From positions 32,001 through 96,000 of the forward strand of contig CBDHHL010000046.1 in the NCBI GenBank assembly GCA_965263355.1: 64,000 nucleotides of DNA. Direction: 5' to 3'. The stretch is from Leptolyngbyaceae cyanobacterium. Lineage in GTDB: Bacteria > Cyanobacteriota > Cyanobacteriia > Phormidesmidales > Phormidesmidaceae. Position 1 is the stretch's first letter. Each line of letters opens with the position of its first letter. The translations under genes were made by a program, and so were the position numbers. This document shows, one piece after another, positions 1-64,000 of this stretch. The notes under the pieces were generated by a model. It did no database searches and was not told where the DNA came from. It saw only the letters and a list, made by a program, of their open reading frames with translations.

Positions 1-110
1 GCCGCCTCAGTGAATTCAGAAATGGAAATAACCAAAGTCGCATCGTCTGCAATACGGTCTTCTGAATACTCATCGGTCAATGGCTTGTCAAACCGAGCAG
101 CATCATCCAT
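1..110 (-). CDS. 5' end of a hypothetical protein running off the window (MDDAARFDKPLTDEYSEDRIADD...)
   Basis: ATG at 110 with AGGAG about 10 nt upstream; the frame is open to position 1. Confidence 0.6.
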   Translation of the reverse strand, partial: MDDAARFDKPLTDEYSEDRIADDATLVISISEFTEA

Positions 111-125
111 AGTACAAGCACTCCT

Positions 126-464
126 ATGCCAGTAATCCTAAGCCAGGCAGATGAAATTTTGCCGACAAAATATAAGAGAATGCACTGGCTAAAACCTTGC
201 CTAGAAGGGTTGAAATTTCTGTGTGGGGACGACGTACTAGACGTTAAAGCTACTTTATCCATATCGACTGACCCCCTATGTTGTCAGATTATGATACCTC
301 TCAAGAGACCTCTGCAAAAAAATTCTAGGGAACCATGTAGGTGGTACTTGAGGTATTGGGCCATATCCGCAAATTGTGAAGTCCCCGCTATAACAATTGA
401 CAAGCAACGCATTTACGCAAAAGTCTTCACTAAGACACGATATGAAATTAAGGAGATGAATTGA
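126..464 (+). CDS. Hypothetical protein
   Basis: 112-aa ORF whose stop overlaps the RNase HII start; no recognisable motif. Confidence 0.35.
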   Translation: MPVILSQADEILPTKYKRMHWLKPCLEGLKFLCGDDVLDVKATLSISTDPLCCQIMIPLKRPLQKNSREPCRWYLRYWAISANCEVPAITIDKQRIYAKVFTKTRYEIKEMN

Positions 465-1024
465 ACAAATTAATTGGGGGCCTAGACGAGGTGGGTTTGG
501 GGGCCCTTGCAGGACCTATAATCATAGCCACGACAGCCTTTCGAGTAACCCTCAACAAGCCAAAAGGTTGTGAAGACTCTAAAAAGCTTAGCCAACTACA
601 AAGAACAAAAATGGCTCAAACTCTGGTTGAAGAGCTTGCGTTTCTCGGCGTGGGTTGGGCCTCTGTCAAAGAAATAAATCAACTAGGCGTGGCTGAAGCC
701 TGGCAGCTTGCTGCTGCCAGATCTCTGGAAAAATGTCCAAAGTTAGAAATGCTTGTTGTAGATGGAGAGCGCCCTGTACAGAACTATGACAGTTCCCAAA
801 AGGTTGAGCCCAAAGCCGATCAACATTGGTGGCAATGTTCCGCAGCAAGCATAATTGCTAAAGTGGTGCGAGATACAGAAATGCGTGCCTTGGACAAGTA
901 CTATCCTCAGTATGAATGGCTATCTAATGTCGGATACGGATCTAAGTCGCATAGACAAGCAATCCATAAACACGGCCCATGTCCCGAGCACCGAGAGCAA
1001 TTTATCAAGAATCTTAAAACTTAG
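461..1024 (+). CDS. rnhB: Ribonuclease HII
   Basis: GGLDEVGLGALAGP, DSKKL, VVDG, KAD...SAASIIAKVVRD, NVGYGS, GPCPEHR motifs; AAGGAG before the TTG start. Confidence 0.93.
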   Translation: MNKLIGGLDEVGLGALAGPIIIATTAFRVTLNKPKGCEDSKKLSQLQRTKMAQTLVEELAFLGVGWASVKEINQLGVAEAWQLAAARSLEKCPKLEMLVVDGERPVQNYDSSQKVEPKADQHWWQCSAASIIAKVVRDTEMRALDKYYPQYEWLSNVGYGSKSHRQAIHKHGPCPEHREQFIKNLKT

Positions 1025-1349
1025 GAAACTTATCTACAGGCTCCTCAGGCAACCCCAGTTTAGTGTACCGTTCCAACTCCAAAGTAATAACTGTTCCAAT
1101 CAAGGAGACGCTAGATGACCAACGTCTTATATTTCTAACCTCTTCTGAACTTAACCCACGTTGACGAGCAGGTCTTAGGCCTGTAACCAACCTACAATTC
1201 AAAGCAATAGTTCTCAAACTCTCTTTTAGAATCCCTTCAGGAGTCTTTGGCACAAGTTGAGCACAAAGTGCACGTACCTCCTCAAGCTTACTCACAAGAA
1301 GCTCATCATCGAGCTGCGACGGCGTGTCCTTGTCTTTGATACTTTCCAT
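1014..1349 (-). CDS. Hypothetical protein
   Basis: ORF directly downstream of dcd; likely start MESIKD at 1349 after GAGGGA. Confidence 0.55.
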   Translation of the reverse strand: MESIKDKDTPSQLDDELLVSKLEEVRALCAQLVPKTPEGILKESLRTIALNCRLVTGLRPARQRGLSSEEVRNIRRWSSSVSLIGTVITLELERYTKLGLPEEPVDKFPKF

Positions 1350-1884
1350 CGTTTTTCCCTCGAGAGCCATAAGGCTTCTCAGCTGGCGCACAAAGATTAA
1401 ACCGGAGCTGACATATTCCTGCGCCTATATATAGCGGCACAGGCTCACGCCCCAAATTAGTTAATTCCAAGGTCACATGCCCTGTCCAACCAGCTTCTAA
1501 TGGGGTAGTATTACACAAAATAAATTGACGAGCATATGTTGACTTCCCAACTACCCAGCCACAAATGGTTGGAGGTAGTTTTAACCGTTCTACAGTCGAA
1601 GCTAAAATAGAAGCTCCACCCTCAAGGTAATACACCTCATCAGTAAAGACATGATTTTCTCCCTCGATATCAAAATGCTTACTGAGGCGAGCATCATAAC
1701 CATGAGGACTCAGACCTGCCGATGGCGTATAAAGTCCGTTAGGTAATCGACGCGCAGCAAACTCAGCTTCAAAATGTTCAATATCAAAAAGTTCTGTCTC
1801 ATCTTGTGGTTGGTGCTCTTTTGAACTTCTGCGTTGTTTAGTTTCTTCAAGTAACTTCTTTATTTCCCAATCAGCTAAAAACAT
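1306..1884 (-). CDS. dcd: dCTP deaminase (trimeric dUTPase superfamily)
   Basis: GLSPHGYDARL, GKSTYAR, TPLEAGWTGHVTLEL, GICQL, GKYQRQ motifs. Confidence 0.9.
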   Translation of the reverse strand: MFLADWEIKKLLEETKQRRSSKEHQPQDETELFDIEHFEAEFAARRLPNGLYTPSAGLSPHGYDARLSKHFDIEGENHVFTDEVYYLEGGASILASTVERLKLPPTICGWVVGKSTYARQFILCNTTPLEAGWTGHVTLELTNLGREPVPLYIGAGICQLRFNLCAPAEKPYGSRGKNDGKYQRQGHAVAAR

Positions 1885-1892
1885 AACTCCCC

Positions 1893-2354
1893 CTACTCAA
1901 CATCCAGTAGTTGATCAAGTTGTTCTAAAAATTTATCCAACAAGCCACCCTCTTGACTTGAGGCTCCCATAAGACCTTCAAATAATAAAACGTAGGATTC
2001 TAGTTCAGGAACAAAAGAGCATTTCACATTTCCCATCCAAACTTTAGAAGCACTAGTATGCAGCAACTTCGGAAAATTTTCTGGAAATTTTAGTCCGTCT
2101 ATTTTCTGCTCACAGCGGCCAGGTACATAAGTTTTCTTGACCCACCGCCCCAAAAAATACGTATCCTCCCGACCTGCCCTAGGAAATAGTTGAACGAGTA
2201 ATCCTTCCTCTTCAACACGCCAAGAAGCAAAAAAGGTAGTAAAACAAGAGATCATCTGAAGATTCTTAGGCAAGGGAATCAAGCAAGGCTCTGCCTCTTC
2301 AACCATTTGCTTGCACAACTCAATTTGGTTTTCCGTCGTCGGAGTAACTTCCAT
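1893..2354 (-). CDS. Hypothetical protein
   Basis: 153-aa ORF in a tightly packed minus-strand run. Confidence 0.65.
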   Translation of the reverse strand: MEVTPTTENQIELCKQMVEEAEPCLIPLPKNLQMISCFTTFFASWRVEEEGLLVQLFPRAGREDTYFLGRWVKKTYVPGRCEQKIDGLKFPENFPKLLHTSASKVWMGNVKCSFVPELESYVLLFEGLMGASSQEGGLLDKFLEQLDQLLDVE

Positions 2355-3153
2355 TGGATGATACTAAACGAAGATCGGGTGCCTTTGTTGACCTTTTTTC
2401 CAAAACGAAATTTTTAAGCTGCTTAATAGTGCTACTCATCTGAGCACCTTCCCCAAAGCACATACTATGTAGGTTAACCAACTCCCTTGAATACTTGGCC
2501 ACAAGTGCAGCTGTCTCTGGAGTATCTGGCGCATTCCGAAGAGCATCCAATCGCATGTAAACCATCAAGTGTGTCTCTACCAGGGCAGTTCTAGGATCTA
2601 CCTGAGGATTAAACCCAGCGCGCCACAATGCTTGATCTTTCGTCCCTTGGAGGGCTGCCATATAAGCATCTTGACATGACATTCCTGCCAATAAAGCGTA
2701 CCATTGAGCAGCAGAACAATTATCTATATCCCAAAAATACTTAGCATACTGATTTATCACTTCTTCTGAGATCGAGTACTTAAACCGCTTCTCCACACGA
2801 AGACAAATCTCTGACACATCTAGACGTCCCAGAGTTAGAATCTCAATAACTTCCTTTATCTGAGGTTTGTACTGCAACTCTAATGTTTTCTTAAGCGTAG
2901 CACTCGGAAACCTAAGTTCAGATACACCCAACAAAGATAACCACTCTTGAGTATATTTGTGCCTTGGGCTACTCCAACGAACTGATTGCAAAGGCTGGGC
3001 CTCTAACAAAAGTCTATCGAAAACATCTTCAGAAACCTGAGGCAGGTTAAACGCAGACAGTATCAGATTGACTGAACTGAATTCAACTTGGTCTCCTTTT
3101 GCAATATCTTTTGCAATCAGGAACTTGATATATAACTGGCTTGGGTGCCCCAC
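2320..3153 (-). CDS. Hypothetical protein (helical)
   Basis: 277-aa ORF, GTG start after AGGAGG. Confidence 0.7.
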   Translation of the reverse strand: MGHPSQLYIKFLIAKDIAKGDQVEFSSVNLILSAFNLPQVSEDVFDRLLLEAQPLQSVRWSSPRHKYTQEWLSLLGVSELRFPSATLKKTLELQYKPQIKEVIEILTLGRLDVSEICLRVEKRFKYSISEEVINQYAKYFWDIDNCSAAQWYALLAGMSCQDAYMAALQGTKDQALWRAGFNPQVDPRTALVETHLMVYMRLDALRNAPDTPETAALVAKYSRELVNLHSMCFGEGAQMSSTIKQLKNFVLEKRSTKAPDLRLVSSNGSYSDDGKPN

Positions 3154-3163
3154 AAGAACCTCC

Positions 3164-5089
3164 TCAGGAAAACTTGACTTCTTTGTTCTTCAATGTCTTT
3201 AGGCCTTTGACAGTATAATCTAGTGCGACAAGTGCTCTTTCAACAGCAGTTTCTGGGACTTCTGTTATGCCTAATCTTATCGCTATAAGCAATTCTGCTA
3301 AAGAGGATAGAGTTCTTTCAAACTCTGGAATCAAAGTAACAAAAGTAGCTAAGTTTTCAGGGGTAATAAATCCCAAACTCAGGATTCTATCCACCGTCAA
3401 TGTATTTGGGATGACGGCAGCCTCTTTTAATAAGAACTGGGGCTTTGGCAAATCAAGACTAGACAGATCTTGAGCTAACAATGCCTTTGCCTCTTTTAGT
3501 TTGAGATGGTGAGGAATTATTGCTTTTGATGAAGCAAATTTTACTGATCCATGTAGCTCAGCCAATGAGAACAATTCTGGCAAATCTTTGGGATGTAAAC
3601 CACCAGCAACAGCTAGAAACTCAGCGGCACTCTTTGTCATAAAGTGCCTACTACTATCAAGATTTTGATAAGGAAACCCTCTTAGCGAGTATGAGGCTCC
3701 ATCATATATTAATTCTGCTGTCTTTACATTCTCATCTATCAGCACCTGTGAAGGTTCATCCACTAAACTTAGAGGATTTTCTTCGTCCAGCAGCATCCAC
3801 TTATAAGAAGCAGGTAAACAGATAACGCCGTCTATACCCACTGAAGGGGATGATAATTCAGCAAAAAAACAAATATCCCGTGTCAATCCCGAATGCGGAA
3901 GACTGACGGAGTATACCGCCTCCCCATCCGGAGAAACAGAAGATGCCACAACTCTCATGGGTGGAAAACATACAGCTTCCCCATCCACATAATGATAAAG
4001 GATCCCAAAACCCCCAAAAGGATCCTCAGGTAGTACGGTAGCTTCTCCAGAATACCGACCTGCTACTAAAGGCTGGTAGCTATAATTTATACCATTTGTA
4101 AACACAAAGAAATCGCTCGGTTGACCCGTCAAGGTTACAGTTGGAATGGCTATTCCTGCCAGCTGTTTTCCACTGACATCCTGCACGACCCAAGTCCCAT
4201 GCCTATCTATCAAACCAAATGAAGCGTGCTTTTTGAGAATTTTTGCTTTTGATTCTTTTGTAGAAAAAACAACACTACCCTTTTGTTCAAGTTCTTTAAA
4301 AGCTTGCTTTACTAATTGTTTGGCTGCTCTCCTATCTAATAGTTGACTTGTTTTTTCGTAAAGATCACAATTCGCCCAATTAACCTGATAGGTATCAGTG
4401 TCAGTTTTATTTACTTGAATAACATCTGGAGGAACACAGGCAGTTTTAACCGTGTCTAAGTCTGACTGGCTTATTGGTTCTAATTGAGCCGCCGTGTGGA
4501 ATGCGGCTCGAACTCCTGGGGTTGCAACAGTACTAATATGATTTAACAGAGAAGCTTCCTTTAACTTCTCTTGAAACTCAACACATTGAGTTGCATTAAC
4601 TTTGCCCTGTAGAGCGACCAGTGCGGAACCAATTTTAGTGGTCTCTACTGGAGGTTGTAAAGTAGAATAGATACTGGACTCTGGAGGTCGATTTCCAGTG
4701 GCAGAGAAAGTCTCTGGTTGAAATAGTGCCGCACGTAATCGTTCTTCGTTCAGAGGATAATACATGCCATTAAACTGAAAGACATCCAGTGGACTCATTT
4801 TGGAGTCTTTAATAATGACAGGAATCATGACAAGTTTTGGGGATTGAGTGGGTCTGCCTTGGTTTCTTGGTATAGAAGCAACAACTACAGAACCGTAGCC
4901 AGTCCCCTTATTTTCATCCACTTGTATAAGTTGTACGGTTACCTGAAACTCACTAAGATAAGGAACCTGAGAAAACGCCTCTGACAAAATCTCTGAGTTC
5001 CACTGCTCAACATTATCACTTAAAGGAGTCAGCATACCCGCAGACTTAGAAATGCCAAATCGTAATTCTGTATCAATAAAAATGGACAT
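3164..5089 (-). CDS. Probable virion head-associated protein, K-x-A rich
   Basis: 641-aa ORF with SD; about 10 K-x-A tripeptides; in the structural block. Function is inferred. Confidence 0.55.
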   Translation of the reverse strand: MSIFIDTELRFGISKSAGMLTPLSDNVEQWNSEILSEAFSQVPYLSEFQVTVQLIQVDENKGTGYGSVVVASIPRNQGRPTQSPKLVMIPVIIKDSKMSPLDVFQFNGMYYPLNEERLRAALFQPETFSATGNRPPESSIYSTLQPPVETTKIGSALVALQGKVNATQCVEFQEKLKEASLLNHISTVATPGVRAAFHTAAQLEPISQSDLDTVKTACVPPDVIQVNKTDTDTYQVNWANCDLYEKTSQLLDRRAAKQLVKQAFKELEQKGSVVFSTKESKAKILKKHASFGLIDRHGTWVVQDVSGKQLAGIAIPTVTLTGQPSDFFVFTNGINYSYQPLVAGRYSGEATVLPEDPFGGFGILYHYVDGEAVCFPPMRVVASSVSPDGEAVYSVSLPHSGLTRDICFFAELSSPSVGIDGVICLPASYKWMLLDEENPLSLVDEPSQVLIDENVKTAELIYDGASYSLRGFPYQNLDSSRHFMTKSAAEFLAVAGGLHPKDLPELFSLAELHGSVKFASSKAIIPHHLKLKEAKALLAQDLSSLDLPKPQFLLKEAAVIPNTLTVDRILSLGFITPENLATFVTLIPEFERTLSSLAELLIAIRLGITEVPETAVERALVALDYTVKGLKTLKNKEVKFS

Positions 5090-5098
5090 GAAACCCCC

Positions 5099-6292
5099 TC
5101 ATGTAGTTGTATTGGTTTGCGAAAGAATCTGTTGAAGTTGCGCTACATCTGAAGCCAACGCTGGAAAAGCTTGAGGAGACCCTGGTGGCGAGGATGGGCC
5201 TGCTGTCCCTTGTACCAGCTTATTTAAAACAGAAGTCAGTAAATCAACTAGAGCAGTGCCTAAAACAAGTGGCTCACCCCCAGAACCACCTACTGCTACA
5301 TTGCCTCCGAGCACAATAGAATCCGCATCGACATCCAGAGTTGAGGCCTCAACTTGCGCGCCAGATTGGGACGTCAATGAGAATTGACCTATACTAGATA
5401 AGGACATCGTTCCTCCAGCACTCATTGACAAGTTCCCGTCTGTAGCTTCAAAAAGCAAATCACCCTCCTCCACGGTCAATGTCGTATTCCCTGTAACGAC
5501 TTGAGTCCAAGTACCCTCTATATCCCAAGTGACATTACCCTCTTGAGATACTTGAAGTGTAGCTACTGTTGCTGCGTCGGAAGCTCCAGTAGCGTTTACT
5601 AACAAGGACAATCTTAAACTCTCATCCTCTTGATGAGAACCCATTCGAAGAACCGCAGTGTGGCCTACCTCATTTGCTTGCAATTTGCTCTTTATGCTAA
5701 ACGAAGTTAATTGATTCCCATCTGTATCTTCTACAGTTCGACGAACCGTATAATCTAACTCTCCTGCTAAAGATTTTAGCTGGTAATTTTCTGCTACATC
5801 CCGGATCAGATTACCCAACGGAATATACATACGTTGAGCTAAAGGCGTGGAACCAACTTGAACTACCCCACCCCGACGAAGAATTATAAAATTTTCATCT
5901 CGAGTTTTTAGCATCATATCACCAGGATTTAAGACGCTTCGATTTGAACGGTAATTAACAGCTGGTGCTTCAGATTCTGCCTCATCACGTTCATCTACAG
6001 GAGCTGCCCAGCCTAAAACAAATGGCTGCGCCATAGCACCCGTAGAAGGCGTACACACCCAGACCAGAGAACCTACTTCTGGCATTACATATATCCCTTC
6101 TCCATTAGCAAAATGGAAATAAGGAGACATACATTGTACCTCTAAAAACTCTCTTCCACCATATTCAGAGATGGCATCCACCGTCCAATCCTGAACATTC
6201 ACATTAACTATACGAGCTTTTTCTACCAGAGCAGGAAAAAAGCCAGATTCAGCAACACCGCCAGTGACTGATTTCTTTCGTAACGTTCTCAT
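5099..6292 (-). CDS. Gp5/GpV-like baseplate central spike
   Basis: N-terminal OB-fold-like segment (ARIVNV...GEGIYVMPEVGSLVWV), T/S/G-rich beta-helix-like repeats, C-terminal GGEPLVLGTAL. Confidence 0.7.
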   Translation of the reverse strand: MRTLRKKSVTGGVAESGFFPALVEKARIVNVNVQDWTVDAISEYGGREFLEVQCMSPYFHFANGEGIYVMPEVGSLVWVCTPSTGAMAQPFVLGWAAPVDERDEAESEAPAVNYRSNRSVLNPGDMMLKTRDENFIILRRGGVVQVGSTPLAQRMYIPLGNLIRDVAENYQLKSLAGELDYTVRRTVEDTDGNQLTSFSIKSKLQANEVGHTAVLRMGSHQEDESLRLSLLVNATGASDAATVATLQVSQEGNVTWDIEGTWTQVVTGNTTLTVEEGDLLFEATDGNLSMSAGGTMSLSSIGQFSLTSQSGAQVEASTLDVDADSIVLGGNVAVGGSGGEPLVLGTALVDLLTSVLNKLVQGTAGPSSPPGSPQAFPALASDVAQLQQILSQTNTTT

Positions 6293-9200
6293 TTAGTATT
6301 TCCATGCTTCATCTGGGTTCTTGGATTGCCCAAACTCTAATCCAAATGCCGCAGCGGGGATAGGGTGTGTTCCGTGCAGATCACTGACCCATCCTTCAGC
6401 AGCGCCGTCAAGGATTGTATCTTTTAAGTGCGTTGCCTGCATCCGAGCAAGCCAATCAGACCTCAATTCTCTTGGAAGAACGTTGGTGCCTTTAAGGATT
6501 GGTCTAGCAAGTAATTGTTCCCCTTTAGTCACTGAGGAATTGTATCTGTTCACCTCGGAAGCAGCAACCTTGTCTCCCTTTAGGAAAGTTGGGTGGTCTT
6601 TTGGGTCTTCTATCTCCGCCAAATTGGTAAGCGTCCTTACAAACACTTCCGCGTTTTTACGCAGGATGGGCGTACGGCTATAACCACCCAAGTTGGTCAG
6701 TTCATCCGTAACGTAATTTCTTACAGCAGAGATGCCAGTTAGTGGAAGCATCTCCAAAGGATTTTTAGGGCCGCCAGAAAGTGCATCTCCTTTTTTAACT
6801 TTTTGCCCCTTAGACACAACAGGAGATTGTCTAGCAGATAAATAATGTTTAGTGCCCGACACATAAATATTCCAACCTCCAACCACTTCATCTTTTTCAA
6901 TCTTGTCTATATTGCCAGATTGTTTAGATAGGACTGCGGAACCTGGCAAATTCTGTGGGAACTTCACCAGCTGCACAACCCGGTCAAACTGACTTGCCAC
7001 ATCGGAACCTTTGGCTCCAGCAACGCCACCGGTGTGAAAGGCATTCATAGCCATCTGTGTCAAAGGCTCACCTATTGCGTGCACAGCCTTTACTCCCAAG
7101 TTGTCTCCCTTTTCTGGGAATTGACCCATTTCATTTAGACCATAACAACGAGAGCACACGCCATCATGAGCTTGGCATTTTAGAGGTGTTCGTGCAGTAA
7201 AGGCTTTTACTCCGTTGTTCTGCATGCGCGTGAGCATTTGGGGCGTAACCACTTCTCCCGCCTTCAGAACACCCTTGCCTTTCAAAGAAACATCCACAGC
7301 TAAAACCCTATCGATAGCTTGATTGTCTGTGGGCGAAAACATGTTTCCTTCTTTCGTTCCACAATCTATCTCAGACACCAGATGGTCCATAGATGTCTGC
7401 ATCATCTCTTTTACCTGAGCACCAGGAAGCTGCGTTCCCTTAACACGACCAATAGTACCCTTTCTAGCGCCATACATAGAAGCCCAATAACTAGCAGTAT
7501 CCAAACCTTCAGAGTAAGACTTCTCTATAGAAATAGGGACAATACGCTCTTTACTGTCAACAACTGCAAGAGGTGTGATTGTCATTTGCTTAAACTGGTC
7601 CCAGTTACCTCTGGCTTGAGCCTTAACCCACTGATACATCTTGTTATTAGATTTATCGAATTTGGGCTTTGTTGCCTTATCTAAAACAATGCGAGCCTTA
7701 TTGTACAACTCTGCAAGAGCCTCATTTCTCTTGGCCTTGTTTCGAACTGACTTGTGGATCTCTCTTTCTCTTTCTTTAACTTGACGAAGGATATTATCCC
7801 TAGGCCCTTTCATGGCCTTAAAGTCTTCTAACCCAAAACCATAACCAGTCGCATGCACATTACCCATGTCCTTCAATGTGTCCGCTACATCCCGAAAAGT
7901 TTCTGCATCAGCTTTTTGCCCAATCTCACTCAAAAGCTTAGTTAAGTTCCTCTTATCAAGTTGTTGACCTTTAAATAGGTGCTTATATTCCTTAGGGAGT
8001 GATTGCTCTATAAGCATACGTCCAACTGTGGTGTGCTTAGCTTTATTTTCAGAGGCCTTCTTAATTCTATCCTGCAAGAAATTAGGGACCTCTTTCGTCG
8101 CATCTCTGATCGTAACTACGTCTGTGATCCCAATCTTTCCTTGTTTAACCGCTTTGGCTGCCGCAGCACCTGTTTGAAACACCAAGCCTGTTTTCTTTCC
8201 ATCTGTTCTTGTTAATTGGTGCAGCCCCAATAAGGATTCATGAGTAGGTCTAAACATCAGACCTCCATGAGAAGAACTAAACAGGTTTTTTGACGGAAGC
8301 ATTTTCCAGGCCTCATCTACCGCCTTATTAGAAATAGGGACAAAGGCAGCCATCTTATCTCCGTCAAAGTCGGCATTAAAACCACCTGTAGCGAGAGGGT
8401 GAATTTTAATCGCACTGCCTTTTGTCAAGACGGGCTTAAAGGCTTGGACGCCGTATTTATGTAATACAGGGTCACGCTTCAACAGTACAGGCCTGCTTTT
8501 CATCTCAGCTTCTAACATGTTGTAGACGATCGGCTCTTTGTCTTTTATAGCCTGCACTGCTTGTCCTGGAGCATAGCCAGATTGTCTCATTCGTCGCATG
8601 ACGAAAGGTTTATAAGCCGCCATTGCAGCAGATTCAGGCAAAGCGACCTCATCCATTCCCAAACTAGGCTCTGGAACGATTACGCCTCGCATGGACATAT
8701 CCTGCCGTTTACCAATGACTTTAGATTGGAAGAAAGCATTCTTCGGTTGAGTCATGCCCGACTTTCCGCCAATCAACTCAAGGATGCCCTTTCGGTGTCT
8801 TTGTTTGTACTCCATCCCAGTTAAACTCAGACCCTTTAGACCGTCATACAGACTGGCACCCAAAGATGTCATTTCTTCCGCCTCTTTTGGTACACCTAAA
8901 TCTTGGAGATCTTTTAACTGTGTGTTTATCGTACCCAACTGACGATACATCTCAGTCACATCGTCAGTCCTTATGTCACCGCTATCTAACACAGTTACTG
9001 GTCGCATTTTGGGCGGTAACACAGGAATATGTTGTAGCGTATACGCCTGACGTGCATTCAACTTTCGCTCATTCAGCACTCTCAGATATTTTATTTTTCT
9101 AGAAGCATCATTTAACCTGGGGCCTTTCAAACCTTGTACAGAAGCTTCCAGCTTTTGTAACTCACTACTAACATCGATTTTATCTAGTGCAGAAACTATA

Positions 9201-12200
9201 GCCTCTGGACCTGTGGCACCATCTATCTTTTGAGACCCGGCAATAACATTTTCATAAGCCTTTTGAGTTAGCCCTAACAAGGAACGTATAGGCTTCTCAA
9301 ATGTCGGGTTAGGGAGACGTTCTGTTAATTTCATGTGTCCCCAACGCTCACCTAACCCATGAGTTATAGAAGTCGTTCCCGTAATTTTCGGATCGAACAA
9401 GCCTCCAGGCTCAGGCAAGATCTCATTCGCGCTTGAATGCTTCAAAGGTATATCTGGCTTGGTGATTTCGCCATTAGACATTGATAGGACTTGCTCATCT
9501 GTAAGTGGCCCTAAGTGTAATTTGTTGCCCTCTTTATTTACGTCAACTCCCATAGTTTTGAGGTACCCAACAAATTTACGATAAGCGAAAGGAGTTTCTG
9601 GGGCTGGAGGAACTTCTCCATTTTGTAAGGCTGCCCAGTAATCATCATTTCTTTCCCCCTTTATAGCCTGAAATTCGCGTATGTTCTCTCGAGCACCGTG
9701 AGCCAACATGGCGTAAAGTCCCCCAGAATCCATTGTGACGCCAGAAGCTTTTCCACCTTGTTTGGGTTGCATGTTTGAATCGTAACGACCTACATTTCTA
9801 GCAGACACACCCTTTTCAGCCATGTGCTCGAGCTTTAGAATGTATTGTGGACCAGTCAAAGTTTCATAAACTTCTCCCGATCTTGGGTCAGTTATCTTTT
9901 CCTTATCTGAAATACCTACCTTCTTTAAGTCCTTCAAAACCTTTTCTGTATAATCTTTTATGTCTGCATTAAAGTTATCAACAACGTATGGCTTTCCAGT
10001 TTTTTGGGCTATCTTTCCCGCTGCTGTTTCCAAACACTGACCTAAATTAATTCTCGTACTAATTCCCGCAGGGTTTAGAAGTACATCAACAGGTCGACCA
10101 TTCTGTTTATGAGGCATCTCATTATCTGCAACAATATGAGTTACAATACCCTTATTTCCATGCCGACCCACTAACTTGTCACCAATAACAACAGGAGACT
10201 GCGACTTTACATGTACCGTGATGTCTTTACCGCTTTTAAAGACTTCCACAACTTCGCCTTCATAATCTGCTTCCCAAATAACTGGCTGAGCCTTTACAGG
10301 ACGAAATGCTGATTTACTAATCTTCTGAAGCTCTTGTAACTCTCTTGATGCTTCTGTCTTTTTGAGCACTGCAATCAACAAATCCCCGGGCTTTACACGT
10401 GTACCCTTTTTCACAACCCCAAGTTCATCTAAATTATTTGATTGTCGGTTTGTCCACTGGCCTGCAGTTTCTGCCATGAATCTGTTTTTATCTAAAATCG
10501 TAGACTCACCAGCTTGTACAGAGTGTCGTGTCATATGCTCTGAAGTGAGTTTTTTAGCAGCAGTTTCGGAGATGACAATTCCGTCCTCAAAGTTGTATCC
10601 CTGATAAGGCATGTAGCTGACTTCTAGATTTTTTCCTAAGGCCAATTTTCCATTACGTGTAAAATTTGTATCTGCTACTAGCTGGCCCTTCTTTACAGTA
10701 TCGCCCACCTTAACTAAGGGCTGACTATTTATGGCAGACTTATTATCATTCAAAGGGAAATCTTTGTAGAGTTCTACTTCATGTTTTTTTCTATTGGTAC
10801 CTTGAATAATAATACGGTCTTCTTTTACATCTATAACTTGACCATCCACAGGAGCAGTATGGGAGTTAAGCTTTCCTAATACCTCTTCGAAAGTAAAATT
10901 ACCGTCCGTCTTGTTTTGGACAAGAGGCTCTTCTCGGTCAACCAAAGCCACCGACTGCTCTAACTGTTTAGCCGCCACTGAAGTTCGGTTACCTTGATTG
11001 TTTTGCAAAAACGGGATGGAGTTAGCAGAAAAATCAAACATACCCTTTGGACTACTAATTACATATTGAACCTTATTGGCTGATACAGCACGTACCTCAT
11101 TAGAGGCATCCATAACCTTAACTTCCGTATTCCTAGGAACGTAATCCTTGCCTACCTTCTTGTACTGATCTGGGAATGCAATAATGGCCTTATTTGCTTG
11201 TTCTGAATTTAGCCACTCATATTGTTTGGTCTTTAGGTTGAAAACACGGGTCTTCAACTCTTTACCATGCTTAGCAGCGCCTAGTGCTATTTGAAGGATA
11301 CCACCAATTCTTGAAGATTCTGGTGTTTGAACAGGATCTAAAAAGCCCATCTGAGTTGGATTTATAGACTGAGCTTCAGGAGTAAATTGATTCTCATTCA
11401 AAATACCTCCTTCACCGAAGATAGTTGTTCTACGATGACCGCTAATAAACCCCATCGGATTTAGCTGCTTGGGGCGGTCAGACACAGAACTAGAAGAGAA
11501 AAAACTATCTATAGCCTTACCAAATGTATCTATCGTAACAACCTTAGAAACCGAGTCGGCATTATCTATTTTTCGCTTTAGCTTTCTTTGAATTTCTGAA
11601 CGTCCTCGAGTACTGATTCGCTCTTCTAAGTGATCTTCTGCCCCAAACACATCTTTGAATTGTAATTGGTCTCTCTCATCAGCTTCTTCCACACCACGTA
11701 TAACATTTAAAAGCTTCTTACTGCCAAGGACTAGAGCAGAACCATCTACTTGTTTTAATTCCTTGCCTAGAGTCAACTTAGTTGAATCTGGTCTCAACTC
11801 CGTTTTGTCAAAAGCCGCACGTATATTTGTTTGTGCTTCTTTCAAAGAGTCGGAAGATTGGCCTGTAAGTCGTTGACTAAGATGCAAAAGATTTGACGTC
11901 TCTACCCGCCCGGTAACTCGGTTGGCATTAAGGATTTCCTTTCCCCAAGTTCTCTCTAAATCTTCATCATCCACGCCCAACGTTTTTAAGATCGAGTAAG
12001 CAGGATAGCTTTTAGTGCCATACTGAATTCGGAATTTCTTTGTGTCGGAATCAAAGTCCATGCTGAACCCTAACCCCTTTGACAGGTTCCACTCCTGAGA
12101 AATACCACCCGCTTGAGTTTCTTTTGTGTAAACACCAGATTTTAAGCGGAGTTGATTGTGAATTTGCCGCTCTTCACCTCTTACAATGTATGAAAATCTT

Positions 12201-12493
12201 CGAGTTGGTTTAGGCAAAGTCCCCAAAGAAACGCGTCCTGAATCAATAACTTTGCCTGTTGCTTTATCTACCAGCTCAACCTCTCCGTAGATTGGAGCTC
12301 CCCACGTTTTGCCTTTCAGCTTTACATCCTTCTGTTTTGCTACGGAATCCACATGAGTGTTGTCATCCTTCACAGATACACTCTTTAGCCTCAGGATCCG
12401 TTTTTTACCTTCAACAGGGAAATGCGTGGAGATAGATTTTATTGTCGCTTTGCGCAACGCCTCAAAAGTCTCTTGTGGATCTAAACCGGCCAT
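6293..12493 (-). CDS. rpoBC: DNA-directed RNA polymerase, fused beta-beta' subunits (2066 aa)
   Basis: beta motifs PVQTPE, IPFLQN, GYNFEDGI, GDKLVGRHGNKG, YILKLEH; beta' motifs GGLFDPKITG, RWGH, PVLPP, PVLLKRDPVLH, NADFDGD (8357-8377), YGARKG, DCGT, C-x6-C-x2-CYG, IGEPLTQMAMNAFHTGG. Confidence 0.97.
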   Translation of the reverse strand: MAGLDPQETFEALRKATIKSISTHFPVEGKKRILRLKSVSVKDDNTHVDSVAKQKDVKLKGKTWGAPIYGEVELVDKATGKVIDSGRVSLGTLPKPTRRFSYIVRGEERQIHNQLRLKSGVYTKETQAGGISQEWNLSKGLGFSMDFDSDTKKFRIQYGTKSYPAYSILKTLGVDDEDLERTWGKEILNANRVTGRVETSNLLHLSQRLTGQSSDSLKEAQTNIRAAFDKTELRPDSTKLTLGKELKQVDGSALVLGSKKLLNVIRGVEEADERDQLQFKDVFGAEDHLEERISTRGRSEIQRKLKRKIDNADSVSKVVTIDTFGKAIDSFFSSSSVSDRPKQLNPMGFISGHRRTTIFGEGGILNENQFTPEAQSINPTQMGFLDPVQTPESSRIGGILQIALGAAKHGKELKTRVFNLKTKQYEWLNSEQANKAIIAFPDQYKKVGKDYVPRNTEVKVMDASNEVRAVSANKVQYVISSPKGMFDFSANSIPFLQNNQGNRTSVAAKQLEQSVALVDREEPLVQNKTDGNFTFEEVLGKLNSHTAPVDGQVIDVKEDRIIIQGTNRKKHEVELYKDFPLNDNKSAINSQPLVKVGDTVKKGQLVADTNFTRNGKLALGKNLEVSYMPYQGYNFEDGIVISETAAKKLTSEHMTRHSVQAGESTILDKNRFMAETAGQWTNRQSNNLDELGVVKKGTRVKPGDLLIAVLKKTEASRELQELQKISKSAFRPVKAQPVIWEADYEGEVVEVFKSGKDITVHVKSQSPVVIGDKLVGRHGNKGIVTHIVADNEMPHKQNGRPVDVLLNPAGISTRINLGQCLETAAGKIAQKTGKPYVVDNFNADIKDYTEKVLKDLKKVGISDKEKITDPRSGEVYETLTGPQYILKLEHMAEKGVSARNVGRYDSNMQPKQGGKASGVTMDSGGLYAMLAHGARENIREFQAIKGERNDDYWAALQNGEVPPAPETPFAYRKFVGYLKTMGVDVNKEGNKLHLGPLTDEQVLSMSNGEITKPDIPLKHSSANEILPEPGGLFDPKITGTTSITHGLGERWGHMKLTERLPNPTFEKPIRSLLGLTQKAYENVIAGSQKIDGATGPEAIVSALDKIDVSSELQKLEASVQGLKGPRLNDASRKIKYLRVLNERKLNARQAYTLQHIPVLPPKMRPVTVLDSGDIRTDDVTEMYRQLGTINTQLKDLQDLGVPKEAEEMTSLGASLYDGLKGLSLTGMEYKQRHRKGILELIGGKSGMTQPKNAFFQSKVIGKRQDMSMRGVIVPEPSLGMDEVALPESAAMAAYKPFVMRRMRQSGYAPGQAVQAIKDKEPIVYNMLEAEMKSRPVLLKRDPVLHKYGVQAFKPVLTKGSAIKIHPLATGGFNADFDGDKMAAFVPISNKAVDEAWKMLPSKNLFSSSHGGLMFRPTHESLLGLHQLTRTDGKKTGLVFQTGAAAAKAVKQGKIGITDVVTIRDATKEVPNFLQDRIKKASENKAKHTTVGRMLIEQSLPKEYKHLFKGQQLDKRNLTKLLSEIGQKADAETFRDVADTLKDMGNVHATGYGFGLEDFKAMKGPRDNILRQVKEREREIHKSVRNKAKRNEALAELYNKARIVLDKATKPKFDKSNNKMYQWVKAQARGNWDQFKQMTITPLAVVDSKERIVPISIEKSYSEGLDTASYWASMYGARKGTIGRVKGTQLPGAQVKEMMQTSMDHLVSEIDCGTKEGNMFSPTDNQAIDRVLAVDVSLKGKGVLKAGEVVTPQMLTRMQNNGVKAFTARTPLKCQAHDGVCSRCYGLNEMGQFPEKGDNLGVKAVHAIGEPLTQMAMNAFHTGGVAGAKGSDVASQFDRVVQLVKFPQNLPGSAVLSKQSGNIDKIEKDEVVGGWNIYVSGTKHYLSARQSPVVSKGQKVKKGDALSGGPKNPLEMLPLTGISAVRNYVTDELTNLGGYSRTPILRKNAEVFVRTLTNLAEIEDPKDHPTFLKGDKVAASEVNRYNSSVTKGEQLLARPILKGTNVLPRELRSDWLARMQATHLKDTILDGAAEGWVSDLHGTHPIPAAAFGLEFGQSKNPDEAWKY

Positions 12494-12671
12494 TAATTCC
12501 TCTCACAATAACACAGTCAACTGACTGCAAGATTATCATAATTGTTGGGATAAGAAGACTAGTGCGTAGTTATTACGAAGAACAAAACCAGTCCTCTACA
12601 GAGGATTTCAACAAGCAGCACCTCGCCATGCTAGGCGAATCTCAAGATGAAGAAGAAAAGGAAGAAGAACA

Positions 12672-12773
12672 ATGTGGGCAATGAAAAATTTAGCAGCAAA
12701 AGTACTGGCTATAATTGTGATGGAAGTAGCCTCCATTATAATCTCCGTCATTGAAAAATGGCACGACAAATAA
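12672..12773 (+). CDS. Small hydrophobic peptide (MWAMKNLAAKVLAIIVMEVASIIISVIEKWHDK)
   Basis: 33 aa, one TM-like segment; overlaps the end of a short acidic ORF ending at 12684. Confidence 0.4.
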   Translation: MWAMKNLAAKVLAIIVMEVASIIISVIEKWHDK

Positions 12774-12778
12774 CGGGT

Positions 12779-12829
12779 AAAAGAAAAAAAGAAGGAGAAA
12801 AGGAAGGGAGGATGTGTTCCTCCCTTCCT
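12779..12829 (-). terminator. Intrinsic terminator after the portal gene
   Basis: Perfect 12-bp stem AGGAAGGGAGGA/TCCTCCCTTCCT with a 5-nt loop (12801-12829), followed on the minus strand by a T-rich tract, just past the portal stop. Confidence 0.75.
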
Positions 12830-12832
12830 CCC

Positions 12833-14698
12833 TTAGGTAGTAGACTCAGGCCCTCTTCTCGGTGCCTTTTGTTGTGGGTCTGGACTTTGGGCAGAGCTTT
12901 GATGCGCCCCTTGTCGCTCTGCTAAAGCTGGTGCAACAAGCTCCCAAAACATAGGATTCTCTTGTTGGATTTGAGCGATATATTGTGCTCGAGTAGCCTC
13001 ATCGAGCTGGTCTAACTGAGCTGCAACACTTTGAACTAATTTTTCTATCGGCACACCTCCAGGAGTTACTGGAGACTCTGCGCCAGGAACACCAGATTGA
13101 GGCATTTCTGGGCTCTCTTGCCCCTCCTGCGGCTGTTGTTCCATTGGCGTGCCTGGCGCCAGTTCCGACATAACTTTCTGAGCTCGAGCCTGATATTTTA
13201 TGCCTGTTAACTGCGCTTCACCTTGAATCTGTGATTGAGCCACAGCCTGACTTAGTTGACTCTCTGCCAGCAACTCCTGTTCAACCGCAATCTGTTTTCT
13301 TTCTGCGTCAGCATCCCATTCTGTATCTTCCAGCAAAGTCTTATCTGAAATCTTCCCTGCTTGGTTAAGCTGTAAGTTGAATGCACTTCTTTGAAGGTCA
13401 TCCGCCATTTTAAACCTGCGAAAATATGCAGGCGCTGGCACCCAACTCATGAAAGCACCAACTCGTTCCATGATCCAATTGACCAGATTGATATGGTCCG
13501 ACTTATAATCCAAGAAATGATTTTCCAACATTCTCAAGGAAACACTCGAACCAGAGTAACTTAAGCCTCCGAATATAAACTCATTGGGAACACCCATACC
13601 AGCCACAATATGTTCAGCCCAAACTCGGTATTCTTGGCTCAGCATCAAAGCACGACCTTGTGCCCCTAATGTTTGTTGACCTATTGGAATAGGTAAAATA
13701 GGAATATAGTTGTTATCCAGCCGCCAACGTTGAATCTCTATCTCTATCTGCTTCTTCCAAGCACTCAAGTTAGTTGTCGGGTAAGGATCGCTAGAACCAG
13801 AAGCAACCTGCGGAAAAAGGACTCGAAGAGGTACAATATGCTCTACAGCTATAGCCTCCTGAGCTTTTCTCAATATCTGCAAATAGAACACGTCTTTCAA
13901 CACAGGAAGAATCATCGAAAGCCCCCAACCCTTATCCTTCTGAGCGATTGTAGGCCTTTTCATATGAAAAATATTATTCGGGTTAAAAATAACATCCTTA
14001 TTCTGTTTCATTGCCTCAATGAAACTCGTAGGAGTTTTTTCAATAATATCCTTCTTCCCCATTTGAATATCATTTTTCAAGGTAGTAGGTATGCTATAAT
14101 AATAAGTGTTCTTACCTACCAATTCATTATGTCGAATTGTTATTCGTTCTGGGCTCCAACGAATCAGATGTATATCTCTCCAACTTTTTACATACGTATC
14201 CTGGGCTTTAAACTCTCCATAATGACCGCACTTCTTACAGGAACCTTGATAACCAAAATTACGGAATATGTAGCTTGTCTTTTCTATAGGCATGGAATGC
14301 CCACAATTTGAGCACACTAAAAACTTTTTGAATGGGTAATTCACAGAGATAAAGCAATTACCGTAACAATTATAATCTAATCCTGCCTCCACTTGAAATT
14401 TTTTAAACTTCAATTGCAACTTAAAAAAGTCATCCCACTTACTTCTAAGATTTTCGTCACTGGAGTCAATAATTAAGTCAGTGACTGGGTACTCAGACAT
14501 CTTGTAAACAACAGAGTTTATCAAGGGATTTGATATAAAATAGTACTCACACCACTTCAATAACGTCTTAAACGACGTAGGTAAGTACATATGACTTATA
14601 TCAAAAAATGGAGAAGGATACCGAATTGTCCCCACATGATCGGAAAGCAAAGATCGACTTGCAGGGCCAAAACTTCCAGGAACCGGAGTCACACTCAT
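12833..14698 (-). CDS. Portal protein with a Zn-ribbon insertion
   Basis: Portal-like layout (NPLINSVVYKMSEYP, DYNCYGNCFI, NIFHMKR...GWGLSMILPVLK, IVAGMGVP.EFIFGG, MLEN), Q/P-rich C-terminal tail, CSNC...CKKC insert. Confidence 0.75.
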   Translation of the reverse strand: MSVTPVPGSFGPASRSLLSDHVGTIRYPSPFFDISHMYLPTSFKTLLKWCEYYFISNPLINSVVYKMSEYPVTDLIIDSSDENLRSKWDDFFKLQLKFKKFQVEAGLDYNCYGNCFISVNYPFKKFLVCSNCGHSMPIEKTSYIFRNFGYQGSCKKCGHYGEFKAQDTYVKSWRDIHLIRWSPERITIRHNELVGKNTYYYSIPTTLKNDIQMGKKDIIEKTPTSFIEAMKQNKDVIFNPNNIFHMKRPTIAQKDKGWGLSMILPVLKDVFYLQILRKAQEAIAVEHIVPLRVLFPQVASGSSDPYPTTNLSAWKKQIEIEIQRWRLDNNYIPILPIPIGQQTLGAQGRALMLSQEYRVWAEHIVAGMGVPNEFIFGGLSYSGSSVSLRMLENHFLDYKSDHINLVNWIMERVGAFMSWVPAPAYFRRFKMADDLQRSAFNLQLNQAGKISDKTLLEDTEWDADAERKQIAVEQELLAESQLSQAVAQSQIQGEAQLTGIKYQARAQKVMSELAPGTPMEQQPQEGQESPEMPQSGVPGAESPVTPGGVPIEKLVQSVAAQLDQLDEATRAQYIAQIQQENPMFWELVAPALAERQGAHQSSAQSPDPQQKAPRRGPESTT

Positions 14699-14702
14699 TC
14701 TG

Positions 14703-15335
14703 TTATTTCCCCCTCACCCGTCTAGACTTCCGCCCTGGTTTGCGGCCAGCCAAACGATCTATTCGCTTACCTACGTATTTACCTACTTCGGCCGCACCGA
14801 TAGTAGCTGGAGCGGAAGCAAGTAACCCAGTCCCTCCAGTCAAAACGCCGCCTGCCGCAAAACCTAAGTTTTCTCCTATGGCTTCACCAAGTCCTTGGTC
14901 AGATTGCCCTCTAGCTGCTGCTGCGATAGAAGGTACAGCCATAGCTGTACCCACAACCATTTGACTCTTTGCGCCTACTGGAGCATATTTCAATGCTTTG
15001 CTAGTACCTGTCCAACCAGACCGAGAAGCTTGTTCTGCAAAACCTCGATATCCCGTTGCGCCAGTATCACCCAATAAATGCTCACCCTGTCCGAAAATAT
15101 CCCTAAAAACACGAGAAACAGGCCCACTGCCCTTATTTGCTATGGCTTTCTCATCTATGGTTGGAGCAAAAGCATCCCAACCTTCTTTTAAGCCCTTACG
15201 ACCTGACTTCGTTCGGCGGCCTATCGTTAAAAGGTCCTTTACCACTCCCCATTCTCGAGGGTTCCATGTCATGGGATTTAACTTCTTCTTAGCCATAGCA
15301 ATCTTTTGAAGCTCTAAAGTGAATGCCTCATTCAT
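14703..15335 (-). CDS. Gly-rich probable virion protein
   Basis: N-terminal AFTLELQKIA; glycine-zipper-like hydrophobic segments; basic tail. Confidence 0.6.
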   Translation of the reverse strand: MNEAFTLELQKIAMAKKKLNPMTWNPREWGVVKDLLTIGRRTKSGRKGLKEGWDAFAPTIDEKAIANKGSGPVSRVFRDIFGQGEHLLGDTGATGYRGFAEQASRSGWTGTSKALKYAPVGAKSQMVVGTAMAVPSIAAAARGQSDQGLGEAIGENLGFAAGGVLTGGTGLLASAPATIGAAEVGKYVGKRIDRLAGRKPGRKSRRVRGK

Positions 15336-16135
15336 GACAACGCCTCCAATTGTTCAGCCATTTGCGTTGTTCTCATACCTGCATACCGATAAGCCACAAC
15401 TAACTTGGCTGCTTGAACAGCAACAAAGTCTGTATCTGAAAAGGACAACTCTGCTTGGTCCTTCATCAAATAAAATCTATTTTTCACAGGATCGCTATTT
15501 ACCCTCTTCACAACCAAGCGAACCCAATCCTCTTGCAACAACGGACAATTGGTCGGAGTCCCCTCCTCATTGAAAGGAAACTCAGTGTCGTAAGAAACAA
15601 TACACTTCATACTTTCGCTATCTAAATCTACGACATGATCACAAGTAGGACATCGAAAATATGGTCGCTCAATATATGGCAAGGCATCTTGCAAGGGTTC
15701 CGGAAGCCAAGTAATACCTTGATCTAATGCACAAGCAGCAACATACTTATGAATGTCCTCGCTCCAAGTCTCTCCTCCTCGGATCTCATTTATAATATTG
15801 ACGCCATTCCACAATTGAGCCACAGAGCACTTTTGGACTGAGGCCGGTGTAGGCATAACATTATTCAATGCCAATATTATTTTCTCAAAAATTTCCCACT
15901 CATACCAAACAGACGTTGCTTGCAATATTGCCCGAAAAGCTTGTATCTTTTGCCAATTGAGCGCAGCTATAGAGTTAGCGCGAAAGACATCTTTGATACT
16001 GGATCTCAAGACATCCGACTCCCAATCCAGCATTTCTGGACCTAATTCTCGTATCAGTAAAGTCCCGAGAACAGTTGGGTGTGCATCATGCCAACCAAAA
16101 AATAGATTTAACTTGGGTATTTTAGATGCCGTCAT
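15332..16135 (-). CDS. Hypothetical protein with CxxC
   Basis: Overlaps both neighbours; likely start MTASK at 16135 (ORF track gives 16195). Confidence 0.65.
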   Translation of the reverse strand: MTASKIPKLNLFFGWHDAHPTVLGTLLIRELGPEMLDWESDVLRSSIKDVFRANSIAALNWQKIQAFRAILQATSVWYEWEIFEKIILALNNVMPTPASVQKCSVAQLWNGVNIINEIRGGETWSEDIHKYVAACALDQGITWLPEPLQDALPYIERPYFRCPTCDHVVDLDSESMKCIVSYDTEFPFNEEGTPTNCPLLQEDWVRLVVKRVNSDPVKNRFYLMKDQAELSFSDTDFVAVQAAKLVVAYRYAGMRTTQMAEQLEALS

Positions 16136-17243
16136 GCCAAAGACTCTGCCCTTCTGTTTTCCCAGAAAACCGCATATCCTCTCCCAGGCGAGCAACTATT
16201 CGTTTGAGCCTAGTAGGTAATTTTCGAAAAGTGCCAACAGGGTCTTTGTTGAAGTCACTCATAATATTATCGGAAAATAACTCATCGAAATCTCCAGCAT
16301 ATTCAGTTGACAACAGCAGCAAGGCTTCTTCTGTTAGCCTATCTGGACCACTCTCCCAAATAACATTAGCTCGTTTAGCAATCCCATAAGTACTTTGAAA
16401 CGGGTCAGGAATACCTTCTCCCCAAGAATAAGAAAGTCCATTATCTTCATCAAACTTAGCCAATAGATATGCATATTTTTCCGGAGAGAGTTCACCACGC
16501 ATTCCGGCTAATTTGGCTAGTACGGGCTGTGCTCGATGCTCATGCGGCAGAGCACTCATCCGGTCTACTAAAGCGTTATCCAATTGCACATCTGGACCGT
16601 AATCATTTGAAGCAGCTTCTTTCACCTGTTCCGCAGTTTCTACGCCCAACTCTGTCGCACGCTGTTGAATGTTAACCGCAAAACTTCTACGCACCCCTAC
16701 AGGCATATGAGCCTGTTTCTCCACCCAATACTCATTCGCTTGCTGAACTTGTGCAATCGTTGTTAGCGGAAAATAATTCTTGCCATTATATTGAACCCCC
16801 CAGTGCTCCTCAGCCTCTTTCACAAACACAGGCGCTGGTTTCTGTCCTGACACATCTACCACGTTTGAAGAAAGGGAACCAAATCCTGCCACTTTAGTTA
16901 ACGTGGCAGAAGGTAAAGACCCATACGACATTACAGCATTTGTTATGAAGTGCGCTGCCACCTTTTGTGCCGATTCAGGTAACTTATCCCCATGCCTTTG
17001 AAAATATAACTCTGAAATTTTTGTTACACCATTATTATAAATTGGATATCTAGGATGAGCTACACCTTCATCCATAACAACCAAAGCAAAATCCGACGTA
17101 GCAAGTTCATCTCTCCCAATGAACTCTGCATGCTTTATAACGTCCGGAACCCTACTTAAAGACGGGTAGACCTCTTTTAGCGTCTCTCCACCATCATCAT
17201 AAATGTCTAAAACAACCCCTGAAAATTTCATCTCTTCTTGCAT
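16122..17243 (-). CDS. Probable head or scaffold-type protein, K-x-A rich
   Basis: 373 aa; 10 of about 20 lysines are in K-x-A; first gene of the portal operon. Confidence 0.6.
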   Translation of the reverse strand: MQEEMKFSGVVLDIYDDGGETLKEVYPSLSRVPDVIKHAEFIGRDELATSDFALVVMDEGVAHPRYPIYNNGVTKISELYFQRHGDKLPESAQKVAAHFITNAVMSYGSLPSATLTKVAGFGSLSSNVVDVSGQKPAPVFVKEAEEHWGVQYNGKNYFPLTTIAQVQQANEYWVEKQAHMPVGVRRSFAVNIQQRATELGVETAEQVKEAASNDYGPDVQLDNALVDRMSALPHEHRAQPVLAKLAGMRGELSPEKYAYLLAKFDEDNGLSYSWGEGIPDPFQSTYGIAKRANVIWESGPDRLTEEALLLLSTEYAGDFDELFSDNIMSDFNKDPVGTFRKLPTRLKRIVARLGEDMRFSGKTEGQSLWHDGI

Positions 17244-17322
17244 TCTAGTTCAAATGACGACTGCACCAAATAACCTTGAAAATTGCTCGTGAACTCACGT
17301 CACTCCAGTTTATACAGCCTAC

Positions 17323-17733
17323 ATGAAGACCAGAGAAACTGCAGCTCTTGGACACTTCCTGACAACCCTTAGACGCAACTCCGCACTTAAAGACCAATAC
17401 GCGCTCAGCTCAAAACTGGGTATAAGCTACCCAACCCTTAGAAAGTGGGAGACCGGAGAGGCCACAATATCGAGAAGGAGCCTGGACAACTTCCTGCTTG
17501 CCACAAAAGCCAATAGCCATGAGCGTAAAAAAGCCTTACTGCTCAGAGATCAATTTCCACGAAAAAGAACACTAGAAGGACTGTCCCAAAAAAATAAAAA
17601 CAAAGCAGTGAGAAGGCTATTCAAGTACATTAAGGAACTGTGTGAATATAACGACTATGTTATATCTCCAAAATTGCAGCACGACATCAAAATAGATATA
17701 AAAAGAATTATCGAGGAAGAATTAGAAAAATGA
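17323..17733 (+). CDS. XRE-family HTH transcriptional regulator
   Basis: QYALSSKLGISYPTLRKWETG helix-turn-helix. Confidence 0.8.
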   Translation: MKTRETAALGHFLTTLRRNSALKDQYALSSKLGISYPTLRKWETGEATISRRSLDNFLLATKANSHERKKALLLRDQFPRKRTLEGLSQKNKNKAVRRLFKYIKELCEYNDYVISPKLQHDIKIDIKRIIEEELEK

Positions 17734-19157
17734 CTAAGACTCAATTACTTCTATATGAACCACACAAGGGCTACAGAGCCGACAATCTAATAATACCTAG
17801 GAAGTCTCTTAACGAAAAAATGTTAGAACAAGCTCTAACGTTTCAGATAGGGGAAACTTGGGAAGTTGACGATATGAATGTTAGGACTGGTCGACTGGTT
17901 CCTAAATACTTACGTCTTATGGGAAAGAACAAAAACCATCTCATTATCCCTCGCAACTTTCCAGCCCTCTGGGGCAAGGATTTTGTCAATGGTACAAAAA
18001 TTGAACAGTATAGACCAAACTATAAAAAGATAGTTTATCCGGACAATATTACTTTGCGCCCTACCCAAGCGAGAGCGATAAAACACATGTTAAGGCATCG
18101 CTCAGGAACAGTACAACTAGCTTGTGGACGAGGAAAAACTGTTTTAGCACTTCACTATATAGTAAAAAGACAAATGCCCGCAATAGTGATAGTGAACCAA
18201 ACTGGATTGCTTGACCAATGGATAGAACAGATCCACCAACACATAGATCCAAATCTTCGAGTAGGAGTCATTCAAGGTTCGTCTAATGATTGGGATGCTC
18301 CAATCGTACTGGCTACAGTACAAACCTTAGCTAAAAGACGATCAGAACTACCTCAGCAATTCAGAGAACAATTTGGTATCACGTTCTATGACGAATGCCA
18401 TCACATGTCTGCGCCTTATTTTTCTAGGACAGCAGACCTGTTTTACGGTGACAGGTTTGGATTAACTGCTACTGCACGACGTACCGACAACCTCGAAGCC
18501 ATCTATATGGCCCACCTCGGCCCCATAATCTACAAAGATCTGACCCAAGATTTGATCCCAAATTGCACATTTCACCTCTTAAATTGGGCACCATCGGAGA
18601 AACAAAGACAAGAGTCTGTGGACAAAACAGGCAAAACACACCATAGAAAACTATGCTCTATGTTTGGTAAGGTAGCTGTTCGGAATTACTTCATAATGCA
18701 GAATGTACAAGAGGACATAAACAACGGCAGAATGGTTCTCGTTTTAGCACATTCCATTGATGGGGTGCGCGAATTGTTTTATCAATGGCCAGGCACCAAC
18801 GCTGGTTTGATCACAGGGAAAGATGGAGCTAAACGAGGAAGAATCAAAGTGCTTAGAGAGTGCAATCCAGTATTTGCGACTTTTGAACTAGCTCGAGAAG
18901 CTCTTGATAAAAAACATCTCGATTCGCTGCATTTGACCACGCCTTTTCAATCCCCTTTTGACTTACAACAAAGTGTTGGCCGTATTCAAAGGACAGCAGA
19001 AGGCAAACAAACCCCCACAGCTCATTTTTACGAAGACAAGAATTTCCCCCTTTCCCGAAGACAATCCGCTGAACTCAGAAAATATCTGACAGCGCTGGGG
19101 TACCCCTACAAAATTAGAGAAAGCAGGATCGATGGACTGGACGCCAAAAACCGTTGA
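17730..19157 (+). CDS. Superfamily 2 DExH helicase
   Basis: LRPTQ Q-motif, [28 protein letters not shown]. Confidence 0.92.
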
Positions 19158-19821
19158 AAGAAGAATAGACAAACTAAGGAAGGAGTGGGCCGATTGCAAA
19201 AAATGCAAACTCCACAGAACACGCACAAATGTGGTCTTTGGACAAGGCAATCCTACGGCCTCAATATTATTCATTGGAGAAGGCCCGGGAGAAATGGAGG
19301 ATAAGACAGGAATACCATTCCATCCGGAAGCGGCCTCTGGGCTTCTCCTAGCAGACCTTTTAGAAGCTGTGGGACTAGACAGGAACGATTGCTATATCAC
19401 AAACGCTGTTTGCTGTCGACCACCAGAAAACCGAGATCCTACCAAAATTGAACAGGATGCTTGTTACCCAAGGCTTCGAAACCTTATCTATAATATTGAT
19501 CCAATAATTATTGTTCCCATCGGTAAGATAGCCATGAAACAACTAATTAAAGGAGCAGGAACTTCCATTAAAAACAATCAAGGTCAACTGTTTGAAATTG
19601 AAATAGAAGGAGTTTACAGTAAAGTCACCTATCCCGCAATTCCAATACTGCATCCTGCCTTTATTAACAGAACAGATGCTGTTAATCCAAAAACTGGCAT
19701 GTGGCCATCTGGCGGTAATTTTGCCAAAACACTAGACACCCTTGTGCGCATCAAACAAATCGTCGAATTTTTGCAAGATGGGTATGAGCGAGGAAAGAAA
19801 TTAAGGATTATCAATGAGTAG
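19132..19821 (+). CDS. udg: Uracil-DNA glycosylase, family 4
   Basis: [33 protein letters not shown]. Confidence 0.92.
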
Positions 19822-20329
19822 GCTTAAAAAAACCTCGACTAAAATAGGTAAACCCAAGAAGAAGAAATCCGAGGCTGAGAAAGCTGTCACGGAGTTTGAG
19901 GAGGTACTAGAAGAGTACGAAACAGAAGTAGCAGCATGGAGAGAGGAGTATAAAGAAGCTGCGAGCTCTTTAGATACCTTAGAAGAAATGCGGGCAGAAG
20001 TGATTGCAAAAAGTAATGCAGCAAAGCAACTAGTATCCAAAGAGGGGGGTACTATCGGACGATTCATTCTTACGGAAAGGAGGAGTAGTCCAAAGTATTG
20101 CGGAGAAAAACTATTGAACTTGATTAAAAAAAGGAAAATAAGCGACAAGCAAATTGCCGGCCTTTTCCGAAAAAAGGCAGTTGCTTTGGTCAAGATCGAT
20201 CAAAGCATGGCGAAATTACTTGTTGATGTGGGGGATGAAAACCTTCAACAGGTATTGTCTGACATATTTGACCCTGGTGGAGATTTAGTTTCCAACGCTG
20301 TGACCGTACCAAAATGGGACAAGAAATGA
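19814..20329 (+). CDS. Hypothetical protein (coiled coil, basic N-terminus)
   Basis: Translationally coupled ORF in the replication operon. Confidence 0.7.
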   Translation: MSRLKKTSTKIGKPKKKKSEAEKAVTEFEEVLEEYETEVAAWREEYKEAASSLDTLEEMRAEVIAKSNAAKQLVSKEGGTIGRFILTERRSSPKYCGEKLLNLIKKRKISDKQIAGLFRKKAVALVKIDQSMAKLLVDVGDENLQQVLSDIFDPGGDLVSNAVTVPKWDKK

Positions 20330-20757
20330 CACGTGTCATTTGTACGGACCTACAAGTCCAAAATGTTAAGGCTAATGTCTTTGCAAAAAGGGGCAATCGA
20401 GAGGTTCGTAAGGATTGGAAAATAACATTGAGTAAAAAACAACTAAGCCAACTTGAAGATCTTGTTGGTGATGGACTAGGTAAGGTAACCGTTGGAGTCG
20501 AACTGAAAGAGTCTGACTTCGGGACCGCAGCAGGGTGTTTTGTTTCTGTAACTCTTACCTGCGGTCAAACAATGCCTGAAATAGAGAAAGCTCATGCCAA
20601 AGCAGAAAAAATGGCCCTTCATTGGGTAAATGAAGGGCACAAAAAGGCCGCAGATCTACTGAATGAAATCATGAATGAGGAAGAGGAGGAGGAGGAGGAA
20701 GATGATAATAGAATGACAAAACAACGACCTAAATCAAAACCGAAGTTTATAAGGTGA
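20314..20757 (+). CDS. Hypothetical protein with a poly-Glu patch
   Basis: Coupled ORF in the operon. Confidence 0.7.
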   Translation: MGQEMTRVICTDLQVQNVKANVFAKRGNREVRKDWKITLSKKQLSQLEDLVGDGLGKVTVGVELKESDFGTAAGCFVSVTLTCGQTMPEIEKAHAKAEKMALHWVNEGHKKAADLLNEIMNEEEEEEEEDDNRMTKQRPKSKPKFIR

Positions 20758-20761
20758 TGCG

Positions 20762-21073
20762 ATGATATCTGTAACAGATCCAAACATAAATATTCGCAAC
20801 ATTCGAACCAAGGAGATCCGCATCTCGACGCACAGGGCGATTGTTTGTGATATATCTTATCTAGGGGAAAAAGGTCCTTTAGGCACGATAACTATCTCTA
20901 ATCAAGTCACACAATTCCCAAACATCATTTCGGAAGCTTCCTTGGAACTAATGGAGAAGCTGTGTCAATCTCTAGAAGAAGACGTAGCCAAGGAAGTATT
21001 TAACCAAGCGAGACAAACTCCGGCTGAAAAACGAACGAGTCTTGGAACAAACGAGGACAGTTTATGGCGATGA
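20762..21073 (+). CDS. Hypothetical protein
   Basis: 103-aa ORF after AAGGTG. Confidence 0.65.
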   Translation: MISVTDPNINIRNIRTKEIRISTHRAIVCDISYLGEKGPLGTITISNQVTQFPNIISEASLELMEKLCQSLEEDVAKEVFNQARQTPAEKRTSLGTNEDSLWR

Positions 21074-22650
21074 GCAGCGCTCTAGAAGCTCGAGTCATAT
21101 CCGCCATACTTCTTCAGAAAAACCTCAAGCCGGCAATTAAGCAAGGCCTGAGTGTGGACCATTTCTCTGATCGAGAACTAGGTAGGATCTACGAATTAAT
21201 CATCAAGCACTATAACAGTATTGATGCGCCTAAAACATTCCCGTCTACGAAGACAATTAAGTCCCGGTTTCCGGGATTTAAACTCCTCAAAAGCAACGGG
21301 GATGAACTAGCTGCTTTGGTCAAAGAACTCAGATATGCTTGTCTGTCCTCAGACCTCAACAGTATGGCTGCAACAATCACCGAGATTGTTGCAGAAGAAG
21401 AACCAGAAGTCGCTTTAGAATTTCTTCGAGATTCTCTTGGAACCATCAAACACAAGTTGTCTGGCAACAACGGCATGCGAATGTCGAACATGCTTAGCCA
21501 AATAGTATCCCAATATGAGACAGCGCAACAGGGCGGAAGCTACGGCCTCCCGTGGCCCTTTCCTTGTTTAACTGAAGATACTCTAGGTAAGCGGCCCGGC
21601 GACTTGATTTTTATATACGGTCGCCCCAAGAGCATGAAGACGTGGATAGCTGTTAAATCAGCCATGTATGATTATGAGAAGTCAAAAGCCCGCGTCCTGT
21701 TCTGGTCTCGAGAAATGCAAGAAGAGCAACTCGCTCTACGTTTTGGCTCCATAATTGGTCGTGTAGATTACCAATTGCTCAAGAGGGGCAAGCTGCCCCC
21801 AGCTGTTTGGGAACGAGCAAGAGGCAAAATTGTAGAACTGCAACAAGTGTTGCGACGTGATGAGAAAGAAAGAAAGAGGAGACGAGATAGAGACCTCAAC
21901 GACTTCATAATTTACGCTGGAAGAAATGCGCCTCGAGACTTCCTAGAACTGCGAACGATCATTGAAGAGGCAGAAGCAGATATTGCCTATCTAGACTCTT
22001 TTTACCATTTACAACACCCTACAAAAGGGGGGCGTTCCGATGTCGAAAGACTAAGAAACCTAATAGAAGAGGCCAAACAGTTAGCCTTAGATCTTGGTAT
22101 ACCTGTGGTATTAATACACCAAGCTAACAGAGAAGGAGAAAACACACACGGAGACACCATGCGAGATATCGCTCGAGCCGATGCCGCTGCGGCAGAATGT
22201 GACTTGGCACTGAGAGTGCTTAAGAAGAAAGTTTCAAGCATATGGGAAGAAGACTATGAAGGCTACTTCGAGAAGGAAGGGAAGGAGAAAAGCCGAAAGA
22301 TTTTTGCTCGAGGATCCAAGCTCAACAAAAAGAAAAAGAAACCAGTAGAAGGAACAATCAAAACCACACCGTACAGTAGAACTAAAGCGGAATTGGCCAT
22401 CATGTTGGCAGGATCTAGAGACGGTGTAAAAGATGGGTTTATTATTTCCGCAAATCCTGGATATGAGTTTGAGGTCATTAACGATGATGTAAATGCTGAT
22501 GATGTAAAACGGTGGCTGAAAAAAGAAGAAGAATTAGCTGAAAAGGCCGACAAGCGGGAAAAACAACAAAAGCAGGAAGCCTCATCATATAAACGCAATC
22601 CTGAGGCTGCGAAGCAACTAATGAAATCCAACGTCCGACTTCGGAGATAG
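21064..22650 (+). CDS. dnaB: DnaB-like replicative helicase
   Basis: GDLIFIYGRPKSMKT Walker A, FWSREM, AYLDS, KQLALDLGIPVVLIHQANR. Confidence 0.85.
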   Translation: MAMSSALEARVISAILLQKNLKPAIKQGLSVDHFSDRELGRIYELIIKHYNSIDAPKTFPSTKTIKSRFPGFKLLKSNGDELAALVKELRYACLSSDLNSMAATITEIVAEEEPEVALEFLRDSLGTIKHKLSGNNGMRMSNMLSQIVSQYETAQQGGSYGLPWPFPCLTEDTLGKRPGDLIFIYGRPKSMKTWIAVKSAMYDYEKSKARVLFWSREMQEEQLALRFGSIIGRVDYQLLKRGKLPPAVWERARGKIVELQQVLRRDEKERKRRRDRDLNDFIIYAGRNAPRDFLELRTIIEEAEADIAYLDSFYHLQHPTKGGRSDVERLRNLIEEAKQLALDLGIPVVLIHQANREGENTHGDTMRDIARADAAAAECDLALRVLKKKVSSIWEEDYEGYFEKEGKEKSRKIFARGSKLNKKKKKPVEGTIKTTPYSRTKAELAIMLAGSRDGVKDGFIISANPGYEFEVINDDVNADDVKRWLKKEEELAEKADKREKQQKQEASSYKRNPEAAKQLMKSNVRLRR

Positions 22651-22651
22651 C

Positions 22652-23704
22652 ATGTCCATTGCAGATCTTGCCTGGGAGCTTGCACAAGAACACCTAGAAA
22701 AAGCAAGAATTCAAAGTGAAGCCTTTATCTATTCTGCATGCCCTTTCCACAACGACAACAAACCAAGTTTCTATATTTCTCGCACAACAGGGTCTTGGAA
22801 TTGTTGGTCTTGTCATACAAGTGGATCCTCGTTGGAGGAGCTGCTCAAGGCTTTAGGGGTCAAAGGGTCCTACAAAGTCCACAAGGAGATTGCACAGCTC
22901 AAAAAAGAAGCTAAAAAAGCGAAAAAGCTTGAAAGGCTAAAAAAGGAGGCGATCAGAAAAAAGACATTTAAAGCCAAGCACGTACTGCCTGAGGATCTAT
23001 TGGGTGTTTATGATTGGACGCCGACTTCTCTTGTTGAGACATTCGGGGTAGATCTATTGGAAGATCACCAAATAGGTTTTGATCAAATACACAATAGAGT
23101 AACTTACCCCATTCGAGACATTCATGGGAATTTGATAGGGATCAGTGGGAGAAAGCTAGAAAAGGACTACGGTCCGAAATACAAAATATACAACGGAGTG
23201 CACCAGAACATGGACGGCATTCAAACACCGGGAGAATTGGGGGAGTGGTACCCTTGGTATTCCGCAGAAGGAATTAAAGATCATCTGTGGAGAGGGGAGC
23301 GAGTCTTCTGGGAAATTTACGAAGGTCGTATGAACGACCTCATAATCACAGAAGGATTTAAAGCTGCGCTGTGGCTAGTCTTGTGTGGCTACGAAAATGT
23401 AGTGGCACTTATGCAGTCCAAAATGACAGCTGCCCAAGAAGCCCTTATTCGACGCATGGGGACACCGACCTGGATTTTTTTGGACAATGACACTGCTGGC
23501 CGATCAGGCGCTGAAGATGCTGCACAAAGACTTGGCAACGCACCTTTTCCTGTGTATATTACTCGCTATCCGGAGTGGGCAAGTAGCTCTGCCCAACCTG
23601 ACGATTTGGATGAGTCTACGATAGATCGTTGTCTCTTTCATGCGGAAGTGGTCGTCAGCAAAAGTCGGCATAGATATCGACGGAAATCTTTTGCACGGGT
23701 TTGA
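22652..23704 (+). CDS. dnaG: DnaG-type primase (CHC2 Zn finger plus TOPRIM)
   Basis: CPFHND.KPSF...CWSC, YPIRD..G..IGISGR, IITEG, FLDNDTAG. Confidence 0.9.
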   Translation: MSIADLAWELAQEHLEKARIQSEAFIYSACPFHNDNKPSFYISRTTGSWNCWSCHTSGSSLEELLKALGVKGSYKVHKEIAQLKKEAKKAKKLERLKKEAIRKKTFKAKHVLPEDLLGVYDWTPTSLVETFGVDLLEDHQIGFDQIHNRVTYPIRDIHGNLIGISGRKLEKDYGPKYKIYNGVHQNMDGIQTPGELGEWYPWYSAEGIKDHLWRGERVFWEIYEGRMNDLIITEGFKAALWLVLCGYENVVALMQSKMTAAQEALIRRMGTPTWIFLDNDTAGRSGAEDAAQRLGNAPFPVYITRYPEWASSSAQPDDLDESTIDRCLFHAEVVVSKSRHRYRRKSFARV

Positions 23705-23760
23705 TTGGGTCTGTTTAAAAATTAATTGGGTTTGTAAAAAGTAAAGTTGGGTCTGAAAAG
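23705..23760. repeat. Three direct repeats TTGGGTYTG at 21-bp period
   Basis: Copies start at 23705, 23726 and 23747, each followed by an A-tract; intergenic between primase and the next gene. Confidence 0.8.
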
Positions 23761-23769
23761 GATTAGAAT

Positions 23770-25083
23770 ATGGAAGAAAAAACAATTGGCGGTCGCCTAT
23801 CGACCAGAAGAACAACAGCAAAAATAATGAGGTCCTCTTCTAGAAAAGGGGGACTTCATTATTTAGGATATCGTCTAAAACTAACAGAACGAAGCACTAG
23901 ATTGCACTTCACTCGTTCGCTCGATGAGGATGGCAATAAGATCTTGTACCCCAATCCTGAGATAGAAGATCTCTGGCACGAATGGAAGATTGGAAAGAGT
24001 TATTTTGTTAAAACTCAAACAAGGCCAAAAGGAATGCCGGTCGAGTGGTCTCCTAAAAACAATCTTATAGAGGCCTACCGATTCCCAGCTCAGTATGGGG
24101 TTGAGGACCGGGAAGAGTTATCAGCTGGGGCATTTCTCAAAGAATTTTATCCAAAGCTGTACTTCTGTACAAGTGGCTGGGTAGAGGAGTGGTACCACCT
24201 GGTTCAAGTGAAAAAGAAAGACGGAAGCGGTACGTATACTGACCGAATTAGGTGCGAAGGCAAAGGATGTAAGCACTGCGAGGAGAAATGGCCTCGTGTT
24301 TTCGGAAATCGTTTCTGGATAGACTTCAGTCCAGGTCAATGGACCAATGTTATTGACAGAACAATGGAAGAAATGGATCGGCTTCCTCTTGAAGGAGGCT
24401 ATGTTTATCCATCCCACTACGAGTGTGAAGGTTGTGGAGAAATCCTATCTTTTACGGACGAGAAATCTGGACGAGAATATACATTAGATCTAACAAACTC
24501 ATGTGACTGCGGAGCCACGGGAGAAGACATAGGCTTAGACGCCGAAAGACATATGGCTGTGTGTCAATTGTGTGGGCAAGAATGGACATTACTCACGCAT
24601 GAAAATGGTGTAATGAAGTCCAGCTTGGACAAAGAGTTGAAGTGTAACAACTGTGGACATGTAGGGTATGCTAAAGGCGTCTTTAAACATATCCCCCAGG
24701 ACGAAGATGGGGAAGAGCTAGAAGAGTGGACTCCAGTAAGTTTGTTCGATGCTCAAGTGACTATGTTCAGAGAGGCAGGTACGGAGAAAAAGAATGGTAA
24801 CATCAATATTACCAACTGGAAAGTTCAAGAGCCTGACCCACGTCTCTTCGACCCTCGCTACCAAGGATGGGACGGTAACCCAAAAAATGTAGATGAGAAG
24901 AAAATTGCGGAAATGTGGGTACAAAGACATAAACAAACTTTGAACCTGAACGACATCCACCAAGTTTTAGACCCGGATGAAGTCGCAGATAAACTTGGAT
25001 TGTGTAATATCCTGGCACCAGCCCCATCAAAAAAACGGCAGGAATTCCAGCCGAGAGTGGGGCGCATAAAGAAAAAGAAGTGA
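23770..25083 (+). CDS. Cys-rich replication protein, candidate single-stranded DNA-binding protein
   Basis: 437 aa between primase and polymerase; aromatic-rich; Cys clusters CEGKGCKHC, CEGC, CDC, CQLC, CNNC. SSB role inferred from position only. Confidence 0.45.
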   Translation: MEEKTIGGRLSTRRTTAKIMRSSSRKGGLHYLGYRLKLTERSTRLHFTRSLDEDGNKILYPNPEIEDLWHEWKIGKSYFVKTQTRPKGMPVEWSPKNNLIEAYRFPAQYGVEDREELSAGAFLKEFYPKLYFCTSGWVEEWYHLVQVKKKDGSGTYTDRIRCEGKGCKHCEEKWPRVFGNRFWIDFSPGQWTNVIDRTMEEMDRLPLEGGYVYPSHYECEGCGEILSFTDEKSGREYTLDLTNSCDCGATGEDIGLDAERHMAVCQLCGQEWTLLTHENGVMKSSLDKELKCNNCGHVGYAKGVFKHIPQDEDGEELEEWTPVSLFDAQVTMFREAGTEKKNGNINITNWKVQEPDPRLFDPRYQGWDGNPKNVDEKKIAEMWVQRHKQTLNLNDIHQVLDPDEVADKLGLCNILAPAPSKKRQEFQPRVGRIKKKK

Positions 25084-25084
25084 T

Positions 25085-28000
25085 ATGGCCCTGAACTTAA
25101 AAATCCCGCCAGTAACAGCTGCACTAGACGACGAATCCGCAGCACAAGCTAGACAAGCCTTTCTAAACAAGATTGAACAAGAGCCGGAAGACTGGATTGG
25201 TTTTGATACAGAAACTCACGGACTAAAAATTGTAAAGGAGGGAGTAAAGCCAACTCGGGCAGACCCATTAGATTGGATGAATGACACCGTAACTTTCTGG
25301 TCGCTTGCGGCAAAATTTAATGGAGAATACAAACGATTTTGTTTTGACCAAAATCACTTTCAATTTTTTGCCCCTGTACTAGAACACCCTAAAGCCAAGC
25401 TGGCTGGATGGAACCTAAAGTATGATGCTCATATAGCTTGGAACTGCGGCATCAACATTTGGAACTGTGCACGTGCTGTAGACTTCCTAATGGCTGGCTC
25501 TATGCTAGATGAGAATGTGACTCGAAGCGAGATGTCACTAAAACAAGTTACGCCTCGAGGATATAACTCAGAGTGGCGAAGAGCAGTAGCAAGAACTGTA
25601 CAATCAGAGATGGGATATACAGACTTTTGTGATATTCCAAGAGAGGTCTATCTAGAAGTACAAGAAGAAGTAGAGAGACGTATAACGCCTTGGGAAGGTT
25701 TCCAAATGACACCTTTCAAAGCCCTATTCAAAGGCTGCATAGACCCAAACACCAGAAAGCCTGCTGTAGAATTTCAAACAAGCCTCTATGATCTACCTGT
25801 TGATAGGGTTGCAAATTATGCTTCGTTGGACGCCTTAGCCCATCTTTGGCTAGGCGAACATATCCAACAAGTTATGCAGGCACACAAATCTGAAGACTAT
25901 TGTGCCTACCCAAACATGTGGGATTACTATTGCGAAGCAGAAGACCCCATAACTCAAGTGCTTTGGCGCCTAGAACGCCGAGGTCTACCACTTAACAAGA
26001 AACATTTAGAAGCACTAGTCGACCCACTTGAAGAAGAAATTGCAGCTATAACTAAAGAAATAAATCGGAAAGCTCAAAAGCCCATAAATCTCAGGTCACC
26101 CCAACAAGTGGCAAATTTCTTATATGGAGATTTTCCAAAAGATGCCTATGAGGATCCAAGATGGAGGAAAATAATCCCTGCCTGGACAGGCACCCTCCAA
26201 CCTAAAACTGATGCAGAAACTTTAGAGCTTCTTGCCGCCGCAGGAAATGATGCGGCAAAACTTATTAACCGGCATCGAAAAATCGAAAAGATTTATGGGA
26301 CCTATGTAACGAAACTCATATTTTGTCATGATTATTTTAAAGATGGGCGGGTACACACTCAATTTCGGCAAAATGGAACTAGGACAGGTCGTTGCTCGAC
26401 TGGGGATCCTGTTAACTCTCAGAATCTCCCAAACCCTGAAAATGATGAATTTCAAATCCGAGTAGCATTCTGCTCAAAGTCTTCAAAGGAAAAATCAGTC
26501 ACCAAAAAGCCCTACAAGCGCAAGTTGGTTTGTGGGGACTATGCACAATTAGAGATGCGCATCATGGCCCATTTTTGTCTGTATAAATGTATGAGGATAT
26601 CCGTCTGTGAAGGCGACACTAGAGCCATAAGTATCCTCGTAAATCAACGACGGAAACCTTATGTTAGATCTTTCGATTTTTCCTTAAACACACACGTGAA
26701 TAAACAAATCACCAACCACTTTAAGAACGGAGATCATGTTAGTTACGCCCCAACTACCGCTGGTATGAAGCCAGAAGATTGGCTGATTGTACGTCACGAT
26801 GCGGCCCCAAACGGGATGCCTCTCATCATTACACCACAACATCGGGTGCTTAGATCAGATGGGAGCAAAATCCCTATTGGGGATTTAGAAGTAGGTGATT
26901 ACTTATTATACGATGAACCAAAGTTAATCGGACTCCACCTGCAGATGGTTATCATCCAAGTCATCAATAACAAAGAATTCAAACACCGCATTGAGTGGAA
27001 AGAGAATGAGGGAGTCCCATACGAACACAGAACTTTTGATGAAAAATACTGCCAGTTTAAACAAAATGTGCTGAAACAACTTGAAGCTAAAAATCATGGG
27101 AGCCCGTCTCTCAATCATATCAAACGTCGCATTAGACCAACAAAACAACTCTGGGAAATCGTGGATAATATGGCCGATAAACACCGGCCAAAAAAAGAAC
27201 TTTTGGAACAAATTGGTCCGGCCGGTTTAGCCATCTGGTATTGTGATACGGGAACAATATATGGTCATCTAGGCTCAAGCTTCATCAAGATTTCAATGCC
27301 CAGAACATGTGCAGAAGACGTTGAAATACTCAATAAACTAGGTACAAATTTTATAACTATGAGCAATGGCTTTGGTCTGTTGTCCAAAGACTTTGAGTCT
27401 TTCTTCCAGATTGTAGGTCCATACATTCCTTGGTGCATGAGCTATAAAGTGCCTAAAGAATTTCACCATTATATAGGCACCGCTTCGGAAGAATGGGAAG
27501 TTCCTATGCCCCCCATTCGCCCTGTGACTATTATTGAGAAGCGGCCAGCGAAATTAGAAGATCTCGAAAGAGGTTACGGGTCTAAATACGACATAGAAGT
27601 AGAAGATACACACAACTACTTTGCGCAAAATATCTTGGTATCTAACAGCACAGACAATGCCATGATTGATGCCATTTGGTCCGGGAAAGATATGCATTGC
27701 ATCACCGTGGAAAGGATGTGGGGCATACCGTATGAAGAAGTCAAAGAGGCTAAAAAAGCTAAAGAAGCCGGCACAGCCACAGAAGAACAACTGGGACACG
27801 CGAAAAAACGTTCAGATTCAAAAGCTGTAGGATTTGGAATTTTTTATGGAGCCCAAGAGAAAAACATAAGTATCCGTTTAGAGTGCTCAAGAGAACGAGC
27901 CAGAGAACTCATAAACCTATACTTTAAAGCATACCCCAAAGTAAAACGATTCATCAATGAAACACACTGGCGTTGCAGACAAATGCAATTTGTAACAACA

Positions 28001-28357
28001 CTATTAGGTCGAAGAAGAAATTTACCTGACATCAATAGTAATAATTTCTCCATTAGAAGTCATGCAGAGCGTGAATCCGTAAACTCTATCATCCAAGGAA
28101 CTGCTGCTGACCTTATAAAGACAGCAATGATAAATATCGAATTTGATGACATCCTAAATAGCATGGGTGTAGAAATGATAAATCAGATTCACGATGAGTT
28201 AACTCTTCTAGGGCCGACTAAGGAACAAGATGAAGAAGCATGCGTCGAACGCATCAAAAACTTCATGGAGCATCCCTTCGAAGAAGGCAAACACCCTCTA
28301 TTAGTGCCCGTACCTGTGGACATAAAATTAGTGTCGAATTGGGGAGAAGCAAAATGA
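25085..28357 (+). CDS. polA: Family A DNA polymerase with 3'-5' exonuclease, intein-containing
   Basis: GFDTET (ExoI), NLKYD (ExoII), YASLDA (ExoIII), TRTGR, QNLP, DYAQLEMR (motif A), KAVGFGIFYG (motif B), QGTAAD, QIHDEL (motif C). Confidence 0.96.
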   Translation: MALNLKIPPVTAALDDESAAQARQAFLNKIEQEPEDWIGFDTETHGLKIVKEGVKPTRADPLDWMNDTVTFWSLAAKFNGEYKRFCFDQNHFQFFAPVLEHPKAKLAGWNLKYDAHIAWNCGINIWNCARAVDFLMAGSMLDENVTRSEMSLKQVTPRGYNSEWRRAVARTVQSEMGYTDFCDIPREVYLEVQEEVERRITPWEGFQMTPFKALFKGCIDPNTRKPAVEFQTSLYDLPVDRVANYASLDALAHLWLGEHIQQVMQAHKSEDYCAYPNMWDYYCEAEDPITQVLWRLERRGLPLNKKHLEALVDPLEEEIAAITKEINRKAQKPINLRSPQQVANFLYGDFPKDAYEDPRWRKIIPAWTGTLQPKTDAETLELLAAAGNDAAKLINRHRKIEKIYGTYVTKLIFCHDYFKDGRVHTQFRQNGTRTGRCSTGDPVNSQNLPNPENDEFQIRVAFCSKSSKEKSVTKKPYKRKLVCGDYAQLEMRIMAHFCLYKCMRISVCEGDTRAISILVNQRRKPYVRSFDFSLNTHVNKQITNHFKNGDHVSYAPTTAGMKPEDWLIVRHDAAPNGMPLIITPQHRVLRSDGSKIPIGDLEVGDYLLYDEPKLIGLHLQMVIIQVINNKEFKHRIEWKENEGVPYEHRTFDEKYCQFKQNVLKQLEAKNHGSPSLNHIKRRIRPTKQLWEIVDNMADKHRPKKELLEQIGPAGLAIWYCDTGTIYGHLGSSFIKISMPRTCAEDVEILNKLGTNFITMSNGFGLLSKDFESFFQIVGPYIPWCMSYKVPKEFHHYIGTASEEWEVPMPPIRPVTIIEKRPAKLEDLERGYGSKYDIEVEDTHNYFAQNILVSNSTDNAMIDAIWSGKDMHCITVERMWGIPYEEVKEAKKAKEAGTATEEQLGHAKKRSDSKAVGFGIFYGAQEKNISIRLECSRERARELINLYFKAYPKVKRFINETHWRCRQMQFVTTLLGRRRNLPDINSNNFSIRSHAERESVNSIIQGTAADLIKTAMINIEFDDILNSMGVEMINQIHDELTLLGPTKEQDEEACVERIKNFMEHPFEEGKHPLLVPVPVDIKLVSNWGEAK
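26576..27646 (+). mobile_element. Intein (357 aa) with a degenerate LAGLIDADG-type endonuclease
   Basis: Starts CL after AHF; block B ITPQHRV; GLAIWYCDTG; block F YDIEVEDTHNYFA; ends LVSN followed by Ser. Confidence 0.9.
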
Positions 28358-28821
28358 AACGAGCCCAAATAATTCAACATGTGGCTGCCGTGTCTGGCTA
28401 CAAACAAAAAGATGTGGAAAAAGTGCTTTCCGCTTTTTTTACATTGCTTCCAAGTATTGTTAATTCAGGAGAACCTGTTCAGATTAAAAACTTTGCCTCC
28501 TTTAACTGGGTCGAACGAGCCGAAAGAAAATTTCGAGTCCCTAACACAGGACGTATAATTCATATACCTGCGAGAAGAGGTCTAAAAATCACCTTCTCTT
28601 CCGCATATAAAAGGAGCCTACCTATGGAAAAGTACGGAGTAGAATTAAATCAAACCAAAATAGCGACAGAAACAAAACCAAATCAATGTCCTTGGTGCCA
28701 AGAACTACTCGACGACGCGGGTTTATGTCCTGTACATGGTTCTGAACCATTCGAGGACAACAATGACGACTTCCAAAAAGAAGACCTCTTCAAAGAAGAA
28801 ACCAGTACAACCGAAAACTGA
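28354..28821 (+). CDS. hup: HU/IHF-like DNA-binding protein with a C-terminal Cys/His module
   Basis: GEPVQIKNFASF...RAERKFRVPNTG..IHIPARR; start overlaps the polA stop (ATGA); CPWC...CPVH extension. Confidence 0.85.
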   Translation: MKRAQIIQHVAAVSGYKQKDVEKVLSAFFTLLPSIVNSGEPVQIKNFASFNWVERAERKFRVPNTGRIIHIPARRGLKITFSSAYKRSLPMEKYGVELNQTKIATETKPNQCPWCQELLDDAGLCPVHGSEPFEDNNDDFQKEDLFKEETSTTEN

Positions 28822-29986
28822 AGTGGCACTATGGGTTGAGGCGATGAATAAAAATCGCCAATACAAAGGCCATGCACAAATCCGGTTAGCCTCTGAAGTA
28901 AACACAGTATATGACCTCAGAAGACCAACAGGCATCCTATCTTTGGATATTGCCTTAGGTGGCGGTATTCATGCGGGAGGAGCAACAGAGCTCTACGGGG
29001 CAGAATCCTCCGGCAAGACCACCCTGCTGTGGCGCATCTTCGCGCAAAATCAACAAATACACGGGGAAGATTCTAAACTACTCTTGTTGAGCACAGAGCT
29101 TCGTCCAGACAGAGGACAAGCCAGATTGGCTGGCTGTTGCATAGCCTACTCAGACCAAGAGATCTTGCAACTAGATGTTGCCAGGAAAAAAGCAGGCCAC
29201 AAAACATTTACCTCCGATGACGTAGAAGACCTCAAAAAGCAGATAGGTGATATTGTCATCGTTACAACAGGAACCGCAGATCATGGGTTAGACGTTGTGG
29301 TGGATGCGCTACGCTTTGGCAAATTTCAGATAGCAGCAATAGACTCTCTAGGAAACCTCCTTACACCTGCCGTCGAAGAAGGGTCCACCGGCGACGCGCA
29401 CTATGCAGGACCCGCCAGAATAGTGACGCAATTCCAAAATAAAGTGGCTCCCATGTATGCTATCGATCGAGAGGATGGTTCTATGTTAGAGACATCCTTG
29501 ATCGGCATAAATCAGGTTCGTGCCAAAATCGGGGCTAGTAAATTTGAAGACCCCGATAAAGGTGCCATGGGCGCCTGGGCCTGGAAGCACGGTCTTCTCG
29601 TTTCACTTAAACTTACCAAAGGAGCAAAGCTAAAAGTGAACAATGAGACAGTAGGTCATCGAGTTAACTGGATAACAAGAAAAGGAAAAGCAGGAACACA
29701 CGATGGAAAGGTCGGAAGCTACGAATATTATCATATCCCTAAACTGGCTCCCGTATTTTGGCGAGATGTTTGTGCATACAACTATGGGGGCGTTGGTGAG
29801 TTTGAAGACTATGTTCAAGTAGGTGTTAGCAATGGACTCATTACAAAAACAGGCTCTTACTATGAATGCGCCGACTTCAATATTCGTACTCAAGGTATTA
29901 AAAGCTTTGCGGAGAAAGTGGCTAATAATGACGATTTAGCCAAGTACATCAAAGAAGAAAGCCTAAGAAAAAGTCAACTACTGTGA
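28763..29986 (+). CDS. recA: RecA/UvsX-like recombinase
   Basis: PTGILSLDIALGGG, ELYGAESSGKTT, AIDS, INQVR; likely start MTTSKK after GAGG. Confidence 0.9.
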   Translation: MTTSKKKTSSKKKPVQPKTEVALWVEAMNKNRQYKGHAQIRLASEVNTVYDLRRPTGILSLDIALGGGIHAGGATELYGAESSGKTTLLWRIFAQNQQIHGEDSKLLLLSTELRPDRGQARLAGCCIAYSDQEILQLDVARKKAGHKTFTSDDVEDLKKQIGDIVIVTTGTADHGLDVVVDALRFGKFQIAAIDSLGNLLTPAVEEGSTGDAHYAGPARIVTQFQNKVAPMYAIDREDGSMLETSLIGINQVRAKIGASKFEDPDKGAMGAWAWKHGLLVSLKLTKGAKLKVNNETVGHRVNWITRKGKAGTHDGKVGSYEYYHIPKLAPVFWRDVCAYNYGGVGEFEDYVQVGVSNGLITKTGSYYECADFNIRTQGIKSFAEKVANNDDLAKYIKEESLRKSQLL

Positions 29987-29993
29987 GATACCA

Positions 29994-30476
29994 ATGAAAG
30001 TAACCTGCCCTCATTGCCTCCAAGAAATCACGTTCAACCCTCTAGTGCTTGAACGAAGGTTGTCGAGTACTCTTGTTTGTCCCTCATGCAAATCAGAGTT
30101 CCCCAAACCAGAAATCTTTAAAAAAAGGGGCAAAAATAATGCTCGTAAACGAAGTAACAAACAAGAGAAGAAAGTAGCAAAACAATACGGTGCGAAGGTG
30201 CAGCCGGGCTCCGGGTCTATGGCTCACGCCAAGGCAGATGTGATCTTAGAGGGGACCTATCGAATAGAATGCAAACACACGGTCAAAGAAAGTATTTCCC
30301 TGAAGCGGGCATGGCTAAAAAAACTGTCAGAGGAAGCTCGAGCAGGGGAGCTTGCCATTCTTGAAATTGAGTTCCAAGGCGTTTCTCCGCCAGAGCAATA
30401 TGCAGTTATTCGTTCTCAAGACTTAAGAGACCTTCTTTTTTTGAAAGAACATAGAGGCCTTCTAGATGAAGATTAA
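29994..30476 (+). CDS. PD-(D/E)XK Holliday-junction-resolvase-like nuclease with an N-terminal Zn ribbon
   Basis: CPHC...CPSC; QEKKVA...QPGSGS...KADV...IECK. Confidence 0.7.
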   Translation: MKVTCPHCLQEITFNPLVLERRLSSTLVCPSCKSEFPKPEIFKKRGKNNARKRSNKQEKKVAKQYGAKVQPGSGSMAHAKADVILEGTYRIECKHTVKESISLKRAWLKKLSEEARAGELAILEIEFQGVSPPEQYAVIRSQDLRDLLFLKEHRGLLDED

Positions 30477-31293
30477 AACCATCGCAGATTTGAAACGCGC
30501 TTCCCCCGTTCAAATTGAGACGGCTAAGCTCTCCGCAAAGTTGATAAAAGACTTACAAATTTACCTTCTCTGGCTAAAATCTAGCCAAGGACGACCAGTA
30601 GAAGGACAATTTTCTTTAGGTTACAAAGAACGATCTTTGGGCATCCATCCAAGCACAGTGTCAAAAGCCGACTTTTGCAAATTACAAGCATACTACGAAG
30701 TTACTGGGGAAGTCTTACCCGAAAAGCAAGGAGACCCAGAGAAGTTTGCTAAGTTGGAATTAACTTTTGATACGGGCACCATGGTGCACTTAATGTTTCA
30801 AGCCTTCTTCAAGGATATGTACGGAGAGCGCTTTAAGGATGAGGTCTCACTCAAAGATAAAAACTTGAGGATCTCAAGCCACACAGATGGAACCCTAGAA
30901 CTCCAGAATATACGCACAGTGCTAGAGATAAAATCCATCAAGGAAGGTGGTGGATTTGGCGTAGATACAATCCGTGCTAAGCCCATGCTCGATCACGTAA
31001 GACAATCTCACTACTATATGGCGCTAAGTGATATTCCATTTTGTAACGTGTTTTACTTCTGTAAGAATACTTCGGAGGTAATCGAGCATGTGATTGAGTT
31101 CGTCCCGGAACTTTGGGATGAACTTCTTGCAGAGATCGAGCCAGTGCTGGAGTCTGTCGATAAAGGAAAAGAGCCCAAAGCTAATGTTGGTTTTCATTGT
31201 AGAAGTTGCCGATATCTACACGGGTGTGTAAAGGGACAAAATTATGTCCACAAAAGGCAAAGAATCCGAAACCGTGGCAGTTCAAGATCATGA
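30466..31293 (+). CDS. Cas4-like/RecB-family exonuclease
   Basis: HPS...C, GTMVH, TDG, LEIKS, QSHYY, CRSCRYLHGC. Confidence 0.8.
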   Translation: MKIKTIADLKRASPVQIETAKLSAKLIKDLQIYLLWLKSSQGRPVEGQFSLGYKERSLGIHPSTVSKADFCKLQAYYEVTGEVLPEKQGDPEKFAKLELTFDTGTMVHLMFQAFFKDMYGERFKDEVSLKDKNLRISSHTDGTLELQNIRTVLEIKSIKEGGGFGVDTIRAKPMLDHVRQSHYYMALSDIPFCNVFYFCKNTSEVIEHVIEFVPELWDELLAEIEPVLESVDKGKEPKANVGFHCRSCRYLHGCVKGQNYVHKRQRIRNRGSSRS

Positions 31294-31987
31294 ATTTCAG
31301 CTGGATGAATTTGAGCTAGAAGAACAATATTCGCACGCTCAAGTAGTAGAGAAGCACCTCCAAGCAATGGGGCTGACCTCAGTTCAAAGACCGAGTGCCA
31401 CCAAGGACATGGCTCGGTTACTGCATGTAGATGAAGGTACCTATTTTGATGGACGGTTGCCTCCGTCCCTCAAAAACTTAACCATGGAAGACCTGTCAGA
31501 CCTACATGTACTTCACGCAAGCTGGATCCATTACCTGACAGTCTTGCTCAACAAAGTTTCTTTAGAACGTTCAGAGGTTACTCCGCGCAAGGAAGCTGTT
31601 TGGGGGATGACTAGGATGTTTCACAAAAAAACCTCAAAGAACTTGGCTGGGGTCAACCTGACAGATCAACAATGCTCAGACCTGGCGAGATACGACAGGC
31701 GTTTTGTGAACGTAAACTCTAGGTACCAGCAACTCACAGCCCATAGAGACTGCTTAGAAGCCTTACTCAAAGTAGCAGAGCAAAACTGTGCAGTCGTTTC
31801 CAGGGAAGTAACTCGACGAGAAGCTACCCTATACGCCTCGCGCAGGAGTCAGAACATCGAACTCCATCACCAAGAACAACCCATGAGACAAGCCTACCGA
31901 AGAGGAGGAGTACGTGAACAAGCTCAACAAAAACACCCGCCGACGTCCAAGTTCGATAAAAGCAAAAAACCAGGGCTCAAGCGTTAA
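31244..31987 (+). CDS. Hypothetical helical protein (possible recombination mediator)
   Basis: Coiled-coil character; lies between recombination nucleases. Function is inferred. Confidence 0.55.
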   Translation: MSTKGKESETVAVQDHEFQLDEFELEEQYSHAQVVEKHLQAMGLTSVQRPSATKDMARLLHVDEGTYFDGRLPPSLKNLTMEDLSDLHVLHASWIHYLTVLLNKVSLERSEVTPRKEAVWGMTRMFHKKTSKNLAGVNLTDQQCSDLARYDRRFVNVNSRYQQLTAHRDCLEALLKVAEQNCAVVSREVTRREATLYASRRSQNIELHHQEQPMRQAYRRGGVREQAQQKHPPTSKFDKSKKPGLKR

Positions 31988-32516
31988 GTCGAAACCGTTA
32001 ATTAAGATTGAACTTCCTGTTCCTCCCTCTGTTAACCGGCTTTACGTAAGTCGGGGAAAGGGGAAAGGTAAAGCACTAACGACAGAGGCTAAAAGGTACC
32101 GAGAACTTGTTAAGTCTATCGTGTCTGCACATTTAGTCTCTTTGTCCAACAGCATTGAGAATGTTGATGGCTACGGACCTGAGATATATAAGCTAGATAT
32201 ATCATTAAAACTTCCCAACTTAGAAAACCCAAAATGGTTCTTTGGAGAGTTGATAAACCACGGGAAGGACGCTGGAAAGTTAAAGGTCAAACTTCGGTAC
32301 AAAAGGATAGACGCGGATAATCGGATAAAATTCTTACAGGATGCTTTCTGTATCTCAATAGGATTGGATGATTGTTTGGTGTTTGAAACCTGCGTTCGAA
32401 AGATAAATGATTCTGAAGAGGGTGTTACGGTGACTCTCTTTAAACTGGACCGAACAAAGTTTTTACCTCCTCAAGGAGAGCCTACATGGCTGAAAAGCTA
32501 CCGAGAGTCATTGTAA
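31914..32516 (+). CDS. rusA: RusA-like Holliday junction resolvase
   Basis: LPVPPSVNRLY, RIDADNRIKFLQD, LDD. Confidence 0.8.
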   Translation: MNKLNKNTRRRPSSIKAKNQGSSVKSKPLIKIELPVPPSVNRLYVSRGKGKGKALTTEAKRYRELVKSIVSAHLVSLSNSIENVDGYGPEIYKLDISLKLPNLENPKWFFGELINHGKDAGKLKVKLRYKRIDADNRIKFLQDAFCISIGLDDCLVFETCVRKINDSEEGVTVTLFKLDRTKFLPPQGEPTWLKSYRESL

Positions 32517-32845
32517 GACGACCAAAACCTGTCATCGAAGAAGCAGACTTAAGTCTGCTCAATCAGACTGAGTTGGCTCAGTTGGCCCAATTCAATGAAA
32601 TTCCAGGAGCCCATTTAGGCATTCCTCGGGAACAGTTGATTCACGCTTTGAACCATATGAAGGAGCTGGGAGAAGACCCATTCGCTAAGAAAAGAAAAAA
32701 ATTTAGTGCATTTATTCGTAGGTATTGGGATATCGTAGAATTGCAATTGCCTAGCACGGTATGCCCAAACTGCGAGAGCTGCCCTGGTGATGCTCGAATA
32801 GCCATGTGCTATATTCCTAATCAAGAGAAGGGCTTGATCCGATGA
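32486..32845 (+). CDS. Hypothetical protein with a Cys cluster
   Basis: AAGGAG SD; CPNCESC...C. Confidence 0.65.
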   Translation: MAEKLPRVIVRRPKPVIEEADLSLLNQTELAQLAQFNEIPGAHLGIPREQLIHALNHMKELGEDPFAKKRKKFSAFIRRYWDIVELQLPSTVCPNCESCPGDARIAMCYIPNQEKGLIR

Positions 32846-34080
32846 GTCTTGGATGCCTTGACTGCGATAATTTGCCAGGGTGCAGCTTATTAGCGGGCAA
32901 GAAGAATTTTGAGGGTCGAGTGTTCTTAAGAACATCCAGCAAACAGTGTCCTCAATTCCAAGCTACGAGCCAGGCAGAAAAGGCTGTTCGTAAATGGTTC
33001 GAAGGGTTTGTTACCGAAACTGTACAAATTCAAGCCATCCTACAACGCGAATCTTCTCTTGTAGATCCTCCCCTTTTGGAGGAAGAAGAGGAAGGGCAAC
33101 TTGTGAACTTTGAAGAAATGCTCTGGGAGGGCATTACAACCGCCCAAAGAAAAGAGCAGCTTGAGTTCGAAACTAGCGACGGTATAACTTTTGAGTTTTT
33201 GCCTCCCCAAGAAAATATTCCTGAGGAAGAGCCGAAGAAAGTGCCTAGAGGAAGTTTTCCTCTTCGCGCTTACTTAATTCATGAGTTAGGATATGCCGCC
33301 AACATTGTGCAATTTTGGACGAAAGATCAGGTCATCAACGCCATCCTATACGTAGAGGTGGAAAAAGGGCTGATCGTAAAGTCCGGAAAGAAAAAGAAAA
33401 AGGAAGAAAAGATGCCTAAAATAGTAAGCGGAATTAAATCACATTCTAAGTCGAGCAAAGTTACGGCCTCCAAGAAAAAGAAAAAAGAGGCTGAGGAAGA
33501 AGAAGAAGTAGAAGCTGAAGAGGAGATTGAAGAAGAAGAAGACGACGAGGAGGAAGAAGTAGAAGCTGAAGAGGAAGAAGAGGCTGAAGAAGAAGAAGAA
33601 GAGGTAGAAGAGGAAGAGGAGGAGGAGGAAGAAGAAAAAGTCCCAGCCAAAAAACCAGCCTCGAAAAAGAAACCTAAACCGACGAAGGCTGCCCCAAAGA
33701 AGATAGCAGAGCGAAAACCTCGCGGTAAGAAAGCCGCTGCCGCTACTACCAAGAAAAAGAAAAAAGAGGAAGAGTTGCCTGAGGCAACTCTAGAGTCACT
33801 ACAGGCACAAATAGCTGAGTTGAGAGTACTGCTAATCCAAGCCAATACAGTAGTGTTGGATGAGCTAACAGCGAAACTTAACAAGCTTGCCGCACACTCA
33901 GATATTAGAGGTGTGTGCCCCGGTTTAGATCCAGAAGAGTATGACGAGGAAGACTTAAACGATGAGGAGCGTGAAGCCTACGAAGAAGAGCAGGAGCGTC
34001 TTCAACAGGCTGATTTTGATGCTGAACGTCTTCTAAAACAAAATAAGGATATTACGTCATTGTTGCCCGGGGGAAAGTAA
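32842..34080 (+). CDS. Hypothetical protein with a long acidic tract and K/A/P-rich basic tracts
   Basis: E/D tract of about 48 residues (approx. 33494-33636) flanked by KKKKK runs and PAKKPASKKKPKP. Confidence 0.75.
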   Translation: MSLGCLDCDNLPGCSLLAGKKNFEGRVFLRTSSKQCPQFQATSQAEKAVRKWFEGFVTETVQIQAILQRESSLVDPPLLEEEEEGQLVNFEEMLWEGITTAQRKEQLEFETSDGITFEFLPPQENIPEEEPKKVPRGSFPLRAYLIHELGYAANIVQFWTKDQVINAILYVEVEKGLIVKSGKKKKKEEKMPKIVSGIKSHSKSSKVTASKKKKKEAEEEEEVEAEEEIEEEEDDEEEEVEAEEEEEAEEEEEEVEEEEEEEEEEKVPAKKPASKKKPKPTKAAPKKIAERKPRGKKAAAATTKKKKKEEELPEATLESLQAQIAELRVLLIQANTVVLDELTAKLNKLAAHSDIRGVCPGLDPEEYDEEDLNDEEREAYEEEQERLQQADFDAERLLKQNKDITSLLPGGK

Positions 34081-34206
34081 AATATTGGTGTGTAAGCCAG
34101 CAACAAATAGTAGAAAGTTCTTTGGAACAGTTGTTGGACATTGCCAGTAAATCAGGAATTTCTACCTACCTAAAAACTGAAGAGACCCTAAGACTAGAAC
34201 TTCTTT

Positions 34207-34635
34207 CTAGTCTAACCCATCATCCAAAATCTTAGTGGCGAGAACAGATAATGGGATAATAACCCAAGGTTTTTCGTACCATTTAGGTAACTTCGACTTT
34301 AACCAAGATACTTCTGCGTCATGAATTTGGACTAGTGTAGCAATCCTAGCTTCGCACCGATCTTCAACTTTTTTAACCTTTAGCTCTTCTTCTTCTTGCG
34401 AAATAGCCTTTTGACTAGCCAACGCGGCAACTTGTTCTATCGTCTGCAGCACTCCAAAGAAGGGCACTATTTCACCCTTCTCCAAAAGCATTGCGCATTT
34501 CGAAGTATCTGCTTTATGGCATTTTTTAGGATGTTGATAGCCTTCTAGTTGCTCAGACACCAAATCATTTGCTCTTGAGTGTCTGACGCAAAAGCAAATC
34601 AACAAGACGATCAGGATTTTTACGAAGGTCCTCAT
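34207..34635 (-). CDS. Exported or membrane protein, possible spanin-like
   Basis: Signal peptide with Cys, coiled coil, C-terminal hydrophobic segment; overlaps the upstream membrane gene. Confidence 0.5.
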   Translation of the reverse strand: MRTFVKILIVLLICFCVRHSRANDLVSEQLEGYQHPKKCHKADTSKCAMLLEKGEIVPFFGVLQTIEQVAALASQKAISQEEEELKVKKVEDRCEARIATLVQIHDAEVSWLKSKLPKWYEKPWVIIPLSVLATKILDDGLD

Positions 34636-34876
34636 ATAACTCCTTATTGCGAACTTGAAGGTCCTCTAATTCCTTCTCATACCGGTTCTCAATCTCTTGC
34701 ATCATTGTCTTTTCTTGTGACTTTGCAGCCTTAACCAACTCACGTTTCTTTTTTAACAAATCGTGCTCTGAGGTTGCTTTGCTCCAAAGACCTTTCAATT
34801 GGCCCAAAGAAAAAATAGTAGTCAGAATTGCAAAGAAGAAAAGGAGAGATAAGTACAGATAGTCTTTTAACTTCAT
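34565..34876 (-). CDS. Single-pass membrane coiled-coil protein (i-spanin-like)
   Basis: N-terminal TM segment followed by a charged coiled coil. Confidence 0.5.
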   Translation of the reverse strand: MKLKDYLYLSLLFFFAILTTIFSLGQLKGLWSKATSEHDLLKKKRELVKAAKSQEKTMMQEIENRYEKELEDLQVRNKELYEDLRKNPDRLVDLLLRQTLKSK

Positions 34877-35307
34877 TAGCTATTTTTTGGTTCTGTAGGT
34901 GCGTCGATTAGATCAGGGGTTGGTTCTGTTTCAATAGCTACGATTAGCTTATTCCACCAACCACCTACACCTCCGGCCAACAGACCAGGTCCTAAAGCTT
35001 CCAAGTAGTTTCCACCCATTGACAAAGACCCTAGGTAGCCAAAGCCGAAAGCTGCGACAACACCAATTAATGGTCTAATCCAGTCTTCAACCGAATCTAA
35101 AAATCTTGCAATGATTGGAACACGTAGAACCACGGTACCTACAAAAGAAAAAAGGGAGGAAAGACCGAGCATCCAATTTTTTTGAAAGGCGGCAATTACG
35201 TCAGTGATGCCGGTTACGAAATCTGTAGAGGAAACTTGGGCACCAACCTCTTGAGCCCAAGCAATTTCAGGATAAAGAACAATCAAGACAAGTACTAGGT
35301 AGAGCAT
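34876..35307 (-). CDS. Multi-pass membrane protein, possible holin
   Basis: Three to four hydrophobic segments in 143 aa. Confidence 0.5.
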   Translation of the reverse strand: MLYLVLVLIVLYPEIAWAQEVGAQVSSTDFVTGITDVIAAFQKNWMLGLSSLFSFVGTVVLRVPIIARFLDSVEDWIRPLIGVVAAFGFGYLGSLSMGGNYLEALGPGLLAGGVGGWWNKLIVAIETEPTPDLIDAPTEPKNS

Positions 35308-35348
35308 GGTACTAAAGTACTATGCTCTACCAATTCAACAAAACTTCC

Positions 35349-35597
35349 TTAAGAATTTTCTAATTTTTCTAGTAATGAAGTAGCTAGGGAGACTTGCTCC
35401 GCAATTGTCCCGCTTGTAAGCAATAACTGACGTTCCAGATTAGCTACTTGTTCTTGGGCCTGAGTCAAACGTTGCTTTATAACATTAAATTCTTTGGTAC
35501 TTTGTCTCCAGCGTTGTTGCACAAGCGCGAAAGTAGGATCTGAATGGGCTTGTTCTTGCGACAAGGTCTGAATAGCTTTTTCTGAGCCAATTGACAT
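35349..35597 (-). CDS. Small coiled-coil protein
   Basis: 82 aa directly downstream of the tail fibre gene. Confidence 0.6.
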   Translation of the reverse strand: MSIGSEKAIQTLSQEQAHSDPTFALVQQRWRQSTKEFNVIKQRLTQAQEQVANLERQLLLTSGTIAEQVSLATSLLEKLENS

Positions 35598-35639
35598 GGT
35601 TTTTTGTATACAGAGGACACCTAGAATTCCAACAAGTTT

Positions 35640-38600
35640 TTAGCGATATCTATACGTAACAACAAATTTATGGAAGCCCGCAGAACAAGCTGCCGGCGCG
35701 GTAATTGTCGCGTAAAAAGCATCTTCCCCAACGACAACAGTACCTCCCGTAGCACCTAAAGTCATGTTTGTTGTACCAGTTCCCGTACCCACGCTTAACG
35801 TAGTAGATGCCACAGTAAGACCACCAGAAGTGCCGTTGTCCCTATGAAGACGCAAGGTTAACCCAGCTCCACTAATAGAGAAGTGATGCACCACAACACT
35901 AGTAACGATAGTATTTGGCGGTAACGTAAATTGCCGTACAAGAGTTCTACCAAAAGAATCTGGAATTATATTAATGAAAGCGTGACTAGAACCACTCAAG
36001 TAAGCAGCACTAACGCCACCGCCGCTTCCTATATTCTCCCAACCCACCGCTCCTATTGCATAGTCATGTTCATGCTCTACGGGAAGGCTCCAAGCTACCT
36101 TCCAACCTGTGCTTGTATCCCTTGTTGAAGATGTATCAACGCCATCTGTCCAAGAAGTTGACGTATCAAAAGGTTTCGTTAAAACACGAAAACAAGTACT
36201 CCCAAAACGATCTGGGCTTATTCGCAACATGGTAGCTGTTAAGTTGCTGTTGTTTTTATTCCACTCGTCATCAATAGAAGACCAAGAAGCTCCGGCAACT
36301 AGCTCTAAGCCAGAAGAATTTTGTTCTATTGTGGCACCAACAGGCGTTATACCAGAACCAAATCCTGCTGTTGTGTCCCCTCGACTGCCATAAATAGCAA
36401 AGGCTGGGCAATCATTTGTTGCAAAACCGCCACCAGTGTCCGTCAACCCTTGTATATGTATTAACTTAGCTCTATATGGATTAGTTGTACCCATAGAAAA
36501 ACGATTATGAATAAAATTTTCATGCATGCTGTCAGAGTCAGTTATTGTCCTGAAATCCTCCAAACCCTCTGTCTCAATATATGGATTGGAGCTTGCTGTG
36601 TTAAATCGGACTAGACGATCTACACTAACACGACCACCATTTGCACCTACTTCAATAACTGGAACACCTGCAGATATCTCTCGCACACGCATCAATAATT
36701 GACCCGTAGAACCTGCCATAGGATCACTATTAGCTCTCCAATCAAAACTACCACTAGGGGCTGCTGCTGCACCTGGATCTACATCATCTGTCAGAGCAAA
36801 AGTCATACGACCATTTGTCCCCATCTCTACAAAACTTTGGACTTCTGTCGTAGATCTATTGCTGCGAAAACTGAAAGAAACAGCTGCCGAAGTAGCATCT
36901 GATGTATTCAATCGTAATGCTTCCAAAGCCGTTGGAAGTGGTCGTACCTCCAAACCAACAGGACTAATTGAGCCGTCTCGAGTATTAGCGCCCACAGACC
37001 CATTTGAGTGGAGCATGAACTGAGTTAAAGCAGAGTCTGTTGCAGGTGTAGTAGTAATAGTAGTAGCATCAGCTCGAAGTCCTAAAAATGACCAACGATT
37101 TAATGCATTGGTGCCATCACCAACAACATCGTTTATCCAGTAAGTTGTTCTATCATCAACTCCTGCATAGTCTTCGCGAAAGCCAGTAACTATTCGAGAG
37201 GCATAACCGCTTGACCAACGACCGTCAGCAATAGGAGGAGTAACGACCCCATCACCCACAACTAATAAAGTGCCTGTTGCATTAGACGGGTTACTCACGC
37301 CAGAAGATAGATGAGCCGCGGTGGGAGCACCAATCCACATAGAAGCCGTATCTGAACTCTTAGGATAGACAATGACATTGGGTGTAGTAGGTATTAGGGG
37401 GTCTGTCCAATTCTCAATCTCCGCCAAATGCTCTCCAGTTGCTAAGATAGAATTTCCCACAACTGTTCTCAAATCAATATTTTCGGATAGGCCTGCCGAT
37501 TCAACTGCGTAAACGCCAAAGGCAAAAGCATCAGTCTTGGCTTTTAAGCGCGCGCCAGTAGTTCCACGAAGATATATGCTTGAAGGCCTCAAATCTTTTG
37601 AGTAACCAAAATCATCGTGCTCCACATCAAACCGGCGAAGCATAGATGAAAGTAACTCCCCGTTTGTATCCATTGGATAATCTTCAAAATCACCTTGCAG
37701 TGAAGCCTCGTAATCATCTGAAATATAATATTCAATGATGATCGTTTCTCCAGATTGAGGGACAGCTCCTCCACCAGAACCCGGATTACCTTCAGCCGCC
37801 AATTGAAGAAACGGTGCGGGGTAATATGCTCCGTCCCTTGTAACAGCGATAGAACCGAAACCTCCAGCAGCCACTGGATTCAAATACACAGGCGTATAAT
37901 CTAGATTCATCAACTCTAGGGTCTTTTGATCGATGACCTTTTTGACTCTGTAAGTACCATTATTCGACCAAGGACTAGATGAGCTTGCGGATGTCCAAAC
38001 TACCAAGTCTCCCACCAAAGCATTAGTAAAGTCCACGGAACCCGTGGTTACAGCAACGATATTGCTTCGTTGGATACTTGTTACTGTGGCAGAAGTGTTA
38101 GGAACTGCTTGAGCCACACCTTCAATTCGAGTTCCAAAAGTCGAAGGAGCACTAAACGTATCATGGATGCTTAAGATCTTGGCTTCAACACTACCAAACC
38201 CATCAAATATTTCGATGTCAGCAGTACCACTAAAAGTGATGGGATCACCATTACCATCAGCTGACTCCACCACAAGCTCATTAGCTGTCTGATGTAATAC
38301 TCGACGAGGACGAGACTCCAAACCACCAGCAGTTGTAGTAAAAGAAACAAACTGACCTACCGTCACAGACCCAAAAGCACTACTCAATGTCAAAATTGTT
38401 TGAGCACTATTTGGAGTGCCTAGAGGGTCCACTACTACAGAGGATGCTGTAATAGTTGTAGTAACAAACAAATCCCGAGTATAGACAGACCCGTCTGATT
38501 GAAGAATCCGAACAAAGTCAAAAGTAGTTGGTGTGGTTGTCTTGCCAACATAGACACCTTTCCCAGTAAAACTAGCCCCAATTTGAATGCCTCGCTCCCC

Positions 38601-39236
38601 ATCAGCTGTGAGGGTCTGACGAACCCTTCGGGATCTCCGACCTAGGCCAAGCTTATTTTCTGCTGCTGCTGAATTAAAGGCCAATTGAAAACTGGCTCTA
38701 TTTATTTTGGCAGCGCCAAGAACTTCACCTATAGAAACTCCCAGCTGACCTATAGAACTCACACCTCGAGTCGGATCTATATGTTGACTCTGCTGTAAAT
38801 CCCCTCCAAAAGATTCTGTTTCTGAAATTAAACCTAGGGCAGGAAAAATTGCTTCAGAAGCTGCCACACTTTGAAGACGTAAGTAACTTTGACCACCTAC
38901 TGTAGGACTCGTTAAACGCAAGAAGCCGTTATCGTTAAATGCTACGGTTACGCCTACAGCAGTATTTATAGTACTAATAACCTCTGCCAAAGTTTTATTG
39001 CCAGAAGTAAAAGAAATGGCCGTAGATGTGGGTACACCGGCAACATCTCGAAATAGGTTAAAACTTAGACCCCCAACAACAAAACCTCCAGAAGGCTCTT
39101 GCAGCATCCCTAGGATGGTCGCTTGAACATCTATAGCGCCCGGCGCTTGAACGTAACTTGAGCCATCTGCGCTTCTCACAAATGGCCAATCGCCTGTTAA
39201 GACGGACAAGTCTTTGCTAGAATATGGAGCTGTCAC
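35640..39236 (-). CDS. Tail fibre / receptor-binding protein
   Basis: 1198 aa, G/S/T-rich and beta-structured, downstream of the baseplate genes. Confidence 0.7.
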   Translation of the reverse strand: MTAPYSSKDLSVLTGDWPFVRSADGSSYVQAPGAIDVQATILGMLQEPSGGFVVGGLSFNLFRDVAGVPTSTAISFTSGNKTLAEVISTINTAVGVTVAFNDNGFLRLTSPTVGGQSYLRLQSVAASEAIFPALGLISETESFGGDLQQSQHIDPTRGVSSIGQLGVSIGEVLGAAKINRASFQLAFNSAAAENKLGLGRRSRRVRQTLTADGERGIQIGASFTGKGVYVGKTTTPTTFDFVRILQSDGSVYTRDLFVTTTITASSVVVDPLGTPNSAQTILTLSSAFGSVTVGQFVSFTTTAGGLESRPRRVLHQTANELVVESADGNGDPITFSGTADIEIFDGFGSVEAKILSIHDTFSAPSTFGTRIEGVAQAVPNTSATVTSIQRSNIVAVTTGSVDFTNALVGDLVVWTSASSSSPWSNNGTYRVKKVIDQKTLELMNLDYTPVYLNPVAAGGFGSIAVTRDGAYYPAPFLQLAAEGNPGSGGGAVPQSGETIIIEYYISDDYEASLQGDFEDYPMDTNGELLSSMLRRFDVEHDDFGYSKDLRPSSIYLRGTTGARLKAKTDAFAFGVYAVESAGLSENIDLRTVVGNSILATGEHLAEIENWTDPLIPTTPNVIVYPKSSDTASMWIGAPTAAHLSSGVSNPSNATGTLLVVGDGVVTPPIADGRWSSGYASRIVTGFREDYAGVDDRTTYWINDVVGDGTNALNRWSFLGLRADATTITTTPATDSALTQFMLHSNGSVGANTRDGSISPVGLEVRPLPTALEALRLNTSDATSAAVSFSFRSNRSTTEVQSFVEMGTNGRMTFALTDDVDPGAAAAPSGSFDWRANSDPMAGSTGQLLMRVREISAGVPVIEVGANGGRVSVDRLVRFNTASSNPYIETEGLEDFRTITDSDSMHENFIHNRFSMGTTNPYRAKLIHIQGLTDTGGGFATNDCPAFAIYGSRGDTTAGFGSGITPVGATIEQNSSGLELVAGASWSSIDDEWNKNNSNLTATMLRISPDRFGSTCFRVLTKPFDTSTSWTDGVDTSSTRDTSTGWKVAWSLPVEHEHDYAIGAVGWENIGSGGGVSAAYLSGSSHAFINIIPDSFGRTLVRQFTLPPNTIVTSVVVHHFSISGAGLTLRLHRDNGTSGGLTVASTTLSVGTGTGTTNMTLGATGGTVVVGEDAFYATITAPAACSAGFHKFVVTYRYR

Positions 39237-39243
39237 AATGCCG

Positions 39244-39759
39244 TTATAGCATGAGAGACCAATTCACTGTTAAAGTTTGCCCAGTGGTTTTTACAATAGG
39301 TGTACTAAGCGTTCTATAGGCAATTACATTTACGGAAGAAGAAGTTGCAACAATACTGCCGTCATCTACCACTAAGCCAAACTCAGTTAAATTAACAGAA
39401 GCAAATTCCGCTGCTGGATAAGAAACTTGGTACCTAGCCACATTAACGGGAGAAAATGTAGGCGGACTTAACTGTTTCAAAAAGTTGGTACCATCAAAAG
39501 TTTGTGCAGTAGCCAATGTAGATACAGAAGACACACTTGGTTGAGAGCTGGTACCCGCAATAATCCATCTCGGCCGCACTGCGGAAACAGGCACATCTGT
39601 AGTGCCCATAGTTTGCCAATAGCTCAGGTCGCGTAACCAGGTCTTGCCAGTTTCCGTAAACACATTCCTACCGGAATGCGCACGTATCAAAACATTGTTT
39701 GAGTCATAAAGGCAAATGGTGACAGAGTTCTGTCGAACATTTAAAACGTCAGTGTCCAT
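39244..39759 (-). CDS. Baseplate/tail-fibre attachment protein, paralog 2
   Basis: Shares NVFTETG..WL..LS.W...G.TDVP...RW with the upstream ORF. Confidence 0.65.
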   Translation of the reverse strand: MDTDVLNVRQNSVTICLYDSNNVLIRAHSGRNVFTETGKTWLRDLSYWQTMGTTDVPVSAVRPRWIIAGTSSQPSVSSVSTLATAQTFDGTNFLKQLSPPTFSPVNVARYQVSYPAAEFASVNLTEFGLVVDDGSIVATSSSVNVIAYRTLSTPIVKTTGQTLTVNWSLML

Positions 39760-40328
39760 CGAATCACCAAAGAAAAATCGGCTGTTTTATTGAGGGGCTC
39801 AAATGTCTTATATGCGATAGGGGCATTCAAAGACGCGGAAGGATCTAAAGTAGAATCTGTAGCCCCTCCAGCACTCGAGTCATCCGTACCCGTGGAAGAA
39901 CTAGCAGGCTGAACATCTACGAACAAGCCTGCCTCTGAAACTGCTACAACGTTTAGGCCCAACGAGACCAAAGACACCTCCGTAGTACTAAACTCCCTAA
40001 CAAATTCGATTGAATTTGTTGTTAGTGGATTACTATTCTGTATCGCTCCAAGATAAACTCCGGAAGTAACCTGTGCTGGAGTAACCAAATTACTAACTGA
40101 CGCTACCTCAGATTGCGTACCAGTACCTAAGCCCATCCACCGGACCCTACGATTAGTAAAAGGCACATCGGTTGCTCCTATTGTTGACCAAGCACTCAAG
40201 CGAGTCAGCCAATTACTCCCAGTCTCCGTAAAGACATTATGACCATCTCGAGTCTGTTTGAGCTTTCCATGCTCCCTCAACTCTAAATGAAAATTACACC
40301 TAACACCTAGATCTTCTACTAGTTTCAT
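39741..40328 (-). CDS. Baseplate/tail-fibre attachment protein, paralog 1
   Basis: GHNVFTETG, MGLGTG, VSEAGLF, IAYKTF...IRWTLTF, resembling myovirus tail-fibre N-terminal modules. Confidence 0.65.
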   Translation of the reverse strand: MKLVEDLGVRCNFHLELREHGKLKQTRDGHNVFTETGSNWLTRLSAWSTIGATDVPFTNRRVRWMGLGTGTQSEVASVSNLVTPAQVTSGVYLGAIQNSNPLTTNSIEFVREFSTTEVSLVSLGLNVVAVSEAGLFVDVQPASSSTGTDDSSAGGATDSTLDPSASLNAPIAYKTFEPLNKTADFSLVIRWTLTF

Positions 40329-40331
40329 AAT

Positions 40332-43300
40332 TTATACCACCGTGGCACTGAACTCTTCTTCAATACCCAAGTCTGAAATAGTACTTAGATCATAGTCCAT
40401 GCCGAGTAAATTTAGAACTGCCTGAGCACTTGCATCAGAAGTGTTAGGACCTATACCTGTTACAGACACCCGACCCGGATGCTCATACGCACTTATTGTC
40501 CACGTGCCATCATTGGCAGAGTTCTCTGCGTTTGAAATACTGACCGTATCTCCTACCATATCTGGCGTAAACACATCAAAGGGCGTCTCAGGACTTTGAC
40601 CAAAATCCAAAACTTCAATACGCATGACAGAAGAGTCATTTATAACTTGGACTGGCTCCCAGATTTTTTTCCTAAATCTTCGACGTACTATGCGAAATAG
40701 AATGTCTACTTGCAATGTCGGAGATGGTACTGTGCCATCCAAATTCACGAATGCTAAAGTAGTAGTAGCTAATTGCACGGTACCCGTGCCTGTTAAATCA
40801 GGAGGACTTGTCTGAATGACTGTGTTTTGTACTAGATAGCTGCCAGCATTTGCTCCAGACTCAATAATTAGCAAGTCACCTATCTGCACTCCATCATTTA
40901 TAAAGTCAGAAGTAGCACTAAACAATACTGGTATGCCAGCTGCTATAGAACCATTCTCAGCGCGCATAATGGGATTAGTTGACCTGCGAATGATTCCGCC
41001 AACTAGACTAGACCCATATGAAAAGGTTGTTGCATCGGGTGCCGTAATAGCAAAAGTTGTTGGATCGGACAAAGGGGGCACACTATTGATAAAGCCCGAA
41101 TTTTGACCCGCCAAAGAAGTAAATTCATAAACACCAAAAATCGACACTCCAGAACCTGCCTGGTTAGGCCACAGAACTGCTAAATCTCCCTCTATGGTAC
41201 TAGTAGTTGCAGTACCTGGCTGACGTGCTCGAGCGCCGCCAAACCCAGTAGCCGAAGCTAATGAAACATCTCCTGAAACATTACTAGTCACAATATCCCG
41301 CAATAGTCTATTTGTTGTAGTCTGAAAAGGCGTAGAACCCAAACGTTGTAAATTCATCCCTTGATGATTTAAATCGTTCAGCCTAACCGTCGATTCGTGT
41401 TTCCCCAGTTGTCCCACATTTTCATAAAATCTCAGCGTTGCGGCACCACTAAGAACTTCCTGAAAACTATTTAGCACGTCCGCATCAGACAACCTTTGAA
41501 CAATTACAGAAACCAAATCAGCATAGGCCGGAATAATAGTTCTTAAAAACTCTACAGAGAAAGTTATATCACTCTCATTAAAAATACCTGAGGTTGTCTC
41601 AATTTGAGCTGAAAAAGTAAAAAACTTCCGAAGTTCTTGACCCCGTAGATTTTGAATCCACCAAGTAGAATTGCTATATATGTCTTCTATAGTAATACCA
41701 CCAGACAAAGGAATGAACGCTTCCAGTATATCACCCACCTGAATGTTCTCTCCAGTCGCTGGATTACTTGCAAGACCTATGGCCGTAGGAAAAAAGTAGA
41801 ACCTACGAATACCTAAACGTTGATTTTCTACATCTACATCCTCTATCAACAAACGGCCCAAAGAGACCCCTAAAGGGTCTGTGCCATAGTTATTATCAAC
41901 AACAATGACCTCCCCCCTCTCCTCTGTAAAAGGCAACCCCATCAATATATGTAAAGCCAGTTTAAGGTTGGAGACATTAGGACCATTTGTAATTGCGTAC
42001 CATAGACCTTTAACTGCGGATAAATACGGAGCCCGTGTTTGCTTCTCTTCCAACGTATCTCGAGTCAAGCCAACAACACGACCAAAATTATTTTCCACGA
42101 CTTCCAAATTATCAATATGGCAACATTCCGCCCAATACTCCGCCTTAGAAGGATTAGCTAAAGAAAAAACTTCGGGTTGAAAAGTCAACCAACCAGAACT
42201 AACTGTAAAATTAGTGTTTTCTACAAATACTGTATCTGGTGTTTCCGTAATTTCATGAACTAATGCAGGAATCGATTGGTATTTAAGATCAATCGCAACC
42301 CTTGTATTATGAATGATTTCTTTGGCTCGAATTGTAAAAAGGTAATCTGAAAAAGGCCTATTTGAGGTATTTATGCCCGTAGGAATAAAACTTATAAATG
42401 TTTTAGCTACCGCCGTAATTTCTGCGGAAGAGGACGAAGGAGATACTACTCTCAAGTCTTGTACGAGCTGTTCAAACAAAGACAGGTCTAAACCTAAACC
42501 CCCTTCGGCCAAACTTCCTACGTTTATTTCAAAAGTTAATCGAGTACCATTAACAGCCAAAACCTGTGCTTGAATATCAGCCGCCAATTCAGAGTCTCCA
42601 CGCTTTACCTCTAGCACAACTATATCGCCAGCGGAGACACCAGCCTTTTGTAAGTCCAAGTTTGGTGTATGAAGTAGATGGCCCAGTCTATAACTCTGGT
42701 TTTCTAGGTTGTTAGCTAAGGTCTCTGATTGAAGAACTAGGACAGAATGATTTACTCGACATCGTATTGTTGTGGCTTGGGGGGCACTTCCCGAAGTAGT
42801 AGTTCTTCGTATACGCACCCAATAATAAGTTAATCCATTTTCCGCTTGAGGGGCCCAATTGGCTAAAGTTCCTAAAACTATATCCCCCGATTGTGTGCCC
42901 CCACTAGTTCCATCAGTTGGCGTAAATGATGTCCATGTTGAACCGTTAGAATACTCAAACGTCAAAGATAAGTCGACGGAACTGACAACAGAAAACACCA
43001 TATTTAAACTTAGGAATGGAGTTGTCTTCCCTACATATACATAATCCTGATTAGCACTCCAAACGGCTGTATTAGAACTAGTAGTATCTACAGCCGTAGA
43101 TACATTTGTGAATACAACACCAGTCACCAAAAAGACAGACCCTAAAGAAGCCAAAGCATTATCACTTTGATAGGCTCTAACTATCTCGTGCCCTGTGCCA
43201 TCTATTTCCAACAATCGACCTTGTATTCGATAGTTCACATCCAAATTTGTGAAGGTGGAGTCAGAGGCTCTAAAGACACGTGTCATTAAATTTGTAGACT

Positions 43301-43925
43301 TTAGTAGGGGCCCAGACTCTCCTGACGTACCAGAGGTTACATTGCCCAGAATGACAGATTGAGGTTCTGAGGCTAAATCTGTCCGCATACTAAAGCGTTG
43401 CCAACGTCGCATGACTGTTGGCTGTATTGTCTTCAATGATTTGTTGTAGTTATTAGAGTATAGTGTGGTAAGCTCCGCTCCTAGAATTTGGATCATGGAT
43501 GACCAAACAACTTGAAAAATTTCTCGATCTTCAATAAGCTGGTAAAAGTTCGGTAAGTATTGCCAAATAAATTGCATATCTGGGATACCACCTTCGGCAC
43601 AAGGCACAAGACTAAGCCTTATATATATAGTGGCTGTTTGGGTGATTGTTTCTGTTCCATTTGTGGCAGAAACCTGTACAACATACACGCCAAGCACATC
43701 CGGAATAAAACTCACTGCTCTTCTATCGGGCCTAATCAAAACTAAGCTAGCAGGATTAGTCGTATTTAGATCTGGTACCAATACAGATCCAATAGGGACA
43801 GAAGTAAATGACCAACTTAAAGTGACAGGCAGCCCAGTAGAGTCTTGGGCTGAACGTCCATCTAATTGCACAATGGACCCTAAAACACCTCTGAGTTCTG
43901 TTTGAGGTAATGTAAAACTTAACAT
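40332..43925 (-). CDS. Baseplate wedge-like structural protein with an N-terminal PKD/Ig-like domain
   Basis: VQLDGRSAQD...WSF...GVYVVQVSATNG; YLSAVKGLWYAITNGP. Confidence 0.6.
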   Translation of the reverse strand: MLSFTLPQTELRGVLGSIVQLDGRSAQDSTGLPVTLSWSFTSVPIGSVLVPDLNTTNPASLVLIRPDRRAVSFIPDVLGVYVVQVSATNGTETITQTATIYIRLSLVPCAEGGIPDMQFIWQYLPNFYQLIEDREIFQVVWSSMIQILGAELTTLYSNNYNKSLKTIQPTVMRRWQRFSMRTDLASEPQSVILGNVTSGTSGESGPLLKSTNLMTRVFRASDSTFTNLDVNYRIQGRLLEIDGTGHEIVRAYQSDNALASLGSVFLVTGVVFTNVSTAVDTTSSNTAVWSANQDYVYVGKTTPFLSLNMVFSVVSSVDLSLTFEYSNGSTWTSFTPTDGTSGGTQSGDIVLGTLANWAPQAENGLTYYWVRIRRTTTSGSAPQATTIRCRVNHSVLVLQSETLANNLENQSYRLGHLLHTPNLDLQKAGVSAGDIVVLEVKRGDSELAADIQAQVLAVNGTRLTFEINVGSLAEGGLGLDLSLFEQLVQDLRVVSPSSSSAEITAVAKTFISFIPTGINTSNRPFSDYLFTIRAKEIIHNTRVAIDLKYQSIPALVHEITETPDTVFVENTNFTVSSGWLTFQPEVFSLANPSKAEYWAECCHIDNLEVVENNFGRVVGLTRDTLEEKQTRAPYLSAVKGLWYAITNGPNVSNLKLALHILMGLPFTEERGEVIVVDNNYGTDPLGVSLGRLLIEDVDVENQRLGIRRFYFFPTAIGLASNPATGENIQVGDILEAFIPLSGGITIEDIYSNSTWWIQNLRGQELRKFFTFSAQIETTSGIFNESDITFSVEFLRTIIPAYADLVSVIVQRLSDADVLNSFQEVLSGAATLRFYENVGQLGKHESTVRLNDLNHQGMNLQRLGSTPFQTTTNRLLRDIVTSNVSGDVSLASATGFGGARARQPGTATTSTIEGDLAVLWPNQAGSGVSIFGVYEFTSLAGQNSGFINSVPPLSDPTTFAITAPDATTFSYGSSLVGGIIRRSTNPIMRAENGSIAAGIPVLFSATSDFINDGVQIGDLLIIESGANAGSYLVQNTVIQTSPPDLTGTGTVQLATTTLAFVNLDGTVPSPTLQVDILFRIVRRRFRKKIWEPVQVINDSSVMRIEVLDFGQSPETPFDVFTPDMVGDTVSISNAENSANDGTWTISAYEHPGRVSVTGIGPNTSDASAQAVLNLLGMDYDLSTISDLGIEEEFSATVV

Positions 43926-43952
43926 GCAGATTCCTTTCCGTTACTTAACGGT

Positions 43953-44267
43953 ATGCCTTTTATAGAGATGGACCAAGACTTGATCAGAAAACTTGTTGCA
44001 GAGGAGATTGACATTGTTACCTCGGCGGTAGAAACAGAAAAACTTCTGTACGAAAAAGCTGTATGCCCTACCTGCGGTAATGAGGGAGCCATTAAGAAAT
44101 TGGCAGGGACTAAAGTGGGAGCAAATATGGAAATTGTACAAAGTCCTTTTTCCCCGGGCCGGATATTAGCTCGAGGCTCAGCTCAATGTCCTCAATGCTC
44201 TACTGAATGGGAACCCATATCCGGGATACTGATAACACAACCAGCTGTTATTGACGAGTCAATGTAA
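43953..44267 (+). CDS. Small Zn-ribbon protein
   Basis: CPTC...CPQC; fills the gap between two minus-strand structural genes. Confidence 0.65.
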   Translation: MPFIEMDQDLIRKLVAEEIDIVTSAVETEKLLYEKAVCPTCGNEGAIKKLAGTKVGANMEIVQSPFSPGRILARGSAQCPQCSTEWEPISGILITQPAVIDESM

Positions 44268-47200
44268 ATTCTTCTCCGAAATTCGCGAAGTAAGTAGATA
44301 TTCTACCAGTGCCTTCATACGGAGCGTCCGTACCTCCTACAGAATTTTCAGAGCGCTCCACAACTAAAGCTCGGTTAAGATCGTGTGTGACCGTAACTAA
44401 GGTAATGGGGTGTGTTACAGAAGTGGCTCCCCGTCTTGTTAGGAATGCTTCCACATCTGAGATCTCTAAAATATCCAGGGAACCTAACCCATTGATAAAC
44501 GCTTCAATTTCAGGCCCGACAGTTTGGGGAGAAGACCCCCCTGAATAAGTCATGCTTAAAAACACGTAACTCGGCAAGAAATGCCGTGCTATCAGATCCG
44601 CTACCAACACACGATTATCTCCTCGAAGAAATGTGTCTATGGTTCTAACAAGTGGAGAATTTTCATAGGTTATTTGCAGGTTCTTTCCACCAACTTCTAC
44701 CCGATTTTGCGGCGCATCTGAGTTACCCACGGGCAACACTCGCCGAGTAAAATTCAACTGTACCTCCTCATAAGGAGAAAAAGTGAAATTGTTATTTGTA
44801 ACAGAATACGTATAACCGTCAATTACTAGGCCTGAGACCACACGCAATCTATCCAATCTACTAAGATTCCTATTGTCATTTGGTCCTAAGGACTCAATGG
44901 GGACATCCACATAGTAAAGTCCATCCTCAACATTATTTTGCATATCTGAAGAAGAAACTCTGATAACCCCAGGTCTACGGACTTTGTATGGCATGGAGGT
45001 GCCTGGAACTAACAAACCATCGGTCCCAGATTGACCCTCCAAAGTCAACATGGTCCGACTGCCGTGAACCCCTCCTCGGACACGGTAAGACACAGAGGGG
45101 TCTGCGCTAGGAAAGGGTGTAGCGGAGGAAATCGTAGCAGTATTTGATGTGGTTGAAACAATTGGATACACACCCTGATTGACACCAGAAACAACTTCTA
45201 ACCTATCTCCTCGAGTAACACTGGATAATTCTCCTGCGCCTCCCGTCAACACGGTAAGGGGTGCAGAACCTGAAATAGATCCTGTCTGTAGCACAGTCAC
45301 CTCTGGCCCAACAGTTGCAACATCCTTTATCCTGTGTATTGTTGGCGTTGTTTGGTATATACGAAAGGCCTGGCTCAACGTATTGGAAAGTGTGTTTGGT
45401 CCCGTAGCCACCCAAGTAAACGTATTCGAGCCAGAAGTACTACTAATACCGCTAAGTCTAACACGCGTGTTGCTGATATCTCTTTCTAAGACCTCATAGC
45501 TGCCCTCCAGGGCTGGGTCTGTAGATTCAAAAATCGTAATGTAATTTCCTGCCGTAGGCAGCTGTCCAACGTCCGTAGCATCCACGAGGTAAAAATCGGA
45601 AGAAACCTGGGTAATGGACCCATCACGGCTAGTAGCAGTATCCGCACCTAATGTCGTTTCCGTAGTAGTTCGCATGATCGAATTTAACTCAAGAGTCTTG
45701 GCATCTATACGACGACGAATAGTGTATGTTCCTACATCAGGACCTGAAGAAATCACCAAAGTTTGTCCAGCGAGGTCCCCCATTTGCGTAAAATCTATAA
45801 CACTATTCGCCGGAATAGATACTCGTGCAGAACCAGTAGTTGTTCGTAGTCCTGCGGGGCTGCCAAAAATACCTACAGTAGCCTCTATAAGCCGAACGCC
45901 AGAACTATTGACCAATTCAATTTCTTCCTGTACCTCTAATAAATCCCCAGGCAGTATTTCAAGATTAAACACATCACGGTCTGTCCCTGTTAACTCAACT
46001 ATGGTTTCAAATGCCCCACCACCAATGGAATAAGAACGGACAACTCGTAAGTCATTAATTGTTTGATTAAGGGCACCTGCCTCCGGCAAAACAACATAAC
46101 CATCATCTGTAGAAAATCGGTACAAGAACTCCTGAGATGTTCCCGTAGAAGCTAAGCGACCTCCAGCAATACCGGTAGTAATCTCAACTGAGGTAGGCTC
46201 CAAAAAGTAGAGTCGAGCAATACCAGCGCTCGTAAATCCCACCCGATAATGAATATCTGTATCTGTAGAAACGAAATCCTTATCCCCTGCTGAAGCGCCT
46301 ATAATAGTCAGGTCAGAACCTGACACCGTAGAAATCTCATACTCTCCGATATTATTACCTTCGTAAATCTCAAGCCTACTTCCTACAGTAACTCCCAACA
46401 AAGCAAAATCAGTTACCGTAGTGTCTCTGAATGTAACGAGAGGGGAACCAGAAACAACTGCCCCAGAAAAAGCCTCCCGTAAGGAACCTTGACTACGATT
46501 GGAGAAAGCTCCTTTTGCTCGAGCATCAATCACTCTTCCATATGGGATTGTAATCCCTGTGGGCTGATTTGTAGAGTCAAGTAATTCAATGTCCTTAACT
46601 CTCACTAAAGGTCGTTCCACGCCTGTAAAGGCCTCATAGATGCTAAATAAAAGATTGAACCCCGTGGAAGGCACGCCAACATCCAAAACCAACTGATTTG
46701 CTAGGACCGACAAGATAGTATATTGACCAGCATTGGAAGCTTGGGCACCCGCGGTAGTACTGGTGGAAATATCTAAAACATCTCCGGAAGAAACTCCAGC
46801 TAACAAAAAATTTGTTGAAGTAGATGTGACTGTTGCTGACCCTGCTACGGTATTTAAGTCCCCGCCGGGAAAAACTCCTGTAATGGGTATCCTGATGTTT
46901 CTAGGATTAACTAAATCCAGCTGAATCACATCGTCCACACGGTAGCGTAAGCCAGAGCTGTCTCCAGTTCCGGAAGGTGTAACTGTAGTGGTCAACTCTC
47001 TGTCTAAAATTAGAGTATCATTTGAGCCCAATAAACTGAGCAACCTGCGTATGGTATAGACTCCAGCATCAGCACCAGACTCAATAACCACTGAGTCTCC
47101 AATTGAGGTCCCAAGACCCGCGGAGCCAAAATTTGCTTGAGGGGAGTTTAGGTCTCGAACTCTAGACTTTACAGACACGCGCTCGAGCAGACGAAAGGGC

Positions 47201-48900
47201 ATCGCGGCGACACTAGAATGATTTGCAATGGAACCATCTAGGGCCCCTGTCCATTGATTTGTCAGGTTGATTGTAACCCGTTTATACAAGTTACTGGAAA
47301 TCACCTCTAGCCCACCAACTGCGGTAATCTCAAAAGCTCCATAATTTATGTTTCCAGCACCCGCAGGACCCAACAATTCTAAATACCGACCAACATCTTC
47401 AGATGAAGGATTCCAGGGCACAGTCCCATCTGCCGTGATATAGACAGGTATTATAACTTCCGCAGTAGTATTAGTTGGCGCAGTAAAGGCAGCTGAACTA
47501 GTTGCAGATGCTGAAGCTTGCTCAAAAATCTGAACAAACTCATCCGAGCTACCTCCATAAGTTTGCAAGTCTAATCCTAGTGTGAGCGGGTTAGCATCCC
47601 GAATTCCAGAAACTGTTGTTGTTGTTTCTGACGGTGCTCCAGCTCGAACGTAGATGTCAGTTTTACCGCCTATGTGCACTTCATTGTTATTTATAACAAT
47701 CTCACCCTCAGGAGTTTGTGGCTCAATTATCCCACCTGGAATGTCTGAAATAAACAGGCTGCCCCGACTCTTAGACTTTAACCAAAAGGGCTCTGCTGGA
47801 CTTATTGTTGGAGGTGTTGGAGTAACTGCCACAACAAAGTTGGAAACAACCTCCCCAACTGTATAGTTGGTAATAGTGCTTGTGGCTAAGTCCAAATGCG
47901 TAAATATATCTCCAACAGCTACATTGGCCGCACCAAAATCAGTCTGTCCAGAAACTCCTGTTGTGAGGTTTGTCCCTGCGGCTAATGTCAGCCGAGAAGT
48001 TGAAGCGCTCGCAGTCAACTGGGCAAAAGCATAAACAGCATCCGGAGAGCCTGTGAGAATATCTCTATTCATCTCGACATCCCCGAAGCCCACAACGCCG
48101 ATGCTTTGAACAGTTTCGAACAAGCTGGATAGCCGAGATCTAATTCCTCGAGGCACCACCAAGCTCGTCTCAGACAACCCAGACTCGACTCGAGCAAAAA
48201 AGGAAGAAGTATCTTCCCTGGAAGACCCTTCCCCAAAATTAGATCTGTTTGTTACCTTAACCACTCCCGGGGAATTCTCAATACCAATTAATGTTTCTCT
48301 CGCAATATTATATTCATCACCCTGAGATTCTGCTCGTACAATTATATCAAAAAAGTACAAGCTTCCGGAGAGATTAAAAATCATTTCTTCCGCAGTAATG
48401 GACTGATTCTCTATAGGAAAGAATCGTAACCCATCTCCCGTAAATACAGCTTGTGTTGGTGTTATAGTAACAAACCTAGCATTATTAAAAAATAGTCGAG
48501 CTGTACCAATTGCAAAGCTGCCTTCCTTTCTGGAAGCAAAAAAGTTACCCATCAGACGATCTGCTTCTGTATCCGTCAACAGTTCCGGAGAAGCAATAGA
48601 TTGACTGTTTCGAACCTGAGATATTTGTCGGCGAAAAGGTTCGACAGCTAGCCTCGCCATATTGAATACAAGGTCATAGATGGGCTCCCCTTTTTGAATG
48701 ACTAAGTCAGGAAACTCGGTCTGGGCTCGACGTACTAAGAACTCTAAAATTGGTGTAGAAAAAGCATCAGGTCCTATACGAGAAAGCAATGGGGTGATAA
48801 CTTCACTGTCAGCTAAGGAGCCGACAGAGGTATCTATACTTGAGTCAAACGCCCGTATGCGCTCAACGAGAAAGGTTCTTAGTTCATCTAAGTCTGCCAT
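44248..48900 (-). CDS. Baseplate J-like protein with a very large internal insertion
   Basis: N-terminal NFFASRKEGSFAIGTARLFF, VRAESQGDEYNI, GSSRED, VVGFGDVEMNRD; C-terminal IEAFINGL...LEISDV. Confidence 0.75.
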   Translation of the reverse strand: MADLDELRTFLVERIRAFDSSIDTSVGSLADSEVITPLLSRIGPDAFSTPILEFLVRRAQTEFPDLVIQKGEPIYDLVFNMARLAVEPFRRQISQVRNSQSIASPELLTDTEADRLMGNFFASRKEGSFAIGTARLFFNNARFVTITPTQAVFTGDGLRFFPIENQSITAEEMIFNLSGSLYFFDIIVRAESQGDEYNIARETLIGIENSPGVVKVTNRSNFGEGSSREDTSSFFARVESGLSETSLVVPRGIRSRLSSLFETVQSIGVVGFGDVEMNRDILTGSPDAVYAFAQLTASASTSRLTLAAGTNLTTGVSGQTDFGAANVAVGDIFTHLDLATSTITNYTVGEVVSNFVVAVTPTPPTISPAEPFWLKSKSRGSLFISDIPGGIIEPQTPEGEIVINNNEVHIGGKTDIYVRAGAPSETTTTVSGIRDANPLTLGLDLQTYGGSSDEFVQIFEQASASATSSAAFTAPTNTTAEVIIPVYITADGTVPWNPSSEDVGRYLELLGPAGAGNINYGAFEITAVGGLEVISSNLYKRVTINLTNQWTGALDGSIANHSSVAAMPFRLLERVSVKSRVRDLNSPQANFGSAGLGTSIGDSVVIESGADAGVYTIRRLLSLLGSNDTLILDRELTTTVTPSGTGDSSGLRYRVDDVIQLDLVNPRNIRIPITGVFPGGDLNTVAGSATVTSTSTNFLLAGVSSGDVLDISTSTTAGAQASNAGQYTILSVLANQLVLDVGVPSTGFNLLFSIYEAFTGVERPLVRVKDIELLDSTNQPTGITIPYGRVIDARAKGAFSNRSQGSLREAFSGAVVSGSPLVTFRDTTVTDFALLGVTVGSRLEIYEGNNIGEYEISTVSGSDLTIIGASAGDKDFVSTDTDIHYRVGFTSAGIARLYFLEPTSVEITTGIAGGRLASTGTSQEFLYRFSTDDGYVVLPEAGALNQTINDLRVVRSYSIGGGAFETIVELTGTDRDVFNLEILPGDLLEVQEEIELVNSSGVRLIEATVGIFGSPAGLRTTTGSARVSIPANSVIDFTQMGDLAGQTLVISSGPDVGTYTIRRRIDAKTLELNSIMRTTTETTLGADTATSRDGSITQVSSDFYLVDATDVGQLPTAGNYITIFESTDPALEGSYEVLERDISNTRVRLSGISSTSGSNTFTWVATGPNTLSNTLSQAFRIYQTTPTIHRIKDVATVGPEVTVLQTGSISGSAPLTVLTGGAGELSSVTRGDRLEVVSGVNQGVYPIVSTTSNTATISSATPFPSADPSVSYRVRGGVHGSRTMLTLEGQSGTDGLLVPGTSMPYKVRRPGVIRVSSSDMQNNVEDGLYYVDVPIESLGPNDNRNLSRLDRLRVVSGLVIDGYTYSVTNNNFTFSPYEEVQLNFTRRVLPVGNSDAPQNRVEVGGKNLQITYENSPLVRTIDTFLRGDNRVLVADLIARHFLPSYVFLSMTYSGGSSPQTVGPEIEAFINGLGSLDILEISDVEAFLTRRGATSVTHPITLVTVTHDLNRALVVERSENSVGGTDAPYEGTGRISTYFANFGEEFTLTRQ

Positions 48901-48912
48901 AGTGATATTCCT

Positions 48913-49560
48913 TTAAAGAGATAAGTTAGCTGTCGCTTCTGTCCCAGCATAGGATGTGATTAGAATTCGCATCTCCGCTGAGTCCGAATGTCGAGTAGAC
49001 CTAAGATCTACCAAGGTGGCGGAAAGTAATCTCTCATCAAGCGCCAAGTCAGTTCGGCCTGATTGAGCTCGAGTAACGTCTTCAGAAGTCTTGCGTACAG
49101 CATGGCCTAGGGCCCCCAAGATTGTCGTAGTATTGCCAGAAGTTCCTACTGCCCCGACAATATCCTGAAGACCTCCTCCATCTATAGGATTAAATATATC
49201 AGAGCCTGGACTTGTTAAGAGATATCTGATGTAAAGTTGTGTCAGTCTCAATATCCCGGACACTATCTTGGTCTTGTTTCCTACCTTATATTCCACAATA
49301 GACCCAGTAGTCGTTCTTGTGAAAGAAGAAGAACGTACGGATATTGTTCTCACTTGTCGTATATTGGGAGGGATGGTCAAATACATGACCTTCTGATTCA
49401 CAATGACAAATTCTGGGAGAACAACATCATTGACCAAGACTTCACTCACACTCGAAAAATCTTGGCCTTCCACTTCGATAACGAAGGGGACACGGGACAC
49501 AATTCTATTAACAGAGTCAATCTTTATCAAGTCACTATATTTGATTACACTCAAAGTCAT
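48913..49560 (-). CDS. Gp25/GpW-like baseplate protein with an N-terminal IPT-like domain
   Basis: SGILRLTQLYIRYLLTSPGSDIFNP.DGGGL; directly upstream of baseplate J. Confidence 0.65.
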   Translation of the reverse strand: MTLSVIKYSDLIKIDSVNRIVSRVPFVIEVEGQDFSSVSEVLVNDVVLPEFVIVNQKVMYLTIPPNIRQVRTISVRSSSFTRTTTGSIVEYKVGNKTKIVSGILRLTQLYIRYLLTSPGSDIFNPIDGGGLQDIVGAVGTSGNTTTILGALGHAVRKTSEDVTRAQSGRTDLALDERLLSATLVDLRSTRHSDSAEMRILITSYAGTEATANLSL

Positions 49561-49970
49561 TGACGTGCCTCAAACTCTTCCGCAGTCGTGATTGTATCAT
49601 TTAGCAGTGGATCTTCTGCCACATCCTCTACAAGAGAAGAAGGTTCTATGGCTTTTATAGAAGTGATCAAATCACTTAACCCAGTTTGCAACTGGACTAG
49701 CCTCTCAATTCTCGTAGGTAGGCTAGTGTCCGACCCTGATAAAAAATTAGTTGCGTTTATTGGTCGAGCAGAAGCAACCTGTGACTGTGCAGTTGGTTCT
49801 CCGGAAGTAGCATTTTGACTAGCAGATGTTGTTTCTCCATTTCTAGCCACCTGCTCAGAGATTAATTCGACCAAGGACACATTAGAAAACGCTCGATTAA
49901 TCTCGATACTTCGAACAACGGTGACAACATCTGAAAGCTGTCGTCTGATAGCTATATGAGCTTTTGTCAT
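49557..49970 (-). CDS. Hypothetical structural-module protein
   Basis: ATGA overlaps at both ends. Confidence 0.65.
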   Translation of the reverse strand: MTKAHIAIRRQLSDVVTVVRSIEINRAFSNVSLVELISEQVARNGETTSASQNATSGEPTAQSQVASARPINATNFLSGSDTSLPTRIERLVQLQTGLSDLITSIKAIEPSSLVEDVAEDPLLNDTITTAEEFEARQ

Positions 49971-52900
49971 ACGAGGTCCCCTTCTAATTCTCCAACCGTG
50001 TCACTAAAATCGGTATCTGGGTCAGTTAAAACAACTTCTGTGTCAGCCGTAGTTACTAATTCTGTCACCCTAGAAGTACTCTGACTCTGTACTGGTAAGT
50101 CAAATACACTAGCTCGAGCTTTACTTACAAAATTACCGGCGAAAGAAGATTCTGCCAAGGACACAGAGAAAAACTCGTCTAACTGTCCAACGTCTAAAAG
50201 CTCCACAGCTCGATCATACCCCTTTTCTTGGAGAACTGCGATGAGGGCATTTAAACTAGCACTTTGAGGAGCAGAAAAGCTGGCCAAGATGTCTTCCGCG
50301 TTTAAGGCAGCATTAGGGATGTTTGTCGTGATCTCTGTAGACCGACGAATGGAGCTCGTCAACATGCTGTGTAGTTCTGCCAGAACTTGTTGAAGTCTAC
50401 CCACATCCGGTAACTGAGAAGCGCCTTGTGAAACTACGGGAGAAAGAACTCCGTCCAAAAAATCTAAATTTTCATCAAACCTATACTTCGAAAATAAAGA
50501 ACTGGCCGTCAAAAGGGTTTGAACGTTCTCAGCCAATTGTCGATAATTAGTTTCCAACGAGCTAGTTGCTGTAAACACGAAGGATGTGTCTTCTGTAGAA
50601 ATACCAGAGACCAAATTAACGAACTCCCCAGAAGCTGCTACTGATGAAACTTGATGATTATTTATTTGGTCCCCCACTAGTAACCCAGACAGGTCCAACT
50701 TCTGCCCCGCAGCGTTCACAGCCTCTAAAGAAGGACTTAGCCCAAACTGAGTTAAGGAAGAAAAACCTAAGGACGTTGGAGCTGACGTGACCTGGATAGA
50801 ACTGCCTCGAGTCTTGGAATTACTAGTCAGAAGTATTCGTCTCTTAATCAACCTATAGCGAAGGGGAGCACTGTTACGAGTAAATCCTCGTGAGTTTTTG
50901 CCCCCAGGAAATTCTAAAGTTAAGGTAGAGACACTAACATTCGTAATAATATATTCTCCAGCATCTCCCCCCTCTAAGAGTATTAAAGAGACTCCCGAAA
51001 CAATGCCCAGAGGAGCAAGATCTACCCCCGCCGTATCCGTCACAGTAAAAGTATTCGCAACTGTTCTAAGCTGCCCTTCTCGTAGAACCGTCGGGACCTC
51101 AGTGACCGTCAAACCAGATACAGAATTTCGAACAAGTGCACTTAAAATAGCAGTGTCTAAATACACGCTTTGAGTGTTAGCTGTTCGTTGATTGGGGCTA
51201 AATCCAAACACGTGTGTCGCAGTATTTGTAATCCGAATTGCTTGCTTAGGTGCAGGAAAAGACTCCTCGACACGCACTACTTGCCAAGATATAGAACCGC
51301 TATTTGCATCAGTCCCTGTCCCATTGGGATTGTAGATGATCGGCGAACCTGCAATTGGAGCACCAACTAATGGGTCAACAGTAGCAGGTGGCGTATCTTT
51401 ACTTATATCAACAATTTCAAAGGTGCCATTATTGGCAGCAGTAGCTGCACCACTGATAACTATCGAATCTCCTATATTATTTGCCGCTAACCCAGTCATA
51501 CCAGACCAGAGTTGTCGGCTTGTTGAAATGGAAACTAGAGTTGCACTACTTCCTGAAGCCAACACAGGATTTGTAAAGGAAGCAAATGTACCGTCAACTG
51601 ATGAATATGAAGTTGATAGCCTAAGGTGTTCCGGCATAAATCGAGAACGACCTTCAATTGTCAGCTTATTTGCTCCTCCCGGCTGCTCCTTAAACAACAC
51701 ATGGTAACTAGCGTGCGCATACTTATTACTACCATGTGACCCATTACTTTCATCATTTAAAGCCGTCACAACTTCTGAAATAGATCCTGTAGGTAGTCCG
51801 GAAGGAATTGAGGAAGTCTTTGTCACAGGAGACACTACTACAGAAACAGTATCTCTCACATTGTGCGGACCTAAATTATCCGAGTCTGCTACGTCCCTGG
51901 TATTTATGAGCAAGTCAGGAAAGAAAGAAACTTGTGTATAATCTCCTCTAGAACCAAATAAACCTACTGTCTGATTGGCAACGGTATCTCCTCGAAAATC
52001 TACTTCTATTTGAGTATCACTAATAAAACGAATTATCTCGTATCTTTCAAATGTTGGGGCTGTGCCTGTTCTAATGTAAAAACCAACATAATGTGCTTCA
52101 AACGAAGTTGCAGGACCTGTTACGGTGCTCCCACTAATTGTGATAGCCACATTTTTGAGGAGGGTTAACTCAGTCAATATTCGAGCTCGGAAAAGGTGTG
52201 TCCAACGAGTAGACTTTACTTCCGCCCAAGCTTGCGGATTACCCAATTGGTCAGCCCCAGAAACAGACCAAGAAGCAAATCCAGCGTTATCTACAGCCGC
52301 GGATGAGCTAGACGATCCCGGAACTACAGTAGGAAAAAGAAAATGAATAGTAGCCCCCAAATGTATAAAACCTAACTTTATCGGAGGCTGCATGCGCACT
52401 GTCGTCCAATAGTCAGAGATTAGAAGATTATTGTTGGTTGGGGGAGTATCTGGAATATTACTTGGAACGGTAGAATCTCTAGGTGCTGGAGCAACTCCCG
52501 CAGAAGTATCTTCGCCTTCCATTAAAGACACTCCACTGTCTTGAATGAAACCCCATCGTAAAGTAGTCCATGTGTAAGAATTATTGTCTACCACGATATG
52601 GAACATATTAGCGGCGTCGTAGTTACTTGCTAAGACTGGTGGGGCAGCAGTAGCCGCTGCGGGGCCCGGCCATGTGGGATGTAAAATAGAATCAGGCCAC
52701 GGACCTTCAATTGTACCATGAATGCCTGGGCCCTGTACGCCTGATAGGTCCACTGTTTGTGTACCACCACCATCTACTACGATACTCAAGGATGTTTGCG
52801 ACAGGTCATCTAAAAGCCAAGGACCTTCATTCGAAAGGATTTGAGCCGGAATAGCCTGCCCAGTTGGACGCATAAGGAAAGGCGGCCCAGACCCCAAAGA

Positions 52901-53719
52901 TTTGGAGCTTCTTCCTATAATCCCCTTAGTGGCAAAACCTGTTCCGTCGGATTTCAAAGCGTACTTTTGATTTGGGACGACGAATTCGGACAAGGATTTG
53001 ACTGATGCTTTTGCAGCCAATACGGTCAATAGAAAGTTCCTACTTGTAGACTGATTATTCGACTGTTCCCCTGTTTGAACTTGGTCGGCTAAATCTAACA
53101 ATACTGACCGGGTTCTAGCAATTGATGTTGTGGCCAAAATAGACGATATATCTAAAGCCTCATAAACAGCTAACAAGGAAGATAAGTTAGAGAGCAAAGT
53201 AAGTAAGGTTTCGTGGGTTTTAGTTAGTTCTTGAAAGTCATCTAACAATAACTGTCTTGCCTCGTCCGGGTGAAATCTAAGCTTTGACCCACTGATCAAA
53301 GGCCTGAACTGTTCGGCAAACTCATCAATTTGGCGACTAAATTGTCCCAACTCCGGACGACCTTTTATAGAAGCGGAAGTCTCTACATTCAATAGATTTG
53401 TAGCTGCATTACGCAACAAGGTTGAACTATTAGCAGGTAAAATTAAGTTTTGAAGTTGAACAACATCTTCGGAAACAATAAGCATGTCCTCAACAAGATC
53501 AATTTGCCGAGATAGTAATTCATTAGTCTTATTCCGCACGAGCGCTGCTAGGCTAAAAATAGCAGTTGGGTTTAAAACAAAAACCGTTTTTGCAGCTTCA
53601 ACAATCTGCTCATGCAAAGACTCTGGATCATTTGCACCTCCCAAAAAACTAGGGATAAAGGAGCCTACAAAAAACCTAGCAGAAGCATTACGTAACTCGG
53701 TGTCCGAGAAGTCTACCAT
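49967..53719 (-). CDS. Large virion structural protein
   Basis: Helical termini around a beta-rich core; likely start MVDFS at 53719 (ORF track gives 53833). Confidence 0.65.
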   Translation of the reverse strand: MVDFSDTELRNASARFFVGSFIPSFLGGANDPESLHEQIVEAAKTVFVLNPTAIFSLAALVRNKTNELLSRQIDLVEDMLIVSEDVVQLQNLILPANSSTLLRNAATNLLNVETSASIKGRPELGQFSRQIDEFAEQFRPLISGSKLRFHPDEARQLLLDDFQELTKTHETLLTLLSNLSSLLAVYEALDISSILATTSIARTRSVLLDLADQVQTGEQSNNQSTSRNFLLTVLAAKASVKSLSEFVVPNQKYALKSDGTGFATKGIIGRSSKSLGSGPPFLMRPTGQAIPAQILSNEGPWLLDDLSQTSLSIVVDGGGTQTVDLSGVQGPGIHGTIEGPWPDSILHPTWPGPAAATAAPPVLASNYDAANMFHIVVDNNSYTWTTLRWGFIQDSGVSLMEGEDTSAGVAPAPRDSTVPSNIPDTPPTNNNLLISDYWTTVRMQPPIKLGFIHLGATIHFLFPTVVPGSSSSSAAVDNAGFASWSVSGADQLGNPQAWAEVKSTRWTHLFRARILTELTLLKNVAITISGSTVTGPATSFEAHYVGFYIRTGTAPTFERYEIIRFISDTQIEVDFRGDTVANQTVGLFGSRGDYTQVSFFPDLLINTRDVADSDNLGPHNVRDTVSVVVSPVTKTSSIPSGLPTGSISEVVTALNDESNGSHGSNKYAHASYHVLFKEQPGGANKLTIEGRSRFMPEHLRLSTSYSSVDGTFASFTNPVLASGSSATLVSISTSRQLWSGMTGLAANNIGDSIVISGAATAANNGTFEIVDISKDTPPATVDPLVGAPIAGSPIIYNPNGTGTDANSGSISWQVVRVEESFPAPKQAIRITNTATHVFGFSPNQRTANTQSVYLDTAILSALVRNSVSGLTVTEVPTVLREGQLRTVANTFTVTDTAGVDLAPLGIVSGVSLILLEGGDAGEYIITNVSVSTLTLEFPGGKNSRGFTRNSAPLRYRLIKRRILLTSNSKTRGSSIQVTSAPTSLGFSSLTQFGLSPSLEAVNAAGQKLDLSGLLVGDQINNHQVSSVAASGEFVNLVSGISTEDTSFVFTATSSLETNYRQLAENVQTLLTASSLFSKYRFDENLDFLDGVLSPVVSQGASQLPDVGRLQQVLAELHSMLTSSIRRSTEITTNIPNAALNAEDILASFSAPQSASLNALIAVLQEKGYDRAVELLDVGQLDEFFSVSLAESSFAGNFVSKARASVFDLPVQSQSTSRVTELVTTADTEVVLTDPDTDFSDTVGELEGDLV

Positions 53720-53726
53720 ACTCAAC

Positions 53727-54173
53727 TTATATCGGAATTCTAGCTCGGGGGTGTAATCCAATCTTCTTGGGTCCGATTTGAGCCCAGACGGTTGTGGAAT
53801 AACAACAGGACGCCACGAAACAAAGAGCAGCAAACTCCAAATTTGGCCAAAGTTGTCTAGGGATTACGTACTCTGGCTTTCGGTCCATGACATCACGTAT
53901 GTTGCCCTCCATACGTCGAACATCTGTCCTATTTAAGGTGAGCGTCATTCGGCGTACGTAATCAACATCCCAACCAAAGAGTGCGCAAATCTCCTCAAAG
54001 GAGAATCCGTCCTTTTCCTCATCATCCTCAAAAATAAATTTTTGGGCCTCTGCCCAACGTAACTGGTACTTCTCAGAATCTCTATACAGGGCGTAATCAA
54101 AAATGGCCCTTCTAGCGACAGCAAACCAAAGAAGCCGATCTTCTGCATCAATATCTAAAGCATCTACAAACAT
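53727..54173 (-). CDS. Hypothetical protein, possibly DNA-binding
   Basis: LWFAVARRAIFDY...FSFEEICALFGWDVDYVR, HTH-like. Confidence 0.6.
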   Translation of the reverse strand: MFVDALDIDAEDRLLWFAVARRAIFDYALYRDSEKYQLRWAEAQKFIFEDDEEKDGFSFEEICALFGWDVDYVRRMTLTLNRTDVRRMEGNIRDVMDRKPEYVIPRQLWPNLEFAALCFVASCCYSTTVWAQIGPKKIGLHPRARIPI

Positions 54174-55429
54174 CAGGTTACTGTGACGACGAGTGTGGCT
54201 GACAATGCTGCTACTGAGGGCACTCTAGGTGCAACTTGGGAACTTTTTCTGGAAACACTAATGGTGCTTGTTCCAGCAGCTAAAGCACATACAACCAACC
54301 CCCCACTCGATTCATCCACCTCCACAGTTGCAATATCTACGCTACTGCTAGAAAATTCAAGAAGGTCAGACAAGTTGGAAGACGGTATTGCTCGACCCAC
54401 TTGATCTGTAACCGCCAAACTAACAGTCTCTTCAGACGTTCCCCCGGTTAGATCGATTGTTAAAGTAGCGGGTGTGTACACCACAGAAACAACATAAGGA
54501 AACAACACATCGGCTAAAGACGCAGAGGCCAGATTGGGTACTGCAAAAGGTTCCACGATGGAGAGAGGATTTTCTGCACCATCTATATGGATCTTGTAAT
54601 TACCGTCTCGCGGCAATTCCATGTCCACATAGCCACTAGCATTTGTGGTCCATATCTTTGACCCAACAAAAACATTGGCATTGACCACTGCCGGAGAGGC
54701 CGTCCAATGATAGGACACGCTATCTTCAAAGTATGAGCGTACAGGCGTGATACGCACATTTTTTTCCTTTAGTCCGACCCCCGACAAATCCACTAAATGG
54801 CCTGTAATTCTACAAAAGCTAGGATCTACAGCTGACGGTAAGGTCACTGGCACACCAACCAGGTTAAAAGAATTCAAACTTGGGGGTGTTATGGGATCTA
54901 TAACCGCAATACTTTGAACGGGAGAAAACACCGTGTCAGCCAAAATAGGTCGGACAAAATAAGTTGTCCCTGGTGACACTGCCCCACTCAACGCAAGAGT
55001 CAAAACCCCAGAGCCATCAGTGGTTCCCTCCGCAATAAAACTGTCTGACGCGTTGTATACACGTATTAAGACATTTTCAATCGCAGTTAGATCCGCCTCC
55101 ACGGTATTTAAGGTGACTAAAGGGGCTGAAGGCCCCAAGACAGAATCAAAAGGACCAAAATTATTATTTGGGGAAGGAGGATCTGTTACAGACACAGATG
55201 TGGCTGCGCCCGAAATGAAACGACGACCCGCCAGGCTGAAACGGAGAGTATAACTTACACCCCCCGCTTCTCCATTTAGATTTAGGTCTGCTTGCCCCGT
55301 AACCAAAGTACCGCTTGTGGCTTCCGAGTCAAAAACCCCTCCTGCTGTATAAGCTTGAACTAATACCCCATCCAAAGGGGCAGAATCGGCTTGGTTACGA
55401 ACTGTCACTGTGACAGGTACAATTGCCAT
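54173..55429 (-). CDS. Virion protein with tandem Ig-like/transthyretin-like domains
   Basis: Repeated PLDGVLVQAY / AIENVLIRVY...TTDGSG units; C-terminal Big2-like FSSSSVDIATV. Confidence 0.65.
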   Translation of the reverse strand: MAIVPVTVTVRNQADSAPLDGVLVQAYTAGGVFDSEATSGTLVTGQADLNLNGEAGGVSYTLRFSLAGRRFISGAATSVSVTDPPSPNNNFGPFDSVLGPSAPLVTLNTVEADLTAIENVLIRVYNASDSFIAEGTTDGSGVLTLALSGAVSPGTTYFVRPILADTVFSPVQSIAVIDPITPPSLNSFNLVGVPVTLPSAVDPSFCRITGHLVDLSGVGLKEKNVRITPVRSYFEDSVSYHWTASPAVVNANVFVGSKIWTTNASGYVDMELPRDGNYKIHIDGAENPLSIVEPFAVPNLASASLADVLFPYVVSVVYTPATLTIDLTGGTSEETVSLAVTDQVGRAIPSSNLSDLLEFSSSSVDIATVEVDESSGGLVVCALAAGTSTISVSRKSSQVAPRVPSVAALSATLVVTVT

Positions 55430-56376
55430 TACAAAGTTCTCCTAACTGCTGCGGGTATTTGAGGCTGTTGAACGTTAAACAAATCGTCTGTACTACTTAG
55501 GACGGTTAAAAGATCAAAATTGGATGTAGGCACAGTGAATTGGCGGACGAAAGAGGTGCCGGCAAAAACCACACGCAATTGCTGGCCTACCACAAATTGC
55601 ATCTCTGCTTGCCCGTTTGCGTCTGTAGTAAAACTAGTACTCCGATCTCCCATCCCAACCACATATCCAGAAACAAGCAAATCTGGACTCAATGTATAAA
55701 ATTCTATTAATTGCCCAGAAACTGGAATTCCCGACACATCAACCAAAGAAACCGAACCAGTAACTAAACTTGCACTTGCTAGGGGTGAAGCTACAACTCC
55801 CTGCACAGGTCCGTAATAAGCACTCAAGTTATTTGATGTTGTCGTTGTATTGAAAAATCGGTAACGGTGGTGGTGGCTAGAGTTGGCTGCGAGATCTGTG
55901 TACTCGTAAGACGTTTGATTCGCCACCAAAGGAATATAAATATCTTCTCCAAAATCTTCTTGACTTGCCGTAAAGCCTAAAATAGACAAGGACGTACCTG
56001 ACAACACCTGAATTCTAGAACCTGTACCTACTGTTGTTGAGGTTAGTCGAATCGCATTACTTGCATTACTTGCAATTGAAGCCCCTAAAGCAGTATTAAG
56101 TTGAGTTACTATCGTGGCTATCGCTATGGGATTCGACCCGGTAAAAGTAGTCGTTACTGCCGTTCCCCCATCTACACTAACCTGTAATGTTAATCCAGAA
56201 ACAAAGAAACTAGTACTCGTGGCGCTTCCGGTAAGAACAGCTGCTGACGCAGCTGCGGCAGTAGTTTCAATGTAAGGACCTAGTACAAGATCTGAAGTCC
56301 GCTCTACCCGAATAACATCATATGATTGAATAATAGAGCCAATATCTGGAACCGAAATATCTACTACAACAGGCAT
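55429..56376 (-). CDS. Virion structural protein
   Basis: VDGG...IVTQLNTALG...IRLTS..VGTGSRIQV module, similar to segments of the 35640 and 49967 proteins. Confidence 0.65.
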   Translation of the reverse strand: MPVVVDISVPDIGSIIQSYDVIRVERTSDLVLGPYIETTAAAASAAVLTGSATSTSFFVSGLTLQVSVDGGTAVTTTFTGSNPIAIATIVTQLNTALGASIASNASNAIRLTSTTVGTGSRIQVLSGTSLSILGFTASQEDFGEDIYIPLVANQTSYEYTDLAANSSHHHRYRFFNTTTTSNNLSAYYGPVQGVVASPLASASLVTGSVSLVDVSGIPVSGQLIEFYTLSPDLLVSGYVVGMGDRSTSFTTDANGQAEMQFVVGQQLRVVFAGTSFVRQFTVPTSNFDLLTVLSSTDDLFNVQQPQIPAAVRRTL

Positions 56377-56697
56377 GTTGTGTAGATGTTATCATAGTCA
56401 GGCTGGCCCAGCTCTGGAAACTTTTTGGTCAAACTAGGCGTAATAATGGTGCCAGGCCCAGCCCTCAGAATCAGTGCCAAACAACTACGACATTTGTCAA
56501 ATAGAATTATGCTGTGACGATGTTCTGTGACTATTAAGCTGTTCTTAAACTAGAGATGCAGAAAGAAAGTGAAGAAGAAATACTGGAGTCAAGCCACTGG
56601 AGCACAACCAACTGACTAAACTAGATTTGGCGATCCCTAGTCAGCGGATGAAAAATTACACTGATGAGGTATAATAGGGAGTTTATCTCGTCAACAA

Positions 56698-57054
56698 TTA
56701 CCTAGCATGCCAAGGTTTAAAATTCTGAATATACTCCACACTTGGAAATTCTGTTCCCTTAAACCGATAAGCTCTATCATCTACGTATAAAACTGCGTGA
56801 GGTTTCTTATTTGTAAATTTTAGTTGGTCCAAGTTCATAAAGTTATGGAATCGAAACCATTCTTTCATGGCTTGGATGCCTTCAGGAGTTTCGGACCTGG
56901 CTGAGTAAATAAACACCTCTAACCCTGCGGTCAGATATGAGTCTAAAGTAGCAAAAGCGCCTACTACGGGTAGGTCAGAGATTATCTCAGGGCCCTCCCA
57001 GCCGGAATGATAGCTGTGAATGACGCCATCAAAATCCATGCATATACTTTTCAT
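56698..57054 (-). CDS. HAD-superfamily phosphatase
   Basis: ICMDFDGVI (motif I), IYSAR (II), KP...YVDDR (III/IV). Confidence 0.85.
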   Translation of the reverse strand: MKSICMDFDGVIHSYHSGWEGPEIISDLPVVGAFATLDSYLTAGLEVFIYSARSETPEGIQAMKEWFRFHNFMNLDQLKFTNKKPHAVLYVDDRAYRFKGTEFPSVEYIQNFKPWHAR

Positions 57055-57063
57055 GGGGTGAAG

Positions 57064-57285
57064 CTAGGAAATTAATAAAAAGTCGTCAACTTCTGCCTGA
57101 ACTAGATTGGCTCCTGCGTTAACGTTAAGTGCGGCAACTTCATTAGCCCCTCGAGCAGTTAATACAGTTCGAAGGAATCTGGTTTCATTGTCTAATCGGT
57201 CAATCTCTGTTTGCAAATACTGATCTGCTGCTGCTTGTAACGCATCCAAATTGGCGTCTCGGGTTTGTTTATCGGGAACTGCCAT
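57064..57285 (-). CDS. Small hypothetical protein
   Basis: Coupled to the sigma gene (TAATG overlap). Confidence 0.65.
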   Translation of the reverse strand: MAVPDKQTRDANLDALQAAADQYLQTEIDRLDNETRFLRTVLTARGANEVAALNVNAGANLVQAEVDDFLLIS

Positions 57286-57995
57286 TACAAGTACACTCTA
57301 GCCTTTCTTTCTATACTGGCACGAAGTCGAGAAATCTTTGCGGGGCTGGTATTCATCACTTTAGCAATCTCTGCCCCCGACAGCACGCGTTTACCATTTA
57401 ATCCCCTAAGGTGTTCATATACGAACAACTCGTCTGGAGTAAGATCATATGGTAACATGCGAAGAATCTCTTTCTCCTTAGAATACATGTTGTTTGATGG
57501 GTCTTGAACAAGAGTTGACCCTATAAAGTCTTTGCGTTGTTGGCTGCGAATTCGACCTACAGCAGCCACACTCAACTTCAACTTTTCTGCTATCTCCTGA
57601 TCATTTGGGGGTCTACCCAACGCAAAAGTTAGCTGAGTTACAGCATTATTATAGTCTGTAATTTTAGATGTAATGTTCTCAGCAATTCTCACTGTGTTTT
57701 GTCGTTGAGTTATCCAGCGATGACCCTTTCGCATAGATAGAGTTACCCAAGAACCTAACGCAGAACCTCTGTCAGGTTTATAAGTTTCGACGGCCTTAAC
57801 AAATTGTTTTGTAAATTCTCCTTGGATTGCAGCAGGAGGCAATTCCACATTGCTGGAGAATTTACTCGTTTCATACTTTATCATAGGCCGAAAAGCATTT
57901 AACAAAGGTACGAGATCTTTGGGCTTTCTTCCATTGTCATTCCATTGATTCCATAACTTTAGGTCATTTTCGGCACGCTCAGCAACAGTTGTCAT
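57285..57995 (-). CDS. Sigma-70-family factor with regions 2-3-4 (FliA/SigB-like layout)
   Basis: VKAVETYKPDRGSALGSWV (region 2), TVRI, LGRPPNDQEIAEKL (region 3), LTPDE...SGAEIAKVMNTSPAKISRLR (region 4). Confidence 0.88.
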   Translation of the reverse strand: MTTVAERAENDLKLWNQWNDNGRKPKDLVPLLNAFRPMIKYETSKFSSNVELPPAAIQGEFTKQFVKAVETYKPDRGSALGSWVTLSMRKGHRWITQRQNTVRIAENITSKITDYNNAVTQLTFALGRPPNDQEIAEKLKLSVAAVGRIRSQQRKDFIGSTLVQDPSNNMYSKEKEILRMLPYDLTPDELFVYEHLRGLNGKRVLSGAEIAKVMNTSPAKISRLRASIERKARVYL

Positions 57996-58423
57996 AGAAA
58001 CATCTTATGCCTTGAGTAATTGTTGAACAGCTCTTTTAACTCATCTTCATTCTCTTGGCATTTTGCTTGGTAATATGAATCCAAACACTCAAACTGACCA
58101 GCAGCTATCTTTTCAAGCATTAACTCGGCTTTGCCTTTTGGCGTTTCGAAATATTGTTGCAGAGGTAATTGTAAGGAAGCTTGTTTGGGTTGATGTGGAT
58201 TCAACCACGGAGCTGGAATCTTATTGGAAGTACGCACGTAATTAATCCTCGCTTTCGGCGTCAAAGGTGCAGGTCCTGCCTCAGCCACTGTTATCGACTT
58301 GTTTAATGAGGCTTTCGCAGGTTGTTTACTACTTTCTGTAGGAAATTGAGTGCCTCCTGTAAATGAAGACCGGTTATCTCGCCCACTTAAATTACCTACT
58401 GCGGATATCTTTGCTTTCATCAA
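57992..58423 (-). CDS. Hypothetical protein with K-x-A motifs
   Basis: PKQAS, EKIAA; overlapping coupling. Confidence 0.6.
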   Translation of the reverse strand: MMKAKISAVGNLSGRDNRSSFTGGTQFPTESSKQPAKASLNKSITVAEAGPAPLTPKARINYVRTSNKIPAPWLNPHQPKQASLQLPLQQYFETPKGKAELMLEKIAAGQFECLDSYYQAKCQENEDELKELFNNYSRHKMFL

Positions 58424-59013
58424 TATGTTCTCCGAATCAATATTTCTGGATCTTCCAATCCATATTGGTGAGAATATTGCGGGTTGAACACTCCTTCGTC
58501 AGTAACTACTTGAGGTCTACTATCAGACGACGGAGTAAATCCGTGATTGACTATAGGTCCTTGCTTTAGAAGTTTTTGCAACTCATCCTTGAATGCTTTC
58601 GAAGCAGAAACCTTGGTCTTACCTTTTTTATACGCTTTGATGTGCTTACATTCATACCCAGGATTCACAGAACCCCGATAACGCCAATCTCGACAGGTAC
58701 ACCCATAGTTGCCTTCGCTAAGCATTTTGATGTAATATTTTGCGCCTTGAGACCCTGTGATTGTTGCTACCGGTTTGGCTTTTTGTACAGCGGACAGGCT
58801 TTTGACATGTGTCTTTAATTTTGTGTCCGCACCTCGAGAGGTACGTACTTGCCGTACAAATACAGGGTCATTCAACTTATCCGGTAAGCCTTGCCACTTC
58901 TGTTTATCCGCAGAAGCTACAAAATTTTTTGCTTCTCGAATCTTTTCTCGGCCAGAAGAGGAAAGATAATCCCCGAACGAACGAAGGTATTCTCCAAACT
59001 CACCTATATTCAC
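58420..59013 (-). CDS. SWIM Zn-finger protein
   Basis: YYIK...GCTCRDWRYR...CKHI. Confidence 0.8.
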   Translation of the reverse strand: MNIGEFGEYLRSFGDYLSSSGREKIREAKNFVASADKQKWQGLPDKLNDPVFVRQVRTSRGADTKLKTHVKSLSAVQKAKPVATITGSQGAKYYIKMLSEGNYGCTCRDWRYRGSVNPGYECKHIKAYKKGKTKVSASKAFKDELQKLLKQGPIVNHGFTPSSDSRPQVVTDEGVFNPQYSHQYGLEDPEILIRRTY

Positions 59014-59195
59014 TAGTAGCCTCTTCTCTGCTTACGAATTTGAGAACCCAATCTACGATCTTGTTCTGCTTGTTGAAGCTTAATAGCACCAACACCACCT
59101 ACGCCAACCAATGCCGCTGGACGCCCCCAAGACTTAACCAAATCTGCAGCAGTTTGTAGTTTCTTAGTTGCACTTGCTACTTTGACCTTACTCAA
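59013..59195 (-). CDS. Small Gly-rich protein with VKVAS
   Basis: Coupled at both ends; hydrophobic GVGGVGA segment. Confidence 0.55.
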   Translation of the reverse strand: MSKVKVASATKKLQTAADLVKSWGRPAALVGVGGVGAIKLQQAEQDRRLGSQIRKQRRGY

Positions 59196-62100
59196 CTTCC
59201 CACCAGCCCTTTCGTCAATGCTAACTCCGCAGCATACACCTTAACACGTTGGCGTGCCCGTCCTCGAGGATCTAAAGCAGGAGGGATTCTTGGACTTTTA
59301 ACTTTTGTGCTCTTATCAAAGATCGTCTTGGTGTATCCAGAGCTGTCTTCGGGCAATAACAGCTTCATGGCATCCTTACCTGGCTGCGGACCAGCCTCTG
59401 TAAAATTCACGTCTGTATTGTAATCTCCAAATGCTTTACTGTGAAAACCTACCTGAGGAACTGTCCCATCAGCTCGAGCAACCGAATTGCCACTAGCATC
59501 AAAACTTAAGTCACTCGAACCCAAAACATCTAACAAAGACGCTATAGGTCTTCTTGTGTAATCCGCTACAAAATCGGCAGTAGGCGCCCCGCGAGCCTTT
59601 AGCATCCCATAAAGAACAGTTAAAGTATCTACAGATCGCTCTATGGAATGATCCTGCAAATTAAAAGTTGCTATGATCGTCTCACCCAGTTTCACGACCT
59701 CAGAACCATCACTTTGTGACTCCACTACAACACTCTTATTTTCTCCAGAGTGACGAGTGAACGTTTGAAGCAATTCAGCAAATTCAGAAACCAGAACTCG
59801 GTCATCTGTGATAGCAAAAGTGCCTAGCAACGGTCTATATACATTGTCCGTTATTGGATACTCTTCCACAGTCCCATCTCCCGACAACTTTACAGAGTTC
59901 CAAACCACATCATACCATCCCGGTTTCAGCAACACTTCCGGAGGCGCTGCGCCGGCAGCGGTTACAAATTGGCCCCCAGATAAATCATTCTGCACACCCA
60001 CCAAAATAGCATTAGGTACGATTGCCTCTGTTTCTCCTGTTGTGTTATTCACTACGCCGCTTTGTTTGGTAAATTGGTCAAAAGTAACATTAGAGATACC
60101 CAAGAGGCTTGCTATTCTTCGTGTTATGGTTATCTGCTCATCCGAATTTACAGTCTCTAAACTCACCACTGTTCTAGAAGCGCTCAGTTTAGTGCCTTCC
60201 TTTAAAGAGCCTGAAAAATGTAGTTGCACCAACCGAGACTCCAAAGAGGAAACAGAAGTACCAGACAACAATCGCTGCTCCAAAGTATCAAAAGCCACAT
60301 CAACGACACTGCTCGTCTTCTTGACTTGTTCTCGCTGAACGACTCCTAAAAACTCATCATCCAGGCTTCTGTGAGTACGGGCAAACTTAAATGAAACTGT
60401 AGTACCTCCCCCACTCTGACTAATACTGTGCTGAATATTGTTTATCTTGCCCAAAAAAGCTGTAGGAAATACTGTAGTACCAATCCCGATAGTTTCTGCC
60501 ATGGCCTGTAATGCCGATGGAGAAGGCACTCCTCGATCTAAGACCACAGCAGGCAACCCAAGAACCAATTGAGGCATAAAACGGCCACTCAAGGACATCG
60601 ACCTTGAACTCCATCGATGTAAGAAAAATTGGAAATTAGCTAATCTTTGTATATAACTAATTCTCACATTTCTTTTGGTTTCTTGAATTTCTTTGGCTGA
60701 CTTGATACCCCACCGGTGCCCTTCTGTTACCCACTCAATCTTAGGAATAATGCCTGAATGTACTTCATGTGGCATCAAGGTTCCCGCGGAGTTGAAAACG
60801 CTACGACGCGCTATGTTATTCTTCACATCCTTAATATTTGGAGCAAAGTAATACCGACCAATTAACTTTATAAGACTATTATCTTGAACAGCACCAAACC
60901 CAGATTGCAGAGCAAACCTTGACACTTCTTGAGTGAAGCTTCGTGAGAATTGCAACCTGAAATACATATCCGGAAAGATGACATTGCATTTAGGGGGAGA
61001 TAAAAAGAAAGTTTCAGGAAGTAACAGCTGATTAAATAAAAAATCGGAGTCTGGAACAGTTATGGTAGTCTTAGTTTGTTTCACTGTAGAAGCGTTGCCC
61101 AAAACACCGTCTATTATATTTTGCGCTGTTTTTAGATTGGCAGAAATTTGAGAACCAACTCGCTTGCTTACTACCTTAGAATTGGCACGGACTTGAGCCA
61201 CTCGTAAATTGCTCAATACTTGATCCAATCTCACTGCCATTGCCTGGCTATCATTAGCATTAGCAGAACTAATTAACTGTCGAGCTGCTACTATACTTTT
61301 TACAACACTAACTAAATTTCGAGTCGCTGTTTTTACTTGTGCGGCATTGGCTTGTTCAAACGTGGTTTGTAAGCTAGCCAAAGTTGAACTTACTTGACCC
61401 AGAAGTTTACTAGCTTCCTTCCCTAACTTAGACTCTTTCACAGACCTAGGAACCACGACTGTAGACAGGTCATTACCTTTTGGTTTATAAAACGCAGCAG
61501 GATTAGGATACACTTCGTGGTAGATATATTGTCCTACTAGCCGCAGAACATCCCTAAAACTAACCAAGGAGCCGGCAGAGGACATGCCATTCCTTAACCA
61601 ATTTTGGAAAGCCTTAGCCCTGTACAACCGTGCTGCCGTTTTATCATTAGCAACAGCACCCAACATAGAAGTTAGACCATAACGTAACTCAGCCACACTG
61701 AAAAAATCATTTGCCCCTCGAAATCCTTTAAATGTAGTACCCCTGGGACGAATACCGCCTATAGACTCCAATAGGTGGATATATCCTGCAAGGAGTCCTC
61801 TTGGCAAATCCGCATATCGAGGATTTTCGGGTTTGGAATTCAAAATATTGCCAATTCCCCACTCAACTCCCGTAGTAATATTATTAAATATAGATTGATT
61901 AGAACCTACAAAATGATGAGTTCTATCAGCAAAATTCCCATTGACTGAGTAATCAGCAAACCACTGATAACAAGAATCCCAATAAGAACTAAAGTCCATG
62001 CACTGAATAACAAAGCTTCTGGCGGCCGTATCCTTTGTATAATAGAAACCAATAATTTCCCCAGCGAAGAGTAGTTTGTAGCGACTGTCCTCAATCCCCC

Positions 62101-62359
62101 CACTGTGCCCCAATCGCATGTTTGAGGCTAACTCAGAACCAGACTCTGGGTCGATATCTGTGGCATTTGATTTTGTATCTAAAAAAAATAAATGAACTAA
62201 AGTCCTAGGTAAGAACAAAAGAGCAGAATCTGTAGCAATCATTTGTATGGACGCAGACGCCGCCGCATTTGGTTGAATGGCCACATCTGCCGAAATGACA
62301 GGAACCTCTACCCCTTCAAGGAATAATCTCAGCTGTAATGGACTTGCTTCAGCACTCAT
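59192..62359 (-). CDS. Probable baseplate hub / tail protein
   Basis: LRLFLEGVEVPV, LLFAGEIIG, FVIQCMD, PPKCNVIFP, IQHSISQSGGGTTV resemble GpD/gp27-type hubs. Confidence 0.55.
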   Translation of the reverse strand: MSAEASPLQLRLFLEGVEVPVISADVAIQPNAAASASIQMIATDSALLFLPRTLVHLFFLDTKSNATDIDPESGSELASNMRLGHSGGIEDSRYKLLFAGEIIGFYYTKDTAARSFVIQCMDFSSYWDSCYQWFADYSVNGNFADRTHHFVGSNQSIFNNITTGVEWGIGNILNSKPENPRYADLPRGLLAGYIHLLESIGGIRPRGTTFKGFRGANDFFSVAELRYGLTSMLGAVANDKTAARLYRAKAFQNWLRNGMSSAGSLVSFRDVLRLVGQYIYHEVYPNPAAFYKPKGNDLSTVVVPRSVKESKLGKEASKLLGQVSSTLASLQTTFEQANAAQVKTATRNLVSVVKSIVAARQLISSANANDSQAMAVRLDQVLSNLRVAQVRANSKVVSKRVGSQISANLKTAQNIIDGVLGNASTVKQTKTTITVPDSDFLFNQLLLPETFFLSPPKCNVIFPDMYFRLQFSRSFTQEVSRFALQSGFGAVQDNSLIKLIGRYYFAPNIKDVKNNIARRSVFNSAGTLMPHEVHSGIIPKIEWVTEGHRWGIKSAKEIQETKRNVRISYIQRLANFQFFLHRWSSRSMSLSGRFMPQLVLGLPAVVLDRGVPSPSALQAMAETIGIGTTVFPTAFLGKINNIQHSISQSGGGTTVSFKFARTHRSLDDEFLGVVQREQVKKTSSVVDVAFDTLEQRLLSGTSVSSLESRLVQLHFSGSLKEGTKLSASRTVVSLETVNSDEQITITRRIASLLGISNVTFDQFTKQSGVVNNTTGETEAIVPNAILVGVQNDLSGGQFVTAAGAAPPEVLLKPGWYDVVWNSVKLSGDGTVEEYPITDNVYRPLLGTFAITDDRVLVSEFAELLQTFTRHSGENKSVVVESQSDGSEVVKLGETIIATFNLQDHSIERSVDTLTVLYGMLKARGAPTADFVADYTRRPIASLLDVLGSSDLSFDASGNSVARADGTVPQVGFHSKAFGDYNTDVNFTEAGPQPGKDAMKLLLPEDSSGYTKTIFDKSTKVKSPRIPPALDPRGRARQRVKVYAAELALTKGLVGS

Positions 62360-62886
62360 TAGACAAATGGTTCGATGCTTGCGTCATCAGAACCAACCCC
62401 TCTCACTCCTGCTGACTCCTCATCTCGAGTGACAGCCAGATTATTTTGAGCTCTTATAGATGCTCGAACTCTATCAACTATGCTAACTAGGTTTGGAGTT
62501 GCAGCGGCATTTGCTTCCAATGCCGCAAGGTCGCCAGACTGACTTAAAGGCAATAAGGGAGTGCTGCCAAATAACGTATCCAACTGACCTTGCAGAGAAG
62601 TATCTAAATTAACTGCCCTTGAATAATCTTTCAAACCATACACAGGCTCATAAACACGCTCTCTAGAGTTAGAGACTTCCTCGTATACAGCGCTAACGTA
62701 CAACGAACCTAATTCAGCATCTTGGCTAGGCGTCAATAAAAACTCGGACAACTTTTGCTCAAAAGTTACAGAGGCATTCTTGCCTATATAGTTTAAATTG
62801 GCAATCCTCGTTGCTCTACGCTTTGCTCCACGCTTTTCCAATAACACATCTGGCGTGTCGGGAATTATCATCAATCTTTGGGGCAT
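62359..62886 (-). CDS. Hypothetical protein
   Basis: Likely start MPQRL at 62886 after GGAGG. Confidence 0.65.
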   Translation of the reverse strand: MPQRLMIIPDTPDVLLEKRGAKRRATRIANLNYIGKNASVTFEQKLSEFLLTPSQDAELGSLYVSAVYEEVSNSRERVYEPVYGLKDYSRAVNLDTSLQGQLDTLFGSTPLLPLSQSGDLAALEANAAATPNLVSIVDRVRASIRAQNNLAVTRDEESAGVRGVGSDDASIEPFV

Positions 62887-62896
62887 AGCCTTCCTC

Positions 62897-64000
62897 CTAT
62901 GTAATACCAGGGATGCCAAATGTAACGTCTGTCCCACTTAAGCCACTCACCCCAGTAGCTTCCGCTGCAACAGCACCTGGATCATTAATAAAAGACTTAG
63001 CTGTAGAAACTAATGCAAATCCCTTTCTCGTAAAATTAGCAATATCAGCCAAGGTTCGAAGTATATTGTTCTCTGTTTCTATGCTCTGTTCAAGTGCAGC
63101 AAACACGGCATTCTGTTGCTGGACTAAAGCTCGTCGTTGCTTTATCCGCAGCTTCGCTGTACGCAAAACAGAAGAATCTAACTGCACCTCAGATCCAAAT
63201 GTCAAAGGATATTCATCCCAGTTCCTATATATAGGAACTCTTAAATTCGGCTGAAAAACAAATTTAACCGCCTGTGGGACCCTTAATTGAACATTACTAA
63301 TATCTGTCGAGTCAAAAAAACTAGTTGCCAAAGTTCCCGGTGCCACGGAAGCATCCCCAATTTGAGCTAAGAAACCTGCGGAGCCAGCAGGACGACTAAT
63401 CACACGACCAGTCAAGACCACATCTAACCCCTTTTTAATATCACCAAGAAAATTCGTTATGGCATTATTTTTCAAAAAAGAGCTGGCCTCCCGCAAAAAA
63501 CCACCAAACCCTTTTCCTGCATCGACTGACTCTTGGAAATTAAAAGCCCTAACATCTGCTGAGGCATTTATACTTCCAAAGTTTGTTTGGCCTGTTAATG
63601 AACTCCTAGCAGATGCCGAATCTGTCAATTCGCGGTTTAAGACATCAACACCAGAAAAGTCTTGTCCATCTTGGTGGTCGGGCAAAAGCACACTACCAAT
63701 TTGTGAAAAGTCTTGATAATTCGTCAGAAACAAAGTCATGGAAAATGGCACTAAATAAGGCTCTGCTTCTCGGTCTTCTGCTGATGCTTCAACCGGGTAT
63801 CCTTCAATAATTGTCCGATCGTAAGATAGAAAACATCTGGCATTTTGTTGGGCTAATTTAGTTCCCCGTAAATACGTGTCATAATTAGCCCAAAATTGGG
63901 AACGCCAATTAAAGTCTTCAGAGTTTATTAACAACCCAGAAAGCCTGACCATAGTTGGCCGTTCCCCAAAAAAGTAGATAAAGGAATTTCCGAAAGTCTC
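62897..64000 (-). CDS. Probable tail/baseplate protein, 5'-truncated by the window edge
   Basis: Frame stays open to 64000 (ETFGNSFIYFFGERPTMVRLSG...). Confidence 0.6.
   Translation of the reverse strand, partial: ETFGNSFIYFFGERPTMVRLSGLLINSEDFNWRSQFWANYDTYLRGTKLAQQNARCFLSYDRTIIEGYPVEASAEDREAEPYLVPFSMTLFLTNYQDFSQIGSVLLPDHQDGQDFSGVDVLNRELTDSASARSSLTGQTNFGSINASADVRAFNFQESVDAGKGFGGFLREASSFLKNNAITNFLGDIKKGLDVVLTGRVISRPAGSAGFLAQIGDASVAPGTLATSFFDSTDISNVQLRVPQAVKFVFQPNLRVPIYRNWDEYPLTFGSEVQLDSSVLRTAKLRIKQRRALVQQQNAVFAALEQSIETENNILRTLADIANFTRKGFALVSTAKSFINDPGAVAAEATGVSGLSGTDVTFGIPGIT

Follow-up and report, generated by a model that had tools for sequence, protein, structure and literature searches.

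Can an RNA polymerase of bacterial architecture, encoded by a phage, work as one chain and do so with neither alpha nor omega? This question is raised by a gene in the window, i.e. the whole stretch of 64,000 nucleotides that was analysed. To our knowledge, every cellular multi-subunit polymerase is built on an alpha-like dimer, and the alpha-less phage enzymes studied to date come in fragments, as in phiKZ and AR9, or can hardly be aligned, as in crAss and P23-45. The initial annotation described one uninterrupted open reading frame of 2066 aa in which beta is followed by beta'. This was confirmed by HHalign and by the order of the Pfam domains (beta at residues 342-405 and 548-913, beta' at 1150-1967). 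The gene was found on the minus strand, the plus-strand frame at 6293..12493 being riddled with stops. The features of the locus are given in Table 1.

Table 1. Features of the polymerase locus and of the sigma gene in the window (residue numbers refer to the encoded proteins)
Feature	Position	Strand	Basis
Single-chain beta-beta' RNA polymerase gene (P0001), 2066 aa	6293..12493	-	Pfam domains, HHalign; folds match bacterial beta and beta'
Beta half, residues 1-990	9524..12493	-	HHalign against E. coli RpoB 38-1342, probability 100
Beta' half, residues 991-2066	6293..9523	-	HHalign against E. coli RpoC, probability 100
Fusion junction: two-residue connection (putative hairpin) between strands 983-988 and 991-996	9506..9547	-	DSSP, both AlphaFold2 models
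Catalytic NADFDGD motif, residues 1373-1379	8357..8377	-	Alignment with E. coli
Beta double-psi barrel lysines K773 and K781 (GDK...GRHGNKG)	10151..10177	-	Alignment with E. coli, family rows
Trigger-loop His1820	7034..7036	-	H in 76/78 family rows
C-terminal zinc site C1711, C1773, C1780, C1783	7145..7363	-	Four Cys retained relative to E. coli; kept in 65-69/78 family rows
Short loop, residues 1039-1049, in place of N-terminal beta' zinc ribbon	9347..9379	-	HHalign, E. coli alignment, homologues
Pro870 at E. coli beta G1215 position (alpha-contact site)	9884..9886	-	Row comparison
Candidate phage promoter GGGATAAG, directed away from polymerase gene	12547..12554	+	Same layout in 37/71 loci
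Candidate phage promoter GGCATAAG, ending 8 nt ahead of sigma start codon	58004..58011	-	Weak: like site before sigma in only 4/14 scored loci
GGTATAAG at head of replication cluster, but within HTH ORF; uncertain	17419..17426	+	Motif scan
Intrinsic-terminator-like hairpin, 15 pairs, directly 3' of portal gene, between portal and polymerase genes	12798..12832	-	
Sigma70-like site GTGCCA-N18-TATAAT facing polymerase gene, not above chance	12735..12764	-	Region: 28 sites against 29.3 in shuffles
Portal protein gene, upstream neighbour	12833..14698	-	35% identity to the annotated portal of Arash, gp204, across 459 aa; family in 62 loci
Baseplate hub/spike-like gene abutting polymerase stop codon	5099..6292	-	PHROG 4540 E 5.6e-6, Pfam Phage_base_V E 0.003; family in 39 loci
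Phage sigma70-family factor, 236 aa, probable partner	57285..57995	-	Pfam Sigma70_r3, PHROG sigma

The chain matched Pfam RNA_pol_Rpb2_6 (E 6e-62) and a beta' in the PDB (E 6e-106), and its identity to bacterial beta and beta' was 25-32%. Structure prediction, proposed in the initial annotation, was carried out, and two AlphaFold2 models displayed the bacterial folds. The alignment to bacterial beta and beta' runs end to end (TM 0.67 and 0.79, respectively), and bridge helix, trigger loop, clamp and flap are retained in the predicted fold. The junction around 9500-9560 had been described as almost linker-free; in both models, DSSP placed its two strands just two residues apart, with pLDDT values for this block of 79-84 in one model and 91-95 in the other. 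The corresponding sequence, YLKTMGVDV-NKEGN-KLHLGPLTD..., spans residues 976-1012 (window 9568..9458). In a BFVD search, the closest viral structures were proteins of 1127 and 1192 aa, which match in length the beta' of Rhizobium Y65 and of Vibrio Va2.

Alignment with E. coli and with the family rows showed that the catalytic, trigger-loop His and C-terminal zinc-site motifs are intact, as had been read from the sequence. All 86 family rows have the first and third catalytic aspartates and 85 have the second, and the equivalents of E. coli beta K1065, K1073 and H1237 are residues 773, 781 and 890. By its metal site, barrel lysines and predicted fold, the chain is thus classed as a two-barrel (bacterial-type) RNA polymerase. 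The chain has lost the N-terminal beta' zinc ribbon (C70/72/85/88 in E. coli), and none of the 106 homologues in which this segment could be located has two cysteines there. The chain is 683 aa shorter than the E. coli total (1342 + 1407); the trimming by roughly 700 aa noted before is overstated, since insertions of the E. coli type account for about 470 of the absent residues. Among 48 bacterial beta/beta' pairs measured, the shortest has 2294 aa, about 230 aa more than the chain, and mReC pairs of about 1000 + 900 aa are shorter still (PMC7481178 supplement).

The single chain in a phage setting is common to a large family rather than peculiar to one genome. The junction is crossed in one frame by 84 of 85 related loci, 66 of the 85 encode full single chains, and all 119 other homologues among the matches listed carry beta and beta' Pfam domains in one protein. 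At one locus (L044) there is a stop near the junction, one among several in-frame TGAs in one frame, and the same is found at L068; these sequences point to TGA recoding. Salmonella phage Arash (OQ632216; Gp206 and Gp216) and Vibrio phages D69, D148 and D181 fall into the same clade (support 1.0 and 100 for the family including Arash). Arash resembles the window phage in joining beta to beta' at the same junction, in placing the polymerase gene after the portal gene and in having a homologous sigma (Gp10), at about 30-32% polymerase identity. In Arash and D69, beta' is split after about residue 1450, whereas the window polymerase is one chain. The accessible part of the Arash paper calls Gp206 "beta", does not recognise the fusion and reports no promoter or activity (PMC10585845). 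Given the clade, the upstream portal gene and the conserved sigma, the window polymerase belongs to the Arash-like phage RNAP group. Moraphages were considered as members of this polymerase family and rejected, as they have no RNAP (PMC12619734).

The evidence slightly favours an active, phage-specific, bacterial-type DNA-dependent RNA polymerase in one chain, partnered by the phage's own sigma70-family factor. By analogy with the cultured relative, polymerase and sigma would probably be carried in the virus particle, so that early genes are switched on without cellular assembly subunits. The fuller proposal is more tentative: a two-protein holoenzyme (the beta-beta' chain lacking alpha, omega and zinc ribbon, plus the sigma70-family factor), probably rifampicin-insensitive, that would use a -10-only GG-N-ATAAG promoter, with both proteins delivered by the particle in a widespread phage lineage. 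Sequence and models show that the C-terminal strand of beta leads through a two-residue turn into the N-terminal strand of beta', with the catalytic core intact and the zinc ribbon and lineage insertions absent. The covalent link and a drifted alpha-contact surface would then permit assembly with neither alpha nor omega. The phage sigma, seated on the clamp helices and flap, would read the -10-only GG(T/G/C)ATAAG element before non-structural genes. Enzyme and sigma would be synthesized late and packaged, and would enter the cell together with the DNA, so that early transcription could start at once. Least surely, the structural genes, including that of the polymerase, would use a second promoter class, TAnnnT, served by the host polymerase or a second sigma.

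Such an enzyme can be compared with several known systems. phiKZ and AR9 likewise possess two-barrel enzymes without alpha or omega, and their particle-packaged form transcribes early genes (PMC8287921, PMC13282480). They differ in that each enzyme is split into four or five polypeptides, that a genome encodes two enzymes and that the sigma-like subunit is highly diverged, in contrast to the one chain, one enzyme and recognisable sigma70-family factor of the window phage family. In crAss phi14:2 gp66 and P23-45 gp96/gp64, both double-psi barrels also lie in one chain, and these single-polypeptide RNAPs carry out virion-delivered early transcription (PMC10770324). However, the crAss (PMC7481178) and P23-45 enzymes escape cellular beta/beta' profiles and lack much of the cellular architecture, whereas the window chain matches those profiles and keeps its sigma-docking parts. 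The enzymes of mReC (multi-subunit RNAP-encoding Caudovirales) resemble the family in being encoded by tailed phages, with alignable bacterial-like beta and beta' outside cellular clades, some of them equally compact (PMC7481178). The mReC criterion asks for separate beta and beta' proteins of at least 800 aa, and in 104 of 104 phage rows the two are separate, the longest having 1563 aa (PMC7481178); here they form one chain. Several mReC contigs hold two polymerase pairs, as opposed to one polymerase (beta' barrel) locus in each of the 20 related phage records. The window polymerase is absent from the published mReC rows (PMC7481178). Pfam and PHROG profile searches identified no major capsid or TerL gene among the window ORFs; the mReC marker proteins are major capsid PF07068 and TerL VOG01069 (PMC7481178).

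Delivery in the particle is suggested by the genomic setting and by the Arash particle proteome. The polymerase gene is located among structural genes and on their strand; the window ORF 3164-5089 showed no similarity to Arash gp218. Gp206 is the most detected particle protein of Arash (128 unique peptides), with a peptide density similar to that of the portal (32 peptides); Gp216 gave 40 and sigma Gp10 gave 24, while primase and ligase gave 2 each and the second sigma, Gp196, is missing from the particle proteome list (PMC10585845). Alternatively, the enzyme might not be a virion component and could follow a T7-like timing, the host sigma70 polymerase reading its gene early from a promoter of its own downstream of the portal terminator, after which the GG-N-ATAAG genes would be read by the newly made enzyme with the phage sigma. 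The hairpin separating the portal and polymerase genes would suit this; terminators in 1000-18500 are at chance level (13 against 13.4). In 14 of 71 loci, a site of the form TTG-N16-18-TAnnnT is directed at the polymerase gene, whereas shuffles gave 2.7 (sd 1.9) and the opposite strand 1, and such sigma70-like sites also fit early expression by the host enzyme; generic sigma70 promoters in 1000-18500 are at chance (28 against 29.3 in shuffles). Moreover, the Arash list of 116 proteins includes many that are plainly non-structural, and carry-over is allowed for by its authors (PMC10585845). Nevertheless, the position of the gene and the prominence of Gp206 argue against this timing, as do the cysteine depletion of the family (median 4, against 20.5 in bacteria) and the occurrence of TAAA[AC]T before genes on the Arash structural strand in general (14 of 36 sites, chance 2.2%). 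It is regarded as unlikely.

As for the proposed phage promoter, GGTATAAG occurs in Arash at 31 sites, 30 of them on the non-structural strand and 26 at most 70 nt from a gene start (chance 8%). Across loci, GG-N-ATAAG points away from the polymerase gene in 37 of 71. The element is not enriched in the window (8 against 7.7); at least 10 sites were found in only 8 of 20 records, and D69 has 9 against 11 in the control. The reading of CTTATNCC as a late promoter of the polymerase gene was rejected, as the Arash genome indicates the opposite strand (GGTATAAG) as sense.

No alpha or omega had been seen in the window, and the profile search of 53 window ORFs agreed in finding no match to either family. 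Neither exceeded the cut-off in any of 20 related phage records, while 14 of 14 controls, archaeal genomes included, were recovered. A conserved neighbour of 287 aa (15332-16195) gave no lead as an alpha substitute (best atlas score 0.78), and an omega-like small ORF between portal and polymerase, comparable to Arash gp205, was discarded, the minus strand holding only a 53-aa frame. At beta D1084, which we take to lie on the alpha-contact surface, the family has E or Q (68 and 15%), compared with D in 99 and 96% of bacterial and archaeal-type rows. At position 1215, P is present in 87% of 85 family rows, whereas bacterial and archaeal-type rows have G in 97 and 96%, respectively; in E. coli this glycine contacts alpha R45 (PMC13202282). 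The Gly to Pro change and the loss of E1083 and of the aromatic residue at 1087 are common to the other sampled alpha-less phage enzymes. Against alpha-independence, D1084 to E is a conservative change, and B. subtilis uses alpha despite having no R45-type contact.

The chain could be a fused catalytic core that still depends on a scaffold, either alpha2 (and omega) of the host or some phage protein that escaped recognition, a reading considered rather improbable. It is consistent with the conservation of MP..G and D.TG in the alpha-binding segments (beta M1085, P1086, G1091 and D1214 are kept), and a very diverged subunit could escape a loose first-look search. An alpha-like platform has been called fundamental for the eukaryote-type viral enzymes covered by a review (PMC13374769). 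The fifth subunit of phiKZ, gp68, touches the beta a15 region and is required for assembly, in a two-barrel enzyme that has no alpha (PMC8287921). Against a scaffold stand the substitutions common to alpha-less enzymes and the absence of alpha-family genes from the records, and a packaged enzyme cannot rely on host alpha unless it is assembled before packaging.

For the preferred single-chain holoenzyme, the sigma encoded at 57285 had been pointed out as a possible partner, and further support was obtained. Homologues are present in 18 of 20 related records, including 13 of 13 that are at least 90% complete. The complex model places sigma on the clamp helices and flap, with a score of 0.75 (best control 0.01), passing a mark that was reached by 116 of 157 solved pairs and 2 of 215 mismatched pairs, though the model makes no distinction between phage and host core and the pass may reflect resemblance to solved holoenzymes. 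The runs share at least 93% of contacts, with partner pLDDT of at least 81. This sigma might instead redirect the polymerase of the host, in the manner of T4-like phage sigmas, and the large chain would then serve another purpose, for example DNA pull-in or pre-early transcription independent of sigma. Phage sigmas on host core are common (PMC13282480), the sigma and polymerase genes are about 45 kb apart, and a second, more cellular-like sigma exceeds the TIGR02937 cut-off in 7 of 20 records. However, the presence of the first sigma in every near-complete record and in Arash particles (PMC10585845), together with the complex model, makes redirection very unlikely. The predicted fold preserves the clamp helices and flap, with altered surface chemistry: all 79 bacterial rows have the sigma70-contact residues R275 and E295 in beta', whereas the family mostly has hydrophobic residues at these positions (1189 and 1211), which touch sigma 55-59 in the model.

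Cellular RpoBC fusions occur in Helicobacter and Wolbachia, and they retain alpha2, omega and the zinc ribbon. They share the head-to-tail fusion point of the window chain; the phage family, unlike them, lacks alpha, omega and zinc ribbon and is not nested in the sampled bacteria. In three trees, obtained by quick searches on a sample without Adlerbacteria, Campylobacterota or Wolbachia, the 60 bacteria form one group that excludes the phage family (support 0.895, 95 and 97). Deep-branching multi-subunit RNAPs of uncultured tailed phages had been cited as known; the preferred tree places the family outside bacteria, but not securely, as a clade of the family with three CPR rows is not rejected (p-AU 0.061). 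Grouping with mReC-like pairs, which were picked by length and gene order, reached support of only 0.69 and 87. An artefact of assembly or annotation can practically be dismissed, and so can a recently captured cellular rpoBC, despite the CPR result and the fusions in Wolinella and Candidatus Adlerbacteria (PMC11515920): the family lies outside the sampled bacteria at low identity, the junction is continuous in 84 of 85 loci, and contigs of two runs (same sample, possibly the source of the window) carry the whole gene undivided and with no differences. An old capture from a CPR-like lineage is possible.

If the proposal is true, the enzyme would rank as the simplest sigma-dependent polymerase in nature with full bacterial architecture. 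Since the family keeps the bacterial fold residue for residue, a structure would show what alpha, omega and the zinc ribbon do. A cultured relative with a predicted promoter makes the proposal testable now, and a one-gene core with its own sigma and promoter would be a candidate orthogonal expression system. The gene would also serve as a marker for a large lineage of 160-220 kb phages, which screens needing separate beta and beta' matches probably overlook.

The polymerase ORF carries beta Pfam domains at residues 342-405 and 548-913, followed by beta' domains at 1150-1967; in a profile alignment, residues 1-990 matched E. coli RpoB 38-1342 and the rest RpoC. This bore out the order of beta and then beta' motifs read in the initial annotation. 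The top solved-structure matches were bacterial beta' chains (E 6e-106). Two AlphaFold2 models from 38-row alignments covered residues 1-1200 (pLDDT 83.9) and 867-2066 (pLDDT 84.7), and their best Foldseek matches were bacterial beta (TM 0.67) and bacterial beta' (TM 0.79). In both models the junction consists of strands 983-988 and 991-996, two residues apart, which would form a hairpin closing the natural contact between beta end and beta' start.

As initially proposed, the window is phage DNA by its gene content: PolA, DnaB, DnaG, RecA, HU, a portal protein 35% identical to gp204 of the cultured Salmonella phage Arash (OQ632216) and a hub/spike-like gene. No tRNA genes were found within the 64-kb window. 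In the protein collection, the polymerase is encoded on a contig of 162,553 bases. The PolA gene contains an intein/LAGLIDADG insertion, and four very large ORFs lacking Pfam or PHROG matches are probably tail or baseplate parts. The stretch between portal and polymerase, which holds small divergent genes in relatives, has two tiny ORFs in the window, lying downstream of the GGGATAAG site.

Features of the window and of related loci
Feature	Position	Strand	Size
Polymerase ORF	6293..12493	minus	2066 aa
Candidate promoter GGGATAAG	12547..12554	plus	
Two tiny ORFs	12647-12773	plus	35 and 33 aa
Candidate promoter	17419		
PolA gene	25085-28357		
Four large ORFs	35640-53833	minus	1197-1550 aa
Phage sigma	57285..57995	minus	236 aa
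Candidate promoter	58004		
Polymerase with in-frame TGA	L044:9962-16021		
Polymerase with in-frame TGA	L068:9995-16021		
Twice-broken polymerase	L081:9869-21136		
Alpha C-terminal-domain match	L089 (G017:C1:171887-172141)		129 aa
Second sigma, Arash gp196	L006:5522-6559		
Second sigma, phage D69	L007:1-634		

Among the matches listed, each of the 119 further homologues has its beta and beta' domains on a single chain (40-74% identity, best local alignment); the search was blind to split forms because it admitted lengths of 1136-3616 aa only. Lengths of the 120 listed proteins were 2031-2112 aa in 97 cases, 2 being shorter and 21 longer, many of the latter with intein or LAGLIDADG domains. The uninterrupted frame claimed for the window recurred in related DNA: one ORF crosses the junction in 84 of 85 loci (80 of them the best of 512, duplicates kept, close relatives over-represented), and the remaining locus ends at a contig edge. 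With TGA translated as sense in L044 and L068, the 85 loci comprised 66 full single chains, 7 truncated and 12 split, the latter broken inside beta', near residue 1450. Eight sampled split forms, including the cultured phages Arash and D69 (Vibrio), formed a nested group in FastTree (0.974), a nesting that IQ-TREE left unresolved. Misassembly at the junction can be dismissed, the whole gene being spanned without difference by contigs from two runs of a single sample, which may be the source. Within a large family, the fusion is genuine and ancestral. L044 and L068 group with L055 in the tree; their frame is interrupted solely by in-frame TGA, which suggests TGA recoding in these phages. Another member, L081, has one break near profile position 920 and a second near 1451; an intron may be the cause.

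In its available text, the survey of Caudovirales that encode a multi-subunit RNAP (mReC) mentions fusion for crAss alone (PMC7481178). The phage rows seen of its table (104 of 104; PMC7481178 supplement) have separate beta and beta' proteins, whereas the window polymerase is one chain. Split or YonO-like phage enzymes are described in the accessible parts of PMC7824862, PMC13282480 and PMC8287921. No description of the single-chain family or its promoter was found in literature mostly outside subscription journals; among phage two-barrel polymerases, the family is a genuine variant not described so far. IMG/VR contig G019 (L004, L198) encodes beta' and beta separately and does so twice, one pair measuring 1005+1354 aa and the other about 895+1010 aa; these sizes correspond to the two mReC size classes. 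The cultured Cobetia phage Carin-5 (L189) and Yersinia phage GN1 (L190) carry beta' then beta as separate genes, with an annotated sigma gene directly upstream in Carin-5. These two are a possible sister group of the single-chain family.

The chain had been described as roughly 700 aa shorter than E. coli beta plus beta'. The figure held (683 aa), the implied trimming only in part: about 470 of these residues fall in beta 216-297, 319-356, 939-1047, 1127-1142 and 1157-1192 and beta' 946-1186, which we take to be lineage-specific insertions of E. coli. Insertions of this sort are called lineage-specific in the part seen of PMC11515920. The smallest of 48 measured bacterial pairs has 2294 aa, and some mReC pairs total about 1900 aa (PMC7481178 supplement). 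Real losses include beta' 140-172 and the N-terminal beta' zinc ribbon; two Cys at the zinc-ribbon segment were found in none of 106 homologues with the segment located. The catalytic aspartates, lysines, trigger-loop His and second (C-terminal) zinc site are retained, as first noted. The rifampicin-pocket positions (Q513, D516, H526 and S531 in E. coli numbering) are D, K, G and T in the window polymerase and vary across the family, so that insensitivity to rifampicin is predicted.

Trees were calculated on 919 columns and rooted on archaeal-type metagenome loci. The family formed one clade in three trees (support 1.0, 100, 100) and bacteria a separate one (0.895 with 60 rows, 95 with 15, 97 with 13). 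The family was joined to Carin-5/GN1 (0.82 and 96) and to mReC-like pairs (0.69 and 87), links to other phage enzymes being weak or long-branched. Constraining the family with three CPR rows cost 15.7 log units and was not rejected (p-AU 0.061). An old capture from a CPR lineage is possible, since one with a cellular beta-beta' fusion, outside the tree sampling, is reported in the part available of PMC11515920. A recent capture of cellular rpoBC, nested in a cellular clade, is excluded on sequence grounds because identity to bacterial enzymes is 25-32%, and the family fell outside the sampled bacteria.

Partners were surveyed in Arash, D69 and 18 related IMG/VR records, 20 in all, each with one beta' barrel locus. 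Homologues of the window sigma, a sigma70-family factor, occurred in 18 of the 20 and in 13/13 records at least 90% complete. Neither alpha (TIGR02027, PF01193) nor omega (PF01192) exceeded the cut-off in any of the 20, with controls positive in 14/14; sub-threshold matches were an alpha-CTD-only ORF, a stop-ridden stretch and two at E~0.02 inside long ORFs. The alpha C-terminal-domain-only match (L089) lies in one family genome. The sigma70-binding residues beta' R275 and E295 are invariant in 79/79 bacterial rows; the phage family mostly has hydrophobic residues there. When residues 625-1385 were modelled in complex with the phage sigma, the score was 0.75 versus 0.01 for the best control, the mark being reached by 116/157 solved and 2/215 mismatched pairs; contact agreement was at least 93%, and the partner had a pLDDT of 81 or more. 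In the model, sigma region 2 sits against the clamp helices and region 4 against the flap. Since holoenzymes are textbook structures, the model indicates likeness to them, not binding. A second, more cellular-like sigma, present in Arash, D69 and some others (7/20 records over cut-off), is a candidate late sigma; Arash gp196 is absent from the Arash particle protein list.

The beta D1084 position, presumably an alpha contact, is Asp in 99% of bacterial and 96% of archaeal-type rows, and Glu (68%), Gln (15%) or Asp (9%) in the family. In E. coli, beta G1215 forms a hydrogen bond with alpha R45 (PMC13202282); the position is Gly in 97% of bacterial and 96% of archaeal-type rows, and Pro in 87% of the family and 78% of nine other phage rows. 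These changes are only suggestive of an altered alpha contact, because neighbouring residues are conserved and B. subtilis does without the G1215-R45-type contact (PMC13202282).

CTTAT occurred upstream of the polymerase gene in 46 of 72 loci versus 12.2 (k-mer counts). The pattern G[GA]-N-ATAAG, chosen on the loci in which it was counted, was found opposite the gene in 37/71 loci, with 0 on its own strand and 1.5 in shuffles. Arash served as independent test of the octamer: 30 of 31 GGTATAAG sites lie on the strand of the non-structural genes, and 26 of the 31 have an annotated start no more than 70 nt away (chance 8%). These sites lack a strong -35 consensus. Over the 20 records the octamer totalled 184 versus 68 for the reversed control, only 8 records having at least 10 sites; five other RNAP phages gave 11 versus 29. 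The window showed no overall excess (8 versus 7.7) and three suggestive sites. [CT]TAAA[AC]T, picked by eye from Arash and then counted, had 14/36 sites 10-70 nt before plus-strand Arash genes (chance 2.2%), and a sigma70-like site faced the polymerase gene in 14/71 loci versus 2.7 in shuffles. A second class facing the structural genes is thus a candidate from these patterns. In P23-45, late genes are read by the host polymerase beside a phage-read early class, in the portion available of PMC10770324.

Family polymerases have a median of 4 Cys versus 20.5 in bacteria; the N4 virion enzyme is not known to have any. According to PMC10585845, Gp206, one part of the split Arash polymerase, is detected more than any other particle protein, at 3516 spectra and 128 unique peptides. 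Primase and ligase had 2 unique peptides apiece, against 40 for Gp216 and 24 for sigma Gp10; 116 proteins are listed in total, and the authors allow contamination (PMC10585845). By analogy with Arash, the polymerase would probably be packaged together with its sigma, and it would probably be active without alpha.
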